Part shown: positions 1 to 64,000 of the stretch, piece after piece | Position numbering within the stretch: the first letter of the stretch is position 1 | Layout of the letters: the number at the start of each line of letters is the position of its first letter | Origin: an uncultured delta proteobacterium | Lineage (GTDB): Bacteria; Desulfobacterota; Binatia; Binatales; Binataceae | Assembly (NCBI GenBank): GCA_963850125.1 | Contig: CAWKKB010000013.1 | Span: 112,280 to 176,279 of the forward strand | Direction: 5' to 3' | Length of the DNA stretch: 64,000 nt | Notes under the pieces: generated by a model | What the model was told of the DNA's origin: nothing | Database searches by the model: none | Seen by the model: the letters and a program-made list of their open reading frames with translations, nothing else | Made by a program: the position numbers and the translations under genes

Positions 1-209
1 GTGGAGAATTCGCTCTCGCGTCCCGGCGGAATCGGCACGCACAAATCGCCGCGGCAGATTCCCTCCGGCTTAAGCTCCCATCCTCCGAGCTGCTTCAACT
101 CAGCCGTGTCGAGCCAGAGCGAATTCGAGTCCACGATTGCGCGCTCGAATTGGAGGGGCTGGTCGTCGTGAATGATCGTAGCGGCGGCCGGCTTCGATTC
201 GGTTGTCAT
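1..209 (-). CDS. Partial CDS running off the window start; only the N-terminal 69 aa are visible (MTTESKPAAATIIHDDQPLQFERAIVDSNSLWLDTAELKQLGGWELKPEGICRGDLCVPIP...). Function unknown.
   Basis: Hand translation of the minus strand. ATG at 209-207 is preceded by GGGGAGGAAGACGCG (a GGAGG Shine-Dalgarno about 9 nt upstream). It lies 19 bp downstream of the pepN stop on the same strand. It is absent from the ORF track because no stop codon falls in the window. Confidence 0.35.
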   Translation of the reverse strand, partial: MTTESKPAAATIIHDDQPLQFERAIVDSNSLWLDTAELKQLGGWELKPEGICRGDLCVPIPPGRESEFS

Positions 210-227
210 CGCGTCTTCCTCCCCGGT

Positions 228-2795
228 TCAACCTTTGAGCGTAGCCTGCAGGTTTTTGCCCTCTCGTCGCCGGAATCCGACAGCAACGCTCAGGCGCTCG
301 AGGTGTTGATCGATTATTTTGCCACCGAGGCGCACACGATGCTCGGCGAAGAACTTCTTGACCTCGTCCTCGCGATCGAGCAGCGCGACCACGGCTTCGC
401 ACATCCGCGGCAGCGCGTTATCCGGATATTTTTGAATCATTTCGTCCCAATGCGCGCGGGCGAAGTCCCACGCCGCGTACCGGCACACGGGGTTGAGCAG
501 CAGCGAATGCATCAGGTACGGCGCGTTCTGCGTTCGCACCTCGCCGTCGATCGTCATCTGCATGGTTTTTTCGAGCAGCTCGCGATCGCGGAAATTAGCC
601 AGCGCAAACAGGTAGCGCTGCTCTTCCTGCGGCGTGCGCGGCGCCTTGAACTTTCGCTTGAACTCCTCGTAGCGCTTGGCGTCGCCCGAGTACGCGAGGA
701 TATTCACCAGCGCCGGCATCAGGTCGCGGTCCGCCGACTCGGGATTGTCCTCGAAGCGCGCATATAGATCACGCGCGCGCTTTTGCACTTCAGGATCGTC
801 GCCCAGCGTGCCGAGCGTGCCTATAAGCGTGCCGCGCAACTGGCGCACCAGCTCGCTCTCGCCGGGCTTTGGCTCCCATCCGAGACGTGCGGCGGCGGGA
901 CCGACAATCTCGCGCACCGTCGCCGCGAGCACGGGACGGTCCGCGTCGGACGCGATCATGTCGAGATATGCAAACGCGCCGATCAGCGCGCGCCAGACGT
1001 TGATGTCGGTCTCGTTGGTGAACAGCCGCGCCATCTTGAGGAACTCGCTGAGCGGGCCGAGCCCCGCGACGGTTGCCGCCCAGGTATCGCTGACGAGCCC
1101 GAAGCGTTCGATCGGCTGGATCGCGCTGAGATTCTTCGTGAGCGACGCGAGTAGATCAGGCGCGTAATGCACGCGATAGAAGCCGTGGCCACCTTCGTTC
1201 AGCAGCGCCCATTCGAGCTTCCCCGGGAGCTCCAGGGTCGTCTCGCGAGTGGTTAGCAAAACCTTATGCCTCGAGACGCCCTTGTCGGTCTTCGCCCGAA
1301 CCATCACGGGCACATGCCAAAGCTGATCGTTGTCTTCGGCGAGGTAGAAGAAGCGGCGCTGCGAGATCTTCAGTCCACGACCATCGGCAGACGGCGACGC
1401 GTCGATAATCGGAAAGCCGGGCTGAAAGATCCACGAGTCCATCATCTTGCGCGCGGGCTCGCGCGACGCGCTCTCGAGCGCGTCCCACAGGTCACTGGTC
1501 TCGGTATTGTTGAACTGGTGCTTCTTCAGGTAGAGGCGAATCCCGTCGCGAAAAACGTCGTCGCTCAAATACTGTTCGAGCATCCGCAGCACCGCCGCGC
1601 CCTTCTCATAGGTCAGGATGTCGAACATAGCGCGGCAGTCCTCGGGACTGCGCACATCGTATTCGATTGGGCGCGTGCTTCGCAGCCCGTCGATCGACAT
1701 CGCCGCAGCGCGCGAAACGCTGAAACTCTCCCATCGCTTCCACTCCGGCTTCCACGCGTCGACCGCCAGCATTTCCATGAAGGTCGCGAACGCTTCGTTC
1801 AGCCAGATGCCGTTCCACCATCGCATCGTAACGAGATCGCCGAACCACATGTGCGCGTTTTCGTGCGACACCACGTCTGCGACGCGCTCGAGCTCGGCGC
1901 GCGACGCGGTCTTCTCATCGGCGAGCAACGCGGTCTCGCGAAACGTGATCGCGCCGAGATTTTCCATCGCACCCGAGGCGAAATCGGGAATCGCGATCAG
2001 GTCGAGCTTGTCGCCCGGATACTTGAGGCCGTAATAGTCAGCGAAATATTTGAGCGAGAACGCGCCGATCTGCTTCGCCCAACTGGTCAGCGACTCCTTG
2101 CCGGGAACATGGACGATGCGCAGCGGCGTGCCCGCGTCGACCGGCGCGGTCGCGTCGAACTCGCCGACGATGAACGCGACGAGATAGGTGGACATCGCGA
2201 TCGTCTCCTTGAAGACGACCTCTTTCTTGCCGCCCTGCAGCTTGCGCTCGCTTTCCTGACCGCCGTTCGAAATGGCAGCGAGGTTTTCGTCCACGACCAG
2301 CGTTACCCTGTAACTCGCCTTTATTTCCGGCTCGTCCCAGCACGGAAATGCGCGGCGCGCGTCGGTGGATTCGAATTGCGTGGTCGCTGCGACGTGAGTC
2401 TTGCCGGAAGCGTCCTGGTACTGGCTGCGATAAAAGCCGTGCAGTTTGTCGTTCAGGATTCCGCGAAACGCAATCTTCAGCGTCCATTCACCGGGCGAGA
2501 GTTTCTCGCTGAATCGAAGATGCGCGCGCTCTTTGGCCGGTTCGAGCTCCGCCTTCGCGGCAAGAGATTTCCCGGCACGCTCCGCAGTCACCTTGTCGAT
2601 TTCCAGCTCGAGCGCATTCAGCACGACGTCGTCGGTCGCTCCGTTGACGACGACCGCAATATTCACTTCGCCCTGAAACGTGAACGCCTCGAGGTCCGGC
2701 GTCAGCCGAATTTCGTAGCGTCTGGGCGTGACGTTTTTCGGCAGGCGATAGTCCTGCGTGGTGTCGGCGAGGGGAGCTCCATCCTGATCGCGCAT
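228..2795 (-). CDS. pepN: Aminopeptidase N (M1 family zinc metallopeptidase)
   Basis: 855 aa. HEXXH-(18)-E zinc motif HENAHMWFGDLVTMRWWNGIWLNEAF and a GAMEN-like GAMENLG motif. N-terminus YRLPKNVTPRRYEIRL is typical of PepN. Confidence 0.9.
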   Translation of the reverse strand: MRDQDGAPLADTTQDYRLPKNVTPRRYEIRLTPDLEAFTFQGEVNIAVVVNGATDDVVLNALELEIDKVTAERAGKSLAAKAELEPAKERAHLRFSEKLSPGEWTLKIAFRGILNDKLHGFYRSQYQDASGKTHVAATTQFESTDARRAFPCWDEPEIKASYRVTLVVDENLAAISNGGQESERKLQGGKKEVVFKETIAMSTYLVAFIVGEFDATAPVDAGTPLRIVHVPGKESLTSWAKQIGAFSLKYFADYYGLKYPGDKLDLIAIPDFASGAMENLGAITFRETALLADEKTASRAELERVADVVSHENAHMWFGDLVTMRWWNGIWLNEAFATFMEMLAVDAWKPEWKRWESFSVSRAAAMSIDGLRSTRPIEYDVRSPEDCRAMFDILTYEKGAAVLRMLEQYLSDDVFRDGIRLYLKKHQFNNTETSDLWDALESASREPARKMMDSWIFQPGFPIIDASPSADGRGLKISQRRFFYLAEDNDQLWHVPVMVRAKTDKGVSRHKVLLTTRETTLELPGKLEWALLNEGGHGFYRVHYAPDLLASLTKNLSAIQPIERFGLVSDTWAATVAGLGPLSEFLKMARLFTNETDINVWRALIGAFAYLDMIASDADRPVLAATVREIVGPAAARLGWEPKPGESELVRQLRGTLIGTLGTLGDDPEVQKRARDLYARFEDNPESADRDLMPALVNILAYSGDAKRYEEFKRKFKAPRTPQEEQRYLFALANFRDRELLEKTMQMTIDGEVRTQNAPYLMHSLLLNPVCRYAAWDFARAHWDEMIQKYPDNALPRMCEAVVALLDREDEVKKFFAEHRVRLGGKIIDQHLERLSVAVGFRRREGKNLQATLKG

Positions 2796-2905
2796 CTGAT
2801 GATCTCTCTTCTTTATAGGTGCAGTCGCGTTGGAGGTGAAAAAATTGCGGGACGTACGCCCGCTTCAAGTTAGCCTAGTTCAAACTGCTTCAGTGCGCGA
2901 GCAAT

Positions 2906-3454
2906 TTATTCGCCGGCGAGCCGGAGCGGACGCTCCATCCATACCACGTCCCAGTAGCGGTTGAATTTGCGGCCGCATTCGGTGAAGACGCCCACGTCGG
3001 TGAAGCCGAACTTTCGATGCAGCTTGATCGACGCCTCGTTGGGAAGCGTGATTCCTCCCAGCAGGCGATTGATGTCCTCGTTCTTTAGCGCATCGAAAAG
3101 CGCTCGATACAGCATCGCGCCGATTCCCCGTCCGGTCGCGTCATGAGCACAGTAAATCGACGTCTCGGCGCTGGTGTCGTACGCCGCCTTGTTGCGAAAT
3201 GGCCCAGTGCACGCGTAGCCGACGACACGGCCCGCGTCTTCAGCGACCAGCATACGATGGCGCTTCGAGCCAGTATGCTCTTCGAACCATCCTGCGCGCT
3301 GCTCGGGAGAGACCGGCTCGAGGTCAAACGTAATCGGCGTGTTGATGATGTAGTAGTTGTAAATTTCGGTCAGGCGCGGAAGATCGTCGCGGGTTGCAGG
3401 CCGAATCTTTACGTCCGGCATGAAGCTGGTCTCCTGGTTACGAAGTTTAGCCAA
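2906..3454 (-). CDS. GNAT family N-acetyltransferase (phosphinothricin-acetyltransferase-like)
   Basis: 182 aa. IRPATRDDLPRLTEIYNYYI N-terminus; acetyl-CoA binding region RGIGAMLYRALFDAL; typical GNAT size. Confidence 0.75.
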   Translation of the reverse strand: MAKLRNQETSFMPDVKIRPATRDDLPRLTEIYNYYIINTPITFDLEPVSPEQRAGWFEEHTGSKRHRMLVAEDAGRVVGYACTGPFRNKAAYDTSAETSIYCAHDATGRGIGAMLYRALFDALKNEDINRLLGGITLPNEASIKLHRKFGFTDVGVFTECGRKFNRYWDVVWMERPLRLAGE

Positions 3455-3484
3455 ATCACAGGCAACGCCAGATGCAAAGTTGGA

Positions 3485-4345
3485 TCAAGCAGCAAGTTTG
3501 TCCTTCGCGAGATTGGCGAACGTGATCAGTTCGATTCCATTTCGAACGATCGCATTGTGTACGCGCGGACTGGTAAGAATCTCGACCTCGAGCTGCGCTG
3601 CGGCGGCGGGCGGGATACCACCGACATCGGCCGCGGGATGGAAATACAGCTCGGTGGTGCCGTCGCGGATTCGATCGATCACCCCCACCACGTAGTCCTC
3701 GCTCAGGTTCCCACTCTGATGAAGTCCAAACAACGCGTCGGTCGAAGTGAGGCCGCGCTCCGTCATCATGCGGCGCGTTCGGCGCGACAGCGTGCGAAAA
3801 ATGGCCGACTCGACCAGCTTGCGCGTCGCGTTGTCGCGGCGCAGCCGCAGCGTCGTCATCACGCGCTCGCGCGGGAGCCTGATGCACGGCACTTTGTATT
3901 CGACGGCGAGGTTGACGAGAATATCGGCGAACAGCGGATGGACGTGGAAGTTCAGGTGGCCGTCGATATGATTGAGGTAACCGACCAGCTCGAGATGCCG
4001 CTCGACTTGCGCGCGCAACTCGTCGGTCATCGCGGTGCGCAGCGATCGGTCGAAGAAATATCGCATCCCCGCGGCTACCGGACTGTCGATGAAATCACCC
4101 GATGCGCCCACTGCGGCACCGAGTCGCGAGCCATCGAGGAGGCTGCGTCCACGGCAGACGACCGCATGCAGACCGACGTCGAGCTCTGGATTGTCGCGCG
4201 CAAGTTCAGCGGCAGCGCGCGCGGCGGGCTCCGCGACCATCAGGCTCGCACTACGCAAAATCCCGTCGCGATGCGCCCGCGTGATACCGGCGTTGACCTC
4301 GGACGACAGGCCGAAGTCGTCGGCGTTGACGATGAGGCGCTTCAA
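3485..4345 (-). CDS. hpnK: YdjC/ChbG-family carbohydrate deacetylase, HpnK-like (hopanoid-associated)
   Basis: 286 aa. N-terminal MKRLIVNADDFGLS is the YdjC family signature. Adjacent to hpnG inside the hopanoid cluster. Confidence 0.65.
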   Translation of the reverse strand: MKRLIVNADDFGLSSEVNAGITRAHRDGILRSASLMVAEPAARAAAELARDNPELDVGLHAVVCRGRSLLDGSRLGAAVGASGDFIDSPVAAGMRYFFDRSLRTAMTDELRAQVERHLELVGYLNHIDGHLNFHVHPLFADILVNLAVEYKVPCIRLPRERVMTTLRLRRDNATRKLVESAIFRTLSRRTRRMMTERGLTSTDALFGLHQSGNLSEDYVVGVIDRIRDGTTELYFHPAADVGGIPPAAAAQLEVEILTSPRVHNAIVRNGIELITFANLAKDKLAA

Positions 4346-4445
4346 ACCGCGGCACCGCGATTATCGAAGAACACGGGCTCGATTTTGCTAGTATCGAGCG
4401 GCTCACTCAAGCGTCACTTGGCAATGTTAAAATGAGACCGCGGGA

Positions 4446-5246
4446 TTGATTCTTCTCTTCTATGCCTTCGCGCGCGAGATCGCGCCTTTCAAGCGGCGCC
4501 AGAGCCAACGTGCTCCGCTCGCGATCGACGGCCTCCATGGCTTCCGTGCGGAGATCGGCGGCAAAGAGTTCGCGGTCGTCGGCCACGGAATCGGGCATCG
4601 CCGCGCAACTGAAACCGCGCGCCGTGCGTTGGATTCGATACCCGGCGCCGAATTGGTAATTGGGACCGGCGTCGTCGGAGCGCTATCGAGCGGACTGAAG
4701 CCGGGCGACCTCGTCCTCTCCGACCGCATACTGACGATTGATAGCGACGGGAAGGTCGAACCCGCGATAGTTGTCAGCGACTCGCATCTGCGCGCGGTTG
4801 GCCGATCGCTCTCGAGCGCTGGCATCGCGTATTCGACCGGCGCGATTCTGACGTCGCATCGCGTACTCGCAACCGGCGCCGAAAAGCGACGCGCCAAGGA
4901 AACCACCGGCGCGATCGCGGTCGACATGGAATCCGCCGCGATCGCGGCAGAAGCCGCCGCGCGCGGACTGCCATTCCTCGCGATCCGCGCAGTGCTCGAC
5001 GAAGTCGACGACGAAGTAGTGGGAGCAGAGATGGCCGACGCCGAGGGCAACGTGCGGCCGCTTGCCGCAACGTCGTACCTGATTCGCAATCCGGCGACGA
5101 TGCTGAAGCTGCCGCGGATGATTCGAAATCTCTCGCGCGCGACGACGGCGATCGCCGACGCACTCACGGCGATCGCGCACGACGGCCAGGCTCCTGCCGG
5201 TGCTACGCGTGCTCACGCGCCGGCGGCGCGAAAGCGCCAGCGCTGA
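4446..5246 (+). CDS. hpnG: Hopanoid-associated phosphorylase/nucleosidase of the PNP_UDP_1 family (HpnG-like; removes adenine from adenosylhopane)
   Basis: 266 aa. MTA/SAH-nucleosidase-like motifs: GHGIGHRRA, and DMESAAIAAEAAARGLPFLAIRAVLD resembling the DMESAA..IRAISD block. Location in the hopanoid cluster. Confidence 0.7.
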   Translation: MILLFYAFAREIAPFKRRQSQRAPLAIDGLHGFRAEIGGKEFAVVGHGIGHRRATETARRALDSIPGAELVIGTGVVGALSSGLKPGDLVLSDRILTIDSDGKVEPAIVVSDSHLRAVGRSLSSAGIAYSTGAILTSHRVLATGAEKRRAKETTGAIAVDMESAAIAAEAAARGLPFLAIRAVLDEVDDEVVGAEMADAEGNVRPLAATSYLIRNPATMLKLPRMIRNLSRATTAIADALTAIAHDGQAPAGATRAHAPAARKRQR

Positions 5247-5997
5247 ATCCGCCGTCGATCGGCACTGCGACGCCGGTGATGAACCCCGCTTCATCCGACG
5301 CCAGGAACGCCGCCAGCGCGCCGACCTCCTCGGGCTTTCCGTTGCGCCCGAGCGGATGCATGTTGCCGGTGCGCTCCCAGAGTAACTGCGACGCGCCGGC
5401 GGGTACCGTGTTGCAGTTCTCGGCGATCGGCGTCTCGATCACGCCGGGGCAGATCGACACGCAGCGAATGTTGTGGCGCGCGAAGTCGAGCGCGATTCCC
5501 TTCGACATGATCACCACCCCGCCCTTCGCCGCCTGGTAGGCGCCGAGATTCGGTACGCCCTCGATGCCCGCGCCGCTGGCGGTGTTGATGATCACGCCGC
5601 CGCCCTGCTTGATCATTTGCGGGATCGCATACTTGCAGCCAAAGAACACGCCCTTCAGGCACACGTCCACGACCCAGTCCCACTCTTCCTCGCTCGTGTC
5701 CACCACGGTTTTGGGCACGAAGACGCCGGCGTTGTTGAACAGGATGTCGAGGCGGCCGAACGCGCGAATCGTTTCATTGACCATGCGCTCGACTTCGGCG
5801 CCGACGCGCACGTCAACCGAGACTGACTTCGCAACGCCGCCGGCTTTCTCGATTTCAGCCGCGGTATTGCTCGCCGATTCCGCGCGTACGTCGGCGATCA
5901 TCACCTTCGCGCCTTCGCGAGCGAATCGAAGCGCGCTGGCGCGCCCGATTCCTGAACCCGCGCCTGTGATCAACGCAACCTTGTCCTTGAGCAGCAT
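5203..5997 (-). CDS. Short-chain dehydrogenase/reductase (SDR, 3-oxoacyl-ACP-reductase-like)
   Basis: 264 aa. TGAGSGIGRA Rossmann motif, NNAG motif, and catalytic YxxxK (YQAAK). Confidence 0.8.
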   Translation of the reverse strand: MLLKDKVALITGAGSGIGRASALRFAREGAKVMIADVRAESASNTAAEIEKAGGVAKSVSVDVRVGAEVERMVNETIRAFGRLDILFNNAGVFVPKTVVDTSEEEWDWVVDVCLKGVFFGCKYAIPQMIKQGGGVIINTASGAGIEGVPNLGAYQAAKGGVVIMSKGIALDFARHNIRCVSICPGVIETPIAENCNTVPAGASQLLWERTGNMHPLGRNGKPEEVGALAAFLASDEAGFITGVAVPIDGGFSAGAFAPPAREHA

Positions 5998-6077
5998 GAT
6001 GGTTCACCTCTGTCGACGTGATCGTATCGCGACCATCGACGCTTGCCACACTCGGCGAAAATTTGGAAGCGCTCCAA

Positions 6078-6983
6078 CTAGGCGGTGACAGGAAGACGCT
6101 CAGGCGTGTGCGCGCTCGATGGCTTCCAGACAGGAAGATCCCGCACGTAAGGGAAGTCCGCCAGATGGCGTTCGAGTGCGGCGGCGTCGCCCCACGACTC
6201 GTGTCGGGTGAGAACATGAATCGCCAGCACCGTGAACGGCAGATAGATGAAAACCGCCGCCCATCCAATATTCGGCGCATTGATGCGAAACAGCATCGTG
6301 ATTCCGAAAATCACGATCCCCGCGTAAAGCAGCGGACCAAGCAGCGCGCGCGAACGCATCGCGGGAATCGAGCCGGCCGGCTTCACCGAACCGCGATTGA
6401 GGGCGGCGTCGAGCCACTGGAAAATCGCAATCGTGATCGCGGCGACGAAGTACCATCCCAGGTAGTTGCTGATCGGCACGCCGAAATGCGGACCCGGAGG
6501 GTCGTACCAGAAAATTTTGCCGAGGAACCATCGATCGCCGAGCACGCTCAACGGATCGACGACCATGTCCACCATCACCATGAACAGCGCCGCCATCAGC
6601 CAGACTCGCGGCGCGCGGCGGATTTTCCATGTGTCGAGAATTCGGACGTCAGTACCGCGCCGATACAAAGGCGAACTGAGCAAGAGCGCGACGGTGTAAC
6701 TGGCGAACGCGAGAAAGGTGAACGACAGCGAGTCCATGAACGGGACGCCGAAAACCCAAATCTCGCGCGCGCGGGTCGCGTCGATATAATGATAAAGCCC
6801 GAAGGGGAATCCGTTGTGCACTGAAGACCATTCGCACGCAAGCGATACGGCGTAGGTCAGCACCGTGAACAGAAGCGTCGTGCGCAAACCGAAGTTCACG
6901 ATCGCGATAAACAGAAAGCTCGCAAGGAAGATGAACACGTACGGGCGCAGCGCGATGGTGGATAGCAGGAGATGCATGGCCAA
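6078..6983 (-). CDS. Polytopic integral membrane protein of unknown function, embedded in the hopanoid cluster
   Basis: 301 aa with about 8 hydrophobic segments. Stop/start nearly abut hpnA (6983/6986). Confidence 0.5.
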   Translation of the reverse strand: MAMHLLLSTIALRPYVFIFLASFLFIAIVNFGLRTTLLFTVLTYAVSLACEWSSVHNGFPFGLYHYIDATRAREIWVFGVPFMDSLSFTFLAFASYTVALLLSSPLYRRGTDVRILDTWKIRRAPRVWLMAALFMVMVDMVVDPLSVLGDRWFLGKIFWYDPPGPHFGVPISNYLGWYFVAAITIAIFQWLDAALNRGSVKPAGSIPAMRSRALLGPLLYAGIVIFGITMLFRINAPNIGWAAVFIYLPFTVLAIHVLTRHESWGDAAALERHLADFPYVRDLPVWKPSSAHTPERLPVTA

Positions 6984-6985
6984 GC

Positions 6986-7990
6986 CTACGCGGCGCTCTT
7001 CGCCGTCCCTCTCGATCTGAAAAATTCTATCGCGGCAGCAATCGCGGCGTCGATCGGTCCCGGCGAATAGCCCAACTCGACACGTGCCTTTGACGAGTCA
7101 AAGAACATTCGCTTTCGCGCCATTCGGACCTCGGTCAGGCTGGCGCGCGGCGCACGGCGCGTGACTGTGCGCGCAAACGCTTCGGCGCCGAGTGCGTAAC
7201 CGAACGCAACCGCGTACGGAATTCTCATCTTCGGCGCCGGCATTCCGGAAATCGCCGCGAGCCGCCCGAGAAATTCCTTGAGCGTGAGATTTTCGCCGCC
7301 GAGAATATATTTCTCACCGATTCGGCCCCGCTCTGCCGCCAGCAGGTGACCTCGCGCAACATCTTCGACGTCGACGATATTGAGCCCGGTCTCCACGTAC
7401 GCAGGCATCCGCCGATTCAGAAAATCCACGATGATTCTGCCTGTCGGCGTCGGCTTGAAGTCGAGCGCGCCAACCGGCGTCGACGGGTTCACGATCACCA
7501 CCGGCGCGCCCGCGCGCGCGGCCTCGAGCGCCGCTTGCTCCGCCATGTACTTCGATCGCTTGTAATGACCGGGCATGGTGGCGAGCGACGACGGCGTGTC
7601 CTCGCGCCCCACACCGCCGTGCGGAATCCCGAGGGCGCCGACCGTACTTGTATAAACGATTCGCGAAACTCCCGCTCCGGTTGCGGCGCGAATAACGTGC
7701 TCGGTACCGTCGACGTTGGTCGCATACATCGGCGCTGGATCCGTCAGCCACAGCCGATAGTCCGCGGCGACGTGATAAACCTCGTTGCATCCGTTCACCG
7801 CGCCCTCGACCGAATCGAAGTACCGGAGATCGCCGCGCACAATCTCAACCGGTATGCCACCCAGCGCGCTCAAATCGGCATTCTCCCGTGCCAGCACCCG
7901 CACGCGATCCCCGCGGGCGATGAGGGCGCGCACGACGTGGCATCCCACGAATCCGTTGCCGCCGGTGACCAGTGCTAACTTGGTACTCAT
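6986..7990 (-). CDS. hpnA: NAD-dependent nucleoside-diphosphate-sugar epimerase/dehydratase, HpnA-like
   Basis: 334 aa. N-terminal LVTGGNGFVGCHVVRALIARG Rossmann motif and YxxxK (YKRSK). Conserved position next to hpnCDE. Confidence 0.75.
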   Translation of the reverse strand: MSTKLALVTGGNGFVGCHVVRALIARGDRVRVLARENADLSALGGIPVEIVRGDLRYFDSVEGAVNGCNEVYHVAADYRLWLTDPAPMYATNVDGTEHVIRAATGAGVSRIVYTSTVGALGIPHGGVGREDTPSSLATMPGHYKRSKYMAEQAALEAARAGAPVVIVNPSTPVGALDFKPTPTGRIIVDFLNRRMPAYVETGLNIVDVEDVARGHLLAAERGRIGEKYILGGENLTLKEFLGRLAAISGMPAPKMRIPYAVAFGYALGAEAFARTVTRRAPRASLTEVRMARKRMFFDSSKARVELGYSPGPIDAAIAAAIEFFRSRGTAKSAA

Positions 7991-8019
7991 TCGATTAGTT
8001 ATTAGCGATTAGTCAATAG

Positions 8020-9387
8020 CTATTCGGCGGACCGCGCGAGGACGGCGGCTGCTGCAGCCCGCCCCGAGATCACGGCGCTTTCAATCGTCGCCGGCAATTC
8101 TGTTTGAATCCAGTCACCGGCCAGAAAAAAGTTCGCTAGAGGCGTCTTCGCCGCCGGACGGAGCTCATGCGATCGAAGGTCCGGCGCCATCGTCGCATTC
8201 TTCTCCTTCAGCACCAGCGACTTCACGACTGTAGCCTCGCGCGACGCGGGGATCATCGTGTGCAGATCGTTAATCACGATATCGAGAATTTCCTGGTTGC
8301 TGAGATCGACCAGCTTCCGTGCGCCGCTGATGACGAAGCTCAGGTAACCCGGATGGGTCTCGCCGCGCTGCGCGAATATCTGACGTTTATTGAATAGCCA
8401 CTGAGTAGTGGTGCCGATGAAACCGGTGAATGGTGAATTAGTCACTTCGCGATCGAGCCAGACATGGACGCAGATGATTGGCGAACTCGAAAGACCCGCG
8501 AAGCGCGAGAAAAATGGGTCGGCAACTGCGTTCTCAGGCAGCAAACGGAGCAATTGCGGCGCCGGCACCGCGCTGATGAAGTCTGCCGCTTCGATTCGCC
8601 GCCCGTCGCGCAGCCGCACACTTGCGACCTTGCCGCCTGCACCCAGTTCCAGCATCTCAACAATAGAGTGCGGAACCACAGACCCGCCTGCGCGCTCGAT
8701 CAAGCGCGTTGCTCCGGTGCAGTACAGGTCGGTCAGCCCGACGCGCGAATATACGAATGCCGAGTCCCGGCGGTGGCGGGAAAAAAACGCACGCCTGAGA
8801 ACTTCAGCCAACTGCTGCGCCGAGGACGAAGCCGGCTCGTCGTTGAGCGTCGCGATCGACAGCGGATACCAGAAGCATCGGCGCGCGTGCTCCGATTGCC
8901 CGAGGTGATCCATCAGCTGCGCCACGGTGAGACGACGGAGTACGCCGTTGCCGAATCGTCTCATCACGAGCATCTGAAAACCGCCGCGCATAACATTCAG
9001 TCGCTGCGCAATACTTAGATGCCGATAGCCGAACAGCGCGGCCATCATGTGCAGAGGCCCCGGCAGTCGCAATGTTTTCAGCACTGCGCTTTGTCCGGGA
9101 CCAGCCAGCATTTCAATTTCCAAATCCTCGTGAAACACCAACTGGTCGTAGGCGCCGATCCGCTTGAGGAAGTCGAGCGTCTCGCCGTAACAACCCATCA
9201 GGACGTGCTGCCCGTTGTCGACGAAATCGCCGGTGTCGGGATCGGTAAACGAATACGCGCGGCCGCCGAGCGCGGGCTTTCCTTCGAGCACGGAGACTCG
9301 CACGCCACGCTCCGCGAGCGCGACCGCCGCGCTGAGTCCCGCGAATCCGGCGCCGATGACGACCACATGTTTCTTCGCCGATGCCAT
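8020..9387 (-). CDS. hpnE: Squalene-associated FAD-dependent desaturase/amine-oxidase-family protein (HpnE, hydroxysqualene dehydroxylase)
   Basis: 455 aa. FAD-binding VVVIGAGFAGLSAAVALAERG. Immediately downstream of hpnD in the conserved hpnC-hpnD-hpnE order. Confidence 0.8.
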   Translation of the reverse strand: MASAKKHVVVIGAGFAGLSAAVALAERGVRVSVLEGKPALGGRAYSFTDPDTGDFVDNGQHVLMGCYGETLDFLKRIGAYDQLVFHEDLEIEMLAGPGQSAVLKTLRLPGPLHMMAALFGYRHLSIAQRLNVMRGGFQMLVMRRFGNGVLRRLTVAQLMDHLGQSEHARRCFWYPLSIATLNDEPASSSAQQLAEVLRRAFFSRHRRDSAFVYSRVGLTDLYCTGATRLIERAGGSVVPHSIVEMLELGAGGKVASVRLRDGRRIEAADFISAVPAPQLLRLLPENAVADPFFSRFAGLSSSPIICVHVWLDREVTNSPFTGFIGTTTQWLFNKRQIFAQRGETHPGYLSFVISGARKLVDLSNQEILDIVINDLHTMIPASREATVVKSLVLKEKNATMAPDLRSHELRPAAKTPLANFFLAGDWIQTELPATIESAVISGRAAAAAVLARSAE

Positions 9388-10329
9388 CTATCCGCGCAGC
9401 GCGCTGAGGCGGCCCTCCGCCCACGCGCGGCCGACGAGGTAGAGCTTGTGCGGCGCGGACAGGCTGAAGCGGCGGTCGAGCACCCGGTAGTTGGACTTGA
9501 TGATGCGTTCGAGCAGCGCGGCGTAGATGAGCCTCATCGCCTCTGCCGTGAGCAGCGTCGCGCGATCCTCTGATGCGAGTTCGCTCTGTGCCAGCGCATA
9601 GAGTTCGCGCGCGCGTCTGGCTTCGAAGTCCATCAGGCGGACGAAGTTCGGCGAGTAAACACCGGCGAGAATTTCCTGCTCGCTCACCTTGAATCGCGCG
9701 AGGTCTTCCAATGGCAGATAAATTCGTCCGCGCTCGGCGTCCTCGCGCACATCGCGCAGAATGTTGGTCAGCTGAAGCGCCAGTCCGAGATTTTCCGCGT
9801 AGAGCTTCGCCGACGGATTTGAATAGCCGAATATTTCGATGCAAATCAGGCCGAGCGCCGATGCGACCCGATAGCAGTATGGCCGCAGCTCTTCCCAGCT
9901 CTGGTAGCGCTTGCGCGAGAGGTCCATCTCGACGCCGTTGATGATTTCTTCGAATAGTTCGCGTGGAATTTTAAATCGCCGCGCGCTGTCAGCGAGCGCA
10001 CGCGAGAGAGCGCGCGTCGGTGCGCCCGAATAGACGCGGTCAAGTTCCTCGCGCCATCGCGTGAGCAGCAGCGCCGGCTCGCGAATAGCTTCGTCGTCGG
10101 CGATGTCGTCGATGAAACGGCAGAACGCATAGACGGCGTGCAGTGCGCGCCGCCGATCGGGCGGGAGCAAAATGAACGCGTAGTAAAAGCTCGAGCGCGA
10201 ACGCCGCGTGATTTGCGCACATCGCTCGTAGTCGGCGTCGAGCGACGCGCCGTCGGCGCCGGCCGCTTCTGCGAGGCCTGAAGATCCGCCGTCAAACTTC
10301 GAGTCGTCCACGGATCGCGCTCCATCCAA
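9388..10329 (-). CDS. hpnD: Presqualene diphosphate synthase (HpnD, squalene/phytoene synthase family)
   Basis: 313 aa. Squalene/phytoene synthase fold with Asp-rich motifs (FCRFIDDIADD; NILRDVREDAERGRIYLP). The ORF-track start overlaps hpnC by 38 nt, so the true start may be a few codons downstream. Confidence 0.8.
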   Translation of the reverse strand: MDGARSVDDSKFDGGSSGLAEAAGADGASLDADYERCAQITRRSRSSFYYAFILLPPDRRRALHAVYAFCRFIDDIADDEAIREPALLLTRWREELDRVYSGAPTRALSRALADSARRFKIPRELFEEIINGVEMDLSRKRYQSWEELRPYCYRVASALGLICIEIFGYSNPSAKLYAENLGLALQLTNILRDVREDAERGRIYLPLEDLARFKVSEQEILAGVYSPNFVRLMDFEARRARELYALAQSELASEDRATLLTAEAMRLIYAALLERIIKSNYRVLDRRFSLSAPHKLYLVGRAWAEGRLSALRG

Positions 10330-11218
10330 GTTTCAGGTAGTCGAGTTTCGCCAGTTCGGGACGCCTGCGGAACACGTCGTAGTTGACGCGATCGATCGCG
10401 CGCAATATCGCAAGACCGCCGCCCGCGAACATCACTATGTCGCGACGAAGCCGCTTGTCCACGCGCTTGTGTAGTTCGCCGCCCTCGACGAGCATCGCGT
10501 GCGCCACTTCGACCTCGTGGCGCATCAAATCGATGAACTCGCGCGACGACGTATGCGCCGCGAGGTCCGCCGGCGTCACTCCGAATCGCTCCAGATCGCG
10601 CCGCGGAATATAAATTCGTCCCTTGTCGAGATCGACTGCGACGTCCTGCCAGAAATTGGCGAGCTGCAATCCGCTGCAGACCAGGTCCGACAGATGCTGC
10701 CTCTCGGGGTCACGATAGCCGAACAGGTAAAGGACAAGCCGCCCGACCGGATTCGCCGAGTAGCGCGAGTAGGCAAGCAGATCGTCGAGCGTGTCGAAGC
10801 CCTCGAAGTCGACGTCGGAGCGAAACGCAGTGAGCAAATCCTTGAACGGCTCGCGCGGAATTTCAAAACGGCGCACCGTATCCGCGAGCGCGATAAACAC
10901 CGGATGGCGCGGCGTGCCGGCGTACGCCAGGTCGAGCTCGCGCTCCCACTGGTCGAGCATCGTGCGATCGTGATGCTCGTCGGCGAAATCGTCGGCCATC
11001 CTGGCGTAAGCGTAAATCGCGTACATGTGCGGGCGCATCTCGCGCGGCATCAGCCGCGACGCGACCGTGAAATTTTCGTAGTGCGACTTTGCCAGCCGCG
11101 CGCAGAATTCGTACGCACTGGCGACGTCGAACGTTCCCGGCGGCATCGACGCGTCACGCACCGTAGTCGACGCGTACGACTCTGCCCCGCCCTGCACATT
11201 GGCGCGCGCGCTTGCCAT
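10292..11218 (-). CDS. hpnC: Hydroxysqualene synthase (HpnC, squalene/phytoene synthase family)
   Basis: 308 aa. Motifs YAYARMADDFADE and NFWQDVAVDLDKGRIYIP. First gene of the hpnCDE triad. Confidence 0.8.
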   Translation of the reverse strand: MASARANVQGGAESYASTTVRDASMPPGTFDVASAYEFCARLAKSHYENFTVASRLMPREMRPHMYAIYAYARMADDFADEHHDRTMLDQWERELDLAYAGTPRHPVFIALADTVRRFEIPREPFKDLLTAFRSDVDFEGFDTLDDLLAYSRYSANPVGRLVLYLFGYRDPERQHLSDLVCSGLQLANFWQDVAVDLDKGRIYIPRRDLERFGVTPADLAAHTSSREFIDLMRHEVEVAHAMLVEGGELHKRVDKRLRRDIVMFAGGGLAILRAIDRVNYDVFRRRPELAKLDYLKLGWSAIRGRLEV

Positions 11219-11222
11219 CGTC

Positions 11223-12392
11223 TCAGGCTGCGACCGGTCGCGCTCCGATAAGTTCGCGCGCAGCAGCTCGCGCCCATCCGTCGGTTTCGATCAAATCTTC
11301 GATCGTTCGCGCCGCCGGATTGTGATGCCGATTCATCACAGCCTCGATATGGCGCGGGATGTCCATGAAGCGCACGCGCCCTCCAAGAAATCCCGCGACG
11401 AGTTCCTCGTTGGCGGCGTTGAGGCAGGCGGTCATCGTGTTTCCCGCCGCGAGCGCGTCGTACGCAAGCCGCAGGCATGGGAAGCGCCGCAGGTCGGGCT
11501 CCTCGAACGTCAACCGTGAATTTTCCGCAAGAGACAGCGGCTTGAGGTGCGTCATCGGCAGCCGCTCCGGATACGCGAGCGCGTACGCGACCGGAATCGC
11601 CATGTCGGGAATCGCCATCTCCGCGATCACCGAGCCGTCGATCATTTCCACCATCGAATGAATCACGCTCTGCGGATGAATCACCACCGAAACTTCGCCC
11701 GCCTTGAGATTGAACAGCCAGCGCGCCTCGATCACCTCGAGACCCTTGTTCATCAGGGTCGCCGAGTCGATCGTGATCTTGCTGCCCATCACCCAGGTCG
11801 GATGCTTCAGCGCCTGCTCAACTGTGATCGATTCGAAACCATCCGCCGGCAACTCGCGAAACGGTCCACCCGACGCGGTCAAAATGATTCTTTTCAGCGA
11901 CTCACGCCCGCGTCCTTCAAGGCATTGAAAAACAGCGTTGTGCTCGCTGTCCACCGGCAGCAGCCGCACGCGATTCTCGCGCACAGCCGACGTGATCAGC
12001 TCGCCCGCGATGACCAGCACTTCCTTGTTGGCAAACGCGATGTCCTTGCCGGCCTTGATTGCCGCCAGCGTTGGCTGCAATCCCATCGCACCGACCAGCG
12101 CCGACATCACGAGCTTCGCATCGGGATGGGTCGCCACCGAGATAGCGCCTTCGAGTCCGTGCACTATCGTTACGCGATGCGCACCAAGACGCGTTGTCAG
12201 TTCGCGCGCCAGTTCGGGAGTCGCCACCGACACGAGTTCAGGATGGAACCGCTTCACCTGCTCCGCCAGCAGATCCAGGTTGCGCCCCGCGGCCATCGCG
12301 ACGACGCGAAAACGGTCGCTGAATCGCCCGACCACGTCCAGCGTCGTGACGCCGACCGATCCGGTCGAGCCGAGGATTGAAATCGCCTTCAT
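11223..12392 (-). CDS. dxr: 1-deoxy-D-xylulose 5-phosphate reductoisomerase (MEP pathway)
   Basis: 389 aa. ISILGSTGSVGVTTLDV NADPH site and the LPVDSEHNAVFQCL motif characteristic of Dxr. Confidence 0.9.
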   Translation of the reverse strand: MKAISILGSTGSVGVTTLDVVGRFSDRFRVVAMAAGRNLDLLAEQVKRFHPELVSVATPELARELTTRLGAHRVTIVHGLEGAISVATHPDAKLVMSALVGAMGLQPTLAAIKAGKDIAFANKEVLVIAGELITSAVRENRVRLLPVDSEHNAVFQCLEGRGRESLKRIILTASGGPFRELPADGFESITVEQALKHPTWVMGSKITIDSATLMNKGLEVIEARWLFNLKAGEVSVVIHPQSVIHSMVEMIDGSVIAEMAIPDMAIPVAYALAYPERLPMTHLKPLSLAENSRLTFEEPDLRRFPCLRLAYDALAAGNTMTACLNAANEELVAGFLGGRVRFMDIPRHIEAVMNRHHNPAARTIEDLIETDGWARAAARELIGARPVAA

Positions 12393-12402
12393 CGCAACTC
12401 GC

Positions 12403-14361
12403 TCAGTGTGATGCCGTCTCCGCCAATCTTTTTCGGAACCGTCCGAGCGCCATCAGCGGGAAGTAATGCGCGTACATGTGGTAGCGAAGATAGAAATGAT
12501 TCGGGAATCCGCTGCCGGTCGATTCCCGCTCGTCCCACGCGCCTTCGTCGTTCTGCCGCTCTGAGAGCCATTGCGCGCCGCGCATCGCATGCTCGCTGAT
12601 TCCGGATTCGCCGGCGATCAATCCGATCAGCGCCCACGCCGTTTGCGACGCAGTGCTGGTCCCGCGCCCGTGCCACGCCGGATCCTTGTCCGAGAGCGGG
12701 CTCTCGCCCCATCCGCCATCCGGATTCTGTTTCATCTTGAGCCACACGACCGCCCGTTTGATCCACGGTTCATTGATGTCGACGCCGATCGCGCGCAGGC
12801 CCGACAGCGCCGAGAAAGTTCCATAGATATAGTTGATCCCCCAGCGTCCCCACCATCCACCGGCCGGCGATTGATTTTTCTTGAGCCATTCAATCGCGCG
12901 CTTCGCCACCGGATGTTCAGTGCGATAGCCGACCGCCGCCATCATTTCGAGCACGCGCCCGGTCAGATCTGGACACGACGGATCCGTCACCGCTTCCACG
13001 TCGGCGAGCGGCAGATGATTGAGCCAGATCGAATTGTTGTCGGCGTCGAATGCGGCGAAGCCGCCGTCGCTCGATTGCATCCCCATCACCCAGTTCGCGC
13101 CTGCGCGAATTGCGCGTTCGCTGGCCGCGGCGTCGTCGGCTTTGGAGTCCGCCATCACCGACAGGATCACCGCCGAATCGTCCACATCCGGATAGTTGTC
13201 GTTGTAAAACTCGAACGCCCATCCGCCCGGTTCGAGGTTGGGCCGCTTCACCGACCAATCGCCCTTCTTGAAAATCTGGTGATCGATCAGCCACTGCGAC
13301 GTCTTTTTCAGCGCCGGATGGTCCCCCGGCAATCCCGAATCGAGCAGCGCCCGCCCCGCCAGGCCGGTGTCCCAATTGACCGACACACAGGGCATGTACA
13401 TGTCGTAGTCGCTGAAATGCCAAATCAGTTCCTGCGACGCCTCGATCGCTTTCTTCAGCACTGGATGGTCGTTACGGTACCCGTTGGCTTTCAGAGCCAT
13501 AGCGCTCAGTAGGTAGCATGGCTCGATTCCGCCCCACGAGCCATTTCCTTCCTGATGTTCGAGGAGCCAGCTTTCCGTCTGACGCAGCGCTCGCGCTCGC
13601 AACGATTTTATTTTGTGCCGATCATAGAAGCGCAGCGCCTTGTCGGCGAAATTCAGCGCGTTGCGCAGCGACAACAATTTCTTGCCGCGCGGCTGTTTGA
13701 ACTTGGTGAAATGCGGCGGCTCGATGTAGAGCTCCAGCACCCCGCGCTGGTAGTCGATTTTCTTCTCGGGACGCGCCGCCTGCAGCATCATCAGCCCCAT
13801 CAGCGTTCCGCGTGCCCATGAGCCCAGCTCGTAGATGTTGAACGGGAACCAATTCGGAAACAGTGAGAGTTCGACCGGCAGTGCAGCCGTCGCGTCCCAT
13901 GTTATCTGCCCCATCGACGCCAGGTAGAAGCGCGCCAACGTTCCGCACTTGACGATTCCGCCCTTCGACAGAATCCAGCGCCGTGCGGCCGCCATCGGCT
14001 CGTCCCCCGCGCGCATTCCGGTGAGCTTCAGCGCAAAATAACTCTCGATCGTCGTCGACAGGTACCCTTCGCCGCCCTGGTAAAGCGCCCAGCTACCGTC
14101 GGGACTCTGTATGTCGAGCAAATGCTTCTTCAGGCGCGCCTCGGTCTCGAGGTCGACCGTGTCCATGAAATGGTTGAAGATGATGAACTCGGCGTTCATC
14201 TCCGCATTCGCCTCGAGCGGCGCGTGCCAGTAGCCCTCGGGCTTCTGCAGCGCGAGCAGCGCGCGTTGCGCATGATCGACGGTGTAATCAATCTTCGCGA
14301 CGAACTCGTCATGCGGCGACATCGCAATCACCGTGTTTCCGATTTCAGCAGCCTGGTTCAT
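12403..14361 (-). CDS. shc: Squalene-hopene cyclase
   Basis: 652 aa. Catalytic DXDD (DVDDSAV). Multiple QW repeats (QSPDGSW, QNPDGGW, QSSDGGF). Class II terpene cyclase size. Confidence 0.92.
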   Translation of the reverse strand: MNQAAEIGNTVIAMSPHDEFVAKIDYTVDHAQRALLALQKPEGYWHAPLEANAEMNAEFIIFNHFMDTVDLETEARLKKHLLDIQSPDGSWALYQGGEGYLSTTIESYFALKLTGMRAGDEPMAAARRWILSKGGIVKCGTLARFYLASMGQITWDATAALPVELSLFPNWFPFNIYELGSWARGTLMGLMMLQAARPEKKIDYQRGVLELYIEPPHFTKFKQPRGKKLLSLRNALNFADKALRFYDRHKIKSLRARALRQTESWLLEHQEGNGSWGGIEPCYLLSAMALKANGYRNDHPVLKKAIEASQELIWHFSDYDMYMPCVSVNWDTGLAGRALLDSGLPGDHPALKKTSQWLIDHQIFKKGDWSVKRPNLEPGGWAFEFYNDNYPDVDDSAVILSVMADSKADDAAASERAIRAGANWVMGMQSSDGGFAAFDADNNSIWLNHLPLADVEAVTDPSCPDLTGRVLEMMAAVGYRTEHPVAKRAIEWLKKNQSPAGGWWGRWGINYIYGTFSALSGLRAIGVDINEPWIKRAVVWLKMKQNPDGGWGESPLSDKDPAWHGRGTSTASQTAWALIGLIAGESGISEHAMRGAQWLSERQNDEGAWDERESTGSGFPNHFYLRYHMYAHYFPLMALGRFRKRLAETASH

Positions 14362-14371
14362 ATTTCACCCC

Positions 14372-15439
14372 TCATGGAATCACGGCGCACTTCAGAACCA
14401 CGCCGCGCTCGAGCATCTCGAATACTTCCGTCAGATTGCCGAGCCGCATTCTCGCGTTGACGATCGCACCCGCATTCAGCGCGCGTCCCGCCAGCAATTC
14501 GTAAGCGCGTCGGACATCGCGCGGCCGATAATGAAACGGCGACATCAGCGTCAGATTGTCGTAATGCATCCGTCGCGTATCGACGTTAAGCGCGGTGCCT
14601 GTCGGACATCCGCCGAAAAAAACTACCCGTCCTCCGCGCCGCACCAGCGCGAGCGCGTCCTCCCAACCCTCAACCTGCCCGGTGCACTCGATCACCAGGT
14701 CGGGACCGAAACCACCATTTAGCCGCGCGACTGCCGCAGCCGCATCGGCACTGCGCGCATCGATCACGCGGTCCGCGCCGAGATCCTCCGCCCACTTGAG
14801 ACGCTCTGCACCGCGCCCGACGACCACCACCTCGCGCACGCCCGCCGCCTTCAGCACCAGCATGTGCAAAAGGCCGAACGCACCGCCGCCGACGATTCCG
14901 ACGGTCTCGTTTTTCTCGGGACGCGCCATTTCATTCGCATGCACGACGCACGAGAGCGGTTCGAGCAGCGCGGCTTCCTCGAACGGCAGGTCCGCTGGTT
15001 TGATAAAAGTGTTGCGCGCGACGACATGCGCCGGAAGCATCAACATGTCCGCATACGCGCCGTGCACCATCCGCCCGACCGCGTCATCGCAAAGATTTTC
15101 CTGCCCACGCTGGCAGTAAAAGCAGATTCCACACGGCGCAGTCGGCGCTGCCATGATTTCGTCGCCGGGCTTGAACGCCGCCACACCCTCGCCCGCTTCC
15201 TTCACGACGCCGGAAAACTCATGCCCAAATGGCATTGGCAGTTTCCACATCGGATGTCCGCGGCGAAATGTTTTAAGATCGGTGCCGCAACTGAGCGCGC
15301 ATCGAATTTGAATCAGCAACTCGCCCGGGCCCGGGCGCGCAGCGACGTAATCGCGCAATTCGATCCGGCCCGGTTCGATCAGCACCGCCTGGCGCGAGTG
15401 CACCTGCGCAATTTTCGCCGACGCGTCGAGTGCGCTCAC
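14372..15439 (-). CDS. Zinc-dependent medium-chain alcohol dehydrogenase (MDR family, threonine/sorbitol-dehydrogenase-like)
   Basis: 355 aa. Structural-zinc Cys cluster (CGICFYCQRGQENLC), catalytic-zinc region CGTDLKTFRRGHP, and GGGAFGLLHMLVLKAAG nucleotide fold. Its stop is 4 nt from the upstream gene start. Confidence 0.75.
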   Translation of the reverse strand: MSALDASAKIAQVHSRQAVLIEPGRIELRDYVAARPGPGELLIQIRCALSCGTDLKTFRRGHPMWKLPMPFGHEFSGVVKEAGEGVAAFKPGDEIMAAPTAPCGICFYCQRGQENLCDDAVGRMVHGAYADMLMLPAHVVARNTFIKPADLPFEEAALLEPLSCVVHANEMARPEKNETVGIVGGGAFGLLHMLVLKAAGVREVVVVGRGAERLKWAEDLGADRVIDARSADAAAAVARLNGGFGPDLVIECTGQVEGWEDALALVRRGGRVVFFGGCPTGTALNVDTRRMHYDNLTLMSPFHYRPRDVRRAYELLAGRALNAGAIVNARMRLGNLTEVFEMLERGVVLKCAVIP

Positions 15440-16407
15440 AGTTTGCGCTCCACAACGAAGGTCGCGATATGCCGCAGCGGGTCGGCGCGATCGCCGAATC
15501 CTTGCAACGCGCGATGCGCTCGCGTTTCGAGCTCGCGCGCCAAATCCATCGAGCGCTCGACTCCAAGTATCGTTGGATAGGTCGCCTTGCCGCGCTCGAA
15601 GTCCTTTTGCGTGCGCTTGCCCATCTGCTCGGGCGTGCCCTGAACGTCGAGCAAGTCATCGACGACCTGAAACGCGAGCCCGAGCGCGCGTGCATACGCG
15701 TCGAGCGACTCGATTTGCGACGCACTCGCACCTCCGAGCCGCGCACCGCCGCGCACCGACGCCAGGAACAGCGCGCCAGTCTTTTTACCGTGCAGTTCTT
15801 CGAGCTCCTCGACCGTTTTCGACTTGCCTTCGCCGAGCAGATCAATCACCTGCCCCGCGACCATCCCGCTTGATCCAGCTGCCGTCGCGAGCTCCGCGAC
15901 AGTCTCGAGCACCAGCGCGGGCGACATGCTTTTTTCCGCCGATAGCGCGAGCACCTTGAATGCGTCCGTCAGCAGCGCGTCGCCCGCGAGCGTCGCGATC
16001 GCTTCGCCGTAAACCTTGTGATTGGTCGGGCGTCCGCGCCGCATATCATCGTCGTCCATGCACGGCAGGTCGTCGTGAATCAGCGAGTAGGTGTGAATCA
16101 TCTCGACCGCGCACGCGAGACCCATCGCCGCTTCGACCTTGCCGCCCACCGCTTCGCACGACGCGAGCACTAGCACCGGCCGCAAGCGCTTGCCGCCGGC
16201 TAGCAGCGAATAGCGCATCGCCTCGTGCAAGCGAGCCGCGGCACCGGTTGGCTCCTCGACGCTCCGCCTGAGCGCCCGCTCGATCAAATCGGCGCGCTGC
16301 TTCAAATAGCTGTGCAAGTCGAACACGTCTCGTCTCTTATCCAGATACTGTGGCGGGTTACCGTAATTTTCCGCGCGCGAAGATTCTTCGCTACGCGAGG
16401 GGTTCAT
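15436..16407 (-). CDS. ispA: Polyprenyl diphosphate synthase (FPP/GGPP synthase, trans-IPPS)
   Basis: 323 aa. First DDxxD LIHDDLPCMDDDDMRRG and second FQVVDDLLD motif. Chain length and gene name are not determinable from sequence alone. Confidence 0.8.
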   Translation of the reverse strand: MNPSRSEESSRAENYGNPPQYLDKRRDVFDLHSYLKQRADLIERALRRSVEEPTGAAARLHEAMRYSLLAGGKRLRPVLVLASCEAVGGKVEAAMGLACAVEMIHTYSLIHDDLPCMDDDDMRRGRPTNHKVYGEAIATLAGDALLTDAFKVLALSAEKSMSPALVLETVAELATAAGSSGMVAGQVIDLLGEGKSKTVEELEELHGKKTGALFLASVRGGARLGGASASQIESLDAYARALGLAFQVVDDLLDVQGTPEQMGKRTQKDFERGKATYPTILGVERSMDLARELETRAHRALQGFGDRADPLRHIATFVVERKL

Positions 16408-16426
16408 CGCCTGGCTGCGCGATTCC

Positions 16427-17431
16427 TCACGCCACGTAATGCCGCACCATGCGCCACGAGTCTTTCAGATTCTTGCCAAACTCGAGCGCCACCGTCCCCT
16501 CGAATCCCGAATGCAGCTTGCAGTCACGGCAGCGGAAATCCTGCTTGGTGCGATAGTACTCCCAATCCGTCGCCGCATGCATCTCGTCGAGCGTCTTGTA
16601 GTGACCGTTGGTGATCAGGTAGCAGGGCCCCTTCCATCCTTGCGGATTGCGGGTGATCGTCGTCCACGGACTGCACTGCATGTCGCGCTTACCGACCAGG
16701 TAGTCAAGGTAAATTGGCGTGTTGATAATCTTATAGTCGTTCGCCATGTCGCGAACCTTGAAGAACTTCGCCGGCATCTCTTCCTTCTTCAGATATTCTT
16801 CGTCGTTCTGCAGCACCTGGTAGTGATAGCCGGGACTCAGCAGCATCCCGTCGACGCCGAGGCTGGTCAGGTACTTGACCATGTCCTCGAGCTCCTGCCC
16901 CGTGGTCTCGCGGAAGACCGTGGTGTTGGTCTGCACGCGGTAGCCCTTCTCCTTCAGCATCTTGATCATCTTCACGACGATGTCGAAATGCCCCACCCGA
17001 TCGGTCACGCGATCATTGGTCTCGCGCATCCCGTCCAGATGCAGGTTGAAGCTGAGATATGGACTCGGCGGCACCTGCTTGACGAATCGCTCGAGCAGAA
17101 TCGCGTTGGTGCATATCATCACGTGACGCTTCTGATCCTCGATAAGCCCGCGCGTCAGCGCCGCGATATGCTTGTACATCAGCGGCTCGCCCCCGCAGAT
17201 CGACACGATTGGCGCGCCGGCCTCCTCGGCCGAATGCAGCGCCTCGTCGAGCGGCATCATGTCGCGGATGGTGTCCTTGTACTCGACGATTCGCCCACAT
17301 CCGATACACGCGAGGTTGCACGCATGCAGCGGTTCGAGCATCAGCACCAGCGGAAAATATTTCTCGCCCGCCCGCTTCTTCGCGCGCATGTAGCGGCCAA
17401 GATCGATCATCTGTCTCAATGGAATGCGCAT
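16427..17431 (-). CDS. hpnH: Radical SAM adenosyl-hopene transferase HpnH
   Basis: 334 aa. CxxxCxxC cluster motif (ACNLACIGCGRI) near the N-terminus. Size and cluster context match HpnH. Confidence 0.8.
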   Translation of the reverse strand: MRIPLRQMIDLGRYMRAKKRAGEKYFPLVLMLEPLHACNLACIGCGRIVEYKDTIRDMMPLDEALHSAEEAGAPIVSICGGEPLMYKHIAALTRGLIEDQKRHVMICTNAILLERFVKQVPPSPYLSFNLHLDGMRETNDRVTDRVGHFDIVVKMIKMLKEKGYRVQTNTTVFRETTGQELEDMVKYLTSLGVDGMLLSPGYHYQVLQNDEEYLKKEEMPAKFFKVRDMANDYKIINTPIYLDYLVGKRDMQCSPWTTITRNPQGWKGPCYLITNGHYKTLDEMHAATDWEYYRTKQDFRCRDCKLHSGFEGTVALEFGKNLKDSWRMVRHYVA

Positions 17432-17470
17432 AGCTCTGCGTTCTCCTACGAACCAGGTTGAAGAAAAAAG

Positions 17471-18187
17471 TCAGGCGGACGGTGCGCCGCCCTCCGATGA
17501 AGATGTCCCCGACGGACCGAACAACCACTCACCCACCATCGCCACCGCCCCTTCGGGGTCGATCGCATTCGCACCCATAAACAAATATTCGATCAGCAAT
17601 CCATTCAGTGCTGACAGCAGGAAGGCCGCCGCCGATTCCGGGGCCGTTCGCCGCGTGCAGATCCCTTTCCGCTGGGCGCTCGCAATCAGATCGACCAGCA
17701 TCGCGCGATAACCGCTGTAGAGCTTCAGCACCTGCTCGTTGAGGCTTTCGGACAGCTTCTGGTCGTGGAGCATCTGTGCCAGGAAGAACCGCACCGAGCT
17801 CGCGTTGTCGCGCACGAACGACAGGTACGACTCGACCAGCTTTAGAATCTGCTGACGTTCGTCCATCGCGGCCGCTTCTTCCGCGAAATCGATAAAGTAT
17901 GGTTCCAACAAGCGATTGAGCACCGCGACGAACAGCTCTTCCTTGGTCTTGAAATGCCAGAAAATCAGCGCCTTGCTGACGCGTGCCTCGCGCGCCACTT
18001 CCGACATCGAGGTTTCATGGAACCCACGGCTGGCAAAAAGCCGCATTGCTGCCTTCAGAATTTCATCGCGCGAGTCCTGCGACCCGGTGCGCCGCTCAGC
18101 AATGCCTACCCTGATCTGCGATACACCCATATCCCGGCCGTGACGCCCTGTCCCCCTTTTGTCGTCGCCCGTAGCCACGAAATCCAT
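17471..18187 (-). CDS. TetR/AcrR family transcriptional regulator
   Basis: 238 aa. N-terminal HTH ILKAAMRLFASRGFHETSMSEVAREARVSKALIFWHFKTKEELF. Confidence 0.8.
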   Translation of the reverse strand: MDFVATGDDKRGTGRHGRDMGVSQIRVGIAERRTGSQDSRDEILKAAMRLFASRGFHETSMSEVAREARVSKALIFWHFKTKEELFVAVLNRLLEPYFIDFAEEAAAMDERQQILKLVESYLSFVRDNASSVRFFLAQMLHDQKLSESLNEQVLKLYSGYRAMLVDLIASAQRKGICTRRTAPESAAAFLLSALNGLLIEYLFMGANAIDPEGAVAMVGEWLFGPSGTSSSEGGAPSA

Positions 18188-18352
18188 CCAACGCCCGCTA
18201 ATTCAGGCCGCAGTCATCTGCGTGTCTCGAAAATGCGGCTAACCTTTCGGTCAATTGAAACTTTACCGTCACAATCCTGAAAGTCAAGAGCGACAGTCCG
18301 AGCGGTCAGTCGGTCAGCGCGACCCAAAACGAATCGCACCAGCAATGACGGA

Positions 18353-19420
18353 TTAACTATCTGATTTTACGGTGGAAACAGGGGTTTCGATCGCAATGCC
18401 GTTGTTAACAGAAGAATTCAGGGCCGCCTCGATTAGCAGCAGTGCAACACGGGCCTGTGTCAGATTGCGCCTTGCTATCGGAGAATCGGTTCCTTCGGTC
18501 ACCGCTCGCTCGAACTCCTCGGCCACACCCCCGAACCACGCCGAATGATAAGAGTCGTCGGCCATGTCCGCGACCGAAAGGTCCTCGGGCTTGCCAGACC
18601 GTTCCGTGAGGAACACTCGATCCCCTTCGATTTCGAGACTCGCTCGCTCTCCATATATGAGGGCCGAGGTTCTCCGCACCGGGGCGCGCCACGACAAGTG
18701 TGCCCGGCCGATCGCACCATTCGCGAACCTGATTCGCACGTCGGCCAGGTCGTCAACGTCCGAACCTGCCGGGGATTCGAGCAGAGCCGAAACCGAGAAC
18801 GGCGTCTGCTCGTTCAGCAGCCAGGACATCAAGTAGAAAACATGCCACCCATGATCGATCAAAATACCGCCGCCCGATGCGGCTGACGAACGCCACTGGC
18901 CACCGCTACCGCCAGCCCCGGCGGGCTCGCTCCGGAGGCGATCGATCGAAATGAAGCGAATCGCGCCGAGACTGCCAGCCTCGATCGCTTTGCGTGCAGC
19001 CGCGTAGGCAGGCGCGTATTTCCAGTTGTGCACGCACATCAACACTCGCCGCTTTTCCGCTGCCAGCCCCGCAAGCTCGTCGAACTCGCCCAGCGAAAGC
19101 GCGAGCGGCTTCTCGACCAGCACGTGCGCGCCCGCCGCCAATGCCGCCCGCGCGGCCTCGTGATGCAACCCCGGAGGACTGGCGACATCCACAAAATCTG
19201 GAGCCTCGCCATCGAGCATCAATTCGAGGTCGTCGTAAACGCGGACACTCTTGATAAGACGGATCGCCTCGTGCCGCCGCTGCGAGACGGGATCGTGAAT
19301 CGCGCCGACAGTGATATTTTCGCGCGTACGCCACCCGGGGAGGTGTGCGCGGGCGGCAACCTCGCCAAATCCCGAAATTGCACCGCGCAATTTTGCTCGA
19401 CTCGCCATCAGCGCCGACAA
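18353..19420 (-). CDS. Gfo/Idh/MocA family NAD(P)-dependent oxidoreductase
   Basis: 355 aa. N-terminal Rossmann fold and the EKPLA motif (VLVEKPLALS) diagnostic of the family. Confidence 0.75.
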   Translation of the reverse strand: MSALMASRAKLRGAISGFGEVAARAHLPGWRTRENITVGAIHDPVSQRRHEAIRLIKSVRVYDDLELMLDGEAPDFVDVASPPGLHHEAARAALAAGAHVLVEKPLALSLGEFDELAGLAAEKRRVLMCVHNWKYAPAYAAARKAIEAGSLGAIRFISIDRLRSEPAGAGGSGGQWRSSAASGGGILIDHGWHVFYLMSWLLNEQTPFSVSALLESPAGSDVDDLADVRIRFANGAIGRAHLSWRAPVRRTSALIYGERASLEIEGDRVFLTERSGKPEDLSVADMADDSYHSAWFGGVAEEFERAVTEGTDSPIARRNLTQARVALLLIEAALNSSVNNGIAIETPVSTVKSDS

Positions 19421-19603
19421 GTGTCAGCTAAACCGGGTTGCCTCGCAACCCGCACCGCAGTCGCAGCACGGCGGTGCAGTTGAAATGCGGCATGGAGAAC
19501 GCCTGATCTTAGACCGATTCAGGTGCAAATCAGGCTGAATCCGATGGCAACGCTCTTGCTCTCTTGACCAGCGAACGCTCAACCACAGGGAGGCAGGCGA
19601 ATC

Positions 19604-19843
19604 ATGTTCGCATGGATCCTAATCGGACTTATCTCGGGATGGCTGGCAGGAAAAATTCTCAACGGCAACGGCTACGGCGTGATGTGCGACATCGGGCTCG
19701 GACTGCTGGGCGGCGTCGTCGGCGGAATGATCTTCGAGGTCCTGGGCGTGCGCGCACACAACTTCATCGGCGCAATCCTGATGTCGACGGCCGGCGCCAC
19801 CGCGCTGGTGATAGCGACAAGAATAATTCGCGACGAAATCTGA
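19604..19843 (+). CDS. GlsB/YeaQ/YmgE family stress-associated small membrane protein
   Basis: 79 aa. Gly-rich TM helices GLISGWLAGKI...GLGLLGGVVGGMIFEVLG are typical of the family. Confidence 0.75.
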   Translation: MFAWILIGLISGWLAGKILNGNGYGVMCDIGLGLLGGVVGGMIFEVLGVRAHNFIGAILMSTAGATALVIATRIIRDEI

Positions 19844-19859
19844 GCGCGGCGCTCCAACA

Positions 19860-19935
19860 CCTCTCCCTTCGGGAGAGGGCGCGCTCCCGCGCAGGTGAGG
19901 GCGCCAGCATTGTGCTCGATGCCAGCGCCCTCACC
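19860..19935. terminator. Cluster of GC-rich hairpins between convergent genes, likely a bidirectional terminator. The first hairpin is a member of the REP-like repeat family.
   Basis: CCTCTCCC-TTCG-GGGAGAGG (19860-19879), GCGCG-CTCC-CGCGC, then an 11-bp stem GGTGAGGGCGC...GCGCCCTCACC (19894-19935). Located between the yeaQ-like stop (19843) and the LLM stop (19988). Confidence 0.5.
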
Positions 19936-19987
19936 CGACGCTCGCGGACTCGCGTCGACCTCTCCCCGCGGGAAAGGATTGCCATCC

Positions 19988-20839
19988 CTAAACGTACAGC
20001 TCTGCGATCTTCTTCAGCATCCCTTCGGAATTCTCAAACGTTAGATCTCCCAATCCTGCGACGAATCGTCCCGCGCCGGCTTCCGCGAACTCCTTGAGTC
20101 CATCCTGGACCTTCGCGCGGTCGCCGCGGATTCCGCCCATGATTGTGATATCCAGCTCCGCGAAATTCCTGCCGACCGTCGCGCATTCACGCTTGAGCTC
20201 ATCGACCCGCGTCTTCAATTGCGCCGCAGTTAACTGGATCGGGCACCATCCGTCGGCCCACTTCGCAACCCGCTTGAGTGCATTTTTGTCGAGGCTGCCG
20301 ATCAGCACCGGCGGTCCCGATTTCTGCGCTGGCTTCGGCAACGACTTCACCGGGGGAAACTTGACGTACTTGCCCTCGAAAGACGGCTGGTCCTCGGTCC
20401 ACAGTTTGCGCATCGCTGCGACTATCTCGGCCGTCTCGGTCCATCGATGGGGGAAATCGACGCCGAACAAATCGCTTTCCTCGCGCAGCCATCCGGCGCC
20501 AATTCCGAACAGCACGCGGCCGCCCGAGTATGCATCCAGCGTCGCGAACTGTTTGGCGAGCGTGAGCGGTTCATGCTCAGGCACCAGGCAGATGCCGGTG
20601 GCGAGTTTCAGATTCCTGGTGACGGCGGCCGCCATGCTGAGCGCGATCATCTGATCGGCCATCGTAAAGTATGGCGGCGGGATCGGGCCGCCGGAGGGGA
20701 ACTGCTGCTTGGGATTCGCGGGCATCGCGGGATGCTCCGGCACCCAGATGGATTCGAATCCGAGCGACTCAGCGACTCGCGCAAATTCCGCAGGGTGAGC
20801 ATTCTTGCCAGTGAACGGCGTCAGCAATCCAATTTTCAT
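19988..20839 (-). CDS. LLM-class (luciferase-like) flavin/F420-dependent oxidoreductase
   Basis: 283 aa TIM-barrel LLM family. ESIWVPEH...LATGICLVP...LFGIGAGW blocks. Confidence 0.75.
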   Translation of the reverse strand: MKIGLLTPFTGKNAHPAEFARVAESLGFESIWVPEHPAMPANPKQQFPSGGPIPPPYFTMADQMIALSMAAAVTRNLKLATGICLVPEHEPLTLAKQFATLDAYSGGRVLFGIGAGWLREESDLFGVDFPHRWTETAEIVAAMRKLWTEDQPSFEGKYVKFPPVKSLPKPAQKSGPPVLIGSLDKNALKRVAKWADGWCPIQLTAAQLKTRVDELKRECATVGRNFAELDITIMGGIRGDRAKVQDGLKEFAEAGAGRFVAGLGDLTFENSEGMLKKIAELYV

Positions 20840-20867
20840 ATTTTCCTCACGAGAGCGGCGTTCCCGC

Positions 20868-22289
20868 TCAGTTGCTTCTCACCACGGCGGGCGGCTTCCA
20901 CGAGCCGGTCAGCGCCGCGTCTTTCGGCCAGTACAGCCGCATCACTACGTAAATCGGGCCGTCCGGAGCCGGCAGCCAGTTCGTTTCGTTGTCCGCTCCG
21001 GGCGAGTCTTTCTGCAGGTAAATGGTCATCGAGCCGTCAGCGTTCTTCTTCAGGTCCGGCAGCATCGCCGAGTTAATCAGGTACCGATGGAGTGGATTCT
21101 TGACCAGCAACTGTGTCTTGCCGTCGTACATGGTCACCGACCAGAACGCGTTCACTGGAGGCAGCGCTCCAGCGTGGAACGTCAGGGTGTAACGGTTCGT
21201 GCCGCAATTCGGTTTCTTGCCGCGGCTGTCGGTGGCGAGCAACGGATATAACGCCTCGGCCGCGTCATTGCCGTAGATTCCCGCCATCGCGGCGGCAGCG
21301 CGGCGCGTCCAGTTGCCAGCGAACGAATCGCGATTACCGAAGCCGCTGGTCGACACGCGCCAGCCATTCTCAATCCGGCCGAAAGTTCCGAGTTCCTCCT
21401 GTATCTGGTACATCCCGTTCTTGATGCCCATTTCGATTGCGGACGTTCCTCCCGGCGTATTGGGGGAGAAAGGCTTGCCCGCTTCAATCCCGATCCTGGC
21501 GAATCGCTCGCGCATTGGAATCTCCACTGCTGCGGGGCCAGTCGCCGGACAGAATTGCAGAATGAAGCTCAGGTAGGTGAAAGGACCTGCGTCCGCTTTT
21601 CTTTTGTCGATCTTTGGCCACTTGATCGCGGCAGCCGGCGGCGGTGCGGCTTTATGCTGGAACTTCGAAAGCGGCTCACCGCGATACCCCGCTTGGATCT
21701 TCTTCACGTTTTCGAGATCGCTGGCGTTGAATAGCTGCGTGCGGATTAGTCCGATCGAGAATTCCGTCTCGCTGTGGAACACCTTTGAGATGCCTTCGGG
21801 CTTGTCGCCCGTCCAGCCAGGCCCGGAGATCATGTAGCAGCCGGCGCCGTTACCCGTCGTGCGGCTGCCGATGTAGCCGTAGTTGAAGGTGTACCAATCG
21901 ACTAACTGAATGGAAAAATACCGCGGCTTCTCAATCTCCGGATTGCACAAAACATACGGCTCGGTCCGCAGATCCATCGCGACAAACGAGTACGGCGTGT
22001 CGCTGTTGGGTGTGACGACCGCAGTGTCCGCCGGCGTATAGACGCGGGCCGTGTTGTAGAGCGTGTTAATCGGACCTTTGTATTCGGGCGACGATTTGTC
22101 GATCCAGTACTGGTAGAAGACGGCGTAGTTCATAACGAGAGGCAGGCCGTAAACGAACGCCTCGCCGGCGATAAGGGTTGGCCAGTCGTTGCCGGCCTGT
22201 GCATAAGCTGGATGATCCGATTCCAGCGTCGCCATACTTATGGCAACGACGAGCGCCATCACTGCCGTTTTGAACATCTTGTTCGGCAA
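20868..22289 (-). CDS. Secreted DUF1254/DUF1214-like protein
   Basis: 473 aa. N-terminal signal peptide MFKTAVMALVVAISMATLES. Architecture resembles two-domain DUF1254+DUF1214 proteins. Assignment from memory of family features only. Confidence 0.4.
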   Translation of the reverse strand: MPNKMFKTAVMALVVAISMATLESDHPAYAQAGNDWPTLIAGEAFVYGLPLVMNYAVFYQYWIDKSSPEYKGPINTLYNTARVYTPADTAVVTPNSDTPYSFVAMDLRTEPYVLCNPEIEKPRYFSIQLVDWYTFNYGYIGSRTTGNGAGCYMISGPGWTGDKPEGISKVFHSETEFSIGLIRTQLFNASDLENVKKIQAGYRGEPLSKFQHKAAPPPAAAIKWPKIDKRKADAGPFTYLSFILQFCPATGPAAVEIPMRERFARIGIEAGKPFSPNTPGGTSAIEMGIKNGMYQIQEELGTFGRIENGWRVSTSGFGNRDSFAGNWTRRAAAAMAGIYGNDAAEALYPLLATDSRGKKPNCGTNRYTLTFHAGALPPVNAFWSVTMYDGKTQLLVKNPLHRYLINSAMLPDLKKNADGSMTIYLQKDSPGADNETNWLPAPDGPIYVVMRLYWPKDAALTGSWKPPAVVRSN

Positions 22290-22370
22290 TTTAACTCACT
22301 TCACCGCCCCTGGAGGAATCGGGCAACCCCGAGCGGGTGAACATCTAATAGAGCGATTTGTGCTTGCGCG

Positions 22371-22844
22371 CTACCAGCCGAAGAAATCTTTCGCTGCGAC
22401 GAACTTAGCGATCCCGGCTGCTTCACCTGCGAGTCTGTCGACTTCCTGATCGCCGACCATCGTCGACGACGTCAGGTCGACGCCGTACAAATCCGCCAGT
22501 TCCGTGATCATGCCACCCTTGGGCTTGCGGCATTCGCAGTTGTCGTCGTCTGTGTGCGGACAGATTTGCCATCCGGTCAGAATATCGCCGAGCTGATGGT
22601 CAAGCTGCGCGAGAGCTGCTTCGACTTTTTCCACTTTGAGACGGCCGCGCGTGATTCCCGCCTGGTTGGTGACGATAAACATCAGATGGTTGTGCAGCGG
22701 GCGTAGCTTGTCGGCGACGTTGGGCAGCAGTTCGATTACGATGTTACCGTTAGCGTCGAGCGGAATTTCTCGCGACTCGTTCAGCTTGACCAGGGTGCCG
22801 CCTAGATCGAAGAACAGCGCCGCGTTGCCATTCGGATTGGCCAT
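22371..22844 (-). CDS. HAD-IIIA phosphatase, GmhB/HisB-N-like (D,D-heptose-1,7-bisphosphate phosphatase family)
   Basis: About 157 aa from MANPNGNAALFFDLGGTLV. FFDLGG nucleophile motif, IVTNQAGITRG, Zn-binding ICPHTDDDNCECRKPKGGMI and MVGDQEVD match the GmhB signature blocks. The ORF-track start (22931) overlaps the upstream aminotransferase; the internal Met at 22844 is more plausible. Confidence 0.7.
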   Translation of the reverse strand: MANPNGNAALFFDLGGTLVKLNESREIPLDANGNIVIELLPNVADKLRPLHNHLMFIVTNQAGITRGRLKVEKVEAALAQLDHQLGDILTGWQICPHTDDDNCECRKPKGGMITELADLYGVDLTSSTMVGDQEVDRLAGEAAGIAKFVAAKDFFGW

Positions 22845-22860
22845 CGAAAAAAGATCTCGC

Positions 22861-24231
22861 TTATGCGTGATGCCAGTCAACGTGGTCACGAACGTGCGCG
22901 AACACTTCGTCCAGGATTTCGACGCCGGCATCCGCCTGCGCTTCAGTGATTACAAGCGACGGGTTGATACGAATCTTGGGAAAGTAGGCCATCGTGATCA
23001 GACCGCGCTTGAGGCATTCGGCGAAGATCAGCTCGGTGACTTTCTTGCCGAGCAGTTCCTTGGTTTCGAGATCGCGCACGAGCTCGACCCCAATAAGTAG
23101 TCCCTTGCCGCGTACGTCGCCGATGAATTCGTACTTTTCCTTGAGCTGCACCAGGCGTGAGAGCATCATCGCGCCCACTTTGCGCGAGTTCTCGACCAGA
23201 TGCTCTCGCTGAATCGCGCCGATCGTTTCCGAGACCGCAACTGCCGCGAGCGGATTTCCGCCGTAACTCGACGACGACGCGCTCGGCTTACCGAACGGCT
23301 CCGCCTTGCCCAGCTCGTCGCTCAGCAGCACGCCCGAGACCGGGAATCCCGAGCCCATGCCTTTCCCGACGGTGACGATATCCGGACGGACGCCGCTATG
23401 CTCGACGCCCCACCATTTCCCGGTACGTCCGAAGCCGGTGATCATTTCGTCAGCTATCAGCAGCGCGCCGAAATCCTTGGCGACGGATTTGACCGCGGGC
23501 ATCCAGTCGTCGGGCGGAATCACATTGCCAGCCGTGCCCTGCATCGGCTCGGCGACGATCGCAGCGAGCGCCCCGCTGGAACTCATCTTGATTTGCTGAC
23601 GCGCGAAATCGACACAGTAAAGACCGCAGTCGGGATATTTCAACTTGAACGGACATCGGTAGCAGTCAGCATACGGCACCGTGTATTGCCCGCCCTGCAA
23701 AGGTCCGTAGCCTTGCTTCGATTCGTCGCCGATAAGTCCGAGGACGCCGCCGGTCTTGCCGTGGAACCCGCCCCAAAAACTCACCGCTTCATGATGGCCG
23801 GTTGCGGAGCGCGCCAGCCTGAGGGCGGCTTCGACCGCCTCCGCGCCGCCGCTGTACAGATGCGCGCGATTCAATCCGGCGGGCGCGACTTCGGCCAGCG
23901 CCTTGAACGCAGCCGCACGCTCTTTGGTCGCGAAGGTGCCGACTGTCAACCGCGACGCCTGGTTCGACAGCGCTTGCGCCATCCCCGGATGCGCATGACC
24001 CAAACTCGCGACCGCCACGCCCGCAAAAAAATCCACGTAGGTGTTGCCGTCGGCGTCGGTGAGAGTCGCGCCTTCGCCGTGGTCGAAAGCGAGGCCGGCG
24101 AGCAGCGAGATTCGCTGGCGGCCGGGCGCGATATATTTTTGTTCGAGGTCGAAGATCTCTTTCGACTTGGGTCCTGGAACTGGAGTCTTGATCGAGGGAA
24201 GTTTTCCGTTGGTGGTCGTCGTGGTCTTCAA
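22861..24231 (-). CDS. Class III PLP-dependent aminotransferase (acetylornithine/ornithine/GABA-aminotransferase family; HpnO-like)
   Basis: 456 aa. Fold-type I aminotransferase class III blocks: GNTYVDFFAGVAVASLGH, LLIADEMITGFGRTGKWW, TVGKGMGSGFP (Lys in TVGK). Confidence 0.85.
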   Translation of the reverse strand: MKTTTTTNGKLPSIKTPVPGPKSKEIFDLEQKYIAPGRQRISLLAGLAFDHGEGATLTDADGNTYVDFFAGVAVASLGHAHPGMAQALSNQASRLTVGTFATKERAAAFKALAEVAPAGLNRAHLYSGGAEAVEAALRLARSATGHHEAVSFWGGFHGKTGGVLGLIGDESKQGYGPLQGGQYTVPYADCYRCPFKLKYPDCGLYCVDFARQQIKMSSSGALAAIVAEPMQGTAGNVIPPDDWMPAVKSVAKDFGALLIADEMITGFGRTGKWWGVEHSGVRPDIVTVGKGMGSGFPVSGVLLSDELGKAEPFGKPSASSSSYGGNPLAAVAVSETIGAIQREHLVENSRKVGAMMLSRLVQLKEKYEFIGDVRGKGLLIGVELVRDLETKELLGKKVTELIFAECLKRGLITMAYFPKIRINPSLVITEAQADAGVEILDEVFAHVRDHVDWHHA

Positions 24232-24274
24232 TTGATAGCGGTTCCGAATCCTTCTTTGAATTTCCGGCGCGGCG

Positions 24275-25096
24275 CTAACGCGGCCGGCCTAGCAGACTTA
24301 TCGCACGGCGCGCGATCGCGCGAGCGGCCGGGCCGCGCACCCGGCTATAGCTGGGCCAGTCGTTAAAATCGATAATCGCAAAACGGTCTCCACCCAGGAC
24401 TGCGTCTCCGCCCCACGCCTCGAGGCCGAGCGCGGCCGCCGCGGCAGAAGCTGCGTCAGACAGCGCGCGCACGGCGGCCTCGGGAACTTCCTCGTCCTCC
24501 GGATGCACGCTGAAATGCGAATTGCCGCTGACGCCGTAAAATTTCACGACGCGGCCGACGACTTCCTGCTGAACGTACGCGAAGCGAACTCCGCGCTGCG
24601 CGAAATCGGCGAGAATCGACTCGACCTGCGCGCGATCGGCCGCGCGCTGCACGTCTTCGGGCGCGAGCGCATGCAAATCTCCGCGCTTCACGAACACGCC
24701 CGCCGACAAGTCCAGCCCGGCAAGCTTGCGCGCATCGAGCGGCTCGTCCGCGGGAATCAGCGCGCCGACCGGAGTCGGTACTCCGGCGCGCTCGAGGCCG
24801 GGCGCGAGTAAATCGCGATAGCAGTTGCGAATCGAGAGCGCGGAGTTGATCGCAATCGCACCCGCCTGCTCGACGGCGGCCAGCCGCTTGAGTGCGCGCG
24901 GGCCTTGGCACATCGGCAGCACGAGATCGGCGCGCGGGGTTGGTCCCGCCGCAAAGTTGACCGCGTCCACGGTCTGGATATCGAGGCCCTCGCGCTTCAG
25001 CTCCGCCATCGTGGCATCGAGAATCGCGGCGTCGGCTTCGACCTTGCCCGGTGAGAACTCGGGTTCCCGATAAATTCCCAAAGCTTTGTGGCTCAT
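24275..25096 (-). CDS. ATP-grasp-like ligase (RimK-like, divergent)
   Basis: 273 aa. Block AINSALSIRNCYRDLLAPGLERAGVPTP resembles the RimK pre-ATP-grasp/ATP-grasp junction (INS..AIR.C.DKL.T.QLL...GIPVP). C-terminal IIDFNDWPSYS resembles the E/D-x-N..P Mg-binding loop. Low-identity call. Confidence 0.45.
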   Translation of the reverse strand: MSHKALGIYREPEFSPGKVEADAAILDATMAELKREGLDIQTVDAVNFAAGPTPRADLVLPMCQGPRALKRLAAVEQAGAIAINSALSIRNCYRDLLAPGLERAGVPTPVGALIPADEPLDARKLAGLDLSAGVFVKRGDLHALAPEDVQRAADRAQVESILADFAQRGVRFAYVQQEVVGRVVKFYGVSGNSHFSVHPEDEEVPEAAVRALSDAASAAAAALGLEAWGGDAVLGGDRFAIIDFNDWPSYSRVRGPAARAIARRAISLLGRPR

Positions 25097-25818
25097 GGCA
25101 TCTTCCGTATTGCGAGGCGCGCGGCGTCGAGGTCCGACGCTTCATCCACGTCGATCGATCCTTCAATCTCGATCGCATCCAGCCGCATCCCGCGTTCTAT
25201 GAGCATCGCAAGGAAGCGGCGGAGCGCGTCGAGTCCCGCGCGGCGCGCGTCGGCGGCGTACTCGAAAATTCGGGTCGACAGGAAATAAAGTCCTGCCGTC
25301 ATCATAGAAGTGTGACGGTTGCCCAGCCCGATGATCAACCCATTCCCTGTTACATCTGCGAAAAGTGGCTTGAGCTCGCCGCGCCATCGCGACACGGCCA
25401 GCACACCGCTCAGGTTTTTGTCGCCACAATCCTCGATTTTCCGCCGCGACTCATTAACAAACCGCACCAATTCTTTCAGCGGAATTACGGCGTCTACCGT
25501 CGATGCGACAAACCATCCCGGCTCGAGTACATCGGCCAATGCGAGCATCGTTTCCATCGAGTTGGCAGTATCGCGAACGACGAAACGCGCCGACGGCGGC
25601 ATCTCAAGCGCCATCTCGCCCGCAATCCGCGCCGTCTCCGAATTGATCACCGCCACCACCGACGATGCTCCCGCGTCGAGCAGTGCGCGCGCCTGTCGCG
25701 AGAGCATCGCCTCGCCGCCCAAAATGACCAGCGGCTTTGGAGTGTCGTCGCGCGTCGAGATGCGCAGGCGCTCGCCACGGCCGGCGGCAATAATCGCTCC
25801 TTGCAATTTGGTCACCAT
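25093..25818 (-). CDS. Sugar-phosphate/alcohol-phosphate nucleotidyltransferase (NTP_transferase fold; HddC/LicC/MurU-like size)
   Basis: 241 aa. G-x-G-x-R-L signature AIIAAGRGERLR followed by KPLVILGGEAML. Overlaps the neighbouring genes by 4-7 nt, consistent with operon coupling. Confidence 0.7.
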   Translation of the reverse strand: MVTKLQGAIIAAGRGERLRISTRDDTPKPLVILGGEAMLSRQARALLDAGASSVVAVINSETARIAGEMALEMPPSARFVVRDTANSMETMLALADVLEPGWFVASTVDAVIPLKELVRFVNESRRKIEDCGDKNLSGVLAVSRWRGELKPLFADVTGNGLIIGLGNRHTSMMTAGLYFLSTRIFEYAADARRAGLDALRRFLAMLIERGMRLDAIEIEGSIDVDEASDLDAARLAIRKMP

Positions 25819-26540
25819 TGAATCTGCGCAACTTCGTCGATGCTTCGTATCGTCACGTCAGTGGCGGCTGAATCTTTACCGGATCGCGGTTCGGTGCACA
25901 GCCATACTGTCCGCATGCCTAGTTTTCGCGCGGGTGCGCAATCCTTGCCCAGCGAATCCCCAATCATCGCGACCGAACTTGCCGCGCATTGTATTTTCTT
26001 CAAGGCGGCCTCGAAGATGCGTACGTCAGGTTTGAAAATTCCGACGCGCGATGAATCAGCGACCGAGGTGAAGAATCGATCGAGCTTTGCTTCCTCGAGA
26101 ACGCGGTCTAGGTTCCCATAGAAATTAGACACAACGCCCATCTTGAAGCGGTTTTTGAGCGGGCCGACGACGTCGCGACTGTGCGCAAGACCTGCTGACG
26201 TTTCGCGAACGAAGAAATTCGTCACAACCTCGACGAATCGATGGCGTCCCGCGGCGCTGGAATCATCCAAGGTCGCACGAAGCGCGTCGGGACCACTCTT
26301 GCGCAGGTATTCGAACTGATGCCCTACCAGGAACCGCACCAGGTCCATCAATCCGAAGCGCGCGACTATCCTGGTCGCGCCGTAGCCGATTCGCGTCGCG
26401 TGATCGAAGGCGGGGTCGAGCTCGTTCCGGGTGATTTCAACGCCTGCCGCGCTGTAGCTCGCCAGGAATCGGTCGAGCCAGTGCGCAGGCCCGTCGAGGG
26501 TGCCTCCGAAATCGAACAGGAGAGCGGTAATCGGGGCCAT
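25812..26540 (-). CDS. HAD-superfamily hydrolase (phosphatase/phosphomutase-like)
   Basis: 242 aa. Motif I LLFDFGGTL (DxG), plus internal GDSLGKD-type motif III (MIGDSLGKD). Confidence 0.65.
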   Translation of the reverse strand: MAPITALLFDFGGTLDGPAHWLDRFLASYSAAGVEITRNELDPAFDHATRIGYGATRIVARFGLMDLVRFLVGHQFEYLRKSGPDALRATLDDSSAAGRHRFVEVVTNFFVRETSAGLAHSRDVVGPLKNRFKMGVVSNFYGNLDRVLEEAKLDRFFTSVADSSRVGIFKPDVRIFEAALKKIQCAASSVAMIGDSLGKDCAPARKLGMRTVWLCTEPRSGKDSAATDVTIRSIDEVAQIQW

Positions 26541-26583
26541 AAAACGGCCATTGTACCAGCCACAGCGATCATCCTCCAGTTTT

Positions 26584-26599
26584 GTTTCATCGATGAAAC
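26584..26599. promoter_or_regulatory. Perfect 16-bp palindrome GTTTCATCGATGAAAC in an AT-rich divergent promoter; candidate operator
   Basis: Read directly: ...agttttGTTTCATCGATGAAACgaacc... Located in the 215-bp low-GC spacer between the divergent HAD-NTase-ATPgrasp-AT-GmhB operon and the NTase::CDP-OH-P-transferase/B12-rSAM operon. Confidence 0.4.
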
Positions 26600-26755
26600 G
26601 AACCGTTTTTAGAGTAAGAAAAGACTCGCTTCAGAAAAAAGATGAACTCATAATTAATGTGTGAGCTTAGTAGAAGGGCTACTTCCGCCGGCGTTACCGC
26701 TGTGTTACCGTGGCGCGATTGAAGAGGGGGAAAACCGGGTTTTAGTGGAACGTCA

Positions 26756-27952
26756 TTGATCGAAACCGCTCTAATCGCTGCACCTGACCGCGCGGATAAT
26801 GCGGTCTTCGGCCGTCCGCTGTTAGAGCGGCTGATGATTAATTGCGAGCGCGCCGGGATTAAGCGGTTCGTCATCGCGGCGCCGCGCGAGCGTTATTCGG
26901 ATGTCGCGCGCGCGATGGGCCGGTTCAAAAACAGCGACTCGGTCGCGATGGTCGAGTCGTTCGGCGAGATTCTGAATCAGCGGACTGCACAGGAATTGGG
27001 CATCGACCCACTATTGCCGTGCGTGTCCTTTTCGGGAAACCTGGTATTTGCCAAGTCGCAACTGGCGCGAATCCTTGACGCGCACGCCTCCAATCCGAAA
27101 TCGGTACATCGGGCGATCAGCACTGACCATGACCGTGGCGGTGAAATCGCGACTGGTGCGATCGGCGAGATTCTCAAGCGTGGCGGGATTTCGACCCCTG
27201 TTCCTGCATCTGCTGCGAGCCTCCTGCCCTTTGCCCTGAACGGTCGTCCCGAAGATCGGGAGGAAGCCGAATTGCGGCTGGCGAAATCGATTCGCGAGGA
27301 GTCGGCGCACAAGGACGCGCCGATGGCGCGATGGGTCGACCGGCGCATTTCGTGGCGCATCAGCTATTGGCTCGCGTCGCATACGCGCGCAACGCCGAAC
27401 ATGATCACGGTCGCGAACACGATGTTCGGGCTGGCGACTGCGTGGATGTTTTCGGTGCCGAACTACTGGATGCGGCTGTTCGCGGCGATTTTCTTTTTGA
27501 TTTCGATCACGATCGATGGCGTCGACGGCGAGTTGGCGCGGCTCAAGATGGTTGAGAGCGATTTCGGCGGCGCGCTGGACGTAATCACCGACAATGTCGT
27601 CCACGCCGCCGTGTTCATCGGCTTGCTGGTCGGATGTTACAGGGTCGAGCATAGCCGCGCTTACCTTTACCTGATTCCAATCCTGCTGGGCGGATTTGCG
27701 ATGTGCGCTTATGCGACGTGGCGCGCATTTAAGATAAAAGGCGCGCGCGCGGCGGAATGGTTGGACAAGGTCGATCGATGGAGCGGGCGCGATTTCGCCT
27801 ATTTGCTCGTGGTATTGGCTCTAATCAATCGGCTAGAGTACTTCGCTTGGGGAACAGCGTTCGGTACTTACCTGTTCGCCCTGGGGCTGATATGGATTGC
27901 CGGCCGGACCGAATCGTCAATGAAGCCTGAAGAGTCTGCAGGAATAAGTTGA
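26756..27952 (+). CDS. Bifunctional-architecture protein: N-terminal nucleotidyltransferase-like (GT-A/NTP_transferase-like, signature degenerate) domain fused to C-terminal CDP-alcohol phosphotransferase membrane domain (IPCT/DIPPS-like organisation)
   Basis: 398 aa. Perfect CDP-alcohol phosphatidyltransferase motif D-G-x2-A-R-x8-G-x3-D-x3-D in DGELARLKMVESDFGGALDVITD, followed by 3-4 TM helices. N-terminal about 200 aa has ALIAAPDRADNAVFGRPLL instead of the canonical G-x-G-T-R-L. Confidence 0.7.
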   Translation: MIETALIAAPDRADNAVFGRPLLERLMINCERAGIKRFVIAAPRERYSDVARAMGRFKNSDSVAMVESFGEILNQRTAQELGIDPLLPCVSFSGNLVFAKSQLARILDAHASNPKSVHRAISTDHDRGGEIATGAIGEILKRGGISTPVPASAASLLPFALNGRPEDREEAELRLAKSIREESAHKDAPMARWVDRRISWRISYWLASHTRATPNMITVANTMFGLATAWMFSVPNYWMRLFAAIFFLISITIDGVDGELARLKMVESDFGGALDVITDNVVHAAVFIGLLVGCYRVEHSRAYLYLIPILLGGFAMCAYATWRAFKIKGARAAEWLDKVDRWSGRDFAYLLVVLALINRLEYFAWGTAFGTYLFALGLIWIAGRTESSMKPEESAGIS

Positions 27953-27971
27953 GCCTGCAGGCGGAGGAAGT

Positions 27972-29303
27972 ATGAACGGCAAGAAGCCACGAATTCTCCT
28001 GGTGCAACCCACGACCGTCCATCTGGACGGCACACCGCACAAAACGCGATGGCGGCTGATCATGGGCCTCATGATTCCGCTGATGGCCGGACTGACGCCC
28101 GACGACTACGACGTGACGCTGTGCGACGAACGCCTCGAGGACATCAACTTCGATGGCGGATGGGACCTGGTCGGCATGACGACAACGATCGGCGCGTCGC
28201 TGCGCGCGTACCAGCTCGGCGACGAGTTCCGCAAACGCGGAATCCCGGTGGTGTTCGGCGGCTTCCATGCAACCTTGCAGACCGAAGAAGCGCTCCATCA
28301 TTGCGACGCGGTCGTGAAGGGAGAGGCCGACCTGGTGTGGCCCGAGCTGCTGCAGGACTGGCGTGACGGCAAGCTCAAGACGATTTACAAAGCCGACAAA
28401 GTGCACGATCTGAAAAACCTGCCGCGACCGCGGCATGAACTGCTCAAGCTGAATCGCTACCTGTTCAAAGCGGTGCCCGTGCAGGCGAGCCGCGGATGCC
28501 CGTATCGATGTTCGTTCTGCGAGATTCCGGTGTTCTACGACGGCGCATATCGCACGCGGCCCATCGAGGACATCGTCGAAGAGATCAAGCAGGTCATGAA
28601 GGTGACCGGCTTCAGGCGCTTTCAGTTCATCGACGATCAGATTACCGGCAAGCACAAGTTCGCGCGCGAGCTGTTCAAGGCGCTCGAGCCGCTCAATATC
28701 CGTTTCTCCTGCCTGTGGACCATCAATTCGAATCACGACGACGAGTTGCTGGACCTCGCGGCGAAGGCGGGAATTTTCCACGTCAACATCGGGGTGGAAT
28801 CGATCAGCCAGGACAGCCTGCTGTCGATGAACAAGATTCAGAATCACGCCGGGCAGTACAAGAAGCTGCTCAAGAAGCTCGAAAAATACGGAATCTATTA
28901 TTCGCTCAACTTCCTGTTCGGGCTGGAAGAGGATCATCCGGGAATTTTCGACGACACGCTGAAGTTCCTGCACGAGGTCAAGGCGCCCGAGGCGTTCTTC
29001 AACACCGTTACGCCGCGCGTCGGCACTCCGATGCGCACGCAGCTCGAGAACGAAGGCCGCGTGATAATCCCCGACGCCGATTTGTACACCAACAACTTCC
29101 GCTGCATGTTCGTGCCGAAAAACATGTCGCCGCAGGAAGTCGAAGAAGGCGTGTGGCGATGCACCAAGGAGTTCTACTCGCTCAAGTCGATGTTCAAGCG
29201 TCTGCTGATGCCGCCGGGAAAGTTCACCTGGCAGGGCCTGACCGAGAACATGCTCTTCTACTGGGGCGCGAAGCGGCAGATCGATCCGGTTGATTATTAT
29301 TAG
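27972..29303 (+). CDS. B12-binding-domain radical SAM enzyme (class B rSAM; HpnJ/HpnP/HpnR-like or other)
   Basis: 443 aa. N-terminal cobalamin-binding Rossmann-like region (RILLVQP...VVFGGFHATL). CxxxCxxC cluster ASRGCPYRCSFCEI. C-terminal extension resembling the DUF4070-type tail of class B rSAMs. Confidence 0.8.
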   Translation: MNGKKPRILLVQPTTVHLDGTPHKTRWRLIMGLMIPLMAGLTPDDYDVTLCDERLEDINFDGGWDLVGMTTTIGASLRAYQLGDEFRKRGIPVVFGGFHATLQTEEALHHCDAVVKGEADLVWPELLQDWRDGKLKTIYKADKVHDLKNLPRPRHELLKLNRYLFKAVPVQASRGCPYRCSFCEIPVFYDGAYRTRPIEDIVEEIKQVMKVTGFRRFQFIDDQITGKHKFARELFKALEPLNIRFSCLWTINSNHDDELLDLAAKAGIFHVNIGVESISQDSLLSMNKIQNHAGQYKKLLKKLEKYGIYYSLNFLFGLEEDHPGIFDDTLKFLHEVKAPEAFFNTVTPRVGTPMRTQLENEGRVIIPDADLYTNNFRCMFVPKNMSPQEVEEGVWRCTKEFYSLKSMFKRLLMPPGKFTWQGLTENMLFYWGAKRQIDPVDYY

Positions 29304-29317
29304 GCCGCTATCTGTCT

Positions 29318-29355
29318 CCTCTCCCTGCGAGGGAGAGGATGAAGGTGAGGGTCCT
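29318..29355 (+). repeat. REP-like palindromic repeat, copy A (CCTCTCCC-TGCGA-GGGAGAGG-ATGAAGGTGAGGGTCCT)
   Basis: Read directly; lies 15 bp after the B12-rSAM stop. It seeds the spurious ORF 29339..29806 (MKVRVL...). Confidence 0.7.
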
Positions 29356-29432
29356 ATTACAGCGCCCTGCGCGATTCAGGATTCTGCGCGTTCGACGCCT
29401 ACGCAAAGTTCCTTTACCGGGGCATCCGGGCT

Positions 29433-29747
29433 TTGATCTTAAAGACGCTCGCGGTGCTAGTGCTCGCCGCGCTGCTCGAGGTCGGCGGCGATGCGCTCGT
29501 CCGGATAGGACTGCACACCTACGGCTACTCGCTGGCAGCCGGCGCATTTGCGCTGTTCGCGTACGGAATCCTGGTCAATCAAAGTGGCGTCGATTTCAAC
29601 CGCCTGATGGGAATCTACATCGCGATCTTCTTCGTGGTGTCGCAGGTGATCTCGTTTCTGTTCTTCAAGCAAATCCCGGACGACAGAATAATCTTCGGCG
29701 GCGGCTTCATCGTAGCCGGCGGTCTAGTGATTCTGCTGATGACGTGA
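29433..29747 (+). CDS. Small 4-TM membrane protein, YnfA/UPF0060-like (DMT-superfamily-like)
   Basis: 104 aa with four hydrophobic helices. Length and Gly-rich last helix (FGGGFIVAGGLVILL) resemble E. coli YnfA. Confidence 0.45.
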   Translation: MILKTLAVLVLAALLEVGGDALVRIGLHTYGYSLAAGAFALFAYGILVNQSGVDFNRLMGIYIAIFFVVSQVISFLFFKQIPDDRIIFGGGFIVAGGLVILLMT

Positions 29748-29750
29748 CAC

Positions 29751-29790
29751 TCGCCCGTTATCGGGAGAGGATTGGGCTGAGCGCGACTGT
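29751..29790 (+). repeat. Degenerate REP-like repeat, copy E (CTCGCCCG-TTAT-CGGGAGAG-GATTGGGCTGAGCGCGAC)
   Basis: Hairpin with one mismatch relative to the family stem, immediately after the ynfA-like stop. Tail GAT-GGGCTGAG is loosely similar to GATGAAGGTGAGGG. Confidence 0.4.
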
Positions 29791-29813
29791 GTTGCGGTCA
29801 ACCTAACCCCTAA

Positions 29814-29835
29814 CCCCTTCCCTCGAGGGAAGGGG
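29814..29835. terminator. Perfect 22-nt palindrome CCCCTTCCCTCGAGGGAAGGGG between convergent genes (bidirectional terminator candidate)
   Basis: Self-complementary over its whole length. Located between the ynfA-like stop (29747) and the panC stop (29859). Confidence 0.5.
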
Positions 29836-29858
29836 AACAATCGCAGGATAAGAGCGCG

Positions 29859-30704
29859 CTACGGATTGAGCACGACGTTGTCGATTAGGCGCGTCTTGCC
29901 GACGCGGGCGGCTATTGCGATCAGGATTGGGCGATCGAGCGACGGATGACGCGCTAGCGTCTCGGCGTCCACTGCTTCTACGTATTCGATCTCGACGCCT
30001 TTCATTCGTTTGAGCACGCGAGTCGCCGCGAACACTACTTCCTCGGCACAGCATGGGTGGGTGCGATGCTTCTCGCGGGCGGCCCGCAGGGCGAGGCTCA
30101 GCGCGAGGGCCTCTTCGCGCTCAGTCGGCGAGAGATAAGCGTTGCGCGAGCTCATCGCGAGGCCGTCTTTTTCGCGCACAATTGGCACCGGCAGAATCTC
30201 GACTTCGAAGTTCAGGTCGCGGACCATTTTCTGGATCGCGCGGAGCTGCTGGAAATCTTTCTCGCCGAAGACCGCAAGATGCGGTTTGACGATGTTGAAC
30301 AGTTTGGCGACCACCGTCGTTACGCCGCGGAAGTGCCCGGGGCGATGCGCGCCGCAGAGGCCCATGGTGATGTCGCCGGCGTCGACCCAGCTCTGCGCGT
30401 CGGGCGAGTACATCGCAGCGGGCTCGGGCGCGAAGACGACATCCACCGGTACCGTCTGGAGCATCGTGCAGTCGCGCTCGAAGTTGCGCGGGTAGCGCGC
30501 GAAGTCCTCGCCGGGACCGAACTGCGTCGGATTGACGAAGATCGACGCGACCAGAACCGACGACCGGCGGCGGCCCTCGCGCATCAGGGTGAGATGGCCG
30601 TCGTGCAGAAATCCCATCGTCGGCACGAGCCCGATTCGTTCACTACATTTGACCGCATCACGGGAGAAACGGGTCATCTCGTCGGGCGAGGTGATAGTGA
30701 TCAT
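29859..30704 (-). CDS. panC: Pantoate--beta-alanine ligase (pantothenate synthetase)
   Basis: 282 aa from MITITSPDEM. Motifs GLVPTMGFLHDGHLTLM (HIGH-like), FVNPTQFGPGEDF, AVFGEKDFQQL. The ORF-track version carries a spurious 113-aa Arg-rich N-extension. The real ATG overlaps the panB stop (ATGA). Confidence 0.9.
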   Translation of the reverse strand: MITITSPDEMTRFSRDAVKCSERIGLVPTMGFLHDGHLTLMREGRRRSSVLVASIFVNPTQFGPGEDFARYPRNFERDCTMLQTVPVDVVFAPEPAAMYSPDAQSWVDAGDITMGLCGAHRPGHFRGVTTVVAKLFNIVKPHLAVFGEKDFQQLRAIQKMVRDLNFEVEILPVPIVREKDGLAMSSRNAYLSPTEREEALALSLALRAAREKHRTHPCCAEEVVFAATRVLKRMKGVEIEYVEAVDAETLARHPSLDRPILIAIAARVGKTRLIDNVVLNP

Positions 30705-31549
30705 CGCGAGGCCCTCTTCGATTCGGCGTAGCAATGTTCCGCTGCCGGGAACGCGCGCTCCTTCACTTCGCGCACGTACGCGCTGGTTGCCGCCGACGCC
30801 TCGTTCCACAGATGCGCGAACGGCTTGGCGAAGCGCGGTGCGCACGATTCGAAAAGGCCGAGCATGTCGTGCATCACGAGCACCTGGCCATCGCAATCGG
30901 GACCGGCGCCGATGCCAATAGTCGGGATTGAGACGCTGGCAGTTATCTCGCGCGCCAGCGACGGCGGCACGCCCTCGACCACGATCGCGAATGCGCCCGC
31001 GGCCTCGAGTGCGGCGGCATCTTCGAGCAGGCGCTCGCGGCATCCGGCGGCGCGGCCGGATTTGCGGCCCTGCACCCGATGTCCGCCCATCCGATGTATC
31101 GACTGCGGCGTCAGCCCGACGTGGCCCATCACAGGAATATCGACGGCCGCAATCCTCGCGACCGCATCGGCAATCGCGAGGCCGCCTTCGAGCTTCACTG
31201 CCTCCGCGCCGCCTTCCTTGACCAGACGGCCGGCGTTGCGCAGCGCGTCTTCAGGGCTCACCTGATACGAGAGAAACGGCATGTCGGCGACGATCAGTGC
31301 GCGGCGCCGTGCGCGTGCGACCGCACGAGTGTGGTAGATGACCTCTTCGATGGTGACTGCCAGCGTCGTGTCCTCGCCGCGCACCGCCATTCCGAGGCTA
31401 TCGCCGATGAGGAGCACGTCGACACCGCAGTTGTCGAAAATTCTCGCGAATGGGAAATCGTACGCGGTGAGCATCGTGATCGGCTGGCGCGCAGCCTTCA
31501 TGCGCGCGAGATCGGGCACGCGAACTTTGTCTTGCGTCATATTCTTCAA
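30701..31549 (-). CDS. panB: 3-methyl-2-oxobutanoate hydroxymethyltransferase (ketopantoate hydroxymethyltransferase)
   Basis: 282 aa. ITMLTAYDFPFARIFDNCGVDVLLIGDSLGM signature. Confidence 0.9.
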   Translation of the reverse strand: MKNMTQDKVRVPDLARMKAARQPITMLTAYDFPFARIFDNCGVDVLLIGDSLGMAVRGEDTTLAVTIEEVIYHTRAVARARRRALIVADMPFLSYQVSPEDALRNAGRLVKEGGAEAVKLEGGLAIADAVARIAAVDIPVMGHVGLTPQSIHRMGGHRVQGRKSGRAAGCRERLLEDAAALEAAGAFAIVVEGVPPSLAREITASVSIPTIGIGAGPDCDGQVLVMHDMLGLFESCAPRFAKPFAHLWNEASAATSAYVREVKERAFPAAEHCYAESKRASR

Positions 31550-31830
31550 GCGCTCCTTGCTCCACTAAAAAAATCGGGGCTGCCGCGTACCGGCAACCCC
31601 GCATTAGAGCATCCTCGAATCAACGAGCGCTCGAATCACTCGGAGTCCCGGTCCTTATCGGATCCAGGCGCGAGCAGACAGCCGAAACCAAAATGTCCTA
31701 TCAACACCGTCTCGCCGGGAAAAATTCCTCGACGGACCAGTTCAATTATATAGAGAAAGCGGACGGGCGCGTAAAGAGAAATCGCTGGGGACAATTGTTC
31801 GTATCGTCCTGGGCGCAACGATCGTAATCC

Positions 31831-31868
31831 CCTCTCCCAGAATGGGAGAGGATGAAGGTGAGGGTCCT
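31831..31868 (+). repeat. REP-like palindromic repeat, copy B (CCTCTCCC-AGAAT-GGGAGAGG-ATGAAGGTGAGGGTCCT)
   Basis: Read directly; in the panB upstream intergenic region. Confidence 0.7.
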
Positions 31869-32030
31869 CATAAAGCGCGCATTTTAGCGCGCGATCTACG
31901 GTTCTGCCTCTTCTCCGAAACGCGCCGGGGCTATGCCAAGCTCTTCCGTCCGAAAAGAGATAAACACAGGCGGGAAGATTCAGGGCAAGGAACAGAATCT
32001 TGATTCGCGCGAAAGACGCGCGCTGAAAAA

Positions 32031-32069
32031 GGACCCTCACCTTCATCCTCTCCCTTTCAGGGCGAGGGG
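32031..32069 (-). repeat. REP-like palindromic repeat, copy C (reverse orientation; AGGACCCTCACCTTCATCCTCTCCC-TTTCA-GGGCGAGGGG)
   Basis: Reverse complement matches the family core GGGAGAGGATGAAGGTGAGGGTCCT. Inverted relative to copy B, with about 160 bp between them. Confidence 0.7.
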
Positions 32070-32144
32070 AAGAAGGACAAGGAGAGGTTATAGGATTTAG
32101 GACAGGCGCGCGGCGCTGTCGGACTACTAGCGAGTCCGGATTAA

Positions 32145-33074
32145 TCAGTTGGTGGCTTGCTGGATGTCGGAGGGGACCGGCATCGTCACCTGCAGGCGTT
32201 TGCCATCGCGCACGACGCTCAGGTATACGATTTCGCCGGGCTGAAGGTCACGCATGCGATCCTGGAAGTCGAGAAAATTGGTCACGCGCGAGCCGTCGAC
32301 GCCGATGATCAAGTCGTAGCTCTCGCCGACCTGCATGTAGTCCAGCGCCGGAATCACAATCACCGATAAACCGCCAGAGAAAACCGCCCCCACCATCGCG
32401 GCCGCGGCGAGCGCATCGTGGACGGTATGACTATATGGGCGCAGACCGACGGCTGCAGCGGGGCTGCCCTTCTCGACTTGCGTGATCAGCAAGCCGTCCG
32501 CCTCTTCGCCGGATTTGAGCGAACGTTTCGCCTCGCGCAATTGCATTCCGAAAGGAGTGGATAGCTCCCCCTCACTGTCGAACTCCTGCAAGGCCTTGAG
32601 CTGCTCAGGCGGCATCCCGCTCTGCTCCTCCTGGTAACGCGCGATCTCACCACCCTCGGCGGCGGGCTCCGAATCGGGCGAACTCCCGGCGGGCTGTTGC
32701 TGCGATGCGTCGGCGCTGGTGGGCGAAATCTCCGCGGTGCCAGGCTGCGTGGCGGCTATATCAGGCGGCGTCGGAACCAGATTCGATGGACTGGAAGCGG
32801 CCGCGGGAGAACCAGCTGCGGCTAGTGCCGTGCGCGGCGGTGAAGGCGAGACGGCTTCCACAATCGGAGCTCCAGCGCCGGATGCCGCGGTCGAGCTTCC
32901 AGACGCGGCAGAGGCGGCGGCCGATTTCCAGGTTTCAGAGGCGGTAGTATCGGCACTGGACTGTGCGGATGCGATCGCGCTGGCGAACAGAACCAGCAGC
33001 ATTGCGGCGAGCGATGCGCCGAAAGCGTGATGCTCGCACGCTTTGCTAGTTAGTAGCGCTCCAGCGTTTTTCAT
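32145..33074 (-). CDS. Secreted PDZ-domain protein with Ala/Ser/Pro-rich low-complexity linker
   Basis: 309 aa. N-terminal hydrophobic signal (MLLVLFASAIASAQ). Long low-complexity A/S/P region. C-terminal PDZ-like block (GLLITQVEKGSPAAAVGLRP...GEIVYLSVVRDGKRLQVTM). No protease domain is present. Confidence 0.5.
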   Translation of the reverse strand: MKNAGALLTSKACEHHAFGASLAAMLLVLFASAIASAQSSADTTASETWKSAAASAASGSSTAASGAGAPIVEAVSPSPPRTALAAAGSPAAASSPSNLVPTPPDIAATQPGTAEISPTSADASQQQPAGSSPDSEPAAEGGEIARYQEEQSGMPPEQLKALQEFDSEGELSTPFGMQLREAKRSLKSGEEADGLLITQVEKGSPAAAVGLRPYSHTVHDALAAAAMVGAVFSGGLSVIVIPALDYMQVGESYDLIIGVDGSRVTNFLDFQDRMRDLQPGEIVYLSVVRDGKRLQVTMPVPSDIQQATN

Positions 33075-33930
33075 GCTCCACCACGCGGCCCTCTCGCTCG
33101 AGCTTTTTCAGATGAGAGCGAACCGAGCTTGCAGCCGCAGCGTGCAGATACTCCGGGTAGTCAACGTAAATCTTCTTCACGATTGCCATCGCATCGAGCG
33201 GTCCCGCACCGTCTGCGAGCGCCTCGAGCACCTGGCGCTCGCGCAATTCACGATGAGCAATGTACTCGCCGATTTTTTCTTTGGGATTACGGATGACCGG
33301 GCCGTGCGCCGGATAAATCGTCTCAAGATCGAGCACGAGCAGGCGCCTGAGCGAACCCATGTACTCGCCCAAGTCGCCAGTATCGTCCGGAATGACCGTA
33401 GTACCTGCGCCCAGCACGACGTCCCCCGTAAAGAGCGCGCGTTCTTCTTCGAGATAGTAGCACAGGTGATCGGGTGCGTGGCCAGGAGTAAATACCGCGC
33501 GCAGGGTAGCGCCTTCGGTGTGAACGACAGCGTCATGGCCGATCGCGGATATCGCGCCGGCGGGGGCGTCGTGACCCTCCCACGGCATCTTCAGCACTTC
33601 CATCTCGCCGAATTTTTCGGTGACCTGCTTGACGCCTCCCAGGTGATCGACGTGCGCGTGCGTCAGCACGATTCGCTCCAGCTCGTTACTGCTGGAGAGT
33701 TCCTTGAGTCCGGCTTCGAGCAGATCGGGGTAGATTGCGACGCCCTGCCCTGTATCGAGCAAGATCGGACGTTTCGAAGTTCCGACGATGTAAGTGTTCG
33801 TGCCCGGCCCGGTGAACGGACTCGGATTCTGGCCGAGCACCGTCGCCACGCGCGGCGAGATCCGCGAGTAGTCCGCCATCTTGAGACCGATCATCGAATC
33901 GGTCACGACTCGCCCCTGCTTGCTCATCAA
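33046..33930 (-). CDS. MBL-fold metallo-hydrolase (glyoxalase II / YcbL-like)
   Basis: 294 aa. HxHxDH motif LTHAHVDHLGG and downstream TPGHAPDH. The start may be one of the internal Mets (M13/M18). Confidence 0.75.
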   Translation of the reverse strand: MMSKQGRVVTDSMIGLKMADYSRISPRVATVLGQNPSPFTGPGTNTYIVGTSKRPILLDTGQGVAIYPDLLEAGLKELSSSNELERIVLTHAHVDHLGGVKQVTEKFGEMEVLKMPWEGHDAPAGAISAIGHDAVVHTEGATLRAVFTPGHAPDHLCYYLEEERALFTGDVVLGAGTTVIPDDTGDLGEYMGSLRRLLVLDLETIYPAHGPVIRNPKEKIGEYIAHRELRERQVLEALADGAGPLDAMAIVKKIYVDYPEYLHAAAASSVRSHLKKLEREGRVVEHEKRWSATN

Positions 33931-33944
33931 ATGTCCCTCAAAAC

Positions 33945-34715
33945 CTAGCGTCGGTTGCGCTCAAATATCAGCCGGAGACCTTTTAATGTCAAAAACTCGT
34001 CGACCTCTTCAATCGTTTCGCTTTCGGGCGCGATAAGGTCGGCGAGACCGCCGGTTGCGATGACCCGCGCCTTTTCGCCGCGCTCCTTCAGGATGCGGCC
34101 GACGAGACCGTCCACCAACGCGGTGTATCCAAAGATAAGCCCCGACTGAATCGAGCCCACAGTGGTGCGGCCGACAGCCTCGCGCGGGCGCACCAGCTCG
34201 ACGCGATAGAGCTTCGCGGCGTGCTCGATCAACGCGTTCATCGAAACGCCAAGGCCTGGCGCGATTGCCCCGCCGGCGTACTCGCCCTTGCCGGTCACGT
34301 AGTCGAACGTGGTGGCGGTGCCGAAATCGACGACGATGGTTGCGCATGAGTAGCGTTCGTAAGCGGCGACCGCGTTGACGATTCGATCGGCGCCCACTTC
34401 CTTGGGATTTTCGTAAAGGATCGGCATCCCGGTTTTAATTCCCGGACCGACCATCAGAGGGGTGCAATGGAAGTAGCGCTCGGCGAGTTGCTCCATCACC
34501 TGGTTGAGCGGAGGAACCACGCATGCAATCGCAACGCCTTCGGGCCTGACGCCGCCCTCGAGGCCGTCGCCCGCGAGAAGCGTATTGAGCAACGCGCCAT
34601 GCTCGTCGGTCGTGCGATCGGGAACGGTCGAGATGCGCCAGTGATTGCGCAGCCGCTCGCCTTCGTAGATTCCAATCACGGTATGGCTGTTGCCGACATC
34701 AACCGTTATCAGCAT
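33945..34715 (-). CDS. coaX: Type III pantothenate kinase
   Basis: 256 aa. N-terminal MLITVDVGNSHTVIGIY, DRIVNAVAA and the GTATTFDYV acetate/sugar-kinase fold motifs typical of CoaX. Confidence 0.85.
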   Translation of the reverse strand: MLITVDVGNSHTVIGIYEGERLRNHWRISTVPDRTTDEHGALLNTLLAGDGLEGGVRPEGVAIACVVPPLNQVMEQLAERYFHCTPLMVGPGIKTGMPILYENPKEVGADRIVNAVAAYERYSCATIVVDFGTATTFDYVTGKGEYAGGAIAPGLGVSMNALIEHAAKLYRVELVRPREAVGRTTVGSIQSGLIFGYTALVDGLVGRILKERGEKARVIATGGLADLIAPESETIEEVDEFLTLKGLRLIFERNRR

Positions 34716-34813
34716 GACAAATCCCCGTCCGACCAGCGGCGTCGATAGCGGCGCGATCGGGCACAGATAATAGCGCGCGAACTAGGTGTAAATGAAATGG
34801 CTACGAGCCGCAG

Positions 34814-35470
34814 TTAGTGATGGAACGCGAACGACGCATGCGACATCGAATGCATACCCATCATCGGACTGCCCGCGGGTCGGCTGAACACAGACATCGA
34901 AGGCGGGGTCATCCACGGAGCCTGACCTAGCGGTGGACGCGCAGCCTGGGTCAGAGGGCTGCTCATCGGCATCGGCGCGTAAACAGACCCGGGAACCGTC
35001 GAGAGTCGGTTCATCGCCAGCGGAGAAGTAACAGGGTACGGGTAACCATACACTCCATACGGAACCGCGTAGACCTGCTGGTTCTGGTAGTCGTCCACCG
35101 TGCCCCAATCGTCATCCGGCGAGCCATTGCTGGCGGTATCGTCATCGTAGACTTGAGGCGGAGCACCAGGAGACGGAGCATTGATGGCTTGGCCGTCGTC
35201 ATCGTTTGCGTTCGCGTCTGCGGAGGCGGCGCAGGGGGCAGATGTGCCGTCGTCATCACACGTCGCTTGGGGGATCTCGAGAACTTTATCCGCCGATGCC
35301 GCGTCCTCATCTATGGTGGGACCGGTGCTGTCTGCGGTGGGAGCGGCGCTGTCCCAGTTGGCGTCGACGCTCGTGCCGGACACGGGATCCTCTTGCGAGA
35401 ACGCGAAGCGGTCATTCGCAAACACCACAATCGCGAGCGCTGCCGAGATTGCGATGATCAACCGCTTCAT
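34814..35470 (-). CDS. Secreted acidic protein with C-terminal Met/His-rich tail (possible periplasmic metal/copper-binding protein)
   Basis: About 218 aa from MKRLIIAISAALAIVVFA (signal peptide). Asp-rich low-complexity middle with Cys pairs. C-terminus PMPMSS...MMGMHSMSHASFAFHH has MxM/MxxM/H-rich motifs. Confidence 0.4.
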   Translation of the reverse strand: MKRLIIAISAALAIVVFANDRFAFSQEDPVSGTSVDANWDSAAPTADSTGPTIDEDAASADKVLEIPQATCDDDGTSAPCAASADANANDDDGQAINAPSPGAPPQVYDDDTASNGSPDDDWGTVDDYQNQQVYAVPYGVYGYPYPVTSPLAMNRLSTVPGSVYAPMPMSSPLTQAARPPLGQAPWMTPPSMSVFSRPAGSPMMGMHSMSHASFAFHH

Positions 35471-35572
35471 AAATTCGACACTACCACTCGATCCGAGGAG
35501 CGCCAAGGGAAAATCTATAGCGCGCTTGAATAAGGTTTGCACGCTCGCCGAGAGCGGCTAAGATTCCGCGTT

Positions 35573-36316
35573 ATGTCAGATCCAAAAGTCGCATTGGTAA
35601 CCGGCGCGGGCCGCGGCATCGGCCGCGACATCGCGCTTCGAATGGCAAAAGAAGGCTACGCGGTCGGATTGATCGCGCGGACCAAGTCGCAGCTCGACGA
35701 AACCGCCGAACTGATTCGCGCGCAAGGCGGCAAGGCAGTCGTGACGCCGACCGACGTATCACGCCGCGATCAAGTCGTCGCCGCGGTCGAGACCGTCGAG
35801 CGCGAACTCGGCCCGATCTCCGTACTGATCAACAATGCAGGCGCGTACCTGCGCAAACGTTTCACTGAAATCACCGAAGAGGATTTCGACTTCCAGCTCA
35901 AGGTGAATGCGTACGGACCGTTCTTCTGCACGCAGGCCGTCATCGGCAAGATGGCCGAGCGCAAATCAGGCGCAGTGATCTTCGTGCTGGGATCGGAGTC
36001 GCGCAGCGGACCGGCGCAATACTCGGCGTACAACGCGTCGAAGCTGGCGCAGCGCGCGATCGCGGAGTCGGTGGCGTACGAGTTCATGCATCTCGGCGTG
36101 CATGCAGCCACGATCGACGTCGACGGCGCGGTAGATAGCGGGCGAGTACGCGAGGCGATGCCTGACGTGGATCCGTCGCACTTCGTGCCGCCCTCGGCGA
36201 TATGCGACGAAATCGTGCACCTGATCAATCAGTCGAAGAGCGCATGGACCTTCCAGGTCGACATGCGAGCGTTCGTGCAATGGCGACCGCGCGTCGCGCC
36301 GAAGAAAAAATCCTGA
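35573..36316 (+). CDS. Short-chain dehydrogenase/reductase (SDR)
   Basis: About 247 aa from MSDPKVALVTGAGRGIGRDIA. NNAG motif, and YSAYNASK (YxxxK). Confidence 0.8.
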   Translation: MSDPKVALVTGAGRGIGRDIALRMAKEGYAVGLIARTKSQLDETAELIRAQGGKAVVTPTDVSRRDQVVAAVETVERELGPISVLINNAGAYLRKRFTEITEEDFDFQLKVNAYGPFFCTQAVIGKMAERKSGAVIFVLGSESRSGPAQYSAYNASKLAQRAIAESVAYEFMHLGVHAATIDVDGAVDSGRVREAMPDVDPSHFVPPSAICDEIVHLINQSKSAWTFQVDMRAFVQWRPRVAPKKKS

Positions 36317-36382
36317 TTGCCGCGCGCCTGCTCGTATGCGGGTGTGGTCTTGCCGAGGGCGTATATATAATCTTCCTCGCGT

Positions 36383-36459
36383 CGGGGTGTGGCGCAGACT
36401 GGTAGCGCACTCGCTTGGGGTGCGAGTGGTCGCCGGTTCAAATCCGGCCACCCCGACCA
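36383..36459 (+). tRNA. tRNA-Pro (anticodon GGG)
   Basis: 77-nt cloverleaf read by hand: acceptor CGGGGTG/CACCCCG (C1:G72, typical of bacterial tRNA-Pro), D-arm GCGC-AGACTGGTA-GCGC, anticodon arm CTCGC-TTGGGGT-GCGAG (anticodon GGG), variable loop TGGTC, T-arm GCCGG-TTCAAAT-CCGGC, discriminator A, and encoded CCA. Confidence 0.85.
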
Positions 36460-36783
36460 TTTTCGAAATTTTCTGTTCGTTGCCCTATCGACCAAACCTG
36501 CCCGCCCACGTCCACACCATATGAGGAATCGGGACACCCATTACGAACAGCATCTTCCCACGTGATTTCGCTTTCGTGCCGCCGCGTAAATTTTTCGCAG
36601 TTCCAAAAACTCCTGCAAGGCTAACGTTTCGTTATCAAAGGCATCGCCTAATCTTCGTCGCGTCGCGTCAATGGCATAGTTTTCGCTTCTCTTGCGCGCA
36701 ATACCTTTTGATTTTCGAAACGCTGAGCGCTTTCAAAAGGGGAGTTTGCTTACCGCTAGTTTTCCAGAATTAAACGCGGAGAA

Positions 36784-37908
36784 ATGAATTTGGATACCAA
36801 CGGAAGTTTCGGAGGCGGCAGTTCCCGGCGCTTGCGCATCGCTCAGATCGCTCCTCTATATGAAAGCGTTCCGCCCAAACTCTACGGCGGCACCGAGCGT
36901 GTGGTTTCGTACATCACCGAGGAACTCGTGCGACGTGGCCACGAGGTCACCCTGTTCGCGTCGGGTGATTCGCAGACCCGCGCGAACCTGGTACCGGCTT
37001 GTGCGAAGGCGCTCCGTCTTATGGGGAAGCCGGACCTCGGATCGTCGTTGCAGTTGGCGATGCTGGCGGAGGTGTTCGAGATGGCTCCCGACAGTTTCGA
37101 CATCGTGCATTCACACATCGACTACTGGTCATTCCCGTTTGCGAGGATGACGGGGGTGCCTACCATTTCCACGATGCATGGACGCCTCGACATACCCGAC
37201 CTTCATCCGGTGTACCGTCGATTTCCCGAGGCGGCCCTGGTCTCAATCAGTGATTCGCAGCGCGCGCCGTTGGCGCAAATGAATTGGGTGGGGACGGTGC
37301 ATCACGGCATGCCGCGCGACACGCTTCGCTTCAACGGACAGCGCGGAAAGTATCTCGCTTTCATCGGACGGATATCGCCCGAAAAAGGAATCGACACTGC
37401 GATCGAAGTCGCACTACGAGCGGGAGTGCCGCTCAAAATTGCGGCCAAAGTCGACGCGGTTGACCGCGAGTACTTCGCCCAGGTGATCGAACCACGGATC
37501 AAGCCGCCGATGATCGAATACATCGGCGAGATCAACGACCTGCAGAAAAGCGAGTTTCTCGGCGGAGCGCTCGCGCTGCTCTTCACGATAGATTGGCCCG
37601 AGCCGTTCGGCCTCGCGATGATCGAGGCGCTCGCGTGCGGCACGCCGGTCATTGCGCGTCCGTGCGGCGCCGTTCCCGAAGTCATGAGGCCGGGCGTCAC
37701 CGGATTTCTCTCGAAGGAAATCGACGAGTTGGTGGCCGCGGTCGGCAAGATCGATTCGATTTCACGGGAACAATGCCGGCGCGAGTTCGAGGAACGCTTC
37801 ACTTCTGACGTGATGATCGCGAAGTACGAACGCATCTACCATCGGTTGATTGGGGTGGACGCGATCGCGCCGGAATTCGAAACGCAGGAAGCTGCTGTCG
37901 GCAGATAG
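36784..37908 (+). CDS. Glycosyltransferase family 4 (GT-B fold, retaining)
   Basis: 374 aa. N-terminal RIAQIAPLYESVPPKLYGGTERVV and C-terminal EPFGLAMIEALACGTPVIA (the E-x7-E-containing motif of GT4). Confidence 0.8.
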   Translation: MNLDTNGSFGGGSSRRLRIAQIAPLYESVPPKLYGGTERVVSYITEELVRRGHEVTLFASGDSQTRANLVPACAKALRLMGKPDLGSSLQLAMLAEVFEMAPDSFDIVHSHIDYWSFPFARMTGVPTISTMHGRLDIPDLHPVYRRFPEAALVSISDSQRAPLAQMNWVGTVHHGMPRDTLRFNGQRGKYLAFIGRISPEKGIDTAIEVALRAGVPLKIAAKVDAVDREYFAQVIEPRIKPPMIEYIGEINDLQKSEFLGGALALLFTIDWPEPFGLAMIEALACGTPVIARPCGAVPEVMRPGVTGFLSKEIDELVAAVGKIDSISREQCRREFEERFTSDVMIAKYERIYHRLIGVDAIAPEFETQEAAVGR

Positions 37909-37977
37909 ACGCGCGATGCTAGACTGCCTCCCAATCGAAGCGCCCGCTCTCGATTCGCGGCGGTTCGACGAGGAATC

Positions 37978-40191
37978 ATGGCAGAACGCAGGGCTAACGC
38001 CGAGCCGGCCCAGACCGTCGTCAAGGTAGGTTCCGACTATTATGTGCTCGCCTCGTCGCTCGCTTCGCGCCGCGCGAGCCAGGTGCTCGCCGACGGACGA
38101 AGTTTCGCGGTCTTCGAGACGGCCGGAGACATTATAGTTTCGCCGATCGAGGCACTCGGATATTTCGAGTCCGATACGAGGCACCTGAGCCGCTTCGAGA
38201 TGCTAATTGCGGGCGCCGAACCGTACTTTCTGAACTCATATCTCAGCGACGACCGCGCGCAGTTCCGCGCCACGCTCACCAACGCCGACCTGGGAAAGAA
38301 GGGACAGCAGGATTGGCTGCCGCGCAACTCGATCAGAGTGACCCGCGGATGGGTCCTCGATCGCGCCGCGCTGTACCATCGGCTGACGCTGCGCAATTAC
38401 GTTGGCACGGCGGTCGAAGTCGAAATCGATTTTTTCTACGCGGTTGATTTCGTCGATGTCTTCGAAGTACGCGGCCTTCGTCGCAAGCGCCGCGGTGAAA
38501 TGTTGAGTCCTTCGGTTGACGGCAACCGGGTCGAGCTTCGCTACCGCGGTCTCGATAAGACCGTACGCTCGACCGAGATTCAGTTTGATAGTGCTCCCGC
38601 CGAGATAGACGATCAGCGCGCCGTGTTCGTGCTGCGTCTCGAGCCGGGTGAAACCCGCGAGCTCGAATGCCGAATCACAGCTGGCGGTGAGTCGCCATCT
38701 TACTCCGCCGTCACGCTGAATCGCGCCTCTAATTTCATCGCCGCGCTCGAGCAACGGCAATCCGAGCTCGCCGAGCTCCGCAGCGACTGGGCCGTCATTT
38801 CGGCCAGCAACAACGAATTCGCCACCATGATTCGGCACGCGGGCGTCGATCTGACTTCGATCATTGCGCGGGGCGAGAGCCAGGGCGCGTTCATCATGGC
38901 AGGCGTTCCGTGGTTTGCCACGCTCTTCGGACGCGACAGCATAATCACCGCGCTGTCGATACTTCCGTTCTATCCTCAAATCGCGGCGCGAACCCTGCGG
39001 ACGCTCGCGAGCCTCCAGGGCGAAATCGTCAATGAAGCCCGCGACGAGCAGCCCGGCAAGATCGTGCACGAGATTCGAGTCGGCGAGATGGCGGCGACCG
39101 GTGAAGTACCTTTCGGCCGTTACTACGGCAGCGTGGACGCGACCCCGCTTTTCCTGTGGCTGTACGGACGGTGCGTCGAATCGACTGGAGACCTTCAGCT
39201 CGCCAACGAGCTGTGGCCCAACGTCGAGCGCGCCATCGAATGGATCGAAAAATGGGGCGATCGCGACGGCGACGGCTACGTCAAGTATCTGCGCGAAACT
39301 CCGCGCGGGCTGGCCAACCAGGGCTGGAAGGATTCCGAGGACGCGATCTTTCATCAAAACGGTGAGCTTGCGCCTCCTCCGATCGCGCTCGCGGAGGTGC
39401 AGGGTTACGTTTACGCGGCGTGCATGGAGGTGGCATCGGTGGCGGCGCGCCTCGGGCGCGGCGGGGTCGTGGATCGGCTGCTCAGCCGCGCGACGGCCTT
39501 GAAGCAATCGTTCGAGCGGGACTTCTGGCTCGAGCCTGAGGGCATGATCGCGCTGGCGCTCGACGGCAACAAGCGCCCATGCCGCGTGATGACCTCGAAC
39601 GGCGCACATTGTCTTGCGACCGGGCTGGTCGACGGCGAGCGCGCAACCGCGATGTGCAAGCGACTGCTGGCCGACGATATGTACTCCGGATGGGGAATCC
39701 GCACGCTCTCGCGCCAGGAAAAACGCTACAATCCGATGAGCTATCACAACGGTTCGGTGTGGCCGCATGACAATGCGATCGCGGCGCTCGGACTCGCACG
39801 CGCCGGCGATAATGCCGGCGTGATCAAGGTCCTCGAAGGTCTGTTCAACGCGTCGGAGCAGCTCAACACTTCGAGTCTGCCGGAACTCTTCTGCGGCTTC
39901 AGGCGCGAGGCTGGTCTAGGCCCCGTACCTTATCCGGTTGCGTGTTATCCGCAAGCATGGTCGGCGGCGAGCGTGTACATGATGCTCCAGGCGATGCTTG
40001 GGATGCGGGTGCTGGGATTCGAGCGGCGCGTCTTTTTCGACACGCACCTGATTCCATCGTGGCTGGATTGGCTCAGCATCGACCGCCTGAGAGTCGGCGA
40101 CGGTTGCGTCTCGTTCGTGCTGCGGCGCTCTCCCAACGGCGCCGCGATCGAAGTGAAAGAAAAATCCGGCGGCGTCCGCGTCGAACTCTGA
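37978..40191 (+). CDS. Amylo-alpha-1,6-glucosidase/glycogen-debranching-enzyme-like protein (GDE_N + GDE_C six-hairpin glycosidase)
   Basis: 737 aa. C-terminal (alpha/alpha)6 glycosidase blocks: GVPWFATLFGRDSI, LANQGWKDSEDAIFHQNGE, YHNGSVWPHDNA. Confidence 0.75.
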   Translation: MAERRANAEPAQTVVKVGSDYYVLASSLASRRASQVLADGRSFAVFETAGDIIVSPIEALGYFESDTRHLSRFEMLIAGAEPYFLNSYLSDDRAQFRATLTNADLGKKGQQDWLPRNSIRVTRGWVLDRAALYHRLTLRNYVGTAVEVEIDFFYAVDFVDVFEVRGLRRKRRGEMLSPSVDGNRVELRYRGLDKTVRSTEIQFDSAPAEIDDQRAVFVLRLEPGETRELECRITAGGESPSYSAVTLNRASNFIAALEQRQSELAELRSDWAVISASNNEFATMIRHAGVDLTSIIARGESQGAFIMAGVPWFATLFGRDSIITALSILPFYPQIAARTLRTLASLQGEIVNEARDEQPGKIVHEIRVGEMAATGEVPFGRYYGSVDATPLFLWLYGRCVESTGDLQLANELWPNVERAIEWIEKWGDRDGDGYVKYLRETPRGLANQGWKDSEDAIFHQNGELAPPPIALAEVQGYVYAACMEVASVAARLGRGGVVDRLLSRATALKQSFERDFWLEPEGMIALALDGNKRPCRVMTSNGAHCLATGLVDGERATAMCKRLLADDMYSGWGIRTLSRQEKRYNPMSYHNGSVWPHDNAIAALGLARAGDNAGVIKVLEGLFNASEQLNTSSLPELFCGFRREAGLGPVPYPVACYPQAWSAASVYMMLQAMLGMRVLGFERRVFFDTHLIPSWLDWLSIDRLRVGDGCVSFVLRRSPNGAAIEVKEKSGGVRVEL

Positions 40192-40196
40192 TCCGC

Positions 40197-41627
40197 CTAA
40201 TGTTGCGGCGTCCCGGTTGCGGACGGCGTCGCGCTAGCGCTGTGCGTCGGTGTGGGACTGATCGTTGGCGTCAGCGTTTCCGTTGGCGTCGGCGTTTCCG
40301 TTGGCGTCAGCGTTTCTGTTGGAGTCATCGATGGGGTCGGAGTCAAAGTGTCCGTCGCGGTGCTGGTCGGAGTGGGAGTTGGCGACGGAGTTGGCCGAAT
40401 CCAGGTGATAGGGTCGCGACCAAAGATGAGCGTCGCGCTGTGTCCTGAGCGTCCTTCGGTCATTTCTCCGGTGGTGACGAATCGGTCCGCGACCGGATCG
40501 AAAATCTCGGCGCTGGAAAGCGGCTTGTAGTCAGGATCCCATCCGCCCGCGATTAGCACGGTCCCGTCCGGCAAAAGCGTGGCCGAGTGTCCGGAACGGG
40601 CTTCGACCATCTCGGGTCCGTCGACGAACTGGTTCGTTTCCGGATCGTAAAACTCGGACGACTTGTCGCTGCGTCCGCCCGCGAGGAGCACGCGTCCGTC
40701 GGGCAGCAGCGTCGCGGTATGCCCGGCTCGACTCTGAATCATCTTCGGCCCCGCGCGAACCGTTCGATTCGACTCGTCGTAGATCTCGCTGGTATCGACC
40801 GCGCTGCTGCGCGCGAACGGGCAGCCGCCAGCAATCAGCACGAGGCCATCATCGAGCAGGGTCGCGGTGTGATACAGGCGATTGTCGTTGAGCTTGTCGG
40901 CCAGCTCAAACTTTCCACCAGCGGGATCGTAAGTCTCGAGTTTCTGGAATCCACCGCCCGCGATCAGCACCTTGCCGTCGCGCAGCAGCGTCGCGGTTTG
41001 GCCGTGGCGGCTCGAGGCCATCGCGCCGGTTTCGGCAAAGCTGTTCGTCGCAGGATCGTAAAGCTCGGCCGCCGGCGAGTCGCCGCCGACGATCAAAACT
41101 CTATTGTCTTGCAATGTCGTAGCAGTCGGATCGTCGCGAGAATCCTTCATGCTCGGCGCCGCGACGAATTTGCCGTCGCCCGAATTGAAAATTTCGGCGG
41201 AGCGCAAAATCCACGGCATCGCGGGGCCGGGAAACACGTTCAGCGGAACCAGCAGAGTGTTGATACCGCCGACGATCAAAACCTTGTCCATAGCGAACGC
41301 GGCCGCGGTGAATTGGTCGCGCCGCTCGTTCATCGGGGCAATCGGCAGAAAGCGGTGAAGCGCGGGATCGTAAATCTCGGCAGAACTTAGAACTCCCGGA
41401 CTTTCTCCAGTCGGGAGATCGACGTAACCGGTGCCACCCGCAATCAGGACGATCGGTTTCAAGGCTCCAACTGTAGTCGTCGGGGTCGGCGACGCTTCTT
41501 GCGTGCTTTTAGCTGGCTCGCGTTCATCGGCGAGGACGGTTGCGGAGATTACGCCGAGAGCGATCGCACACAAAAGGCACGCGCGAATACGCCAGCTGGC
41601 GAATAAAGCTTTGCGGCGTTCTCTCAT
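40197..41627 (-). CDS. Secreted Kelch-repeat beta-propeller protein with C-terminal Pro/Thr-rich repeat tail
   Basis: 476 aa. N-terminal signal/TM ([18 protein letters not shown]). About 6-7 Kelch-like blades (repeating GG..-hydrophobic-YD/FD patterns, e.g. VLIAGG...AELYDP). The C-terminal 70 aa are PTPTPT/TETLTP repeats. Confidence 0.65.
40263..40334. repeat. 18-bp in-frame tandem repeat (about 3.5 units; CGTTGGCGTCAGCGTTTC) encoding the [12 protein letters not shown] tail of the Kelch protein
   Basis: Units at 40263-40280, 40281-40298 and 40299-40316, with a degenerate unit to 40334. Read directly. Confidence 0.7.
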
Positions 41628-43045
41628 CCGCTCACCTTATCGGCCGTTTGGCGCGGATTTTCTGCCTCAGCCGGCCATGGGTTGTGTCGGACTTCATTCC
41701 ATTTATCTTCGAGCGCCGATTGCTCCAGCGTCAGACCGCGCGTTTCGTCGATGAAGAGCCCGAAGATCACTGCGCTCGGAATGCCGAGCAAGGCAAAGTA
41801 GCGAATGACGCGCGCGAGCCCGCCGAGCGGTCCTATGAGCGCAGCGATCAGAACCTGCGCTAGCATCGAGAACGCGGCGGCGGTTATCCCCTGCCAACCG
41901 ATCATGGTGGTGCGCAAGGCCGCGGGGAAAAGTTCGGTCGCTGCGGAATTCGCGCCGACTGTCATCACGTCAGACGCGACTTTGAACCAGCAATACACGA
42001 CTACGAGGTACATGAACGGCCACTGCACGAACGCGGGCGGGCCGTAGTAAAACGCGAAGGCGCCGAGCCATGCGGCGCCGCCCATGTAGACCACGGTCGG
42101 CACCCGCCCGAACCGTTCCGACGTCCACGCACCGAGCGGAAATCCGATCATGCCGACGCCCATCCCGGTGACCACCAGCGTGCTCGCAGCTACCGGTGAG
42201 AGGCCGAGGATCGAGACTGCTTGATAGTAGAGCCAGCCGTTTACCGCGGTGCCCGCGATCGTGTCGAGCGCGGCGCAGGTCAACAACGCGATCGAGCGGC
42301 GTCGATAGATCGGATGGAAAATATCGTAGAAGTGAGAGCGCTTCGCGCTTCCGCTCGAAGCGGCGCTCGACCATTTCGATTGCGCGGGGAGCATCATCGC
42401 AACCGGCACTGCCAGCAGTATTCCAGCTACCGAAGGCGCCAGGAGCCAACGCCACGAATAGTTCCACGCCAACAGGGCCGGGATGATCAGATAGCCAAGC
42501 ACGCCGCCGATGGCGCTCGCCAACGCAGCGGCCGCTTGCCCGCGAGCGCGCTGCTTGACCGGAAGTTCCTCCGCGAGCAGCACGATCGCCGATGAGACCG
42601 ATCCGCCGAGCAGCGCTGAAACCATTATCTCGCACGCAGCGAACGCGTTAGCAGTGGGAGCCAGCGCCGCTCCGGCGGAGAACAATGGCGCAAGTATCAA
42701 GGCGCTGAGAATCACTAAGCGGCGACCGACGCGATCGGCCAGGCGCGCGAGCATCAGAGAGCCGAATGCCGATATCGCCATCCAGGCAAAAAGTTTCGCG
42801 AGCTTGCCTTCGTCCAGCGCAAAACTTTTCGCGATCCAGGGCGACGCGATGCCGACGATTGAGAGCGTGTACCCTTGGTACAGGAGCAAAATGACGATCG
42901 CGCCGACGGTGGTGCTCGACCTCGGGCCGCCAGTTCGGGATGGAAGCTCGGAGTGCCTCGCGGAAGATTCGGTTCCTGCCTTCGCTTTAATCTTTTGCTT
43001 AGCCACAGCGCACTCCGAAGCAAATTCAAGCGAAATCCGCGCCAA
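41624..43045 (-). CDS. MFS transporter
   Basis: 473 aa with about 12 predicted TM helices. MFS-like D-R-x-G-R-R loop ([10 protein letters not shown]). 4-nt overlap with the downstream Kelch gene. Confidence 0.75.
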
Positions 43046-43276
43046 CCTATTTACGCCAGCGCCCAGCCATCAAACGTTCATCTTTCCATATGGGTTAACA
43101 GGCATGACGATATGGAGCGTCCGAAATTTCACAGAATCCCTTCAGCCAGCGTGCCGCAGGAGAAAATCCCGCGCGCAATCAGGGCCCGCGATGGGCATGT
43201 AGGTTGCTTTCCCATCAAGGCCACGTTTTCACCCCGCCCGCGCGCACGTGCCTCTCAGGATTGTTGAGGATTTGAT

Positions 43277-45172
43277 ATGAACCCGCACGAGGAAAAAATT
43301 TCCAAGTCGGTAATTTTTAGATTCGCCGGATGCCTCAGACCGTATTTGCGTTTGGTGATCGGAGCGGCCCTGATGGGCGTGGGCAAGTTCACGCTCCCGC
43401 TCGCGTTTCCGCTTGCGTTTAAGTACGTCATCGATGTCCTGCTGGCTTCACCGCCGAAATTTGACGGCCTGATGCGAACTATCGACGCTTGGTGCATTGG
43501 GCTTTTACGGCTAACCGGTTACGCTGCGACACCTACCAACAAACTAGCGACGCTAAGTGTCGTGATGCTGACGCTCTACGCGCTTCAGTCACTCGCCAGT
43601 TTCTATCGCAACTATTGGGCTGGCCTTGCTGGTAACAAGCTGATTTTCGACCTTCAGTGCCGTCTGTTCTCGCATCTGCAAAGTTTGCCGCACTCATTTT
43701 TTGACCGGAATCCCAGCGGAGCGATCGTATCGCGCGTGCTCAATGACGTACAGCAGGCCAATGAATTAGTAGGGTCAGTGCTGATCGACGTGTGGATGGA
43801 CGCCATCTCCTTGACCCTGGTGGTGGCCGCATTGATGGCGCTCAACTGGCATCTCGCGCTGGTGGCGCTTTGCATCTCGCCTCTGTGGGTGGCGTTCATG
43901 CGATTCTTCTCTCCGCGGATAAAATCGGTGAGCCATCGGATGCAGGAGACGGTCGAAGAAATCGCTGGTGAAGTTCACGAGCGGGTTGCGGGCGCGAGCA
44001 CGATCAAATCTTTTTGCCGCGAGGAGCACGAGGTCCAGCAATTCCGCGGTCAGACCGAGCGCCTGCTCGAGCGCACAATCGACAAGGTGAGACTCGCCGC
44101 GCGCCAGGAGATGCTGATTCAGCTTCTGACCCGCGCCGCGCCGACAGTAGTGATCTGGGTGGGCGCACTCATGATCATTCGCGGCACGATGACGCTCGGC
44201 ACGATGGTCGCGTTTTTCTCGTATCTCGGTTTCCTTTATCTCCCGCTCGAACGATTCGCCCAACTCTCGGTCGTGGTTTCCGCGTCGATGGCGGCTATCG
44301 AGAGAATCTTTGGGTTTCTCGATCTGAAACCCGAGATAACCGACCACGCGCTCAGTCGTCCGTTCGCGGTGCGGAGCGGGACCGTTCAGTTCGACGACGT
44401 TTCATTCGCTTACGGCGCGCGCAATGGAGCCTCGACCGGTCTCGCCCTCGAAGGTTTGAACTTGCACGTTCCCGGCGGCAGCCGGGTTGCGCTGGTGGGC
44501 AGATCCGGAGCCGGCAAGACGACGCTAGCGAGTCTGATTCCGCGCTTTTATGAAGCGACGCGCGGCCGCGTTCTTATCGACGGCCGCGACGTGCGTCACT
44601 ACACCCTGAAGTCGCTGCGCGAGCATGTCGCGCTGGTCGCGCAGGACGCGCTGCTGTTCAGCGCCAGCATCAGGGATAACTTGCGCTATGCGCGCCCCGA
44701 TGCGACCGACGCAATGCTGCTGCGGGCGCTCGAGATGGCCAGCCTGCGTGAGTTTGTCGATAGCCTGCCGGATGGTCTCGATACAGTCATCGGTGAGCGA
44801 GGCTTCAAGATTTCCGGTGGACAGCGTCAGCGCCTCGCGATTGCGCGCGCTTTCCTGAAGGACTCGAAGATAGTCATCCTCGACGAAGCGACGTCGGCGG
44901 TGGATTCAGAATCGGAGAACCAGATTCACCGGGCGATGGAACTGCTGATGAACGGCCGAACCGTGTTCATGATCGCTCATCGATTGCGCAGTGCGGTTAC
45001 CGCGGACCTTATCGTGGTCATGGGCAATGGCCGAATCGTCGAGACAGGCACGCACGCGGAGCTGATGCGCCGCGGAGGCGCGTACGCCCGGCTTTTCAAC
45101 GAGCAAGCACGAGGACTATCGCTGGCACCGCAGCCGGTCCAAGGATCCCGGCAGCGACTGGCATCGCTCTAA
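43277..45172 (+). CDS. ABC transporter, fused permease/ATP-binding exporter (MsbA/ABCB-like)
   Basis: 631 aa. N-terminal 6-TM domain. Walker A GRSGAGKTT, signature LSGGQRQRLAIARA, and Walker B ILDEATSAVD. Confidence 0.8.
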   Translation: MNPHEEKISKSVIFRFAGCLRPYLRLVIGAALMGVGKFTLPLAFPLAFKYVIDVLLASPPKFDGLMRTIDAWCIGLLRLTGYAATPTNKLATLSVVMLTLYALQSLASFYRNYWAGLAGNKLIFDLQCRLFSHLQSLPHSFFDRNPSGAIVSRVLNDVQQANELVGSVLIDVWMDAISLTLVVAALMALNWHLALVALCISPLWVAFMRFFSPRIKSVSHRMQETVEEIAGEVHERVAGASTIKSFCREEHEVQQFRGQTERLLERTIDKVRLAARQEMLIQLLTRAAPTVVIWVGALMIIRGTMTLGTMVAFFSYLGFLYLPLERFAQLSVVVSASMAAIERIFGFLDLKPEITDHALSRPFAVRSGTVQFDDVSFAYGARNGASTGLALEGLNLHVPGGSRVALVGRSGAGKTTLASLIPRFYEATRGRVLIDGRDVRHYTLKSLREHVALVAQDALLFSASIRDNLRYARPDATDAMLLRALEMASLREFVDSLPDGLDTVIGERGFKISGGQRQRLAIARAFLKDSKIVILDEATSAVDSESENQIHRAMELLMNGRTVFMIAHRLRSAVTADLIVVMGNGRIVETGTHAELMRRGGAYARLFNEQARGLSLAPQPVQGSRQRLASL

Positions 45173-45378
45173 TCGCGAACGACGAGCAACTCGCGGGTGG
45201 AAGATCTCCAGTGCTACCGATTCAAGAAAGAGGTTTCGCATCACTCTGCGACGGTTCCCTGGTTGCCTCAATCTTCTAAATGATCTTGGCTTGAATAGTA
45301 TGTAGTGTAGTGACTGACTGACGGACCGCATCTGTGGCCGAAACTTAAACTCGAAATCCCCGGTAATCCTGGTCGGCG

Positions 45379-47394
45379 ATGTCTTCGTATCAAACTCGAA
45401 CTGATTCTCAGCTCGTTTCGCCCCCCCGGCGGCTGAGTCACATAATAATCGAAGAGGTAACCCCTTCGGTCGATGGCGGCCGTTACCCGGCGAAACGAAT
45501 AGCCGGTGAGCCATGCGTCGTCGAAGCGGATATCTTTCGTGACGGGCATCAGGTGTTGCGCGCCGCGGTAAAATGGCGCCGCAAGCGTGACGAGGCCTTC
45601 GACGAGGCGCCGATGGCGGCGCTCGACAACGATCGATGGCGCGGCGAGTTCATACCCACCGACAATGCGCGCTACGTTTTCACGATCGAAGCATGGACCG
45701 ATCTGTTTGCCTCGTGGCTTGCGGACTTCACCAAGAAAGTAAAGGCGGCGAGGCCGGTGGCGTCCGATATCCTGGAAGGGATCGCACTCGTCGAGAAAAT
45801 GTTATCGAGTGCGCGCGGAGCCGATCGCGAATTGTTCGAGCGAACCGTCGCGCGATTGCGCAAGGCGAAGGACGGGCCGACGGCGCTCGCGGCGATTGGC
45901 GATGCGGAGACTTCCGCGGTCGCAGAGCGTGTCGGCGAGCGTTTTGGTCTGACGCGATTCGAACCGATACTTGAGTTGGTCGTCGATCGCGAGAAGGCTC
46001 GCTATGGAACCTGGTACGAAATGTTCGTGCGATCGCAGGGCCGTGAGGCCGGGAAGCCCGGCACTTTCCAGGACGCCGAGCGCCGTTTGCCCGAGCTTCG
46101 CGACCTGGGTTTCGACGTCGTGTACCTGGCGCCGATTCATCCAATCGGTCACACCAACCGCAAGGGTCCGGGCAATTCGCTGAACGGCGGATCGAATTCT
46201 CCCGGCAGCCCGTGGGCGATTGGCAATGAAGCCGGAGGGCATACCGCGATCGATCCGTCGATCGGGACGCTCGGCGATTTCGATCGCTTCAACGCGGCGG
46301 CCAACCGCCTGGGAATGGAGGTTGCGCTCGATTTCGCGATCCAGTGCTCGCCCGACCATCCATGGGTGCGCGAGCATCCGGATTGGTTTCATCATCGGCC
46401 CGACGGCAGCATCAAGTACGCCGAGAATCCGCCCAAGGAATACGAGGATATCTATCCGATCGATTTCGATACCTCCGATCAGCGCGGATTGTTCGAAGAA
46501 CTGTTGCGGGTGCTGAGATTCTGGCGCGAGCACGGCGTGAAGATCTTCCGGGTCGATAACCCGCATACCAAACCGGTGCAATTCTGGAACTGGCTAATCA
46601 ATGAAGTGCAGTCTACCAATCCGGAAGTGATTTTTTTGGCGGAAGCTTTTACGCGTCCGAAAGTGATGAAGGCATTGGCTAAAGCCGGCTTTACTCAGTC
46701 GTATACCTATTTCACCTGGCGCAATACCAAGTCGGAACTGACTGAGTATATGACCGAACTCACGCAAACCCCGATGAAGGAATATTTTCGGCCTAACTTT
46801 TTTACCAATACTCCCGATATTCTGTCGCCGGTGCTGCAGACCGGTGGACGTGCGGCTTTCAAGATGAGGCTCGTGCTCGCGGCCACACTGTCGCCTTCCT
46901 ACGGCATCTACAGCGGCTATGAATTGTGCGAGAACCAGGCTGTGCCGGGGACCGAGGAATACCTCAACTCGGAGAAGTACGAGATCAAGGTGCGCGACTG
47001 GAATCAGCCTGGAAATATCAAGGAGTTCATCGGGCGCGTCAACTCGATCCGCCGCGAGAATCGCGCGCTGCAACAGTTTCTCAATCTACGGTTTCTGACC
47101 ACCGACAACGATCAGATTTTGTTCTTCTCGAAGGCGACGCAGGACAACAACAATGTCATCCTGGTCGCGGTTAACCTCGATCCCATGAACCCGCACTACT
47201 GCACGGCGTTCGTACCGCCGGAGGTGGTTGGTGTGGCTCCAGGCAGGAGTTATCGAGTCACCGACCTTCTGACTGGCGCAAGATATGTGTGGTCCGATCG
47301 TAATTACGTACGGCTCGATCCCGCTGTCGAATCAGCGCATATTCTGCGCGTTGAAGAGTTGAGTTCCACTCGTGCCCACGAACAATCAGTCTGA
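45379..47394 (+). CDS. glgE: Alpha-1,4-glucan:maltose-1-phosphate maltosyltransferase
   Basis: 671 aa. N-terminal [16 protein letters not shown]...IFRDGHQ block typical of GlgE. GH13 catalytic region ([10 protein letters not shown]). Confidence 0.85.
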
Positions 47395-50300
47395 AAACGG
47401 TTCGTCGCCTGATCCTTTGTGGTACAAGGACGCCATTTTTTATGAATTGCGCGTCCGTTCCTTCTACGACAGCAATGCTGACGGAGTCGGTGATTTCCCT
47501 GGTCTGACCGCGAAGCTCGATTACCTGCATTCGTTGGGCGTCACTACGCTCTGGCTGCTTCCCTTTTATCCTTCTCCGATGCGCGATGACGGATATGATA
47601 TTTCAGATTATACCGATATCCATCCTTCGTGCGGGACCTTGCGCGACTTCAAGATATTCGTCCGCGAGGCGCATCGGCGCGGTCTGAAGATAGTTACTGA
47701 GTTAGTATTGAATCATACTTCGGACAGGCATGAATGGTTTCAACGCGCACGCCGTTCACCCGCCGGAAGTGTATTTCGCGATTACTATGTCTGGAGCGAC
47801 ACGCCGGAGAAGTACAAGGACGCGCGGATAATCTTTCAGGACTTCGAGCCGTCCAACTGGTCATGGGATCCGCTGGCCAAGGCGTACTACTTTCACCGCT
47901 TTTACTCTCATCAGCCGGATCTCAACTACGACAATCCCGCGGTCATCCGCGAGATTCGCCGAGTGATCTCGTTCTGGCTGGGTCTCGGCGTCGACGGTCT
48001 CCGGCTCGACGCGGTTCCCTACCTGTTCAAGCGTGAGGGCACGAATTGTGAGAATCTGCCCGAAACCCACGCGTTTCTGCGCGAATTGAGAGCTTACATC
48101 GACTCGAAATTTCCTAATCGAATGCTGCTGGCCGAGGCGAATCAGTGGCCGGAAGACGCCGTCGCGTACCTTGCGGAGGGCAAGGAATGCAACATGGCGT
48201 TCCATTTTCCCCTGATGCCTCGGATGTTCATGGCGGTGCGGATGGAGGATCGATTTCCGCTCACCGACATCTGGGCGCAAACCCCGGAGATCGATCCTAC
48301 CTGCCAGTGGGCATTGTTTCTGCGTAATCACGACGAGCTGACGCTCGAAATGGTGACCGACGAGGAGCGCGACTATATGTATCGCGCTTATGCGCAGGAC
48401 GCGCGAATGAGAGTCAATCTGGGCATTCGCCGGCGGCTCGCGCCCCTGCTCGGCAATCATCGACGTACTATTGAACTGAATAATGCTTTGCTGTGTTCAT
48501 TGCCGGGAACACCGGTCATCTACTACGGCGATGAAATCGGAATGGGCGACAATGTCTACCTCGGCGATCGCGACGGAGTCCGTACCCCGATGCAATGGAG
48601 CGCGGACCGCAACGCCGGATTTTCTGCTGCCAATCCGCAACGTCTGATCCTGCCGGTGATCATCGATCCCGAGTATCACTACCAAAGCGTCAACGTTGAA
48701 GCTCACGAGAGCAATCGCCATTCGCTGCTGTGGTGGATGCGCCGTTTGCTGGCGCTCCGCAAACAGATCAAAGCATTCGGCCGCGGCACGATGGAGTTTC
48801 TCAATCCTGAAAATTCACACGTGCTGGCCTTCATCCGTGCGTATGAAGACGAACAGATACTCGTAGTCGCCAATCTGTCGCGATTCGTGCAATACGTCGA
48901 ACTCGATCTTGCCAAGTTCAAGGGGACGACGCCGGTCGAGTTATTCGGCCGCACGCCTTTTCCACCAATCGGAGATCTGCCTTATCTTCTCACGCTCGGG
49001 CCGCATGGCTTCTTCTGGTTCTCTATCGAACAGCCGAAGACCACGACCGCAGCGGACCGCTCGGAATACGAAATTCCGCGCATCGAGATGAACTCGAGTT
49101 TCGAGGGCTTCCTGCGCGGTGACGCTCGCCAACAACTCGAGCGCTTGTTGCCAGCTTACCTGCGGCACTGCCGATGGTTTCGCTCCAAGACCCGACTGAT
49201 AACCGGCGTCCATATCACGGAGACGATGCCGATGGCGGAGGGACCGGCCGTTCCGCACCTTACGCTGCTGAACGTCGAATACTCAAACTTCGAGCCTGAG
49301 ACCTACCTATTGCCACTGGCTATTGCTACGGGAGAGCGTGCGCGCGATATGCGTTCGCGTTGGCCGGAACACGTCATTGCCGAAGTGACCAGTTCGCGAA
49401 GCAATGGCGACGGCAACGGAATCCTCTTTGATGCGGCAGTCGATCCGGATTTCCTGAGTACGCTACTCGAGATTATCGCGAAGCGCCGGCGGCATCGAGG
49501 CTCGGTGGGCGAACTTCTGCCCGGCACCACCCAGGCCTTTCATCAGTTGCGTGGAGATCCCGAAACGGCGCTGGAACCTCGGGTTTTAAAGGCGGAGCAG
49601 AGCAACAGCTCGATCGTGTACGGCGACCGTTTCATCCTCAAACTTTTTCGATGCATCGAAACTGGTTTGAATCCCGACCTCGAGATTGGACGCTTCCTCA
49701 CCACCCACGCGCTGTATTCTCACGTCCCTCCGCTAGCCGGATGGATCGATTACAGCTCAGGAACCGGCGAGCACAAAAATATCGCGGTGCTGCAGGGCTT
49801 CGTCCCCAACGAAGGCGATGCGTGGCAGTTCACGCTCGGAGAATTGCATCGCTATCTCGAGAACGCCGCTACCAGGTCGGAACCGCCGCCCACGACGGAC
49901 AAGACTCTTTACGAGTTGCTGGCGGCGACGGAGCCGGACCCACTGGCGGCAGAGTTGATCGGTCACTACCTGGACGCGGCGCGATTGATGGGCAAGCGCC
50001 TGGCGGAACTTCATCACGCGCTTACTTCTACAACCGACGATCCGGAATTCGCGCCCGAGCCCTACTCGACGCTCTACCAACGTTCGACGTATCAATCGAT
50101 GCAGAATCAGCTCGCGCGAGTGACGCGGATGCTCAACAGCCGCGCGTCTGTCATTCCGAAGGATTTGCGCGATCAGGCGCAACTAATCGCCTCGCATCAG
50201 CGGGAGATTGCTGCTCGATTCGAGGCTTTTCTCCACAGCCGCTTGACCGTCAACCGGATGCGGATTCATGGCGACTTGCATCTCGGTCAAATTCTGTACA

Positions 50301-50782
50301 CGGGCCGCGACTTCGTCATTATCGATTTCGAGGGCGAGCCTGCGCGTCCGCTGAGCGAGCGCCGTCTCAAGCGCGCCGGATTGAGAGATGTTGCCGGGAT
50401 GCTGCGCTCGTTTCACTACGCGGCGCTCACGTCGACAATCGAGCAACTGAGAATCGGAGCCCTGGGCAAGTTCGATTTCGCCGGAATGGAACCGTGGGGA
50501 AATTTCTGGCGGAGATGGTCGTCGTGGGCGTTCCTGAAAGGCTATTTGGAAGCAGGCGGCCACGCGTCATTCATACCGAAGAGCGACGAGGAACTTAGAA
50601 TCGTGATCGACGCCTTCGTGATGGACAAAGCGATCTACGAACTTGGCTACGAACTGAACAATCGGCCCGACTGGCTATTGATTCCACTACTCAGTCTTGG
50701 CCAATTGCTTGGCCTGGATAGTACCAATACTCAAAACCTGATCGTCCCCAATCCTGGTATCCATGAAAGTCCAAGAGCATGA
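47372..50782 (+). CDS. treS: Trehalose synthase fused to maltokinase (TreS-Pep2/Mak fusion)
   Basis: 1136 aa. N-terminal GH13 TreS ([32 protein letters not shown]). C-terminal aminoglycoside-phosphotransferase-like maltokinase ([11 protein letters not shown]...IIDFEGEP). Confidence 0.85.
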
Positions 50783-53006
50783 ACAGCAGATCGCGAAATC
50801 CAACGACGCGGCGGTCTCCAGTATTCCCGCCGAGGAACTGAAGCGACTTCTGGCGCTGAGGCATCACGATCCGCATTCGATTCTCGGCGCGCATCCGACC
50901 GACCGCGGCGTGATCGTGCGCGCGTATCGTCCGGACGCTCAAAAAATCTTCGTGATGGTTGACGGTGAGCCGCCGCGCGAGATGCTCAAGCGGCCGGAGC
51001 CGGGCCTGTTCGAGATACTAGTGCCGGGCAGGCGCCAGGTGTTCCCGTATCAGCTTCGAGTTCAATATTCCGGCGACCTGGTCGTCACGATTCGCGAACC
51101 CTACCCGTTCCCGCCGACGCTGGGCGAGCTCGATCTCTATTTGTGGGCAGAGCAGAAACACGAACGGATCTGGGACAAGCTGGGCGCGCACGTTCGCGAG
51201 CTCGAAGGCGTAAAGGGGATATCTTTCGCAGTCTGGGCGCCTAATGCTGATGGCGTCAGCGTGGTCGGCGATTTCAATAGCTGGGACGGCCGCCTCGACA
51301 TGATGCGGATGCTCGGCAATTCAGGCGTCTGGGAAATATTTGTCCCCGATTTGCCAGCCGGCACGAGATACAAATATGAGATTCGTACCAAGGCGGGCGG
51401 ACTGACTATCAAGAGCGATCCCTTCGCGTTCGCCACCGAATGCCCGCCGGCTACTGCGTCGCGGGTGTATCAGTCCGATTATTCATTTAATGACGCGGCG
51501 TGGATTTCAGAGCGCAACAGCCGTGACCCATTGCGCAAACCGGCCGCTATATATGAGATGCATCTCGGTTCCTGGCGGCGGGTTCCCGAAGAAGGCAACC
51601 GACCGCTCAACTATCGCGAACTTGCCTCGCAACTCGTCGAGTACCTGGTCGACGTCGGCTTCACGCACGTTGAATTCCTTCCGGTCATGGAGCATCCGTT
51701 CACCGGTTCCTGGGGATATGAGACGACCGGTTACTATGCCCCGACTGCCCGTTATGGATCGCCCGACGACTTTCGTTACCTGATCGATCGCCTGCATCAA
51801 AATGGGATCGGCGTGATTCTCGATTGGACTCCCGCCCACTTTCCGACCGATGCCTTTGGGCTCGGGCGTTTCGATGGCAGCGCTCTCTACGAGCATATCG
51901 ATCCGCGCCAGGGCTTCCATCCCGAATGGAACACCTTCATTTTCAATTTCGGCCGCAACGAAGTGCGGAGTTTTCTGCTCGGGAGCGCGAAATACTGGCT
52001 CGAAGAATTTCACGCCGACGGGATTCGCGTCGATGCGGTCTCGTCGATGCTCTACCTCGACTACGGACGCAAGAGCAGCGAATGGATTCCGAATGTCCAC
52101 GGCGGCAACGAAAACCTCGAAGCAATTTCATTTCTCAAGGAACTCAATCAGCAAATCTACGCGCGCCATCCCGGCGTGATGATGGTTGCCGAGGAATCGA
52201 CTTCGTGGCCCGGAGTCAGCCGTCCCGTCTATGTCGGCGGTCTTGGTTTTGGTTTCAAGTGGGACATGGGATGGATGCATGACACGCTCGACTACTTCAG
52301 CAAGGAACCAATCTATCGGCGGTTTCACCATCGCGATTTGACTTTCGGATTTGTCTACGCGTGGTTCGAAAACTTCATGCTGCCGCTGTCCCACGACGAG
52401 GTCGTTTACGGCAAGCGCTCGTTGCTCGACAAGATGCCCGGCGATCGCTGGCAGAAGTTCGCCAACTTGCGCGCGCTGTTCGGTTACATGTGGGCGCGGC
52501 CGGGAAAAAAGATTCTCTTCATGGGAGGCGAGTTCGGCCAGTGGCGCGAATGGAATCATGACGCCAGCCTTGATTGGAATCTGCTCGATGAGTCCGACCA
52601 TCGCGGCGTGCAGAACCTGATTCGCGACCTCAATCGCATCTATCGCGCCGAGCCGGCGTTGTGGGAAGCCGATCATCAGCCGTCGGGTTTCCAATGGATC
52701 GACGCCAACAATTCCGACGGCAACGTGATTGCCTTCATGCGTATCGCGCCGTCGAGCGGCCGCAAGCTGGTCTGCGTCTGTAATTTCGCGCCGATCGTGC
52801 GCACCGGCTATCGCGTCGGCGTTCCGACGCCAGGCGTCTATCGAGAAATTCTAAACAGCGATTCGAGTTTGTATGGCGGCAGCAATCAGGGCAACGGAGG
52901 TGTGGTGACCGCGGAGCAAATTCCGTGGCACGGACTCCCCCATTCGCTATCGCTCAGGCTTCCGCCCCTCGCGACTGTATGGTTCGAGGTCCCGAATGCC
53001 GGCTGA
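50763..53006 (+). CDS. glgB: 1,4-alpha-glucan branching enzyme
   Basis: 747 aa. GH13_9 motifs ([39 protein letters not shown]). Confidence 0.9.
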
Positions 53007-53072
53007 GGCTGCCGACGTAACAGATCCATCGCGAATGCGTCTTTTATAGTAGTAACGGAGTGGGAGGGTTTT

Positions 53073-53570
53073 GTGTTGCGGGCATTTCAAATTCGCGAAC
53101 GACTGAAATTGCACCCGCGTATGCTCGCGATGTTGATAGCTCTGATCTTCTGGGCGAAGCCGACCCCGTCAGCCTTCGCCGATCTTTCGCCTGATTTCAG
53201 CGACGCAACAGCCAACGCCAGAGTTGAGCCGCCGATCCAGTTGGCCCAAGCGAGTCTTCCACCCGGTGTCGGCAGTCTCGACGACTACGTGCGCGAAGGG
53301 AATGGAAATGACGGCGGGCCTAGAGCGGGCGTTCCGCCGCAGGCCTACCAACCGCAAGCCGCGCCTCCGCAGGGATATTATCCTCAAGGAGGCCCGCCGC
53401 AGGATTGGAACAACCGATATGCCGACCCCAACGCGGAACGGTCCGCGCTGATCGGCGCCGCCGTCGTTGGTGCTCTCGCTGTTGGATTGTGGGCTTGGCA
53501 GCAGCACGAGATGCATCAAGCTCAGCACCGTGCCCGCAGACGATTTTCGCATCGACGTGCCTACGATTAG
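53073..53570 (+). CDS. Hypothetical secreted/membrane-anchored protein with Pro/Gln-rich repeats
   Basis: 165 aa. N-terminal hydrophobic segment, PQAYQPQAAPPQGYYPQGGPPQ low-complexity, and C-terminal TM (LIGAAVVGALAVGLWAW). No recognisable domain. Confidence 0.3.
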   Translation: MLRAFQIRERLKLHPRMLAMLIALIFWAKPTPSAFADLSPDFSDATANARVEPPIQLAQASLPPGVGSLDDYVREGNGNDGGPRAGVPPQAYQPQAAPPQGYYPQGGPPQDWNNRYADPNAERSALIGAAVVGALAVGLWAWQQHEMHQAQHRARRRFSHRRAYD

Positions 53571-54646
53571 TCTGATCGTCGCGTCGCGCCAGTGCCTATC
53601 CGCAAGCCGGTCGAGGGATCAAAAAGATGGGTTCGCGCGGTGTCGAAGAACAGCGTCAGCTGCTCACCGGCTTCGACGCGTCGCGGCAGCTCGGCACCAA
53701 TCGAAGTATTTCCCAGCTTCGCATAGACGACGTAGCTCGCGCCTGAGAATTCGACACTCTCGACCAGTACATCGATCGCAACCCGACCCTCACTCTCCTC
53801 CAGGCGCAAATCACTCGGACGAATTCCTATCTTGATTTGCGCCGGACAGCCCTCAGGCGCTTTGATTTTGAAATCGATGCCATCCACGTTGAGGCTTCCG
53901 CCAGTTGATCTTTCAGCGAGGAAGAAGTTCATCGGCGGGTTGCCGACGAACGCCGCGACAAACTCGCTCTGCGGAAAATTGAAAACCTCCTGAGGTCCTC
54001 CCACCTGCTCGATTCTTCCCTTACGCATCACCACCAGCCTGTCGGCCAGCGCGAGCGCTTCGACCTGGTCGTGAGTCACGTAGACGAAAGTGCGGCCGGT
54101 GCGGCGCTGAAATTCCTTCAGCTCCAGCCTCAACGACGATCGCAATTGGGCGTCGAGGCTCGCCAGCGCCTCGTCCATCAGGATGATTTCCGGCTCGCGA
54201 ACCAGCGCTCGAGCGAGCGCGACACGCTGCCGCTCGCCGCCCGACAACTCGCGCGGATAACGTTTGAGATCGACGGTGAGTCCCGCCTTGGCAGTGCTTT
54301 CCTTCACCCGCCGTTCGATTTCCTCGCGCGCGACGTGCCGCAGCTTCAACGGAAACGCGATGTTCTGAAAGACCGTCATGTGCGGATAGAGCGCGAAATT
54401 CTGAAACACCATCGCGATCGCCTCGCGATGTGTCGTGTTGCCAGGCTGGTTCGCCCCGCCAATTTGAATTTCGCCGCTATCAGGAAATTCAAGGCCGGCA
54501 ATCATCCGAAGCAAAGTGCTTTTCCCGCATCCCGAAGGGCCGAGCAGAACCACGAATTCGCCGCTTTGCACGGTCAGCGAAATGTCAAAAACGCCTCCGC
54601 CAGAATGGAATTTGCGCGTCAGGTTGCGAACGACGAGGTCGGCCAT
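53567..54646 (-). CDS. ABC transporter ATP-binding protein (MalK/UgpC/SugC-like, carbohydrate importer)
   Basis: 359 aa. Walker A GPSGCGKST, signature LSGGERQRVALARA, Walker B ILMDEALASLD. C-terminal MalK-type regulatory/TOBE domain. Confidence 0.85.
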   Translation of the reverse strand: MADLVVRNLTRKFHSGGGVFDISLTVQSGEFVVLLGPSGCGKSTLLRMIAGLEFPDSGEIQIGGANQPGNTTHREAIAMVFQNFALYPHMTVFQNIAFPLKLRHVAREEIERRVKESTAKAGLTVDLKRYPRELSGGERQRVALARALVREPEIILMDEALASLDAQLRSSLRLELKEFQRRTGRTFVYVTHDQVEALALADRLVVMRKGRIEQVGGPQEVFNFPQSEFVAAFVGNPPMNFFLAERSTGGSLNVDGIDFKIKAPEGCPAQIKIGIRPSDLRLEESEGRVAIDVLVESVEFSGASYVVYAKLGNTSIGAELPRRVEAGEQLTLFFDTARTHLFDPSTGLRIGTGATRRSD

Positions 54647-54655
54647 GACGGCGCC

Positions 54656-55495
54656 CTATCGCGAACTCCCAGCCGTCAGCGCACCTCGCAGAGAAGGACC
54701 CAGCGCGACAACGACGCAAATGGCCGGAATCATCATCAAAAGTGCGAGCGCACTGGCGGGCCCGACGTTGCCGAATACGGTGTAGTAATAAAGGAGCGGA
54801 GGAAGTGTGCGATTGGTCTGTTGCACCAACAACGCAAATCCAAATTCATCCCAGCTCAAGATGAAGCAGAGGATCAATGCTGTCGCGATCGAACCGCGGG
54901 CAATCGGCAGATCGATTGTCAGAAAAATTCGCAAGGGCGACGCGCCGTCGATCCACGCCGCTTCTTCGATCTCGAGAGGAATCGCAACGAAAGCCGCGTA
55001 AAGCGTCAGCGCGGCAGTAGGAATCGCAATCGAGGCGTGAACGACAGCAAGCCCGATTCCAGTTGATGAATCGTAGATTCCAAGAGTCGCCAGAATTATC
55101 CCGAGCGGAATAGCTACGGCGATCATCGGCAAAAGACGGATTCCAGACACCGTGGAAAAACCGACGCGCTGTGCTATCGAGCTGCGCGCCATCGCATGCG
55201 CAAGCATCGCACCCAGCAAAGTTGCAATCGCAGCCGAGACCGCAGCGACGCCCAGGCTTCTCAGCACTGCGCTGCGGAGCTCGTTGACTGCAAACACGCT
55301 GATGAAATGAGAAAGTGTCAGATGATGCGGCGTCCAATGCGGCGGCCATGCAAACGTCTCGAGCTCGGGAGTCACCGATTGCTTCGCGAGCAGATAGAGG
55401 GGCAACACGGCGCCCGCAACAACAAAGGCGTTCAATGCGAAACGCGCGGCCCGCAGACTGGCGCCGGCAATGTCGCCTCTCGCTCGAGGGATCAC
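54656..55495 (-). CDS. Carbohydrate ABC transporter permease (MalG/SugB-like)
   Basis: About 279 aa from a GTG (GTGA overlap with the upstream permease stop). EAA-like loop AAWIDGASPLRIFLTIDLPIA. The ORF-track version has a spurious 129-aa N-extension. Confidence 0.7.
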   Translation of the reverse strand: MIPRARGDIAGASLRAARFALNAFVVAGAVLPLYLLAKQSVTPELETFAWPPHWTPHHLTLSHFISVFAVNELRSAVLRSLGVAAVSAAIATLLGAMLAHAMARSSIAQRVGFSTVSGIRLLPMIAVAIPLGIILATLGIYDSSTGIGLAVVHASIAIPTAALTLYAAFVAIPLEIEEAAWIDGASPLRIFLTIDLPIARGSIATALILCFILSWDEFGFALLVQQTNRTLPPLLYYYTVFGNVGPASALALLMMIPAICVVVALGPSLRGALTAGSSR

Positions 55496-56379
55496 GCCAG
55501 CGCTCCGTCGTCGCGAGAGAATCGGCGCGCGGCCAGCAGACCGCCGACTCCGATCATGGTGACCATCAGTGCCAGGATCATCGAAGCTGCCATCGCTTCG
55601 TGCGGCTTCTGTGCGTCGTCCCACAAGCTGTATGAGTAGGTCGACAGCACGGGAACTCCCTCTGGCCCAGTGAGTACGAGCACAGTTGAGAAAATCCTGA
55701 GCGCGTCGATGCCGCGCAGAATCAATGCTCCGACGATTGCAGGCATCAGCATGGGCAGCGTGACGAACCTGAACGTGGCGAGCGTTCCAGCGCCGTCGAG
55801 ACGCGCTGCTTCGTAGAGTTCGTCGGGAATCGTCTGCAAGCCCGCCATCAACATCAGCATCACGACGGGTGTCACGTGCCACGCGTCAACCAGGATGACC
55901 GTGAGCATCGCGAGCGAGCTGCGCGGGCTGAGCCACGGCAGCGCGTGCATCCCAGTCATCGCGATAGCGCCGTTTAAGTATCCGCGCGGTATGAAGATGT
56001 AGCGCGCGAGCGTTAGGATCACGATTTCGGGGATCGCAAAAGGCAGTATCGCGGCGGTTTCGATAAGCGCGGAGCGGCTGCGCCGCGCGGTAAGCGTCAA
56101 TGCCAGCGCGAGTCCGAGAACAAATTCGACGATGACGCTTCCGAACGGCACCAGCAGGTTGTTCGCGACCGCTCGCCAGAACATCGAATCGTCGAAAAGA
56201 ATCCTGTAGTTGGCGAGCGAAGGACCGTTGTGATCGAATGAAAGGATCAGGCCGTTCAATGCGGGCAATACAAGCATCGCGATCATGAAGATGCTGGGGA
56301 CCGCGACGAAGATAATGCGAAGTTTCTTTGCGGCGGCATTCACAGCTATGAACCTGCAGCGGATTCTGAGCAGCCGCAT
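55492..56379 (-). CDS. Carbohydrate ABC transporter permease (MalF/UgpA/SugA-like)
   Basis: 295 aa, 6 TM. EAA loop YEAARLDGAGTLATFRFVTLP. Confidence 0.75.
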   Translation of the reverse strand: MRLLRIRCRFIAVNAAAKKLRIIFVAVPSIFMIAMLVLPALNGLILSFDHNGPSLANYRILFDDSMFWRAVANNLLVPFGSVIVEFVLGLALALTLTARRSRSALIETAAILPFAIPEIVILTLARYIFIPRGYLNGAIAMTGMHALPWLSPRSSLAMLTVILVDAWHVTPVVMLMLMAGLQTIPDELYEAARLDGAGTLATFRFVTLPMLMPAIVGALILRGIDALRIFSTVLVLTGPEGVPVLSTYSYSLWDDAQKPHEAMAASMILALMVTMIGVGGLLAARRFSRDDGALA

Positions 56380-57536
56380 TTGTCATGCGCATCGAGAATG
56401 TTCGACGCGACTGCGGAAGCCGGCGCAGCGTCATCGAAAAGCACGGCGCGAATCGTACGCCGCCATTGATCGCTCAGATCGGCGTAGCAATCGACCGTCG
56501 GACGCGCTCGCACGAAGGGGCGCATCGCAGTGTAGCCAGCGTAGAGTTGCGCGTCTTCGCTTCCGGGCGGCGGCGGAACACTGCCGTACCATCCGAGTTC
56601 GCGGCTCAACTTGGCCTGGGTATCAGCGGTCAGGAGATACTGAATGAATTCTGCCGCGAGCTTCGGGTGCGGTGCGGAATTTGGAATAGCGAGGTAGCCG
56701 CCGCCGAGCGCACTGGCCCTGCCGTCGGGTCCTGCCGGAATCGGCGCGCTAAGATTCACGCTGGGGGACAGGCCCTTCACGTGCAGATAGCCAATCGCGA
56801 ACGGCCAGTTGAAATGAATCCAGACCGCACCGCGAGCTTGCGCTTCGAGTACCGACATCTCGCGGAACACCGCGGACCCGTCGTTCAAATCGGGCGCGAG
56901 CTGCCGCAAGAAGTCGAGCGCCCGGATCGAGCCAGCCGAATACGGCGCGCATTCGTTGCCTCCCGCCGTCCACACAAACGGCATCACGTCGCAGATCGCG
57001 CCCTCGTAGCGCGCACCCTTGAGTGCGAGCTTGCCTGGATGCTCGCGCGCGAAACGCTCGAGGTCATCCCAGTTCGCGGGTGGATTCGGAACCTCGACGC
57101 GATTGTAGATCATCGCCTGCCACATCAACCGGTGCGGAACAAAGTAGAGTTGCCGATCGATAGTCGCCGCATCCCACGCCTCCTTTGAAAACAACTCGCG
57201 CGCGGTGGGCGAGACGACCTGGTCGAGTGGTTGTGCGTAACTATGCGCCTCGCCCAGCATTGCAAGATCGAGTTCGATCAGGTCGAGCGATCCGCGACTC
57301 CCGGCTTGCACCCTCATCGCTTGCAGTATGTCGCTGTAAGTCTGCGCGAACACCTTCACATGCACGTGATGCTGCGATTCGAAGTCGGCCACGAACGATT
57401 GATAGCGCGCGGCTTCGTCGGGGAAGACCGCTAGCGCGATATTAAGTTGGTCAGGCTCCGGCGAGGAGTGGCATCCGCCGAGGAACATCGCAAGCAGCAA
57501 GGCTAGAAGTGGCGGCGATGTGCGCACTAGATGCAT
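56346..57536 (-). CDS. Extracellular solute-binding lipoprotein (family 1 sugar SBP; LpqY-like)
   Basis: 396 aa. Lipoprotein signal with lipobox LLAMFLGGC. Rest matches periplasmic sugar-binding fold. Confidence 0.7.
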   Translation of the reverse strand: MHLVRTSPPLLALLLAMFLGGCHSSPEPDQLNIALAVFPDEAARYQSFVADFESQHHVHVKVFAQTYSDILQAMRVQAGSRGSLDLIELDLAMLGEAHSYAQPLDQVVSPTARELFSKEAWDAATIDRQLYFVPHRLMWQAMIYNRVEVPNPPANWDDLERFAREHPGKLALKGARYEGAICDVMPFVWTAGGNECAPYSAGSIRALDFLRQLAPDLNDGSAVFREMSVLEAQARGAVWIHFNWPFAIGYLHVKGLSPSVNLSAPIPAGPDGRASALGGGYLAIPNSAPHPKLAAEFIQYLLTADTQAKLSRELGWYGSVPPPPGSEDAQLYAGYTAMRPFVRARPTVDCYADLSDQWRRTIRAVLFDDAAPASAVASNILDAHDKCGCSESAAGS

Positions 57537-57558
57537 CGGTTCGCATCAGTTCGATCGA

Positions 57559-59355
57559 TCAATGTTCGGATCGATGCTCAGCAGGACCTTGGGCCGGCAT
57601 AAGATTGTGCGCCGTGTTGACCAGCGAGACATGGGTAAAGGCTTGCGGAAAATTTCCCAGCTGGCGGTGAAGAACGGGATCGTATTCCTCGGACAGCAGG
57701 CCGACATCATTGCGCAGATCGAGCAGACGCAGGAAGAGATCGCGCGCCTCCTGAATGCGACCGGCGATCGCATAGTTATCGGCGAGCCAGAACGTGCATG
57801 GCAGGAACGCGCCCTCACCCGGCGGCAGGCCATCGACGCCGGTCTCGGTTGGGTATCTGAGCACCAGGCCTCGGTAGATAAGTTCCCGCTCGATTGCAGC
57901 GACGGTTGATACCACGCGCGGATCATTTGCGGGCAGAAAACCGACCAGCGGGATCATCAGCAGCGACGCGTCGAGAGATTTCGAGCCGTAGTATTGGACG
58001 AACGAGTTGCGTTCCGCATCAAAGCCGCGAGTGCAAACGTCGCGATGAATCTCGTCGCGCAGTGCTCGCCAGCGATCGATCGGGCCCTCGCCGAAACCGT
58101 GGCGAATCTCCTTTACCGATCGATCGACTGCCACCCACGCCATCACCTTCGAGTGCGTGAAATCCTGCCGGGGGCCACGCACCTCCCAGATTCCCTCGTC
58201 GGGTTGCTTCCAGCCCGACTCCAGGAAATCCATCAGCGCATTCTGCAACCGCCAGGCATCGTCGTTGCGCTCCAGCTTGTACTTGCGTGCGACGTGCAAG
58301 GTGTCGATTACCTCACCATAGACGTCGAGCTGAAACTGCTGGTGAGCGGCGTTGCCGATACGCACAGGCGAGCTGTTCTCGTAGCCAGGCAGCCACGGCA
58401 GCTCCAACTCAGTGAGCATTCGTTCGCCCGCAACTCCATACATGATCTGAGTATCTTGCGGATGACCTGCTATTGCTCTGAGTAGCCATTCGCGCCAGGC
58501 GCGCGCCTCATTCATATAGCCAGAAATCAATAGTGCGTAGAGCGTAAAAGTAGAATCGCGAAGCCAGCAGAATCGATAGTCCCAATTGCGCGAGCCGCCT
58601 AGACACTCAGGAAGGGAGGTAGTCGGCGCCGCAATGATGCCACCGGTGGGAGTATATGTGAGAGCCTTCAGCGTGATTAATGACCGCAGGACGGGGTCGC
58701 GCCATTCGCCCTGGCAGGTGCAGCGGCCGGCCCAATCGCGCCATCGTTGTTCGGTGTCCGATAGCATGCGGATCGGATCTGCGTCGCCCGGTTCCTCTTC
58801 GTGCGAGGGATAACTGGACAGCCTGAACGTCTCGGATTGACCCTGGCTGATAGTAAATTCGCCGAAGGTCGTATAGTCCTTGCTGGTCAATGGTACCGCC
58901 GTGCGAAACGCAATCGCACTCGGCCCCGAGACCGCGCTGAGACCATAGTCGCGTTTTCGTACCCACGGGATGCTGTGCCCGTAGTCGAAACGCAAGATCA
59001 ACTCGGATCGCATCGGCACCTGCCCCCGGATGCCTTTCACGATTCGAATCACATCGACCCGCTCCGGACGCTCGGCAACCGGCATGAAGTCGATGACGGT
59101 CGCAACGCCGCTTTCGGTTTCGAACTCGGTTTCGAGCAGCAGCGTACCATCCCGATATTTTCGGCGCACTTGCTTGACGTCGCCCTGCGGCGCCAGGAGC
59201 CAGCGTCCGTTTTCCCTGGTTCCGAGAATCGCCGCGAAGCATGCGCCCGAATCAAATCGCGGCAGACACAACCAGTCGATCGACCCGGTGCGGTCGACGA
59301 GCGCGGCCGTGCGCAGGTTTCCGATCAGCGCATAGTTCTCGATTGGACTGCTCAC
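57559..59355 (-). CDS. Glycoside hydrolase family 15 (trehalase/glucoamylase-like; resembles actinobacterial GH15 trehalase)
   Basis: 598 aa. N-terminal YALIGNLRTAALVDRTGSIDWLCLPRFDS is very similar to the N-terminus of mycobacterial GH15 trehalase. (alpha/alpha)6 catalytic domain follows. Confidence 0.7.
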   Translation of the reverse strand: MSSPIENYALIGNLRTAALVDRTGSIDWLCLPRFDSGACFAAILGTRENGRWLLAPQGDVKQVRRKYRDGTLLLETEFETESGVATVIDFMPVAERPERVDVIRIVKGIRGQVPMRSELILRFDYGHSIPWVRKRDYGLSAVSGPSAIAFRTAVPLTSKDYTTFGEFTISQGQSETFRLSSYPSHEEEPGDADPIRMLSDTEQRWRDWAGRCTCQGEWRDPVLRSLITLKALTYTPTGGIIAAPTTSLPECLGGSRNWDYRFCWLRDSTFTLYALLISGYMNEARAWREWLLRAIAGHPQDTQIMYGVAGERMLTELELPWLPGYENSSPVRIGNAAHQQFQLDVYGEVIDTLHVARKYKLERNDDAWRLQNALMDFLESGWKQPDEGIWEVRGPRQDFTHSKVMAWVAVDRSVKEIRHGFGEGPIDRWRALRDEIHRDVCTRGFDAERNSFVQYYGSKSLDASLLMIPLVGFLPANDPRVVSTVAAIERELIYRGLVLRYPTETGVDGLPPGEGAFLPCTFWLADNYAIAGRIQEARDLFLRLLDLRNDVGLLSEEYDPVLHRQLGNFPQAFTHVSLVNTAHNLMPAQGPAEHRSEH

Positions 59356-61121
59356 TCGAGTCCCCCGGTTGAACTATCGCCATCTTCAGGCGTCAAGATC
59401 GCGACGGACGCGGGCGGTAGATCGATTGCGGCGCCGTCGATTCGAACGCCCTGCCTGGATGCGAGTGACACGCGCAAGCGATTCGCATCGTGCGCGATCG
59501 GGACGCGTTGAGGAGTCGTCGCGAAGTTGCAAATCACCACGGACTTCCCGCGATTGACGCTTATCCAGCGCGCCGCTTCGTCGAACATGACCGCATCGAG
59601 ATCGAGCCGTCCGTTCTCAAAGTCAGGCACGCGTCGGCGAAGAGCGATCAGTTGGCGATACCATTCGAATACTTCGCGATGCTCCCCGCGCTCGCGCTCG
59701 CTCCAATCGAGCCTGGAGCGTTCGAACGTCTGCAATGCTTGCGGATCGGGAAGCTCCGATGCGTCGGCGACGAAATGTGCGAATTCCGCTCTGCGGCCTT
59801 TGCGTACCGCCTCGGCAAGCGCGGCATCCTGGTGATCGGTGAAGTACTGAAACGGGCTCGACGCGTTCCATTCCTCGCCTTGAAACAACATCGGGATAAA
59901 CGGCGACGTCATCAGCAGCGCCGCGGAAATTTTGAGTTGATCCATCGTCACCAGACGCCCGAGCCGCTCGCCCATCGCGCGATTGCCGACCTGGTCGTGA
60001 TTCTGCATGAACGCGACGAATCGATGCGCCGAAAGCCCGAGCACCGGCCTGCCATGCCTCCGCCTCCGACTCTTCGCATAAGTACCATCGTAAACGAAGC
60101 CGCGGGTAATGCATTTCGCGAGCTGCGCGATCGAGCCGAAGTCGCCCAGGTAGCCGGCCGCTTCGCCGGTCAGGATGGTGTACAGCGCGTGATGAAAATC
60201 GTCGTTCCATTGGGCGTCCAGGCCGTAGCCACCCGCTTCGCGCGGCGTGACGACTAGCGGCTGGTTGAGATCGCTTTCGGCGATCACTGCGAAGTGACGT
60301 ACCACTTCGGCTTCGAGCTGACGGACCTCCGCGCCCAGTTGCTCGAGAAAGTGAATCGCGGAGGCGTCGAAGATCGCGTGGATCGCGTCGATGCGCAGGC
60401 CGTCGACGTGATAGTCGCGCAGCCACATCAAGGCGTTGTCGCAGAAAAATCGCCGAACCTCATCGCTGTCGCGGTCGTCGAGGTTGACCGCGTCACCCCA
60501 GGGCGTGCGATAGCGATCGGTAAAGTACGGACCGAATTTGGCGAGATAGTTCCCCTCCGGACCGAGGTGATTGTAAACGACGTCGAGAATAACGCCGAGA
60601 CCATGCCCATGCGCCGCATCTACGAAGCGCTTCATCGCGTCGGGGCCGCCGTAGGAATGATGGGGTGCGAAAAGATCGACGCCATCGTAACCCCATCCGC
60701 GCGAACCGGAAAACTCGGCCACCGGCATCACCTCGACGTGAGTGACGCCAAGATCGCGCAGGTAGCCAAGGCGATCGCCGGCGGCGTCAAACGTGCCCGA
60801 CGGCGTGAAAGTGCCGATGTGGCATTCGTAAATGATCGCCGACGACAGCGGCGCCTGCTGCCATTTCGTATCGCGCCATTCGAAAGCCGAATGATCGACG
60901 GGCCGCGACAATCCGTGCACGCCGTTCGGCTGATACGGTGAACGCGGATCGGGCAACGGCCGACCGCCATCGAGGCTGAAGGCATAGTCGGCGCCCGACA
61001 ATTCCGGAGTCAATTCAGCCTGCCACCATCCGTCACTCGATTGATGCATTTCGACGCGCTGATTTGCCGTAACCATCGCGGCGCTTGCCGCCGATGGCGC
61101 CCACACGCTGCGCCGATTCAC
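59352..61121 (-). CDS. treZ: Malto-oligosyltrehalose trehalohydrolase
   Basis: About 589 aa from GTG at 61121 (2 nt after the treY stop). The conserved VWAP...DGWW N-terminal block and GH13 motifs (VILDVVYNHLGPEGNYL, GLRIDAIHAI). The ORF-track start at 61265 overlaps treY by 142 nt and is unlikely. Confidence 0.85.
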   Translation of the reverse strand: MNRRSVWAPSAASAAMVTANQRVEMHQSSDGWWQAELTPELSGADYAFSLDGGRPLPDPRSPYQPNGVHGLSRPVDHSAFEWRDTKWQQAPLSSAIIYECHIGTFTPSGTFDAAGDRLGYLRDLGVTHVEVMPVAEFSGSRGWGYDGVDLFAPHHSYGGPDAMKRFVDAAHGHGLGVILDVVYNHLGPEGNYLAKFGPYFTDRYRTPWGDAVNLDDRDSDEVRRFFCDNALMWLRDYHVDGLRIDAIHAIFDASAIHFLEQLGAEVRQLEAEVVRHFAVIAESDLNQPLVVTPREAGGYGLDAQWNDDFHHALYTILTGEAAGYLGDFGSIAQLAKCITRGFVYDGTYAKSRRRRHGRPVLGLSAHRFVAFMQNHDQVGNRAMGERLGRLVTMDQLKISAALLMTSPFIPMLFQGEEWNASSPFQYFTDHQDAALAEAVRKGRRAEFAHFVADASELPDPQALQTFERSRLDWSERERGEHREVFEWYRQLIALRRRVPDFENGRLDLDAVMFDEAARWISVNRGKSVVICNFATTPQRVPIAHDANRLRVSLASRQGVRIDGAAIDLPPASVAILTPEDGDSSTGGLE

Positions 61122-61123
61122 GG

Positions 61124-63772
61124 CTAGATTCCTTCGCGCGCGAGCAACGCAACTGGAAATCGGCGCATCAGCTCGGCAAGTTTCATACGTCCAACACGAG
61201 ATCGCTCGCCCGTCATATGATTGATCCAGTCGCCGCGCGGCAGTTCCACTTCGGTGTGGCGCCAATCGCCGCCAAGCTTCGCCACCAGCCGAGGCACGAC
61301 AGTGACGACCGAGTCACCACGAATAAATGCGACGACGTGGTCGCGACGCGATCCGTGAACGTCGAGCGGCTCGATGCCGGCTTGCGGCCCGAACCATTCC
61401 GGGTGCCGCTTACGCAACGCGAGCCCGCGCCGAATGAGCCACAACTTCGGCATCCCCTCGTCGAAGCGCTCCATCACCTGTTCGGGCGTGGCGTTTCGGA
61501 GATCGGCGAGCATACGACGTCGCAGATCGAAGTCTTGCGGCCGGCGATTGTCCGGATCGACCAGCGCGAGATTCCACAGCTCGGTGCCCTGATAGAAGTC
61601 AGGCACGCCGGGCGCGGTAATTTTCAGCAAGGTTTGCGCGAGCGAATTTATCCGTCCGGGATAAATCAACGTCGTGACAAATTCATTCAGCGCGTCGATG
61701 AAATCGGAATCGCCGTAGATACCTTCGATGAATTTCCGCACCGCGTCCTCATACGCGGGAGCCGGGTCGGTCCACGAGGTGTGGACCTTGGCTTCGCGCG
61801 CGGCCTTTTCCGCGTATGCGAGCAATCGCGATTCTTCGAGAGGCCATGCGCCGACCATGGACTGGTAGAGATGATATTCGAAGTTACGATCCGGCATCTC
61901 GCCGCTACGATGGCGCCCGTTGATCGCGGCCCAATGGCTTACCGCGTGGCTCCATCGCTCGGGTTCCTCCGACAGAAGAAACAGCCGCGCTCGCACATCT
62001 TCGCTGCGCTTGGTGTCATGAGTCGAGGTCGCTAGCATGGTGCGCGGCCAATGACGATGCATCTTGCGGCACCACGCGATGAATTCCGCGGGCGCGACGC
62101 CAAAGCAATCCGGATCGCCGCCGACTTCGTTGAGCGCGAGCAACCGGTTGAAGGAATAGAAGGCGGTGTCCTCGACGCCTTTCGCCATCACGGCCGCCGA
62201 AATCTGCTGGAATCGAAGCGCCAACTCCGCGCCCATTTTTCCGCCGGTTCGTAGCGACAGAATATCGCGCAGGAAATCGAACAATCGCGGGTCGAGGTCT
62301 GAGCGGTACGCTTTGGCCGCCTCTATCTCGGCCGAGATTTGACACTCATCTTCAGGAGCGACTTGGTTGGGCGCTCGAACGTAAGTGCGGTAGACCGGCA
62401 GGCACGCCATCGTCGCCCGAATAACTTCGTGAGCTTCGTGCCGGGTGTAGTCGCGATGAAGGCGGTCAGCTTCGCACAGGTCCAGCAGCATCGCGGTGAG
62501 CGTATTGATCTCGCTGCCGAGGGTATCGCGCATCGCAAATTGCTTGCGCGCGCGGACCAGCGCGGCATAATCGGCCGATTCGCCGGTGAACTCTCGATAG
62601 AAGTCCGTCAACGGCTGAGCGCCGGCGGAATCGACGAACAAGCGCCCAGCGATATTCAGAAAGTCGTAACCGGTGGTGCCTTCGACCGGCCACGACTCCC
62701 GCAGGCTCTCGGAGCCGAGAAGAATCTTTTCGGCGACGATCCAGGTATCGGGGCACGCCGCTCGCAGGCGCTGAAAATATTCGAGCGGATCGCGCAATCC
62801 GTCGGGATGATCGATCCGCAGTCCGTTCACGCGCCCCTCGGAGACCCATCGGATCACCAGTTTATGCGTCGCGTAGAACACTCGTTCGTTCTCGATTCTG
62901 AGACCGACCAGCGAATTGATATCGAAGAATCGCCGATAACCGAGATCGCGCGCGGCCATGCGCCAATACGCGACTCGATAGTTCTGCTGCTCGAGAATTT
63001 CGTGCAGCAGGTCGGGATTGCCGTTCAATTGTTGCAGGACCTGGTCAACCGCGCTGGCGGCAGCGGCGTCCTCGTTCAGCAGCTTCACCAGCATCTCGGC
63101 CAACAACTTTTTGTCGCGATGCCGCCGCGTAATGCTCGTGAGATCGGTCGAGGCCGGCGACGGCAATGCGTCGAATCCATCGGCAAGAAACGCGAGCGCG
63201 TCGCTCCCGCTTTTCAAGGCCGCTGGATCAAGAATCTGGCGCAGCGAACGCGGCGCGACCGGGAACACCCGATCGCCGATGCGCACTTCGAAGTTGCCGC
63301 CGTCGCGAACGACCTTCAGTTTCCCGGCCTCGAGCAGGATGCCGTATTGATCCTCGAGCACCGGCATCAGCACCGTGTTGTGAATGCGCCGTTCCGGCGG
63401 CTCCCAGTCGACATCGAAGAACTCGGCGTACGCGCTCGCAGGTCCATTCTCCAGCACGTCCCACCACCACGGATTTTCGCGGTGGATCGCCATGTGGTTC
63501 GGCACGATGTCGAGGATCTGGCTCATCTTCGATCGTTCCAGCGCGGCGCACATTCGATCGTAAGCGTGATCGCCGCCTAACTCACGGTTTACCTTCGAAT
63601 GATCGACCACGTCGTAGCCATGAGTACTGCCCGGCGCGGCCTGCAAAAGCGGCGAGCAATACAGACAGTCAATACCTAGTTCTTCCAGGTACGGAATGAC
63701 TTTGGCCGCATCGTCGAAGCCGAAGTGGCTATTCAGTTGGACGCGGTAAGTAGATAACGGGTCGCGGTTCAC
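61124..63772 (-). CDS. treY: Malto-oligosyltrehalose synthase
   Basis: 882 aa. N-terminal YRVQLNSHFGFDDAAKVIPYLEELGIDCLYCSPLLQA and RIDHPDGL motifs. GTG start overlaps the glgX stop (GTGA). Confidence 0.85.
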   Translation of the reverse strand: MNRDPLSTYRVQLNSHFGFDDAAKVIPYLEELGIDCLYCSPLLQAAPGSTHGYDVVDHSKVNRELGGDHAYDRMCAALERSKMSQILDIVPNHMAIHRENPWWWDVLENGPASAYAEFFDVDWEPPERRIHNTVLMPVLEDQYGILLEAGKLKVVRDGGNFEVRIGDRVFPVAPRSLRQILDPAALKSGSDALAFLADGFDALPSPASTDLTSITRRHRDKKLLAEMLVKLLNEDAAAASAVDQVLQQLNGNPDLLHEILEQQNYRVAYWRMAARDLGYRRFFDINSLVGLRIENERVFYATHKLVIRWVSEGRVNGLRIDHPDGLRDPLEYFQRLRAACPDTWIVAEKILLGSESLRESWPVEGTTGYDFLNIAGRLFVDSAGAQPLTDFYREFTGESADYAALVRARKQFAMRDTLGSEINTLTAMLLDLCEADRLHRDYTRHEAHEVIRATMACLPVYRTYVRAPNQVAPEDECQISAEIEAAKAYRSDLDPRLFDFLRDILSLRTGGKMGAELALRFQQISAAVMAKGVEDTAFYSFNRLLALNEVGGDPDCFGVAPAEFIAWCRKMHRHWPRTMLATSTHDTKRSEDVRARLFLLSEEPERWSHAVSHWAAINGRHRSGEMPDRNFEYHLYQSMVGAWPLEESRLLAYAEKAAREAKVHTSWTDPAPAYEDAVRKFIEGIYGDSDFIDALNEFVTTLIYPGRINSLAQTLLKITAPGVPDFYQGTELWNLALVDPDNRRPQDFDLRRRMLADLRNATPEQVMERFDEGMPKLWLIRRGLALRKRHPEWFGPQAGIEPLDVHGSRRDHVVAFIRGDSVVTVVPRLVAKLGGDWRHTEVELPRGDWINHMTGERSRVGRMKLAELMRRFPVALLAREGI

Positions 63773-64000
63773 GCAACACGGCTCATCACAACGAGCGATC
63801 GTGACTCGATCTTAATTTTGGTTCCTGCCGCTCGCTGCCAGTCGTCCTCGGCGGGCGCGTCCCCGTTCCTGGTATCCAGGACCCGGGTCCAGCTTTGCCC
63901 CCATCGTTCAGGCGGCAGTACAAATTCCACGGGTTCCCAATAAGCATTGAAGATCAGATAGAAGGATTGATCGAGGACGCGACGGCCGGCGGCGTCGACA
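63769..64000 (-). CDS. glgX: Glycogen debranching enzyme GlgX/TreX, C-terminal fragment (gene continues beyond the window end)
   Basis: Hand translation of the minus strand gives ...VDAAGRRVLDQSFYLIFNAYWEPVEFVLPPERWGQSWTRVLDTRNGDAPAEDDW...VVMSRVA*, matching the conserved GlgX C-terminus (NAHHEPL.F.LP...W..V.DT). The stop overlaps the treY start. Confidence 0.55.
   Translation of the reverse strand, partial: VDAAGRRVLDQSFYLIFNAYWEPVEFVLPPERWGQSWTRVLDTRNGDAPAEDDWQRAAGTKIKIESRSLVVMSRVA

Follow-up and report, generated by a model that had tools for sequence, protein, structure and literature searches.

We confirm that the 64,000-nucleotide stretch of DNA that we analysed (hereafter, the window) carries a conserved gene cluster, so far uncharacterised, of an uncultured soil bacterium (Candidatus Binatus). 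The preliminary description had placed seven open reading frames here, five on the minus strand and two divergent on the plus strand, with a perfect palindrome in the spacer between them; all of this was borne out at 22371-29303, the frames showing a coding-type GC3 of 0.67-0.82, and the domains assigned to their products all hold. The genes and neighbouring features are as follows.

25812-26540, minus strand: HAD-IA-like hydrolase; opens the minus-strand operon; core module member
25093-25818, minus strand: stand-alone nucleotidyltransferase (NTase, NTP_transf_3); 7-nt overlap with the HAD-IA-like gene
24275-25096, minus strand: ATP-grasp enzyme, 273 aa; 4-nt overlap with the NTase gene
22861-24231, minus strand: class-III (GABA-AT-like) PLP aminotransferase; 43-nt gap to the ATP-grasp gene
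22371-22844 (open reading frame to 22931), minus strand: HAD-IIIA family protein; probable start at the internal ATG at 22844
26756-27952, plus strand: long-type CDP-alcohol phosphotransferase; PF01066 at residues 213-363
27972-29303, plus strand: B12-binding radical SAM enzyme; PF04055, PF02310, DUF4070
26541-26755: divergent promoter region of 215 bp; 46% GC (~60% for the window), with the perfect 16-nt palindrome
18353-19420, minus strand: GFO/IDH/MocA NAD(P) oxidoreductase; best NCBIfam match IolG, below cut-off
19988-20839, minus strand: F420-dependent LLM-class oxidoreductase; TIGR03619, 244 bits against a cut-off of 167
16427-17431, minus strand: HpnH (adenosyl-hopene transferase), context only; TIGR03470, 375 bits against a cut-off of 225

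For the HAD-IIIA gene, the start set by metagenome gene callers yields a protein of 157 aa and a 16-nt gap to the aminotransferase gene. On the plus strand, the 19-nt gap between the CDP-alcohol phosphotransferase gene and the B12-radical SAM gene predicts that the two are co-transcribed. The palindrome, GTTTCATCGATGAAAC at 26584-26599, recurs only in near-identical contigs and is absent from other Binatia loci, and the divergent spacer gave no match to Rfam or to the sigma-70 consensus.

Comparison with related loci redrew the boundaries of the unit. Each cassette gene was found in 16-19 of the 19 Binatia loci compared, in a constant order, a co-conservation that is far beyond chance. The HAD-IIIA gene (16 of the 19 Binatia loci) and the B12-radical SAM gene are restricted to Binatia among the related loci compared. 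A core module of four genes, encoding the HAD-IA-like protein, the NTase, the ATP-grasp enzyme and the CDP-alcohol phosphotransferase, extends over at least six phyla and is co-located in 80 loci from Binatia, Desulfobacterota, Gemmatimonadota, Ignavibacteria, Bacteroidota, Elusimicrobiota, Verrucomicrobiota and Bdellovibrionota. Outside Bacteroidota, an aminated variant adds the class-III aminotransferase and a GFO/IDH/MocA oxidoreductase. Hence, the cluster is not the closed seven-gene unit spanning 22371-29303 that had been proposed: the cross-phylum unit is the four-gene core plus aminotransferase plus GFO oxidoreductase, the last of which falls outside that span. Gene fusions join members of the module, with NTase::ATP-grasp in six representative proteins, a triple HAD::NTase::ATP-grasp fusion in P0316, and ATP-grasp fused either to the long CDP-OH transferase or to the aminotransferase.

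The NTase gene is conserved in all groups of related loci, and its product, with Pfam matches PF12804 and PF00483, an intact signature (AAGRGERL...PKPL) and a weak N-terminal match to IPCT/DIPPS NF041135, is presumed to be a (C)TP:head-group-phosphate nucleotidylyltransferase. The phosphotransferase consists of a degenerate NTase-like domain (~residues 1-125), a linker and a membrane domain in which the full CDP-OH motif D-G-x2-D-G-x2-A-R...G-x3-D-x3-D is intact. The degenerate domain, suspected from the outset, proved real: it aligns with the cluster NTase at an hhalign probability of 90.8%, with the GxGxR loop missing, and its fold matches are IPCT-DIPPS, AF2299, IspD and KdsB (Foldseek, on a phosphotransferase model with a pLDDT of only 54, returned 4mnd and 4q7c, then IspD and KdsB). 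Profile comparison with the PDB ranked AF2299 (E 3e-27) before IPCT-DIPPS (1e-17) and PIPS (2e-11). The top NCBIfam matches were IPCT/DIPPS (79.6 against a cut-off of 580), archaetidylinositol-phosphate synthase and PIP synthase; none of the three reached its cut-off, and all of them handle inositol phosphate. The IPCT/DIPPS-like enzyme logic proposed earlier holds. The long transferase type with its pseudo-NTase domain occurs in Binatia, Desulfobacterota and the Elusimicrobiota locus L061, and a short type in Bacteroidota, Ignavibacteria and Gemmatimonadota. The long type is nearest to AF2299 and DIPPS, and the acceptor of DIPPS is soluble.

The 273-aa protein has the ATP-grasp fold, as had been guessed, and belongs to a family without a Pfam or NCBIfam model. 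Its Mg-site motif, D-x-N-D-W-P-S-[FY], is intact, residues K137, K185, D231 and N245 are invariant, and D243 is near-invariant. Against the PDB, the best profile match was an inositol-phosphate kinase, the match to RimK covers a longer stretch than that to ITPK, and similarity to RimK/graspetide ligases and to ITPK kinases is about equal. A kinase is thus as likely as the ligase first suggested; if a kinase, the protein is a candidate for one acting on inositol(-phosphate) or inosamine. The HAD-IA-like protein matches Pfam Hydrolase and HAD_2, and 72 of the 80 related loci have its orthologue next to the NTase and ATP-grasp genes. Its motif I reads DFGGT (D-[FY]-G-G-T, invariant in 74 orthologues) and therefore lacks the Asp+2 general acid/base, as does the DLGGT of the HAD-IIIA protein. 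The latter passes TIGR01656 (88 bits, cut-off 84) and TIGR01662 (74 bits, cut-off 45) and fails the GmhB models (82 vs 178 and 60 vs 150). For the two proteins initially described as phosphatases, the HAD domains stand and the activity is not secure, given the missing Asp+2 of DxDxT; both may be something other than phosphatases.

No cassette protein reached an NCBIfam equivalog cut-off, including the aminotransferase (PF00202, 313 bits), whose orthologues are 47-83% identical. Its gene lies directly 3' of the ATP-grasp gene in Binatia, Desulfobacterota, Gemmatimonadota, Ignavibacteria, Elusimicrobiota and Verrucomicrobiota and is found in none of 33 Bacteroidota loci; outside Bacteroidota, almost every locus has aminotransferase and GFO oxidoreductase genes after the ATP-grasp gene, an arrangement that no Bacteroidota locus shows. 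Identity with HpnO is considered less likely, since the aminotransferase gene accompanies the NTase/ATP-grasp module beside myo-inositol-phosphate synthase (MIPS) in loci whose surrounding 10 kb yielded no hopanoid gene. The oxidoreductase at 18353-19420 is the sole GFO homologue in the window, co-directional with the cassette and 3 kb downstream of it. It scores 78 bits against a cut-off of 355 for inositol 2-dehydrogenase IolG, and in a full-length comparison it shares 36% identity with the GFO protein encoded directly after the aminotransferase in Desulfoferrobacter suflitae. Of the 28 non-Binatia aminated loci, 21 have a GFO gene after the aminotransferase gene; of the 19 Binatia loci, 4 have one within 10 kb. 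The window protein probably works with the aminotransferase as its dehydrogenase partner and is a putative orthologue of the cluster GFO proteins. Dehydrogenase/aminotransferase pairs acting on a cyclitol or sugar phosphate are established chemistry, with precedents in inosamine formation in aminocyclitol antibiotic pathways and in NtdC/NtdA/NtdB for kanosamine. The LLM-class oxidoreductase gene, found within 10 kb downstream of the HAD-IIIA gene in 7 of 19 Binatia loci, could at most tentatively be called a Binatia-specific accessory gene.

The B12-radical SAM enzyme had been placed in the HpnJ/HpnR family, a placement that the curated cut-offs do not sustain: its best NCBIfam matches were BchE (102 vs 481 bits), HpnJ (79 vs 577.6) and HpnR (49 vs 650), and all three identities were rejected on these scores. 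It shares only 24-25% identity with the true HpnJ of Desulfobacterota loci. Across Binatia loci it is 88-93% identical, neighbouring genes reaching 45-83%, and is in this respect unusually conserved.

In Bacteroidota, the core module corresponds to the putative alternative inositol-lipid cluster described for Bacteroides vulgatus and Prevotella by Heaver et al. 2022 (PMC9246714), the presence of which correlates with inositol sphingolipid production (PMC9246714). The order in Phocaeicola vulgatus ATCC 8482, NTase / ATP-grasp / transferase / LPG_synthase_TM / HAD, is that of the putative CDP-inositol lipid cluster (PMC9246714). The earlier remark that the gene combination matches no nameable pathway is thus right as regards characterised pathways, none of which fits, and has to be amended by this putative relative. 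Among the 33 Bacteroidota loci, 23 have MIPS beside the module, that of P. vulgatus ATCC 8482 among them. MIPS also adjoins the module in aminated loci L032, L042, L073, L052, L026, L030 and L053, and lies ~5 kb away in Binatia locus L019. MprF-type LPG_synthase_TM genes occur in 33 loci, MlaD/E/F or MlaC, TolC-like and HpnN-like RND genes adjoin related modules, and aminated clusters often have MIPS, MprF-type flippase domains and Mla genes alongside. The 64-kb window has neither MIPS nor LPG_synthase_TM, and the same holds for 18 of the 19 Binatia loci; in Binatia, both the connection to inositol and that to a lipid therefore rest on orthology. The searchable literature yielded no amino-inositol membrane lipid.

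The reading that we favour, at about even chances and judging from sequence comparison, is a Kennedy-type (IPCT/DIPPS-like) pathway that would attach an inositol-derived aminocyclitol to a membrane lipid as a phosphodiester-linked head group. The genes present, their domains and folds, the intact catalytic motifs of NTase, ATP-grasp enzyme and transferase, the synteny across phyla and the fusions are observed; that the substrate is inositol and is aminated, that the ATP-grasp enzyme acts as a kinase, which acceptor is used and in what order the steps run are inferred. A MIPS from another part of the genome would supply myo-inositol phosphate, one ring carbon of which would be oxidised by the GFO/IDH/MocA dehydrogenase and transaminated by the class-III aminotransferase to give an amino-deoxy-inositol (inosamine). 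The ATP-grasp enzyme, as an ITPK-like kinase, would provide the phosphate for the stand-alone NTase, which would form CDP-(amino)inositol, possibly with a second phosphate still attached. The membrane-bound CDP-alcohol phosphotransferase, its own NTase-like domain being catalytically dead, would then transfer the phospho-head group to a lipid alcohol. The HAD-IA-like protein could remove or shift a phosphate; it would do so ahead of the pathway, converting Ins-3-P to inositol, or once the head group has been transferred, in the manner of the steps from PIP to PI and from DIPP to DIP. HAD-IIIA and the B12-radical SAM enzyme would add tailoring steps specific to Binatia. Inositol is favoured by the recurring MIPS neighbours, by the inositol-phosphate families that the transferase matches, by the IolG match of the GFO protein and by the inositol-phosphate kinase match of the ATP-grasp profile, and a lipid destination by the LPG_synthase_TM, Mla, TolC-like and RND genes of related loci. 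Points against this reading are the absence of Asp+2 in both HADs, an ATP-grasp enzyme that is RimK-like as much as ITPK-like, a GFO gene that adjoins the module in no more than 4 of the 19 Binatia loci, the DIPPS-like transferase, and the putative status of the Bacteroidota parent pathway.

The neighbourhood of the cassette bears on whether the acceptor might be a hopanoid. The window contains a hopanoid locus at 3485-17431 (HpnK, HpnG-like, HpnA, HpnE, HpnD, HpnC, SHC, HpnH), the co-directional array downstream of the module starting with HpnH (HpnH, FPPS, ADH, SHC, Dxr, HpnC/D/E/A). The proximity noted at the start is real, and the link is stronger than stated, since orthologous modules are embedded in hopanoid clusters of Desulfobacterota beside true HpnJ, HpnA, HpnH and an HpnN-like transporter. 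Together with the head-group reading, these relatives in another phylum may point to a new lipid class. The same head-group chemistry could place phospho-aminoinositol on a bacteriohopanepolyol (BHP) hydroxyl, e.g., C-35 of BHT, yielding a phosphodiester-linked composite BHP, the phospho analogue of BHT cyclitol ether. We consider this unlikely, notwithstanding that the window module lies directly upstream of and co-directional with TetR-hpnH-FPPS-ADH-shc-dxr-hpnCDE-hpnA, that loci L002, L005 and L014 show the same adjacency, and that the Desulfobacterales locus L031 independently has its module inside an hpn cluster. There, HpnK-like, HpnI-like and HpnJ genes (the last at 745 bits vs 577.6) are divergent from hpnA (509 bits), hpnH (505 bits) and the module, in the order, from hpnA, of hpnH, HAD, NTase, ATP-grasp::AT3, GFO, CDP-OH transferase, LPG_TM, TolC-like and HpnN-like, with only 3 nt between the hpnH and HAD frames. 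True HpnJ also lies directly 5' of the HAD gene in L023, L024, L025 and L027, HpnN-like RND genes follow in L023, L027, L030 and L053, and both hopanoid-linked lineages, Binatia and Desulfobacterota, have the long transferase type, as does Elusimicrobiota L061. However, the aminated module also occurs in Ignavibacteria, Gemmatimonadota and Bdellovibrionota loci where MIPS and Mla genes accompany it and the surrounding 10 kb yielded no hopanoid gene, most Binatia loci lack any hpn gene within 10 kb, and clustering of envelope-lipid genes can mirror shared regulation or export instead of a shared substrate. We know of no phosphorylated BHP, and a literature search found none.

Two further readings, which we hold to be of equally low probability, depart from the lipid head group or from inositol. 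A soluble phosphodiester solute, comparable to di-myo-inositol phosphate or diglycerol phosphate, could arise from CDP-(amino)inositol and a polyol phosphate via a phosphorylated diester that a HAD protein would dephosphorylate. It would suit a transferase whose best matches are IPCT/DIPPS and AF2299 and which keeps the DIPPS-like two-domain architecture, the need of the DIPP to DIP step for a phosphatase-like gene beside the transferase, of which Binatia loci carry two, and the lack of a flippase-type gene in those loci. DIP-type solutes are, however, known from (hyper)thermophiles, and the module-bearing lineages are mesophiles of soil and sediment. The score against the DIPPS model also lies far below its cut-off, lipid-transport genes (LPG_synthase_TM, Mla, TolC-like, RND) border the orthologous modules, and the correlation of the Bacteroidota version with inositol sphingolipid production (PMC9246714) likewise argues for a lipid. 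Alternatively, the Binatia substrate would be another aminated polyol or sugar phosphate, with the ATP-grasp enzyme as an amine-acylating ligase and the B12-radical SAM enzyme methylating or rearranging the product, in line with the preliminary description. The missing MIPS in the window and in 18 of 19 Binatia loci, the longer match to RimK than to ITPK, and the Binatia-specific extras (HAD-IIIA, B12-radical SAM, frequent LLM oxidoreductase), which suggest diverged chemistry, are consistent with this. Yet the ATP-grasp enzyme is equally conserved in Bacteroidota clusters, which have no aminotransferase and therefore no amine for it to acylate; fusions tie it to the NTase, and MIPS adjacency recurs in five other lineages with orthologous genes.

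We found the core of the seven-gene cassette at 22371-29303 (the genes for a HAD-IA-like protein, a nucleotidyltransferase or NTase, an ATP-grasp protein and a CDP-alcohol phosphotransferase) to be a member of a predicted pathway type, the Kennedy-like CDP-inositol route of Bacteroides and Prevotella, which has been proposed but is unproven (PMC9246714). The window has a GC content of about 60%, and all seven open reading frames (7/7) were found with coding-type GC3:

25812-26540, minus strand, HAD-IA-like protein
25093-25818, minus strand, NTase
24275-25096, minus strand, 273-aa protein (ATP-grasp)
22861-24231, minus strand, class-III aminotransferase
22371-22844, minus strand, HAD-IIIA protein, start at 22844
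26756-27952, plus strand, CDP-alcohol phosphotransferase
27972-29303, plus strand, B12-radical SAM enzyme

The minus-strand junctions consist of overlaps of 7 and 4 nt and gaps of 43 and 16 nt, where the 16-nt gap before the HAD-IIIA gene presumes the start at 22844 that gives the 157-aa product called on metagenome contigs; on the plus strand, the transferase and radical SAM genes lie 19 nt apart. The divergent spacer (215 bp, GC 46%) does hold the perfect palindrome pointed out in the preliminary description, 16 nt long (GTTTCATCGATGAAAC, at 26584-26599). Of the genome loci with module homologues (L-numbers), only L001 and L003 share it with the window, while L002 and every other Binatia locus are without it, and we rejected it as a conserved operator because it is not kept outside near-identical strains. 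An Rfam search of the spacer returned no match at E up to 1, cobalamin and other riboswitches included, and a scan of 18-30 kb for sigma-70 sites and terminators gave no enrichment over shuffles and no consensus promoter match in the spacer. Named homologues, 83-92% identical, come from Candidatus Binatus (Binatota) metagenome-assembled genomes, and the locus recurs, exactly or almost exactly, on metagenome contigs of up to 161 kb. A DUF1254/DUF1214 gene at 20868-22289, between the HAD-IIIA and LLM oxidoreductase genes, occurs among all loci only in the window and L001; it was rejected as a cassette member together with a 104-aa ORF after the radical SAM gene, as both are kept in near-identical contigs only. 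The metagenome contig L001, near-identical to the window, has a single 756-aa protein call (6298-8568) covering HAD-IA, NTase and ATP-grasp, and other genes are split there and in L002; assembly frameshifts, and not a natural fusion, probably account for this.

Pfam and NCBIfam bore out the domain assignments made from the sequence at first reading, as well as the remark that the gene combination matches no nameable pathway: 0/7 proteins reached an NCBIfam equivalog cut-off, so that no characterised pathway could be assigned. The transferase scored 56.3 bits with PF01066 (cut-off 22) and shows the superfamily motif D-x2-D-G-x2-A-R...G-x3-D-x3-D in complete form, as DGVDGELAR...GGALDVITD, invariant in 20 homologues. 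Its N-terminal domain could be aligned with the NTase of the cluster (hhalign probability 90.8%, E 1.2e-6), starting past the GxGxR loop, which is missing from the domain (the sequence being AAPDRADNAVFGRP), and had IspD and KdsB as fold matches. Sequence and fold neighbours of the transferase were AF2299, IPCT-DIPPS and PIP synthases, with the fold matches being supportive only, given the low-confidence AlphaFold model (pLDDT 54). Motif, hhalign alignment and these neighbours together support the description of the protein as a pseudo-NTase::CDP-alcohol phosphotransferase. The IPCT/DIPPS model NF041135 yielded 79.6 bits against a cut-off of 580, with an alignment over the transferase half only (residues 184-344), and the N-domain, for want of the loop, falls short of a competent N-terminal cytidylyltransferase, in which a GxGxR(L) loop and a PKPL lysine are expected. 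Long transferases with the pseudo-NTase domain were found in Binatia, Desulfobacterota and the Elusimicrobiota locus L061, and the short type without it in other lineages. Two Binatia loci carry a second CDP-alcohol phosphotransferase paralogue past the radical SAM gene (L010, at ~1.9 kb, and L015, at ~0.7 kb), 39-40% identical to that of the window.

For the 273-aa protein, Pfam and NCBIfam gave no family match. A single-sequence PDB search reached E ~0.06 at best and a close-homologue profile did no better, significant matches being obtained only with the diverse profile A2 of 58 members: ITPK4 (E 1.5e-7, covering the C-terminal third only), the ATP-grasp protein 7drm (2.8e-7), RimK (3e-6) and ITPK1 (4e-5). 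The Lys and the Mg ligands typical of ATP-grasp enzymes vary little or not at all, and the family motif D-x-N-D-W-P-S-[FY] is similar to D-x-N-x-x-P-[GS]-[YF] of ITPK. The profile matches, the residue conservation and the ITPK-like motif settle the fold as ATP-grasp, and the earlier assignment to this superfamily holds on both fold and conserved Lys and Mg-binding Asp/Asn. The PDB profile matches themselves do not separate a kinase from a ligase. PF05770 (ITPK1, Ins134_P3_kin) gave the window protein 12.7 bits against a gathering score of 23, and a Pfam scan of the 58 family members returned ATP-grasp matches that were all sub-threshold, PF05770 among them in 11/58. The family is large (1133 representative clusters with an E-value limit of 1e-3) and includes NTase::ATP-grasp fusions in six representatives, a HAD::NTase::ATP-grasp fusion in one, a fusion of ATP-grasp to the long-type transferase and, in the Desulfobacterales locus L031, an ATP-grasp::aminotransferase fusion. 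These fusion proteins argue that five gene products belong to one process.

A genome scan with a diverse alignment yielded 80 loci, annotated by BLAST with protein queries taken from the window and from the loci themselves.

Arrangement of the module in the 80 loci (AT3, class-III aminotransferase; GFO, GFO/IDH/MocA oxidoreductase)
Binatia, 19 loci: rSAM (radical SAM)-transferase divergent from HAD-IA/NTase/ATP-grasp/AT3/HAD-IIIA, each gene in 16-19/19
Desulfobacterota, Gemmatimonadota, Ignavibacteria, Elusimicrobiota, Verrucomicrobiota, Bdellovibrionota, 28 loci: HAD-IA/NTase/ATP-grasp/AT3/GFO(/transferase/LPG_synthase_TM)
Bacteroidota, 33 loci: NTase/ATP-grasp/transferase/(LPG_synthase_TM)/HAD

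The co-conservation expected of the cassette thus holds within Binatia, where the same order recurs (16-19/19), but not for HAD-IIIA and the window-type radical SAM enzyme beyond them, as both are confined to Binatia among the 80 loci. Neither AT3 nor GFO was found in a Bacteroidota locus (0/33).

The Bacteroidota arrangement includes a cluster already discussed in the literature. A putative alternative inositol-lipid cluster of Bacteroides (Phocaeicola) vulgatus and Prevotella comprises BVU_RS13095 (NTP transferase), BVU_RS13105 (CDP-alcohol phosphatidyltransferase) and BVU_RS13115 (HAD), and was proposed to make CDP-inositol and then transfer it to diacylglycerol, with the functions stated as unconfirmed and inositol phospholipid or sphingolipid production lacking genetic confirmation there (Heaver et al. 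2022, PMC9246714); the same work reports a transferase::HAD fusion in P. veroralis and passes over the ATP-grasp gene that separates RS13095 from RS13105. Our locus from Phocaeicola vulgatus ATCC 8482 (L074) agrees with this cluster in gene order and locus-tag spacing, reading NTase, ATP-grasp, CDP-alcohol transferase, LPG_synthase_TM, HAD, MFS, one opposite-strand gene and myo-inositol-phosphate synthase (MIPS). NTase, CDP-alcohol transferase and HAD are encoded together in the window (25093-27952), homologues of these and of ATP-grasp form one operon in L074 (identity to the window 36% for ATP-grasp, 28% for NTase and 29% for HAD), and both share the D-x-G-G-T HAD motif and the proposed CDP-head-group logic. 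Unlike the window, the B. vulgatus-type cluster, whose function is predicted only, has a short transferase, lacks AT3, GFO, HAD-IIIA and the Binatia-type B12-radical SAM enzyme, and usually has MIPS and LPG_synthase_TM adjoining.

MIPS is not in the immediate vicinity of the window module, and tblastn with both MIPS types found none in the 64-kb window; the gene is present in 23/33 Bacteroidota loci and in 1/19 Binatia loci (L019, ~5 kb from the radical SAM gene). Among the aminated loci, a eukaryote-like MIPS adjoins the module in L032, L042, L073 and L052, and a bacterial-type MIPS (PF01658, E 7.5e-36) does so in L026, L030 and L053. The top three NCBIfam matches of the transferase all use inositol phosphate, the top PDB match of the ATP-grasp profile is an inositol-phosphate kinase, and a GFO gene at 18353-19420, on the same strand as the minus-strand operon, has IolG as its best match, below cut-off; these would be independent, if weak, pointers to inositol. 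PDB searches with the aminotransferase and GFO gave generic family matches only.

The two HAD proteins had been called phosphatases, one of them GmhB-like; the first label proved insecure, and the second was not borne out by the curated models. Motif I reads D-[FY]-G-G-T in 74/74 orthologues of the HAD-IA-like protein and D-L-[GA]-G-T in 17/17 orthologues of HAD-IIIA, neither of which is the DxDx[TV] of canonical HAD phosphatases with its Asp+2 general acid/base. Canonical HAD phosphatases and mutases rely on this Asp+2, and with it absent throughout (window and loci L004-L083), "phosphatase" is, by this motif, an assumption for both. HAD-IIIA, in which DxDxT is missing, failed the GmhB models TIGR00213 and NF006506 (60 vs 149.6 and 82 vs 178 bits) and passed domain models alone, namely TIGR01662 (HAD-IIIA) and TIGR01656 (histidinol-phosphatase). 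L-2-haloacid dehalogenases have the motif D-x-Y-G-T, to which motif I of both proteins is closer than to the phosphatase motif.

The hopanoid locus described beside the cassette is real. Downstream on the same strand follow DUF1254/DUF1214, an F420-type LLM oxidoreductase, GFO, TetR, HpnH, FPP synthase, a Zn-dependent alcohol dehydrogenase (Zn-ADH), SHC, Dxr, HpnC, HpnD, HpnE and HpnA, and beyond HpnA a CruF-like gene, an HpnG-like gene and HpnK (HpnK 250 vs 232.6 bits, which passes; HpnG-like phosphorylase 108 vs 187 bits; window 3485-5246 and 6078-6983). No HpnI or HpnJ homologue was found within the 64-kb window. The CruF-like gene, a carotenoid hydratase homologue, lies between HpnA and an SDR gene. 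An HpnO-like role had been considered for the aminotransferase, and no HpnO model was among the NCBIfam matches listed for it. Its genomic company argues, indirectly, against an HpnO identity, since it travels with NTase, ATP-grasp and GFO beside MIPS in loci whose 10-kb surroundings showed no hopanoid gene.

By curated cut-offs, the radical SAM enzyme does not belong to the HpnJ or HpnR families suggested for it. It scored 79.3 bits against the 577.6 of HpnJ (TIGR03471) and 49 against the 650 of HpnR (TIGR04367), no HpnP model was among its best 25 NCBIfam matches, and it stayed below cut-off with other B12-radical SAM equivalogs (BchE 102 vs 481, PhpK 88 vs 600, TIGR04072 73 vs 360; a ladderane radical SAM enzyme was among the models tested). 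We rejected HpnJ in particular, as the true HpnJ proteins of L031 and L025 reach 745 and 739 bits and are 24-25% identical to the window enzyme. Across Binatia loci L004-L020 the enzyme is 88-93% identical where the other cassette genes are at 45-83%, which suggests that, for an accessory enzyme, it is under unusually strong purifying selection. In four Prevotellaceae/Muribaculaceae loci (L035, L041, L050, L055), all of the non-aminated Bacteroidota type, another gene for a B12-binding radical SAM enzyme, with 26-27% identity to HpnJ, stands right after MIPS, at ~15-17 kb; with these, B12-radical SAM enzymes have been recruited beside the module in three lineages.

Related loci are set in lipid-related surroundings. 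LPG_synthase_TM, an MprF flippase-type domain, adjoins the module in 33 loci, MlaD/E/F precede ATP-grasp in L032, L042 and L073, MlaC follows in L025, and in Desulfobacterota loci the module is followed by TolC-like and HpnN-like RND genes. In the Desulfobacterales locus L031 the module lies inside an hpn cluster, with HpnK-like, HpnI-like and HpnJ genes (HpnJ 745 bits vs cut-off 577.6) on one strand and, on the other, HpnA (509 bits), HpnH (505 bits), HAD, NTase, ATP-grasp::AT3, GFO, transferase, LPG_TM, TolC-like, HpnN-like and a second radical SAM gene, the HpnH and HAD ORFs being 3 nt apart. Immediately before the HAD gene stands a true HpnJ in L023, L024, L025 (739 bits; the cultured Desulfoferrobacter suflitae DRH4) and L027. 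Together with the Binatia adjacency (window, L002, L005, L014), this embedding places hopanoid-linked copies of the module in two phyla. The second radical SAM enzyme, a non-B12 one, is found at the distal cluster end in L025 (16667-17635) and L031 (19943-20770), past the TolC-like gene and the MlaC (L025) or HpnN-like (L031) gene; the two are 64% identical, with MoaA/PqqE-like matches and a weak match to the tetraether synthase Tes.

With moderate confidence, we suggest that the module encodes a Kennedy/DIPPS-type head-group pathway. Inositol phosphate would be oxidised by GFO and transaminated by AT3, phosphorylated by ATP-grasp, if this is a kinase, and converted by the NTase to a CDP-alcohol, from which the membrane transferase would pass the phospho-head group to a membrane acceptor, while the HAD protein may handle phosphate before or after transfer. 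Two orders are compatible with the gene content. The steps could run Ins-3-P, inositol, inosose, inosamine, inosamine-P, CDP-inosamine and lipid, or else Ins-3-P, Ins-bisphosphate, CDP-Ins-P, lipid-P-Ins-P and lipid-P-Ins with early amination. The latter would avoid a futile dephosphorylation and would have parallels in known pathways, which run through PIP and DIPP; it also fits with ITPK-type enzymes using inositol phosphates and with the transferase::HAD fusion of P. veroralis. The acceptor could be a membrane lipid such as a glycerolipid, but also a bacteriohopanepolyol or a soluble polyol phosphate. It is conceivable, though we think it rather improbable, that a hopanoid-specific long pseudo-NTase transferase passes CDP-activated phospho-aminoinositol to bacteriohopanepolyol, giving new phosphodiester-linked composite hopanoids in Binatia and Desulfobacterota, with the Binatia B12-radical SAM enzyme tailoring the head group further.

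Known systems resemble this putative pathway in part. The best sequence and fold matches are IPCT/DIPPS of di-myo-inositol-phosphate synthesis (A. fulgidus AF0263, PDB 4MND) and AF2299 (PDB 4O6M), which share with the window transferase an N-terminal NTase fold, a six-helix CDP-alcohol phosphotransferase and a conserved juxtamembrane helix; a separate dephosphorylation is implied here as in the IPCT/DIPPS system. In contrast to that system, the window N-domain has no GxGxR nucleotide-binding loop and a separate NTase gene would supply the activity, the hosts are mesophilic bacteria and the gene context is lipid-related. The PIP-synthase route (mycobacterial PgsA1, Bacteroides BT_1523 and BT_1525) uses the same transferase superfamily (PDB PIPS, E 2e-11) and also takes phosphate off the head group after transfer, but its donor is CDP-diacylglycerol, so that no head-group NTase is needed, and it is without ATP-grasp, aminotransferase and GFO. 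The HpnH/G/I/K/J pathway to bacteriohopanetetrol (BHT) cyclitol ether shares the neighbourhood (HpnH, HpnG-like and HpnK in the window, HpnJ/A/H joined into the operon in Desulfobacterota), ends in an aminocyclitol-bearing lipid and involves a B12-radical SAM enzyme; it proceeds from GlcNAc by glycosyltransferase, deacetylase and ring contraction to an ether link, unlike the NDP activation and phosphotransfer to a phosphodiester predicted for the window module. Scyllo-inosamine formation and the NtdC/NtdA/NtdB route to kanosamine, dehydrogenase/aminotransferase/phosphatase routes to amino-cyclitols and amino-sugars, similarly combine a GFO/IDH/MocA dehydrogenase, a PLP aminotransferase and a HAD protein on a cyclitol or sugar phosphate, but their aminotransferases are mostly of DegT/DnrJ type, where class III is found here, and they lead to antibiotics or free amino sugars and not to lipid head groups activated with CDP.

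Inositol lipids are regarded as rare in bacteria. The Kennedy-like CDP-inositol route belongs to a much larger family, as counted by the signature ATP-grasp alone (the 1133 representative clusters), and gains ATP-grasp as an overlooked obligatory member. The literature searched contained no account of ATP-grasp as a module member, of the aminated branch, the hpn-cluster embedding or the Binatia-specific additions, and nothing relevant on inosamine lipids, on CDP-inositol with ATP-grasp or on hopanoids with CDP-alcohol. The aminated branch is defined in at least six phyla, and its product was not found in the literature searched; if the proposal is true, these are genes for an unrecognised amino-phospholipid or amino-phospho-hopanoid, which would matter for membrane biology, for the "unidentified aminophospholipids" of chemotaxonomy and for the reading of lipid biomarkers. 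Among the carriers are Binatia, uncultured bacteria abundant in soil, and Desulfobacterota that reduce sulfate or live syntrophically; Desulfoferrobacter suflitae DRH4, one of the latter, is in culture, so that the prediction can be tested directly.

Some further genes of the window deserve mention. The Zn-ADH at 14372-15439, between SHC and FPP synthase, is kept beside SHC in L005 and L014, and its weak matches include the scyllo-inosose 3-dehydrogenase IolM (138 vs 450 bits). The left end (2906-3454) carries a homologue of N-acetyltransferases of the ArsN1/phosphinothricin type (145 vs 210 bits), and right of the cassette, at 29859-34715, lies a pantothenate/CoA group with PanC and type III pantothenate kinase, to which PanB is added on L001.

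Follow-up and report, generated by a model that had tools for sequence, protein, structure and literature searches.

An AF2299-type CDP-alcohol phosphotransferase with a degenerate nucleotidyltransferase-like domain in a conserved gene cluster of Binataceae

The DNA analyzed here, a window of 64,000 nucleotides from an uncultured member of the Binataceae, contains a gene for a CDP-alcohol phosphotransferase preceded by a domain that resembles a nucleotidyltransferase deprived of its nucleotide-binding loop, and thereby raises the question of what such a domain is retained for and from where the enzyme obtains its activated donor. A first examination made from the letters of the DNA alone (the sequence-only reading) had described the protein as an IPCT/DIPPS-like fusion and had proposed a division of labor, in which an intact nucleotidyltransferase encoded nearby supplies activation and the degenerate domain supplies substrate binding or regulation.

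AF2299 of Archaeoglobus fulgidus gave the CDP-alcohol phosphotransferase class its founding crystal structure, and its N-domain serves as a crystallization chaperone. We know of neither physiological substrates of AF2299 nor a purpose for its N-domain. The analysis described below leads to the view that the Binatia protein is probably a class-I CDP-alcohol phosphotransferase of the AF2299 type whose N-domain would be an inactive relic of the IPCT/DIPPS type kept as a scaffold, activation being provided in trans by a neighboring enzyme. Loss of the catalytic loop is, by itself, that of an ordinary pseudo-enzyme domain retained as a scaffold, and the genomic context is more interesting than this loss: it is strongly conserved in the Binatia family, an advantage that AF2299 does not offer, and the purpose of degenerate-domain phosphotransferases becomes experimentally approachable through a defined set of seven genes.

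Open reading frame and membrane domain

The features of the phosphotransferase gene, all on the + strand, are as follows.

26756..27952, +: AF2299-type CDP-alcohol phosphotransferase, 398 aa, TTG start (Pfam, PDB sequence and profile searches, model; codon-position entropy for the start), with a degenerate nucleotidyltransferase-like N-domain, a linker, a juxtamembrane helix and six predicted transmembrane (TM) helices (model)
26756..27184, +: N-domain, residues 1–143, predicted truncated and catalytically degenerate nucleotidyltransferase (GT-A-like) fold, order beta-alpha-beta (AF2 model, Foldseek)
26777..26812, +: vestigial nucleotide-binding loop AAPDRADNAVFG, at the place of AAGRGERLRISTRDDTPKPLVILGG in real enzymes (alignment)
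27035..27040, +: G94-N95 in SGNLVF, with N95 opposite the metal-binding Asp (TVDAV, D109) of the stand-alone enzyme (hhalign, MAFFT, family alignments)
27221..27295, +: linker LLPFALNGRPEDREEAELRLAKSIR, aligned with the last IPCT-domain helix of A. fulgidus IPCT-DIPPS, VDTKEDVRRANRALV (profile against PDB)
27311..27382, +: juxtamembrane helix KDAPMARWVDRRISWRISYWLASH, a motif common to AF2299 (DGWIAREINRKVSLRISRLLA) and DIPPS (DGFISRKINRKISTRIS) (sequence and profile alignment)
27515..27592, +: complete CDP-alcohol phosphotransferase signature DGVDGELARLKMVESDFGGALDVITD (translation, family alignment)

The open reading frame (ORF) starts at TTG, and many database gene calls begin at M27 instead (368-aa entries, MINCERAG). 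If these calls were right, the long frame would be a calling artefact, translation would proceed from Met27, and strand 1 together with the "degenerate loop" would lie outside the protein. The TTG is preceded at a distance of about 25 nt by a Shine-Dalgarno-like GAGGGGG; so long a spacing agrees with a start at Met27. Against it, the summed column entropy of codons 2–27 in 73 orthologues is 18.3, 8.6 and 36.8 at codon positions 1, 2 and 3, whereas in the 78 nt upstream of the TTG it is flat (46.8, 46.8 and 47.3); a TTG or GTG occupies the start position in 58 of the 73 orthologues and an ATG in one; IETALI...FGRPLLERL is kept in relatives down to 44% overall identity; and strand 1 belongs to the sheet of a high-confidence model. 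A start at Met27 is thus scarcely credible. Since codons 2–27 vary like coding DNA and the upstream sequence does not, the N-terminal 26 residues are translated.

A Pfam scan of the 398-aa protein finds a single domain, CDP-OH_P_transf (PF01066; residues 213–363, E 6.6e-15), with a score of 56.3 bits that is above the gathering threshold of 22. All eight residues of the signature D-x2-D-G-x2-A-R-x8-G-x3-D-x3-D (D254, D257, G258, A261, R262, G271, D275, and D279) are present and invariant in the family alignment, so that the earlier description of this motif as perfect holds. The AF2 model, whose confidence for the membrane half is moderate only, places helices at residues 191–209, 214–232, 237–265, 269–298, 302–326, 330–356, and 360–388, which corresponds to a predicted core of six TM helices after the juxtamembrane helix, as required for class I.

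Among solved structures, AF2299 is nearest in sequence to the membrane domain. It is the top match of a single-sequence PDB search (56.9 bits, E 1.4e-14), and in a profile search of the PDB it reaches 105.9 bits (E 2.3e-29), followed by DIPPS (69.1 bits, E 3.3e-18) and the PIP synthases (38.8 bits or less, E 5e-9 or weaker). The full-length model has IPCT-DIPPS 4mnd as its best match (TM 0.58), then AF2299 4o6m (TM 0.47–0.56), the matches extending over both domains. In the profile alignment LNGRPEDREEAELRLA stands opposite VDTKEDVRRANRALV of 4mnd, and P158 of the linker is invariant in the family alignment; because it aligns with the last IPCT helix, the linker is read as a remnant of the C-terminal end of a nucleotidyltransferase domain.

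The N-terminal domain

An AF2 model of the N-domain built from 28 family members has a pLDDT of 88.6 and a pTM of 0.85. When it is compared with the PDB by Foldseek, nucleotidyltransferases account for 48 of the 50 best matches, mostly cytidylyltransferases, with IspD, KdsB, TarI, HddC, GlmU, and RmlA among them at E values of 4e-5 to 2e-3 and TM of 0.5–0.6. The model therefore has the three-dimensional fold of the nucleotide-binding lobe of nucleotidyltransferases, in line with the architecture ascribed to it beforehand. At the sequence level the relationship is faint. A Pfam scan of the N-domain gives no match even at E = 10, including PF00483 and PF12804 (NTP_transferase/GT-A-like); its profile HMM retrieves chance-level matches from all PDB sequences, with neither a nucleotidyltransferase nor AF2299 among them; and hhalign against the stand-alone nucleotidyltransferase family returns a probability of 13.5%. 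One distant relative (P0165) shows a sub-threshold NTP_transf_3 match (20.1 bits, E 8e-4). Sequence homology to nucleotidyltransferases being this weak, the case for a nucleotidyltransferase rests on the predicted structure.

The nucleotide-binding loop had been reported as lost, and alignment with the stand-alone enzyme indicates that it is deleted and not substituted. About 13 residues are gone, G-x-G-x-R and the PK lysine among them: a 13-column gap is shared by the Binatia family, AF2299 and a relative of AF2299 where the stand-alone enzyme has AGRGERLRISTRD, while GRPLLER, GLTLRER, and GEAMLSR remain in register and SGNLV falls opposite TVDAV. The hhalign register of the N-domain against the stand-alone enzyme agrees with this MAFFT alignment. 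G-x-G-x-R is absent from every N-terminus inspected (77 of 80 species loci and 25 aligned representatives out of 73 clusters), and a phmmer search of 1.84 billion representatives with the N-domain gave 73 matches, none with an intact loop that would show a path of degeneration; all the full-length matches examined among them are fused to a CDP-alcohol phosphotransferase domain. Moreover, the position of the metal-binding Asp is taken by Asn in nearly all family members, a few relatives keeping GD, and the domain comprises about 145 aa vs 220–250 aa in real nucleotidyltransferases, the substrate-binding lobe being missing.

Even so, the domain is under purifying selection, with a dN/dS of 0.18 compared with 0.13 in the membrane part. 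Arg20 and Arg25 are invariant in the family, and Arg32, the GN pair, D124, and G129 are conserved; to judge from this pattern, these residues could form a ligand pocket with an allosteric role. Invariant arginines, purifying selection, a retained fold and the few relatives that keep an Asp at the GN position and at the "ALD" linker position are also what would be cited in favor of a nucleotidyltransferase still working through non-canonical residues, in which case the protein would be bifunctional, like IPCT/DIPPS, and its neighbor redundant. This is very improbable, as the P-loop and its lysine are deleted rather than substituted, almost every member has Asn for the metal-binding Asp, the second lobe is gone, and the IPCT/DIPPS equivalog model scores 79.6 against a cutoff of 580 with the N-terminal half unmatched. 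With the loop, the metal-binding Asp and the substrate lobe lost, the N-domain would be unable to make a CDP-alcohol, and from sequence and fold we infer that it is catalytically inactive. The substrate-binding role that had been suggested for it is also unlikely, because the lobe that binds the alcohol-phosphate is no longer there.

Relation to known enzymes

The build of the Binatia protein is that of AF2299 (PDB 4o6m, 4o6n, 4q7c; N-domain PF21682, AF_2299-like_N): a cytidylyltransferase-like cytosolic domain of about 125–145 aa, a juxtamembrane helix and a six-TM core. The N-domain of AF2299 (MRLAYVKNHEIYGEKLLGLTLRERI...) is without the G-x-G-x-R loop through the same deletion, and its helix likewise starts with G-x-x-L-x-E/D-R. 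Its sequence was obtained via a split orthologue (L081) and a PDB search, and a search with an AF2299 fragment returned only proteins of about 200 aa without an N-domain. The two-domain arrangement with a loop-deleted N-domain is consequently not unprecedented. The two N-domains differ, however, in that PF21682 finds nothing in the Binatia protein at E values up to 10, whereas the N-domain of an Archaeoglobus relative scores 211 bits in the same scan; hhalign of one N-domain against the other gives a probability of 1.2%, and 4o6m is not among the best 50 Foldseek matches of the Binatia model, to which real cytidylyltransferases are closer. Furthermore, the Binatia enzyme is bacterial and has a stand-alone nucleotidyltransferase in its cluster, which the one Archaeoglobus-relative locus examined does not. 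Since its N-domain falls outside PF21682, the protein is classed as a bacterial variant of the AF2299-type arrangement.

IPCT/DIPPS (A. fulgidus AF0263, PDB 4mnd; NF041135), the best whole-protein structural match, shares the juxtamembrane motif and the last nucleotidyltransferase helix, but its N-domain is a full-length active cytidylyltransferase, whereas that of the Binatia protein has lost the catalytic loop, the Asp and the substrate lobe. NF041135 is the best-scoring NCBIfam model (79.6 bits against the equivalog cutoff of 580), and its match spans only residues 184–344 (profile positions 224–376). An identity as bifunctional IPCT/DIPPS was rejected on this score, on the deletion of the loop and its Lys, and on the replacement of the Asp by Asn95; the IPCT/DIPPS-like label of the sequence-only reading therefore does not stand. 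The arrangement that it described is of a kind already seen, AF2299 having the same architecture and deletion. The di-myo-inositol-phosphate pathway was dropped as well: the equivalog test failed, and a Pfam scan of 44 ORFs of the window (of 85 ORFs of at least 200 aa, plus a few shorter ones) showed no inositol-phosphate synthase.

The PIP and archaetidylinositol-phosphate synthases (RsPIPS 5d92, MtPgsA1 6h59; NF045883, NF040950) resemble the Binatia protein in their class-I signature and their six-TM core; a further likeness is that the phosphate of their product is taken off by a separate phosphatase. They match the Binatia protein weakly (38.8 bits or less in the PDB profile search; 45.9–54.5 against cutoffs of 170–180), have no natural N-domain, and leave the AF2299/DIPPS-type juxtamembrane motif unaligned.

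Gene cluster and candidate pathways

The neighborhood of the phosphotransferase gene contains the following genes, with the number of loci in which they recur.

18353..19420, −: GFO/IDH/MocA oxidoreductase, best family inositol 2-dehydrogenase, below cutoff (family match)
22371..22931, −: HAD-IIIA phosphatase, GmhB/histidinol-phosphatase-like (family match; 54 of 62 loci)
22861..24231, −: class-III (omega) aminotransferase-family PLP enzyme (family match; 58 of 63 loci)
24275..25096, −: 273-aa protein with no family match, weakly ATP-grasp-like (RimK, inositol-phosphate kinase ITPK1; 62 of 65 loci)
25093..25818, −: stand-alone intact nucleotidyltransferase, 241 aa, AAGRGERLR...PKPLV...TVD...IDVDE (NTP_transferase match, alignment)
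25812..26540, −: HAD-IA phosphatase, first gene of the divergent operon, with a 7-nt overlap with the next gene (family match; 67 of 71 loci)
27972..29303, +: B12-binding radical-SAM enzyme, 20 nt 3' of the phosphotransferase gene (family match; 71 of 73 loci)
29433..29747, +: small YnfA/UPF0060-like membrane protein, in the closest relatives only (family match, synteny)

Six of these genes and the phosphotransferase gene make up the conserved seven-gene cluster, which is uncharacterized; its members encode the two HAD phosphatases, the nucleotidyltransferase, the ATP-grasp-like protein, the class-III aminotransferase, the phosphotransferase and the B12 radical-SAM enzyme. The latter is exceptionally conserved, with a median identity of 91% vs 55% for the phosphotransferase. 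The ATP-grasp-like protein could be a ligase or a kinase, the YnfA/UPF0060-like protein may be a small transporter or flippase, and the true start of the HAD-IIIA phosphatase probably lies 3' of the 71 nt that its ORF shares with that of the aminotransferase. In distant loci (L074–L076) the same cluster genes are kept in co-directional order, and a 35%-identical homologue of the GFO/IDH/MocA oxidoreductase lies inside the cluster. Promoter and terminator scans of the divergent intergenic region gave nothing informative. A phosphonate pathway was considered and dropped, as there is no PEP mutase and the PbfA and PhpK matches are family-level resemblance only.

An intact nucleotidyltransferase is indeed encoded as a separate gene of the divergent operon, where AIIAAGRGERLR is located in the 241-aa NTP_transferase ORF at 25093–25818 (− strand). 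In its family G13, G15, R17, K28, D223, and D225 are invariant, D109 occurs in at least 90% of sequences, and the gene is syntenic in 65 of the 69 loci whose flanking sequence is long enough. The enzyme is presumed to make the CDP-activated donor, one point to the contrary being that those most similar to it are GDP-heptose, UDP-MurNAc, and UDP-glucose enzymes. Synteny and invariant catalytic residues fit the proposed division of labor as far as activation is concerned; that this neighbor feeds the phosphotransferase is the presumptive part of it.

In the mechanism that we favor, the membrane half of the AF2299-type enzyme would bind a CDP-linked donor and a divalent metal and move the substituted phosphate to an acceptor hydroxyl with release of CMP. 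The cytoplasmic N-domain, a putative relic of the cytidylyltransferase domain of bifunctional IPCT/DIPPS enzymes, would cap or scaffold the membrane domain structurally on its cytoplasmic side, an arrangement like that in the crystal structure of AF2299, and might also serve for docking. The donor would be activated in trans by the stand-alone nucleotidyltransferase, while the aminotransferase, the ATP-grasp-like enzyme and the phosphatases probably assemble or complete a head group of the amino-polyol or cyclitol-phosphate type, with possible participation of the GFO/IDH/MocA dehydrogenase in some relatives. For AF2299 and DIPPS a small hydrophilic donor pocket suited to a soluble CDP-alcohol has been reported (PMC4634129).

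The donor could instead be a CDP-lipid (CDP-diacylglycerol or similar), the protein then being a lipid head-group synthase like the PIP and archaetidylinositol-phosphate synthases. The cluster would make only a soluble phosphorylated (amino)cyclitol or polyol acceptor, the adjacent HAD would strip the terminal phosphate, with the nucleotidyltransferase engaged in a different step. Several observations agree with this proposal: archaetidylinositol-phosphate synthase (54.5 bits) and PIP synthase (45.9) are second and third among the NCBIfam models, both below their cutoffs; the HAD phosphatase is conserved beside the gene; the ATP-grasp-like protein bears a weak resemblance to inositol-phosphate kinases; and in or near the cluster there is a dehydrogenase whose best match is inositol-dehydrogenase-like. 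Six-TM enzymes of the CDP-alcohol phosphotransferase class are in addition said to use soluble acceptors (PMC4634129), and the phosphotransferase family is repeatedly fused to HpnL-like flippase (LPG_synthase_TM) domains or has such domains adjacent; these fusions point to a lipid product, and together with soluble acceptors they would favor a CDP-lipid donor over the CDP-alcohol of the neighbor. Nevertheless, the membrane domain and juxtamembrane motif are far nearer to AF2299 and DIPPS (105.9 and 69.1 vs 38.8 bits or less), and the nucleotidyltransferase accompanies the phosphotransferase in 65 of 69 loci through rearrangement of the gene order, which is hard to explain if the two were unrelated. 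A CDP-lipid donor is accordingly rather unlikely, though it merits consideration.

The seven-gene cluster adjoins hopanoid genes. The flippase-like partner has HpnL (TIGR03476) as its best family, at 113–131 against a cutoff of 195.65, and HpnJ is among the weak matches of the B12 radical-SAM enzyme (79–101 against a cutoff of 577.6). The HpnI-HpnJ-HpnK-HpnL module for hopanoid side chains includes a nucleotide-activated-donor transferase, a B12 radical-SAM enzyme and an HpnL-type membrane protein. The Binatia cluster likewise combines an activated-donor transferase, a B12 radical-SAM enzyme and an HpnL-type protein beside hpn genes, but the transferase of the module is a glycosyltransferase and that of the cluster a CDP-alcohol phosphotransferase, and the HpnL and HpnJ scores are all below cutoff, so the likeness is one of analogy only. 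A speculative extension, to which we give a small chance, is that the cluster represents an undescribed Kennedy-type pathway that puts a phosphodiester-linked (amino)polyol or cyclitol head group on a hopanoid polyol, for example bacteriohopanetetrol, or on another membrane lipid of Binatia. The stand-alone nucleotidyltransferase would produce the CDP-activated head group, the AF2299-type enzyme would transfer it with its dead domain as a scaffold, the ultra-conserved B12 radical-SAM enzyme would remodel it, and the HpnL-like or YnfA-like protein would flip the product. If true, the pathway would stand as a phospho-analogue of the HpnI/J/K/L route, and the AF2299 class and its dead domain would for the first time have a physiological role. 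Should the product be a lipid head group at all, this widespread, uncultured phylum of soils would possess a new membrane lipid.

Literature searches for the gene combination of the cluster, and for hopanoids together with CDP-alcohol, found nothing relevant. A described counterpart is a putative alternative inositol-lipid cluster of Bacteroides vulgatus and Prevotella, with an NTP transferase, a CDP-alcohol phosphatidyltransferase, a HAD hydrolase and a lysyl-PG-synthase-like (flippase-family) gene nearby, for which a Kennedy-like route via a CDP-alcohol has been proposed (Heaver et al., 2022, PMC9246714). It displays the same division of labor as the Binatia cluster but, unlike it, is anchored on an inositol-phosphate synthase and comprises no aminotransferase, ATP-grasp or B12 radical-SAM gene.

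The phosphotransferase and its N-terminal domain

The CDP-alcohol phosphotransferase gene (26756-27952, +) starts with TTG and encodes 398 aa, with CDP-alcohol phosphatidyltransferase (residues 213–363, E 6.6e-15) as its sole Pfam domain. All eight signature residues of the class are present in DGVDGELARLKMVESDFGGALDVITD (translation of 27515-27592), and this motif, the loop AAPDRADNAVFG (translation of 26777-26812) and the sequence AIIAAGRGERLR of the neighboring nucleotidyltransferase, all cited in the sequence-only reading, were found by translation and ORF listing. Close homologues, 73–91% identical, are found in metagenome-assembled genomes of Candidatus Binatus and Binataceae. Of the database entries, about half begin at Met27 and are 368 aa long, and such a start would leave out strand 1 and the "degenerate loop". 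In a set of 73 orthologues, column entropy at codon positions 1, 2, and 3 is 18.3, 8.6, and 36.8 over codons 2–27 and flat (46.8, 46.8, and 47.3) over the 78 nt upstream of the start; the start position is TTG or GTG in 58 of the 73, and the N-terminal peptide IETALI...FGRPLLERL is kept in relatives as low as 44% overall identity. Together these features show the longer, TTG-started form to be, in all probability, the translated one, its sole weak point being that a GAGGGGG box stands rather far ahead of the TTG, at a spacing of ~25 nt.

The N-domain has no Pfam or NCBIfam match, even at E = 10, and its family profile has none among PDB sequences. An AlphaFold2 model of residues 1–150, built with 28 family members, is a beta-alpha-beta sandwich (pLDDT 88.6, pTM 0.85) for which 48 of the 50 top Foldseek matches in the PDB are nucleotidyltransferases, including IspD, CMP-KDO synthetase, TarI, HddC, GlmU, and RmlA (E 4e-5 to 2e-3, TM 0.5–0.6, identity 10–17%). 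The full-length model is less confident (pLDDT 64.6) and over both domains best matches the bifunctional IPCT-DIPPS (4mnd, TM 0.58), followed by AF2299 of Archaeoglobus fulgidus (4o6m). As judged from these models, the proposed NTP_transferase/GT-A-type fold holds, and an unrelated fold such as CBS is ruled out by the matches of both.

The signature loop is lost, as had been proposed, also when the domain is properly aligned. A MAFFT alignment that sets the target and two distant relatives beside AF2299, one of its relatives and two of the cluster's stand-alone enzymes has strand 1 in register (ALIA / AYVK / AIIA), a gap of 13 columns that opens in the Binatia and AF2299 sequences precisely opposite AGRGERLRISTRD of the intact enzymes, and the register regained at GRPLLER / GLTLRER / GEAMLSR; hhalign gives the same register, yet with low probability (13.5%). 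Further along, SGNLV of the target lies opposite TVDAV of the stand-alone enzyme, so that Asn95 stands in place of the metal-binding Asp. G-x-G-x-R occurs in none of the N-terminal sequences inspected for 77 of 80 species-level loci (GTDB genomes, almost all Binataceae), nor in 25 cluster representatives of the family. By this alignment the catalytic machinery is gone. With ~145 aa against 220–250 aa in working enzymes, the domain also misses the alcohol-phosphate-binding lobe. The linker LNGRPEDREEAELRLA pairs in the alignment with VDTKEDVRRANRALV, which closes the IPCT domain of 4mnd; the domain therefore seems to be a nucleotidyltransferase that has lost its P-loop and an internal stretch rather than a mere N-terminal fragment. 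This relic is not decaying: dN/dS is 0.18 in the N-domain and 0.13 in the membrane part, and in the N-domain profile alignment R20, R25, C30, R32, G34, V97, and G134 are invariant and GN, D124, and G129 nearly so.

AF2299 as a structural precedent

Among solved structures, AF2299 is the nearest relative of the membrane half (E 1.4e-14 with the single sequence, 2.3e-29 with the profile), ahead of DIPPS (3.3e-18) and the PIP synthases (5e-9 or weaker) in the profile search. The N-domain of AF2299 (MRLAYVKNHEIYGEKLLGLTLRERIEKTLQRAGFDVRFF..., Pfam PF21682, AF_2299-like_N) also lacks G-x-G-x-R and shows the same alignment gap; therefore, an intact CDP-alcohol phosphotransferase that carries a dead cytidylyltransferase-like domain is already known structurally. 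Of the sequence-only interpretation, the fold, the loss of the motif and the partner in trans stand, but it had missed this precedent of the same architecture. Unlike AF2299, the Binatia N-domain does not match PF21682 and, modeled separately, is nearer to real cytidylyltransferases than to the AF2299 domain, as its 50 best Foldseek matches do not include 4o6m. The target is a new bacterial variant of the AF2299-type architecture, and its conserved cluster could reveal what enzymes of this type do.

AF2299 and DIPPS are reported to take a soluble CDP-alcohol as donor in a pocket that is small and hydrophilic (PMC4634129), and the AF2299 N-domain packs on the TM2-TM3 loop, covering the active site in part (PMC4634129, PMC8633023), and gives higher expression when grafted onto other family members (PMC4634129). 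The juxtamembrane motif DAPMARWVDRRISWRIS of the target is common to AF2299 and DIPPS. In an Archaeoglobus relative (L081:562-1598) the AF2299 orthologue, with 77% identity, comes in two pieces: the PF21682 domain has its own ORF of 131 aa, and 8 nt after its end follows a 210-aa phosphotransferase ORF. Either the dead domain can work as a subunit of its own or the assembly contains a frameshift.

The intact nucleotidyltransferase and the conserved cluster

The neighboring 241-aa NTP_transferase is encoded in the divergently transcribed operon. It keeps every catalytic residue (G13, G15, R17, K28, D223, and D225 invariant, D109 in at least 90% of sequences) and best matches GDP-heptose, UDP-MurNAc, and UDP-glucose enzymes.

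Conservation of cluster genes among the 80 species-level loci, counted only where enough flank is available
25093-25818 (-), stand-alone nucleotidyltransferase: 65 of 69
First HAD phosphatase: 67 of 71
24275-25096 (-), 273-aa protein: 62 of 65
Aminotransferase: 58 of 63
HAD-IIIA phosphatase: 54 of 62
27972-29303 (+), B12-binding radical-SAM protein: 71 of 73

In three distant loci (L074-L076, 44–45% identity) the genes are rearranged into one co-directional string but still together (HAD, nucleotidyltransferase, ATP-grasp-like, aminotransferase, GFO/IDH/MocA dehydrogenase, phosphotransferase, and HpnL-like membrane protein), the B12 radical-SAM gene occurring in L076. The synteny of the nucleotidyltransferase, its intact catalytic residues and the juxtamembrane motif common to AF2299 and DIPPS support, at the level of sequence, the proposal that activation would be supplied in trans. 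The companion proposal, that the degenerate domain binds substrate, is unlikely given the missing lobe. The reading preferred here is that the domain would have a structural role, as a cap or scaffold on which the soluble nucleotidyltransferase may perhaps dock; its conserved arginines could also form an allosteric nucleotide site.

The conserved 273-aa protein has no Pfam or NCBIfam match; its 13-sequence profile gives weak ATP-grasp matches (RimK, LysX-like, D-Ala-D-Ala ligase Ddl, and inositol-phosphate kinase ITPK1; E 0.015–0.6, about 0.02 for several of them), and it is likely an undescribed ATP-grasp subfamily, ligase or kinase. The aminotransferase is a generic class-III enzyme (nearest solved relatives archaeal GABA-aminotransferase-like transaminases and racemases), and the GFO/IDH/MocA dehydrogenase best matches inositol 2-dehydrogenase, below cutoff. 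Taken together, dehydrogenase, transaminase, kinase or ligase and phosphatases suggest an amino-polyol or aminocyclitol phosphate. The 44 window ORFs scanned include no inositol-phosphate synthase. The cluster resembles a group of three Bacteroides genes, for an NTP transferase, a CDP-alcohol phosphatidyltransferase and an HAD protein, with a lysyl-PG-synthase-like gene nearby; for that group a path to inositol lipids by way of CDP-inositol has been proposed (PMC9246714).

The aminotransferase and HAD-IIIA ORFs overlap by 71 nt as listed (22861-22931); the HAD-IIIA start is probably further downstream, as the family match begins only at about residue 38. The remaining minus-strand operon junctions are overlaps of 4–7 nt, which suggests translational coupling. 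The radical-SAM protein just downstream of the target is much better conserved than its neighbors, with a median cross-species identity of 91% where the phosphotransferase has 55% and the nucleotidyltransferase 52% (88% versus 44% in locus L080). The radical-SAM protein falls below every curated family cutoff, with weak matches to BchE, ApyD, PhpK, and HpnJ and with 9ccb and AprD4 as best solved relatives. A sulfotransferase (Sulfotransfer_3) is present in all three distant loci and an extra O-methyltransferase in L074 and L075 (regions L074:3169-5139 and L076:8479-9822), which suggests further sulfation or methylation of the head group in those lineages.

A putative flipped lipid and the hopanoid neighborhood

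An LPG_synthase_TM domain is fused to some family members, at the C-terminus in cluster representatives P0138, P0139, and P0172 and at the N-terminus in P0158; its best family is HpnL (113–131 bits, cutoff 195.65). In distant loci an HpnL-like protein is encoded immediately downstream of the phosphotransferase (L074:11305-12447; L076:11414-12427). These associations tie the family, in the Rosetta-stone manner, to lipid translocation and point to a product that is a lipid and is flipped. At 4446-17431 the window holds a canonical cluster for hopanoid biosynthesis.

Genes of the hopanoid cluster
4446-5246 (+), HpnG-like phosphorylase (PNP_UDP_1)
6986-7990 (-), HpnA-like epimerase
8020-9387 (-), HpnE-like amine oxidase
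9388-11218 (-), two squalene-synthase-like genes (SQS_PSY)
11223-12392 (-), DXR
12403-14361 (-), squalene-hopene cyclase
16427-17431 (-), HpnH (TIGR03470, 375 bits, cutoff 225)
Within 4446-17431, Zn-ADH and polyprenyl synthase

In about 20 Binataceae species, divergent ones included, the phosphotransferase cluster is bordered by the string HpnH, TetR, GFO/IDH/MocA, and luciferase-like monooxygenase, which in one of them (locus L056) lies on the other side in inverted order; no hpn genes occur within 10 kb in the non-Binataceae loci. The nucleotide-activated-donor transferase, B12 radical-SAM and HpnL-like protein echo the HpnI/J/K/L module, a likeness that is suggestive only, the family scores behind it all being below cutoffs.

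A DUF1254/DUF1214 protein with a signal-peptide-like N-terminus (20868-22289, -) is encoded between the cluster and the luciferase-like monooxygenase; it is absent at that position from all related Binataceae loci, its sole match (48% identity) lying elsewhere in L074, and looks like a lineage-specific insertion. The right-hand side (29859-31549, -; 33945-34715, -; 37978-47394) holds ordinary housekeeping genes, namely type III pantothenate kinase, a glycogen-debranching-like enzyme, a Kelch-repeat protein, an MFS transporter, an ABC exporter and GlgE maltosyltransferase, together with a gene pair that we take to be PanC and PanB.

Follow-up and report, generated by a model that had tools for sequence, protein, structure and literature searches.

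Introduction

HpnJ has been proposed to form the BHT cyclitol ether through ring contraction of BHT-glucosamine, and HpnP and HpnR are the cobalamin-dependent methylases of hopanoids at C-2 and C-3, respectively. AprD4 is a radical SAM 1,2-diol dehydratase of apramycin biosynthesis, encoded in a secondary-metabolite cluster of actinomycetes, whose Rossmann-like domain is not known to bind cobalamin. MgmA, TsrM, CysS and TokK are B12-dependent radical SAM methylases acting on peptides or small molecules, and BchE is the anaerobic Mg-protoporphyrin monomethyl ester cyclase. The molecular fossils left by bacteria are mainly hopanoids, whose interpretation depends on knowing which enzyme is responsible for which modification. 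HpnJ, HpnP and HpnR are the only class-B-type radical SAM enzymes that have been tied to hopanoids (PMC13459092), and unsaturation under anoxia, extra hydroxylation, side-chain isomers and unusual head groups are modifications without a known enzyme (PMC12583986).

Here we analyse a radical SAM gene in a stretch of 64,000 nucleotides (the window) from a Candidatus Binatus bacterium, an uncultured member of the Binataceae. A preliminary description, made from the DNA sequence, had seen in its product a candidate for HpnJ, HpnP or HpnR or, failing that, the radical enzyme of a novel cassette.

Architecture of the radical SAM enzyme

The gene under study, assigned from its open reading frame, motif, Pfam and NCBIfam matches, orthologues and structural model, is:

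27972-29303, plus strand: class-B-type radical SAM enzyme (rSAM) of an unnamed orthologue family

The open reading frame and the motif CPYRCSFC of the preliminary description were both confirmed: the gene runs from ATG to TAG over exactly 27972-29303 on the plus strand and codes for 443 aa, with the motif, the sole CxxxCxxC of the protein, at residues 176-183. A Shine-Dalgarno sequence (GGAGGA) lies 5 nt upstream of the start codon, which itself is located 19 nt past the stop codon of a CDP-alcohol phosphotransferase gene, making co-transcription of both genes likely. Regarding the proposed combination of a B12-binding domain, the cysteine motif and a DUF4070-like tail, the class-B-type layout held and the Pfam model Radical_SAM (PF04055) scored 66.6 bits, over its gathering score, but B12-binding (PF02310; 29.5 bits, E 7e-7) remained slightly under its gathering score of 32.1 and DUF4070 (19.8 bits, E 9e-4) under that of 22, so that two of the three elements of the architecture are sub-threshold in the rSAM sequence. 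PF02310 is present in the precomputed annotation of most orthologues.

The AlphaFold model of rSAM (pLDDT 90.6, pTM 0.89) displays the three-domain class-B layout, with a Rossmann-like domain followed by the radical SAM barrel and a helical tail; the first of these was read from the alternating strands and helices of residues 7-140 of the model. All three cysteines of the motif (C176, C180 and C183) are retained without exception by 46 orthologues and 101 distant relatives. Residues 96-99 form a conserved GG(F)H motif, of which G96 and G97 are invariant even in the 101 distant relatives. Two extra cysteines, C247 and C378, are invariant. When the model was compared with solved structures using Foldseek, AprD4 was the closest, followed by TsrM, CysS, MgmA, TokK and OxsB.

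Comparison with named families

Family membership was called by comparing scores with curated NCBIfam cut-offs, and no NCBIfam family reached its cut-off with rSAM. The best match was BchE (TIGR02026), with 102 bits versus a cut-off of 481. The ladderane-type lipid B12 radical SAM family (TIGR04072) obtained 72.7 bits versus 360, the AprD4 family diol dehydratases (NF033070) 52 versus 500, and PhpK was also under its curated cut-off. For HpnJ (TIGR03471) the score was 79.3 bits versus a cut-off of 577.6, aligned over residues 133-403 only, and for HpnR (TIGR04367) 49.1 bits versus 650. The enzyme is neither HpnJ nor HpnR, and of the three options offered by the preliminary description only the last survived. 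Nothing suggests that rSAM is HpnP, the evidence against this identity being indirect: no HpnP-like family was found among the best 25 of the 28 NCBIfam matches, in a set that contains no HpnP-specific model. The same description had taken membership of an unrelated clade such as BchE, with no hopanoid-family HMM above threshold, as grounds against its proposal; indeed, no such HMM was above threshold, but rSAM did not belong to BchE or any other named clade.

A genuine HpnJ is available for comparison from a Syntrophobacterales-type locus (L175), where it obtained 430 bits with TIGR03471 on its C-terminal 298 aa. This protein, the cassette-linked B12 radical SAM enzyme of that locus, was thereby ruled out as an rSAM orthologue; it is 26.5 % identical to rSAM and 25-29 % identical to all members of the rSAM family. 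Annotations of HpnP, HpnR and HpnJ were also sought on plasmids, where none was found. The best plasmid homologues of rSAM (32-38 % identity) are labelled 'radical SAM protein', and the BchE genes annotated on plasmids show 25-28 % identity to it. For the 100 nearest 50 %-cluster representatives (32-40 % identity) the best named radical SAM family was again BchE (E 1e-39), and no bacteriochlorophyll (bch) genes were present in any locus examined. The orthologue family of rSAM has no name and is strongly conserved. Its genes readily receive misleading labels such as 'HpnJ-like', 'BchE-like' or 'YgiQ', examples of which occur in the source annotations.

Gene neighbourhood in the window

The window contains a hopanoid operon with the following genes (scores in bits against the curated cut-off):

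16427-17431, minus strand: HpnH, adenosyl-hopene transferase, first gene of the hopanoid operon (TIGR03470, 372 against 225)
6986-16407, minus strand: rest of the hopanoid operon, eight genes from FPP synthase to HpnA
15436-16407, minus strand: FPP synthase (over cut-off)
14372-15439, minus strand: Zn-ADH, the sole member of 6986-16407 without a score over a curated cut-off
12403-14361, minus strand: SHC (706 against 431)
11223-12392, minus strand: Dxr (over cut-off)
10292-11218, minus strand: HpnC (314 against 250)
9388-10329, minus strand: HpnD (322 against 279)
8020-9387, minus strand: HpnE (404 against 283)
6986-7990, minus strand: HpnA (456 against 368)

The hopanoid locus announced in the preliminary description is real, as is the link of rSAM to hopanoid genes, although the locus lies somewhat beyond the 10 kb given there: the hopanoid gene nearest to rSAM, hpnH, ends at 17431, at a distance of 10.5 kb. 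HpnI, HpnJ, HpnN, HpnP and HpnR were all missing from the window ORFs scanned, and so was a YdjC-type HpnK, which means that the hpnK-like deacetylase reported earlier could not be recovered. Between the operon and rSAM, and just downstream of the latter, the following features were found:

29433-29747, plus strand: small membrane protein of 104 aa, weakly UPF0060/YnfA-like (Pfam UPF0060, 20.9 bits, under the gathering score)
26756-27952, plus strand: CDP-alcohol phosphotransferase (CDPOH), 398 aa (Pfam CDP-OH_P_transf, 56 bits)
26541-26755, no strand: 215-bp intergenic region separating the divergent operons (cassette on the minus strand, CDPOH-rSAM on the plus strand), from the gene coordinates
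25812-26540, minus strand: HAD-IA family phosphatase, with which the divergent cassette begins (NCBIfam HAD-SF-IA-v1 over cut-off)
25093-25818, minus strand: nucleotidyltransferase (NTP_transf_3; Pfam, 36 bits)
24275-25096, minus strand: 273-aa protein, probably of ATP-grasp fold (kinase or ligase)
22861-24231, minus strand: class-III aminotransferase (Pfam Aminotran_3, 313 bits)
22371-22931, minus strand: HAD-IIIA phosphatase, histidinol-phosphatase/GmhB-like (NCBIfam TIGR01656 and TIGR01662 over cut-off)
18353-19420, minus strand: GFO/IDH/MocA oxidoreductase, inositol-2-dehydrogenase-like (NCBIfam IolG, 78 bits, under cut-off)
17471-18187, minus strand: TetR-family regulator between cassette and hpnH, travelling with hpnH in Binataceae

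CDPOH has a degenerate nucleotidyltransferase-like N-terminal half, which gives it an IPCT/DIPPS-like architecture. Its best NCBIfam matches, all under cut-off, were DIPPS, archaetidylinositol-phosphate synthase and PIP synthase. The motif DGx2ARx8Gx3Dx3D is intact at residue 257, and a motif search of the N-terminal domain showed that the GxGxR loop is absent. In 74 of 80 Binataceae species CDPOH is located directly upstream of rSAM on the same strand; of the six exceptions, three are due to truncated contigs, which leaves 74 of 77 informative species. Outside Binataceae the pair recurs only in the distant locus L096 (rSAM 55 %, CDPOH 31 % identical), and it is missing from Geobacter, Nitrospirota, Elusimicrobia and the remaining Binatia, so that pairing with CDPOH was rejected as a trait of the whole family.

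The genes of the divergent cassette are shared to a variable extent among the 80 Binataceae loci and, as more distant orthologues, with L175. The HAD-IA phosphatase and the nucleotidyltransferase are each present in 66 loci (36 % and 33 % identical to their L175 orthologues, respectively), and the latter is a candidate cytidylyltransferase that would supply the CDP-alcohol donor. For the 273-aa protein (63 loci), the copy in the window matched no family significantly and only the ATP-grasp model Ins134_P3_kin faintly; its L175 orthologue, 40 % identical, weakly matches RimK/LysX ATP-grasp models, suggesting that the protein probably adopts this fold. For the aminotransferase (57 loci; L175 orthologue 57 % identical) no NCBIfam equivalog scored over cut-off, and an HpnO-like role is possible. 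The HAD-IIIA phosphatase, whose real start probably gives about 157 aa, as in the gene call of 157 aa, is present in 57 loci and is kept beside rSAM in L075 and L078, which lack the rest of the cassette. L175 and L176 encode orthologues of the GFO/IDH/MocA oxidoreductase with 36 % identity, in both cases within the cassette.

The 104-aa membrane protein, with three hydrophobic segments, is found downstream of rSAM in only 21 of the 80 Binataceae loci; it is an add-on of the closest species, outside the conserved core. No sigma-70-like consensus site was found in 26541-26755. The RNA-element search of the window returned one tRNA (36383-36456) as its sole hit, and no riboswitch. Trehalose and glycogen genes are located downstream in the window.

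Orthologues of rSAM and their linkage to hopanoid genes

Orthologues of rSAM share 53-99 % identity overall and 53-59 % in Geobacteraceae, Nitrospirota and Elusimicrobia. Among the carriers that can be cultivated are Geotalea uraniireducens Rf4 (ABQ24592.1), Geobacter sp. SVR (WP_173195451.1) and strains of Leptospirillum or Syntrophobacter. Within Binataceae, identities are 87-99 % for rSAM versus 44-93 % for CDPOH, and the cassette abuts the hpnH-shc-hpnCDE-hpnA operon on the strand opposite to CDPOH-rSAM. When the cassette is missing, as in L075 and L078, rSAM directly adjoins HAD-IIIA, TetR, HpnH, FPPS, ADH and SHC, and in L086 the hopanoid operon has moved to the other side of rSAM and is still adjacent. 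Synteny within Binataceae could in part reflect shared ancestry.

Beyond what the preliminary description contained, conservation of the family was found to reach across phyla, and its genes repeatedly have hpnN/hpnM/hpnS, hpnH or hpnI as neighbours. One orthologue locus (L010) carries HpnN (887 bits against 752), HpnM (184 against 160) and an MlaA-like gene of the HpnS type, and a Nitrospirota locus (L174) carries HpnN (935 against 752) and HpnM (191 against 160). In L095, HpnH (372 against 225) is encoded directly downstream of the orthologue, and in Geobacter sp. SVR (L004) HpnI (381 against 310) is found at 7 kb, the sole HpnI beside an orthologue. These four loci fall on different branches of the 433-aa clade of the tree. 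In the cluster of HpnH-like ORFs obtained by de novo clustering, HpnH proper is represented by the L095 member alone. Those of L096 and L176, for which the HpnH model gave 38 and 37 bits, were rejected as a different, MoaA/PqqE/PTO1314-like radical SAM protein, and the L098 and L100 members were compared by sequence identity, being only 26-27 % identical to this MoaA/PqqE/PTO1314-like protein.

Hopanoid-type neighbours are present at only 5-6 of the 17 loci of the 433-aa clade, in which the context is uninformative in Geotalea uraniireducens and one Elusimicrobia MAG. They were found at none of the 32 loci of the 437-aa clade, which includes the Desulfobacca acetoxidans orthologue, at none of the four loci of a Nitrospirota clade of 445-451 aa and at none of six other Binatia loci. 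Altogether, about ten hopanoid-family genes were counted in ~214 kb around the 433-aa clade and none in the 392 kb examined around the 437-aa clade. Inspection of translated ORFs identified MarC-like, COG1900-like, PP-loop ATPase and methyltransferase genes around the latter, a conserved context that we judged lineage-specific and uninformative. Other recurrent neighbours of the family are the envelope-lipid genes Mla, TolC-like and ArnT-like.

The cassette also recurs in hopanoid clusters of another phylum. In L175 the HAD, NTP-transferase, ATP-grasp-like, aminotransferase, GFO and CDPOH genes lie between the genuine HpnJ and an HpnN-like gene, and in L176 CDPOH occurs together with HpnI (327 against 310) and HpnL-, HpnM- and HpnN-like genes. 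The orthologous rSAM is absent within 10 kb in both, and many genomes have a member of the rSAM family without the cassette; rSAM and cassette are therefore separable. Geobacter and Leptospirillum, both hosts of the rSAM family, are hopanoid producers, and the reported presence of hpnP and hpnR in Leptospirillum as well would be consistent with a separate function of rSAM.

Discussion

The gene neighbourhoods lead us to propose, with confidence slightly above even, that rSAM may be a radical SAM enzyme of a new family with an accessory role in hopanoid modification. All the functional evidence for this family is guilt by association, and a hopanoid role is read from gene neighbourhood, none of the 36 loci of the two other clades being hopanoid-linked. 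Whereas architecture, non-membership in named families and neighbourhoods were observed directly, we infer the substrate, the use of cobalamin and the type of reaction.

rSAM is a soluble protein with a Rossmann-like (putatively cobalamin-type) N-terminal domain, a barrel for the CX3CX2C [4Fe-4S] cluster and SAM, and a helical C-terminal domain. Under the proposal, the cluster would reductively cleave SAM to the 5'-deoxyadenosyl radical, which would attack an unactivated C-H bond in an extended hopanoid and remove its hydrogen, with the polyol side chain or the polar head favoured over ring A as the site. The substrate radical might then be methylated from methyl-cobalamin, as in HpnP and HpnR, a route slightly favoured on priors, or alternatively undergo rearrangement or dehydration as in AprD4, in which case the two extra invariant cysteines would suit a role as hydrogen donor. 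The modified bacteriohopanepolyol would finally be cargo of HpnN/HpnM/HpnS. With a sub-threshold score for PF02310 and the B12-independent AprD4 as the closest fold, cobalamin binding is only putative, and we know of no methylated hopanoids reported from Geobacter, which weakens the reading as a ring methylase.

An unlikely explanation, although one to be reckoned with, is that rSAM serves only as the radical step of the CDP-alcohol cassette, whose product would be a phosphodiester-linked (amino)cyclitol or polyol, either a DIP-like solute or a phospholipid head group. rSAM would then C-methylate, deoxygenate or rearrange the polar moiety, and the hopanoid genes would adjoin through a shared envelope or osmotic stress response. 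The similarity of CDPOH to DIPPS, archaetidylinositol-phosphate and PIP synthases with its catalytic motif kept, the combination of nucleotidyltransferase, CDP-alcohol transferase and phosphatases typical of the logic of DIP/PI synthesis plus an inositol-dehydrogenase-like GFO and an aminotransferase, the action of AprD4 on an aminocyclitol glycoside, the trehalose and glycogen genes downstream and the enrichment of osmoprotectant pathways in hopanoid producers (PMC12324291) all agree with it. However, the family is widespread without the cassette, yet beside hpnN/hpnM/hpnS, hpnH or hpnI; rSAM stays at the hopanoid operon in L075 and L078; L175 and L176 do without an orthologous rSAM nearby; and in Binataceae rSAM is far more conserved than CDPOH. 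We regard as distinctly unlikely a function unrelated to hopanoids, on another lipid, a cofactor, RNA or protein, with the hopanoid neighbourhoods as lineage-specific coincidences. Identities of 53-59 % across phyla would suggest a common, conserved substrate, 42 of the 59 loci outside the Binataceae core are solitary or in unrelated contexts, and ORF inspection showed no lipid theme in the context of the 437-aa clade, but coincidence sits poorly with the uneven distribution of hopanoid-family genes between this clade and the 433-aa clade, with the independent adjacency on different tree branches in Binataceae, Nitrospirota, Geobacter and Syntrophobacterales-like contigs, and with the envelope-lipid nature of the remaining recurrent neighbours.

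It appears highly improbable that rSAM represents an HpnJ, HpnP or HpnR that has been displaced or has diverged. The overall architecture is alike, the operon lies 10.5 kb off, and scattered B12 radical SAM paralogues of Leptospirillum have been labelled 'hpnJ1-3' (PMC7231039). Against this, the HMM scores (79 versus 578 for HpnJ, 49 versus 650 for HpnR) essentially refute two of the three identities, the genuine HpnJ is far from every family member, HpnI and HpnK are absent from the scanned parts of the window, and Leptospirillum, which has an rSAM family member, is reported to carry hpnP and hpnR as well. Published practice, in which true HpnP show at least ~55 % similarity and other B12 radical SAM enzymes less than 34 % (PMC12583986), was likewise counted against it. 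A mid-chain fatty-acid methylase (10-methyl-16:0, Geobacter and Desulfobacter) was also considered and rejected, as the literature search was empty and no fatty-acid genes are nearby.

A more ambitious version of the hopanoid proposal, to which we assign only a small chance, is that rSAM, the DIPPS-like CDPOH and the cassette might jointly build an undescribed bacteriohopanepolyol with a phosphodiester-linked aminated cyclitol or polyol head, modified by rSAM and exported by HpnN/HpnM/HpnS. rSAM would C-methylate, deoxygenate or rearrange the head group, and the makers would be soil Binatia and anaerobic Syntrophobacterales-type bacteria. If true, hopanoid biosynthesis would gain a fourth radical SAM family along with its first CDP-alcohol chemistry, and the product would be a new class of biomarker. 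Literature searches found no description of a fourth hopanoid-linked B12 radical SAM enzyme or of hopanoids combined with CDP-alcohol chemistry. Since the family is conserved, unnamed and accompanied by hopanoid neighbours in several phyla, it is a candidate for an orphan step or a new hopanoid class, and its recurrent neighbourhoods point to an undescribed modification of biomarker lipids. Binatia are abundant, uncultured soil bacteria, and their lipid products could therefore matter for soil biomarker indices.

Relation to known enzymes

HpnJ shares with rSAM the Rossmann-like N-terminal domain, the CX3CX2C barrel, the DUF4070-like tail, the occurrence in hopanoid clusters and a possible action on a polar head group. 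Unlike rSAM, the genuine HpnJ flanks the cassette in L175, where an orthologous rSAM is absent within 10 kb, and HpnJ is associated with hpnI and hpnK, neither of which was present among the scanned ORFs of the window. Hopanoid producers have in HpnP and HpnR two class-B radical SAM enzymes, often encoded away from the core operon, which are the sole precedent for B12-type radical SAM chemistry on the hopanoid skeleton. With 443 aa, rSAM is shorter than HpnR, whose profile has 490 positions, and its family recurs beside a CDP-alcohol phosphotransferase or hpnN/hpnM/hpnS, a pairing that to our knowledge is known for neither HpnP nor HpnR.

Among solved structures, AprD4 (PDB 6fd2) comes closest to rSAM in a full-length comparison (Foldseek E 1e-22, TM 0.78, 20 % identity), and it is one of the two best PDB sequence matches; its substrate, an aminocyclitol glycoside, resembles the head groups of composite hopanoids, but no AprD3-like reductase partner was identified for rSAM. 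MgmA (9ccb), the best PDB sequence match (E 1e-10), TsrM (6wte), CysS (9n1b) and TokK (7kdx) have the same domain order as rSAM (TM 0.65-0.71, 14-19 % identity) and possess extra domains missing from it, and BchE is the top NCBIfam model both for rSAM and for its 100 nearest relatives. As for the partner gene, IPCT/DIPPS and the archaetidylinositol-phosphate and PIP synthases are the closest known relatives of CDPOH, with which they share a nucleotidyltransferase-like N-terminal half, the CDP-alcohol phosphotransferase motif and, in the DIP/PI pathways, separate phosphatase genes nearby. CDPOH differs from them in its score (80 bits versus a cut-off of 580), in lacking the GxGxR loop and in being embedded in hopanoid clusters.

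Gene, protein and fold

The gene at 27972-29303 (+) is a real ORF of 443 aa, with an ATG start, a TAG stop and a GGAGGA ribosome-binding site 5 nt upstream of the start. Since it begins only 19 nt past the stop of the preceding gene, the two are likely co-transcribed. As the preliminary description had it, the protein carries CPYRCSFC (residues 176-183), its sole CX3CX2C motif. The layout proposed there, B12-binding domain, cysteine motif and DUF4070-like tail, held for the motif and the Radical_SAM domain (Pfam, 66.6 bits), while B12-binding (29.5 bits against a gathering score of 32.1, E 7e-7) and DUF4070 (19.8 bits against 22, E 9e-4) stayed below threshold. A class-B architecture thus appears to be present, though in this sequence two of the three elements formally miss their gathering scores.

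The confident AlphaFold2 model, derived from 46 orthologues (pLDDT 90.6, pTM 0.89), has strands alternating with helices at residues 7-140, read as a probable Rossmann-like N-domain, a core of strands and helices at residues 167-345, read as the putative radical SAM barrel, and a helical C-terminal domain; no membrane segment is predicted in the protein. The top PDB sequence matches, MgmA (9ccb, E 1e-10) and AprD4 (6fd2, E 5e-10), cover the radical SAM core only. The best full-length fold match is AprD4 (E 1e-22, TM 0.78, 20% identity), a radical 1,2-diol dehydratase whose substrate is paromamine, an aminocyclitol glycoside, followed by the cobalamin enzymes TsrM, CysS, MgmA, TokK and OxsB (TM 0.65-0.71). 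On these similarities the enzyme may or may not use cobalamin, and may or may not be a methylase.

From 15 nt past the stop codon, at 29318-29338, there is a perfect 9-bp hairpin, CCTCTCCCT GCG AGGGAGAGG, with no T-run after it, which may be a terminator-like or RNA-stability element 5' of a small membrane-protein gene.

Comparison with named families

None of the NCBIfam models attained its curated cut-off against the protein, which speaks for the "novel" option of the preliminary description: BchE gave 102 bits (cut-off 481), ApyD 92 (750), PhpK 88 (600), HpnJ 79 (578), the ladderane B12-radical SAM model 73 (360), AprD4 52 (500) and HpnR 49 (650). The outcome was clear for the two hopanoid candidates named there, TIGR03471 (HpnJ) and TIGR04367 (HpnR), both far below cut-off. 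A genuine HpnJ from a 5.6-Mb genome (L175) reaches 430 bits on its C-terminal 298 residues alone, and is 26.5% identical to our protein and 25-29% identical to every member of its family. A divergent HpnJ or HpnR is therefore essentially excluded; nothing points to membership in HpnP, the model scores setting the protein apart from HpnJ and HpnR only.

When 1.84 billion cluster representatives were searched exhaustively, 38,268 relatives passed E <= 1e-3 and 1,707 of them E <= 1e-30. A single cluster holds all orthologues of at least 50% identity, the next representatives being at about 40% or less, and no named radical SAM family was found for the 100 nearest representatives (best NCBIfam matches only BchE, 1e-39, and HpnJ, 9e-38). 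Because neither the protein nor these representatives match a named family, it belongs to a large part of class-B radical SAM space that carries no family name.

Several relatives at 32-40% identity are much longer than 443 aa, and single ones hit, in addition, models for ClsB-type cardiolipin synthase or for glycosyltransferases, which hints that enzymes of this sector may often act on lipids or glycans. Plasmids of Komagataeibacter and Acetobacter carry a B12-binding radical SAM gene 27-28% identical to ours, annotated once as "methyltransferase". Acetic acid bacteria produce hopanoids and methylate the side chain in unusual ways, and this gene, unrelated to the family, may be relevant to orphan methylations of hopanoids.

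Contigs of Candidatus Binatus / Binataceae MAGs carry genes identical or nearly identical to ours (L073 is 100% identical), and orthologues within Binatia share 68-99% identity. Those at 53-59% come from Geobacter sp. SVR, Geotalea uraniireducens, Geomonas, Elusimicrobia, Desulfobacca acetoxidans, Nitrospirota (including Leptospirillum ferrodiazotrophum) and many metagenomic contigs. Over 46 sequences, mean column identity is 67%; the cluster cysteines, GGFH (residues 96-99), an SCLWT motif with C247, and C378 are invariant, and HVNIG.E almost so. A neighbour-joining tree gives four groups: Binatia, 433-aa, 437-aa and Nitrospirota 445-451 aa. One Nitrospirota contig (L006) has two paralogues about 2 kb apart (4637-5974 and 8001-9344) that flank an MFS transporter; on related contigs a single copy and the MFS gene lie beside sulfate-reduction-type genes, namely FAD/Fer4 genes resembling AprAB, plus ATP sulfurylase.

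Gene neighbourhood in the window

The minus-strand hopanoid operon was fully verified by HMM scores (bits/cut-off), the Zn-ADH being without equivalog.

Genes of the window
4446-5246, HpnG-like phosphorylase, 108/187, sub-threshold
6986-7990 (-), HpnA, 456/368
8020-9387 (-), HpnE, 404/283
9388-10329 (-), HpnD, 322/279
10292-11218 (-), HpnC, 314/250
11223-12392 (-), Dxr, above cut-off
12403-14361 (-), SHC, 706/431
14372-15439 (-), Zn-ADH
15436-16407 (-), FPP synthase, above cut-off
16427-17431 (-), HpnH, 372/225
19988-20839 (-), F420-type LLM oxidoreductase, TIGR03619, 244/167
20868-22289 (-), DUF1254/DUF1214 protein, between LLM oxidoreductase and HAD-IIIA phosphatase
Between hpnH and the radical SAM gene (-): TetR regulator
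Same interval (-): inositol-dehydrogenase-like GFO/IDH/MocA oxidoreductase
Same interval (-): HAD-IIIA phosphatase
Same interval (-): class-III aminotransferase
Same interval (-): 273-aa protein of no assigned family
Same interval (-): NTP_transf_3 nucleotidyltransferase
Same interval (-): HAD-IA phosphatase
36383-36456 (+), tRNA gene, Rfam, 65 bits
45379-47394, GlgE
61124-63772, TreY, 943 bits
Within 36784-63772: GT4 glycosyltransferase
Within 36784-63772: glycogen-debranching-type enzyme
Within 36784-63772: sugar ABC transporter

Divergent from the minus-strand genes that lie between hpnH and the radical SAM gene, the plus strand carries the latter between a CDP-alcohol phosphotransferase of 398 aa and the small membrane protein. 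The best matches of the phosphotransferase (IPCT/DIPPS, archaetidylinositol-phosphate synthase, PIP synthase) are all sub-threshold; its DGx2ARx8Gx3Dx3D motif is intact, and its N-terminal 200 residues resemble a nucleotidyltransferase domain from which the GxGxR loop has disappeared. HpnI, J, K, N, P and R were not found in the scanned parts of the window, and the hpnK-like deacetylase of the preliminary description was likewise not recovered there. The tRNA gene is the sole Rfam match in the window, which holds no cobalamin or SAM riboswitch.

A membrane protein inside the operon (6078-6983, -), adjoining hpnA, is weakly like the carotenoid hydratase CruF (47 bits, cut-off 155) and could hydrate hopene or another isoprenoid double bond. 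The Zn-ADH, wedged between shc and FPP synthase, moves with both in three Binataceae loci (L075, L078, L086; 59-68% identity) and is a candidate enzyme for the orphan step that reduces ribosylhopane to bacteriohopanetetrol. The downstream third of the window (36784-63772) is rich in trehalose and alpha-glucan genes, which fits the reported tie of hopanoid producers to osmoprotectant pathways.

Conservation of the context

Scanning one genome per species gave 80 Binataceae loci, with which the window's neighbours were compared by tblastn. The phosphotransferase lies directly upstream of the radical SAM gene, on the same strand, in 74 of them, three of the six misses being truncated contigs; in Binataceae the two are probably operonic, the phosphotransferase being DIPPS-like. 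The divergent cassette genes are present in 57-66 loci and the small membrane protein in only 21. Identity of the radical SAM protein is 87-99% in nearly all loci; that of the phosphotransferase falls to 44-60% in more divergent species. In L075 and L078 the aminotransferase-to-phosphotransferase block is missing and the gene directly adjoins HAD-IIIA, TetR, HpnH, FPPS, ADH and SHC, while in L086 the hopanoid operon lies on its other side, yet still adjacent. Therefore, the gene accompanies both phosphotransferase and hopanoid operon in Binataceae, and the hopanoid link survives the absence of the cassette.

The DUF1254/DUF1214 gene, absent in 80/80 species loci but carried by one near-identical contig (L001), seems to have been inserted into the cassette recently. 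An F420-dependent LLM-class oxidoreductase beside the cassette in 31/80 loci implies F420 use in this lineage.

Neighbours in the 433-aa clade, checked against curated cut-offs, are often hopanoid-family genes.

Loci with neighbours of this kind (bits/cut-off)
L010: HpnN 887/752, HpnM 184/160, MlaA-like gene, then the orthologue
L174 (Nitrospirota MAG): orthologue between MlaEFD-MlaC, MlaA-like gene, and HpnM 191/160 with HpnN 935/752
L095: HpnH 372/225, same strand, 78 nt downstream of the orthologue
L004 (Geobacter sp. SVR): HpnI 381/310 a few kb upstream, then Mla-type ABC system and HpnM-like gene
L105: TolC-like and HpnM-like genes upstream, sub-threshold
L096: 406-aa phosphotransferase orthologue directly upstream, then convergent second radical SAM gene and HpnN-like fragment

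The phosphotransferase of L096 is 31% identical to the window's and alike in architecture and motif. MlaA-like lipoproteins beside hpnM/hpnN have recently been given the name HpnS and a proposed role in hopanoid trafficking, in a study where the present family goes unmentioned (PMC12324291). Four loci of the 433-aa clade (L011, L097, L098, L100) have another envelope-lipid neighbour, a divergent ArnT/PMT_2-like membrane glycosyltransferase gene about 2.3 kb upstream, whose score with the lipid-A Ara4N transferase model (164 bits) is below cut-off. Overall, in an extended panel, 5-6 of the 17 loci from the 433-aa clade have hopanoid-type neighbours, and these loci are scattered over different branches of its tree; such neighbours are seen at none of the 32 loci (392 kb) from the 437-aa clade, none of four Nitrospirota 445-451-aa loci and none of six other Binatia loci.

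A search with the L096-type phosphotransferase defined a family whose named matches all belong to Syntrophobacteraceae. In L175 the phosphotransferase is followed, on the opposite strand, by an HpnN-like RND transporter (514 bits), a second CDP-OH transferase, GFO (36% identical to the window's), aminotransferase (57%), a counterpart of the 273-aa protein (40%; weak RimK/LysX ATP-grasp matches), nucleotidyltransferase (33%), HAD phosphatase (36%) and the genuine HpnJ. The neighbours of the phosphotransferase in L176 are HpnI (327/310) and another HpnI-like gene, genes like HpnM, HpnN and HpnL, and genes for an outer-membrane factor, GFO and aminotransferase. The cassette (window 18353-26540, -; L175 14145-20251; L176 18298-21194), made up of HAD phosphatase, nucleotidyltransferase, ATP-grasp-like protein, class-III aminotransferase, GFO/IDH/MocA oxidoreductase and one or more CDP-alcohol phosphotransferases, is thus common to Binataceae and a Syntrophobacterales-type genome, with components 33-57% identical, and these gene strings place it, as a conserved module, in the hopanoid head-group and export superclusters of a second phylum. 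It has the logic for making a phosphodiester-linked, aminated polyol or cyclitol. Since no member of the radical SAM family was found within 10 kb of the cassette in L175 or L176, the two are separable.

Syntrophobacterales-type loci also encode a second small radical SAM protein of 300-324 aa (L096 3134-4105, -; L176 11238-12140, -; 64% identical), convergent and right after the DIPPS-like phosphotransferase. It is MoaA/PqqE/PTO1314-like; HpnH was ruled out (37-38 bits).

Discussion

The best-supported reading, taken from gene context, makes the protein an accessory radical SAM enzyme that modifies hopanoids and represents a new family. A function unrelated to hopanoids has its main argument in the two context-negative clades. 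The named hosts of the family are hopanoid producers. The main hopanoid of Geobacter is BHT cyclitol ether, and Leptospirillum carries hpnFGAHROP and several scattered "hpnJ" paralogues (PMC7231039). Alternatively, the role might be confined to the phosphodiester cassette, which would make an osmolyte or phospholipid head group. Because members of the family also occur where the cassette is missing, and lie with general hopanoid exporters, the data suggest that the substrate is a hopanoid intermediate in common use and not a product specific to the cassette.

By the core chemistry of its family, the protein would use a [4Fe-4S] cluster for reductive SAM cleavage, and the 5'-deoxyadenosyl radical would abstract a hydrogen; we infer substrate and outcome. 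Most characterised class-B enzymes, like most of the three that act on hopanoids, are methylases, so by analogy cobalamin-dependent C-methylation is slightly favoured. A non-methylating rearrangement, dehydration or desaturation is kept open because of the predicted AprD4-like fold and two extra invariant cysteines, with a precedent in Ted, an archaeal B12-radical SAM desaturase (bioRxiv 10.1101/2025.10.20.683597). What is new is an unnamed family within a known enzyme class, plus its recurrent genomic association.
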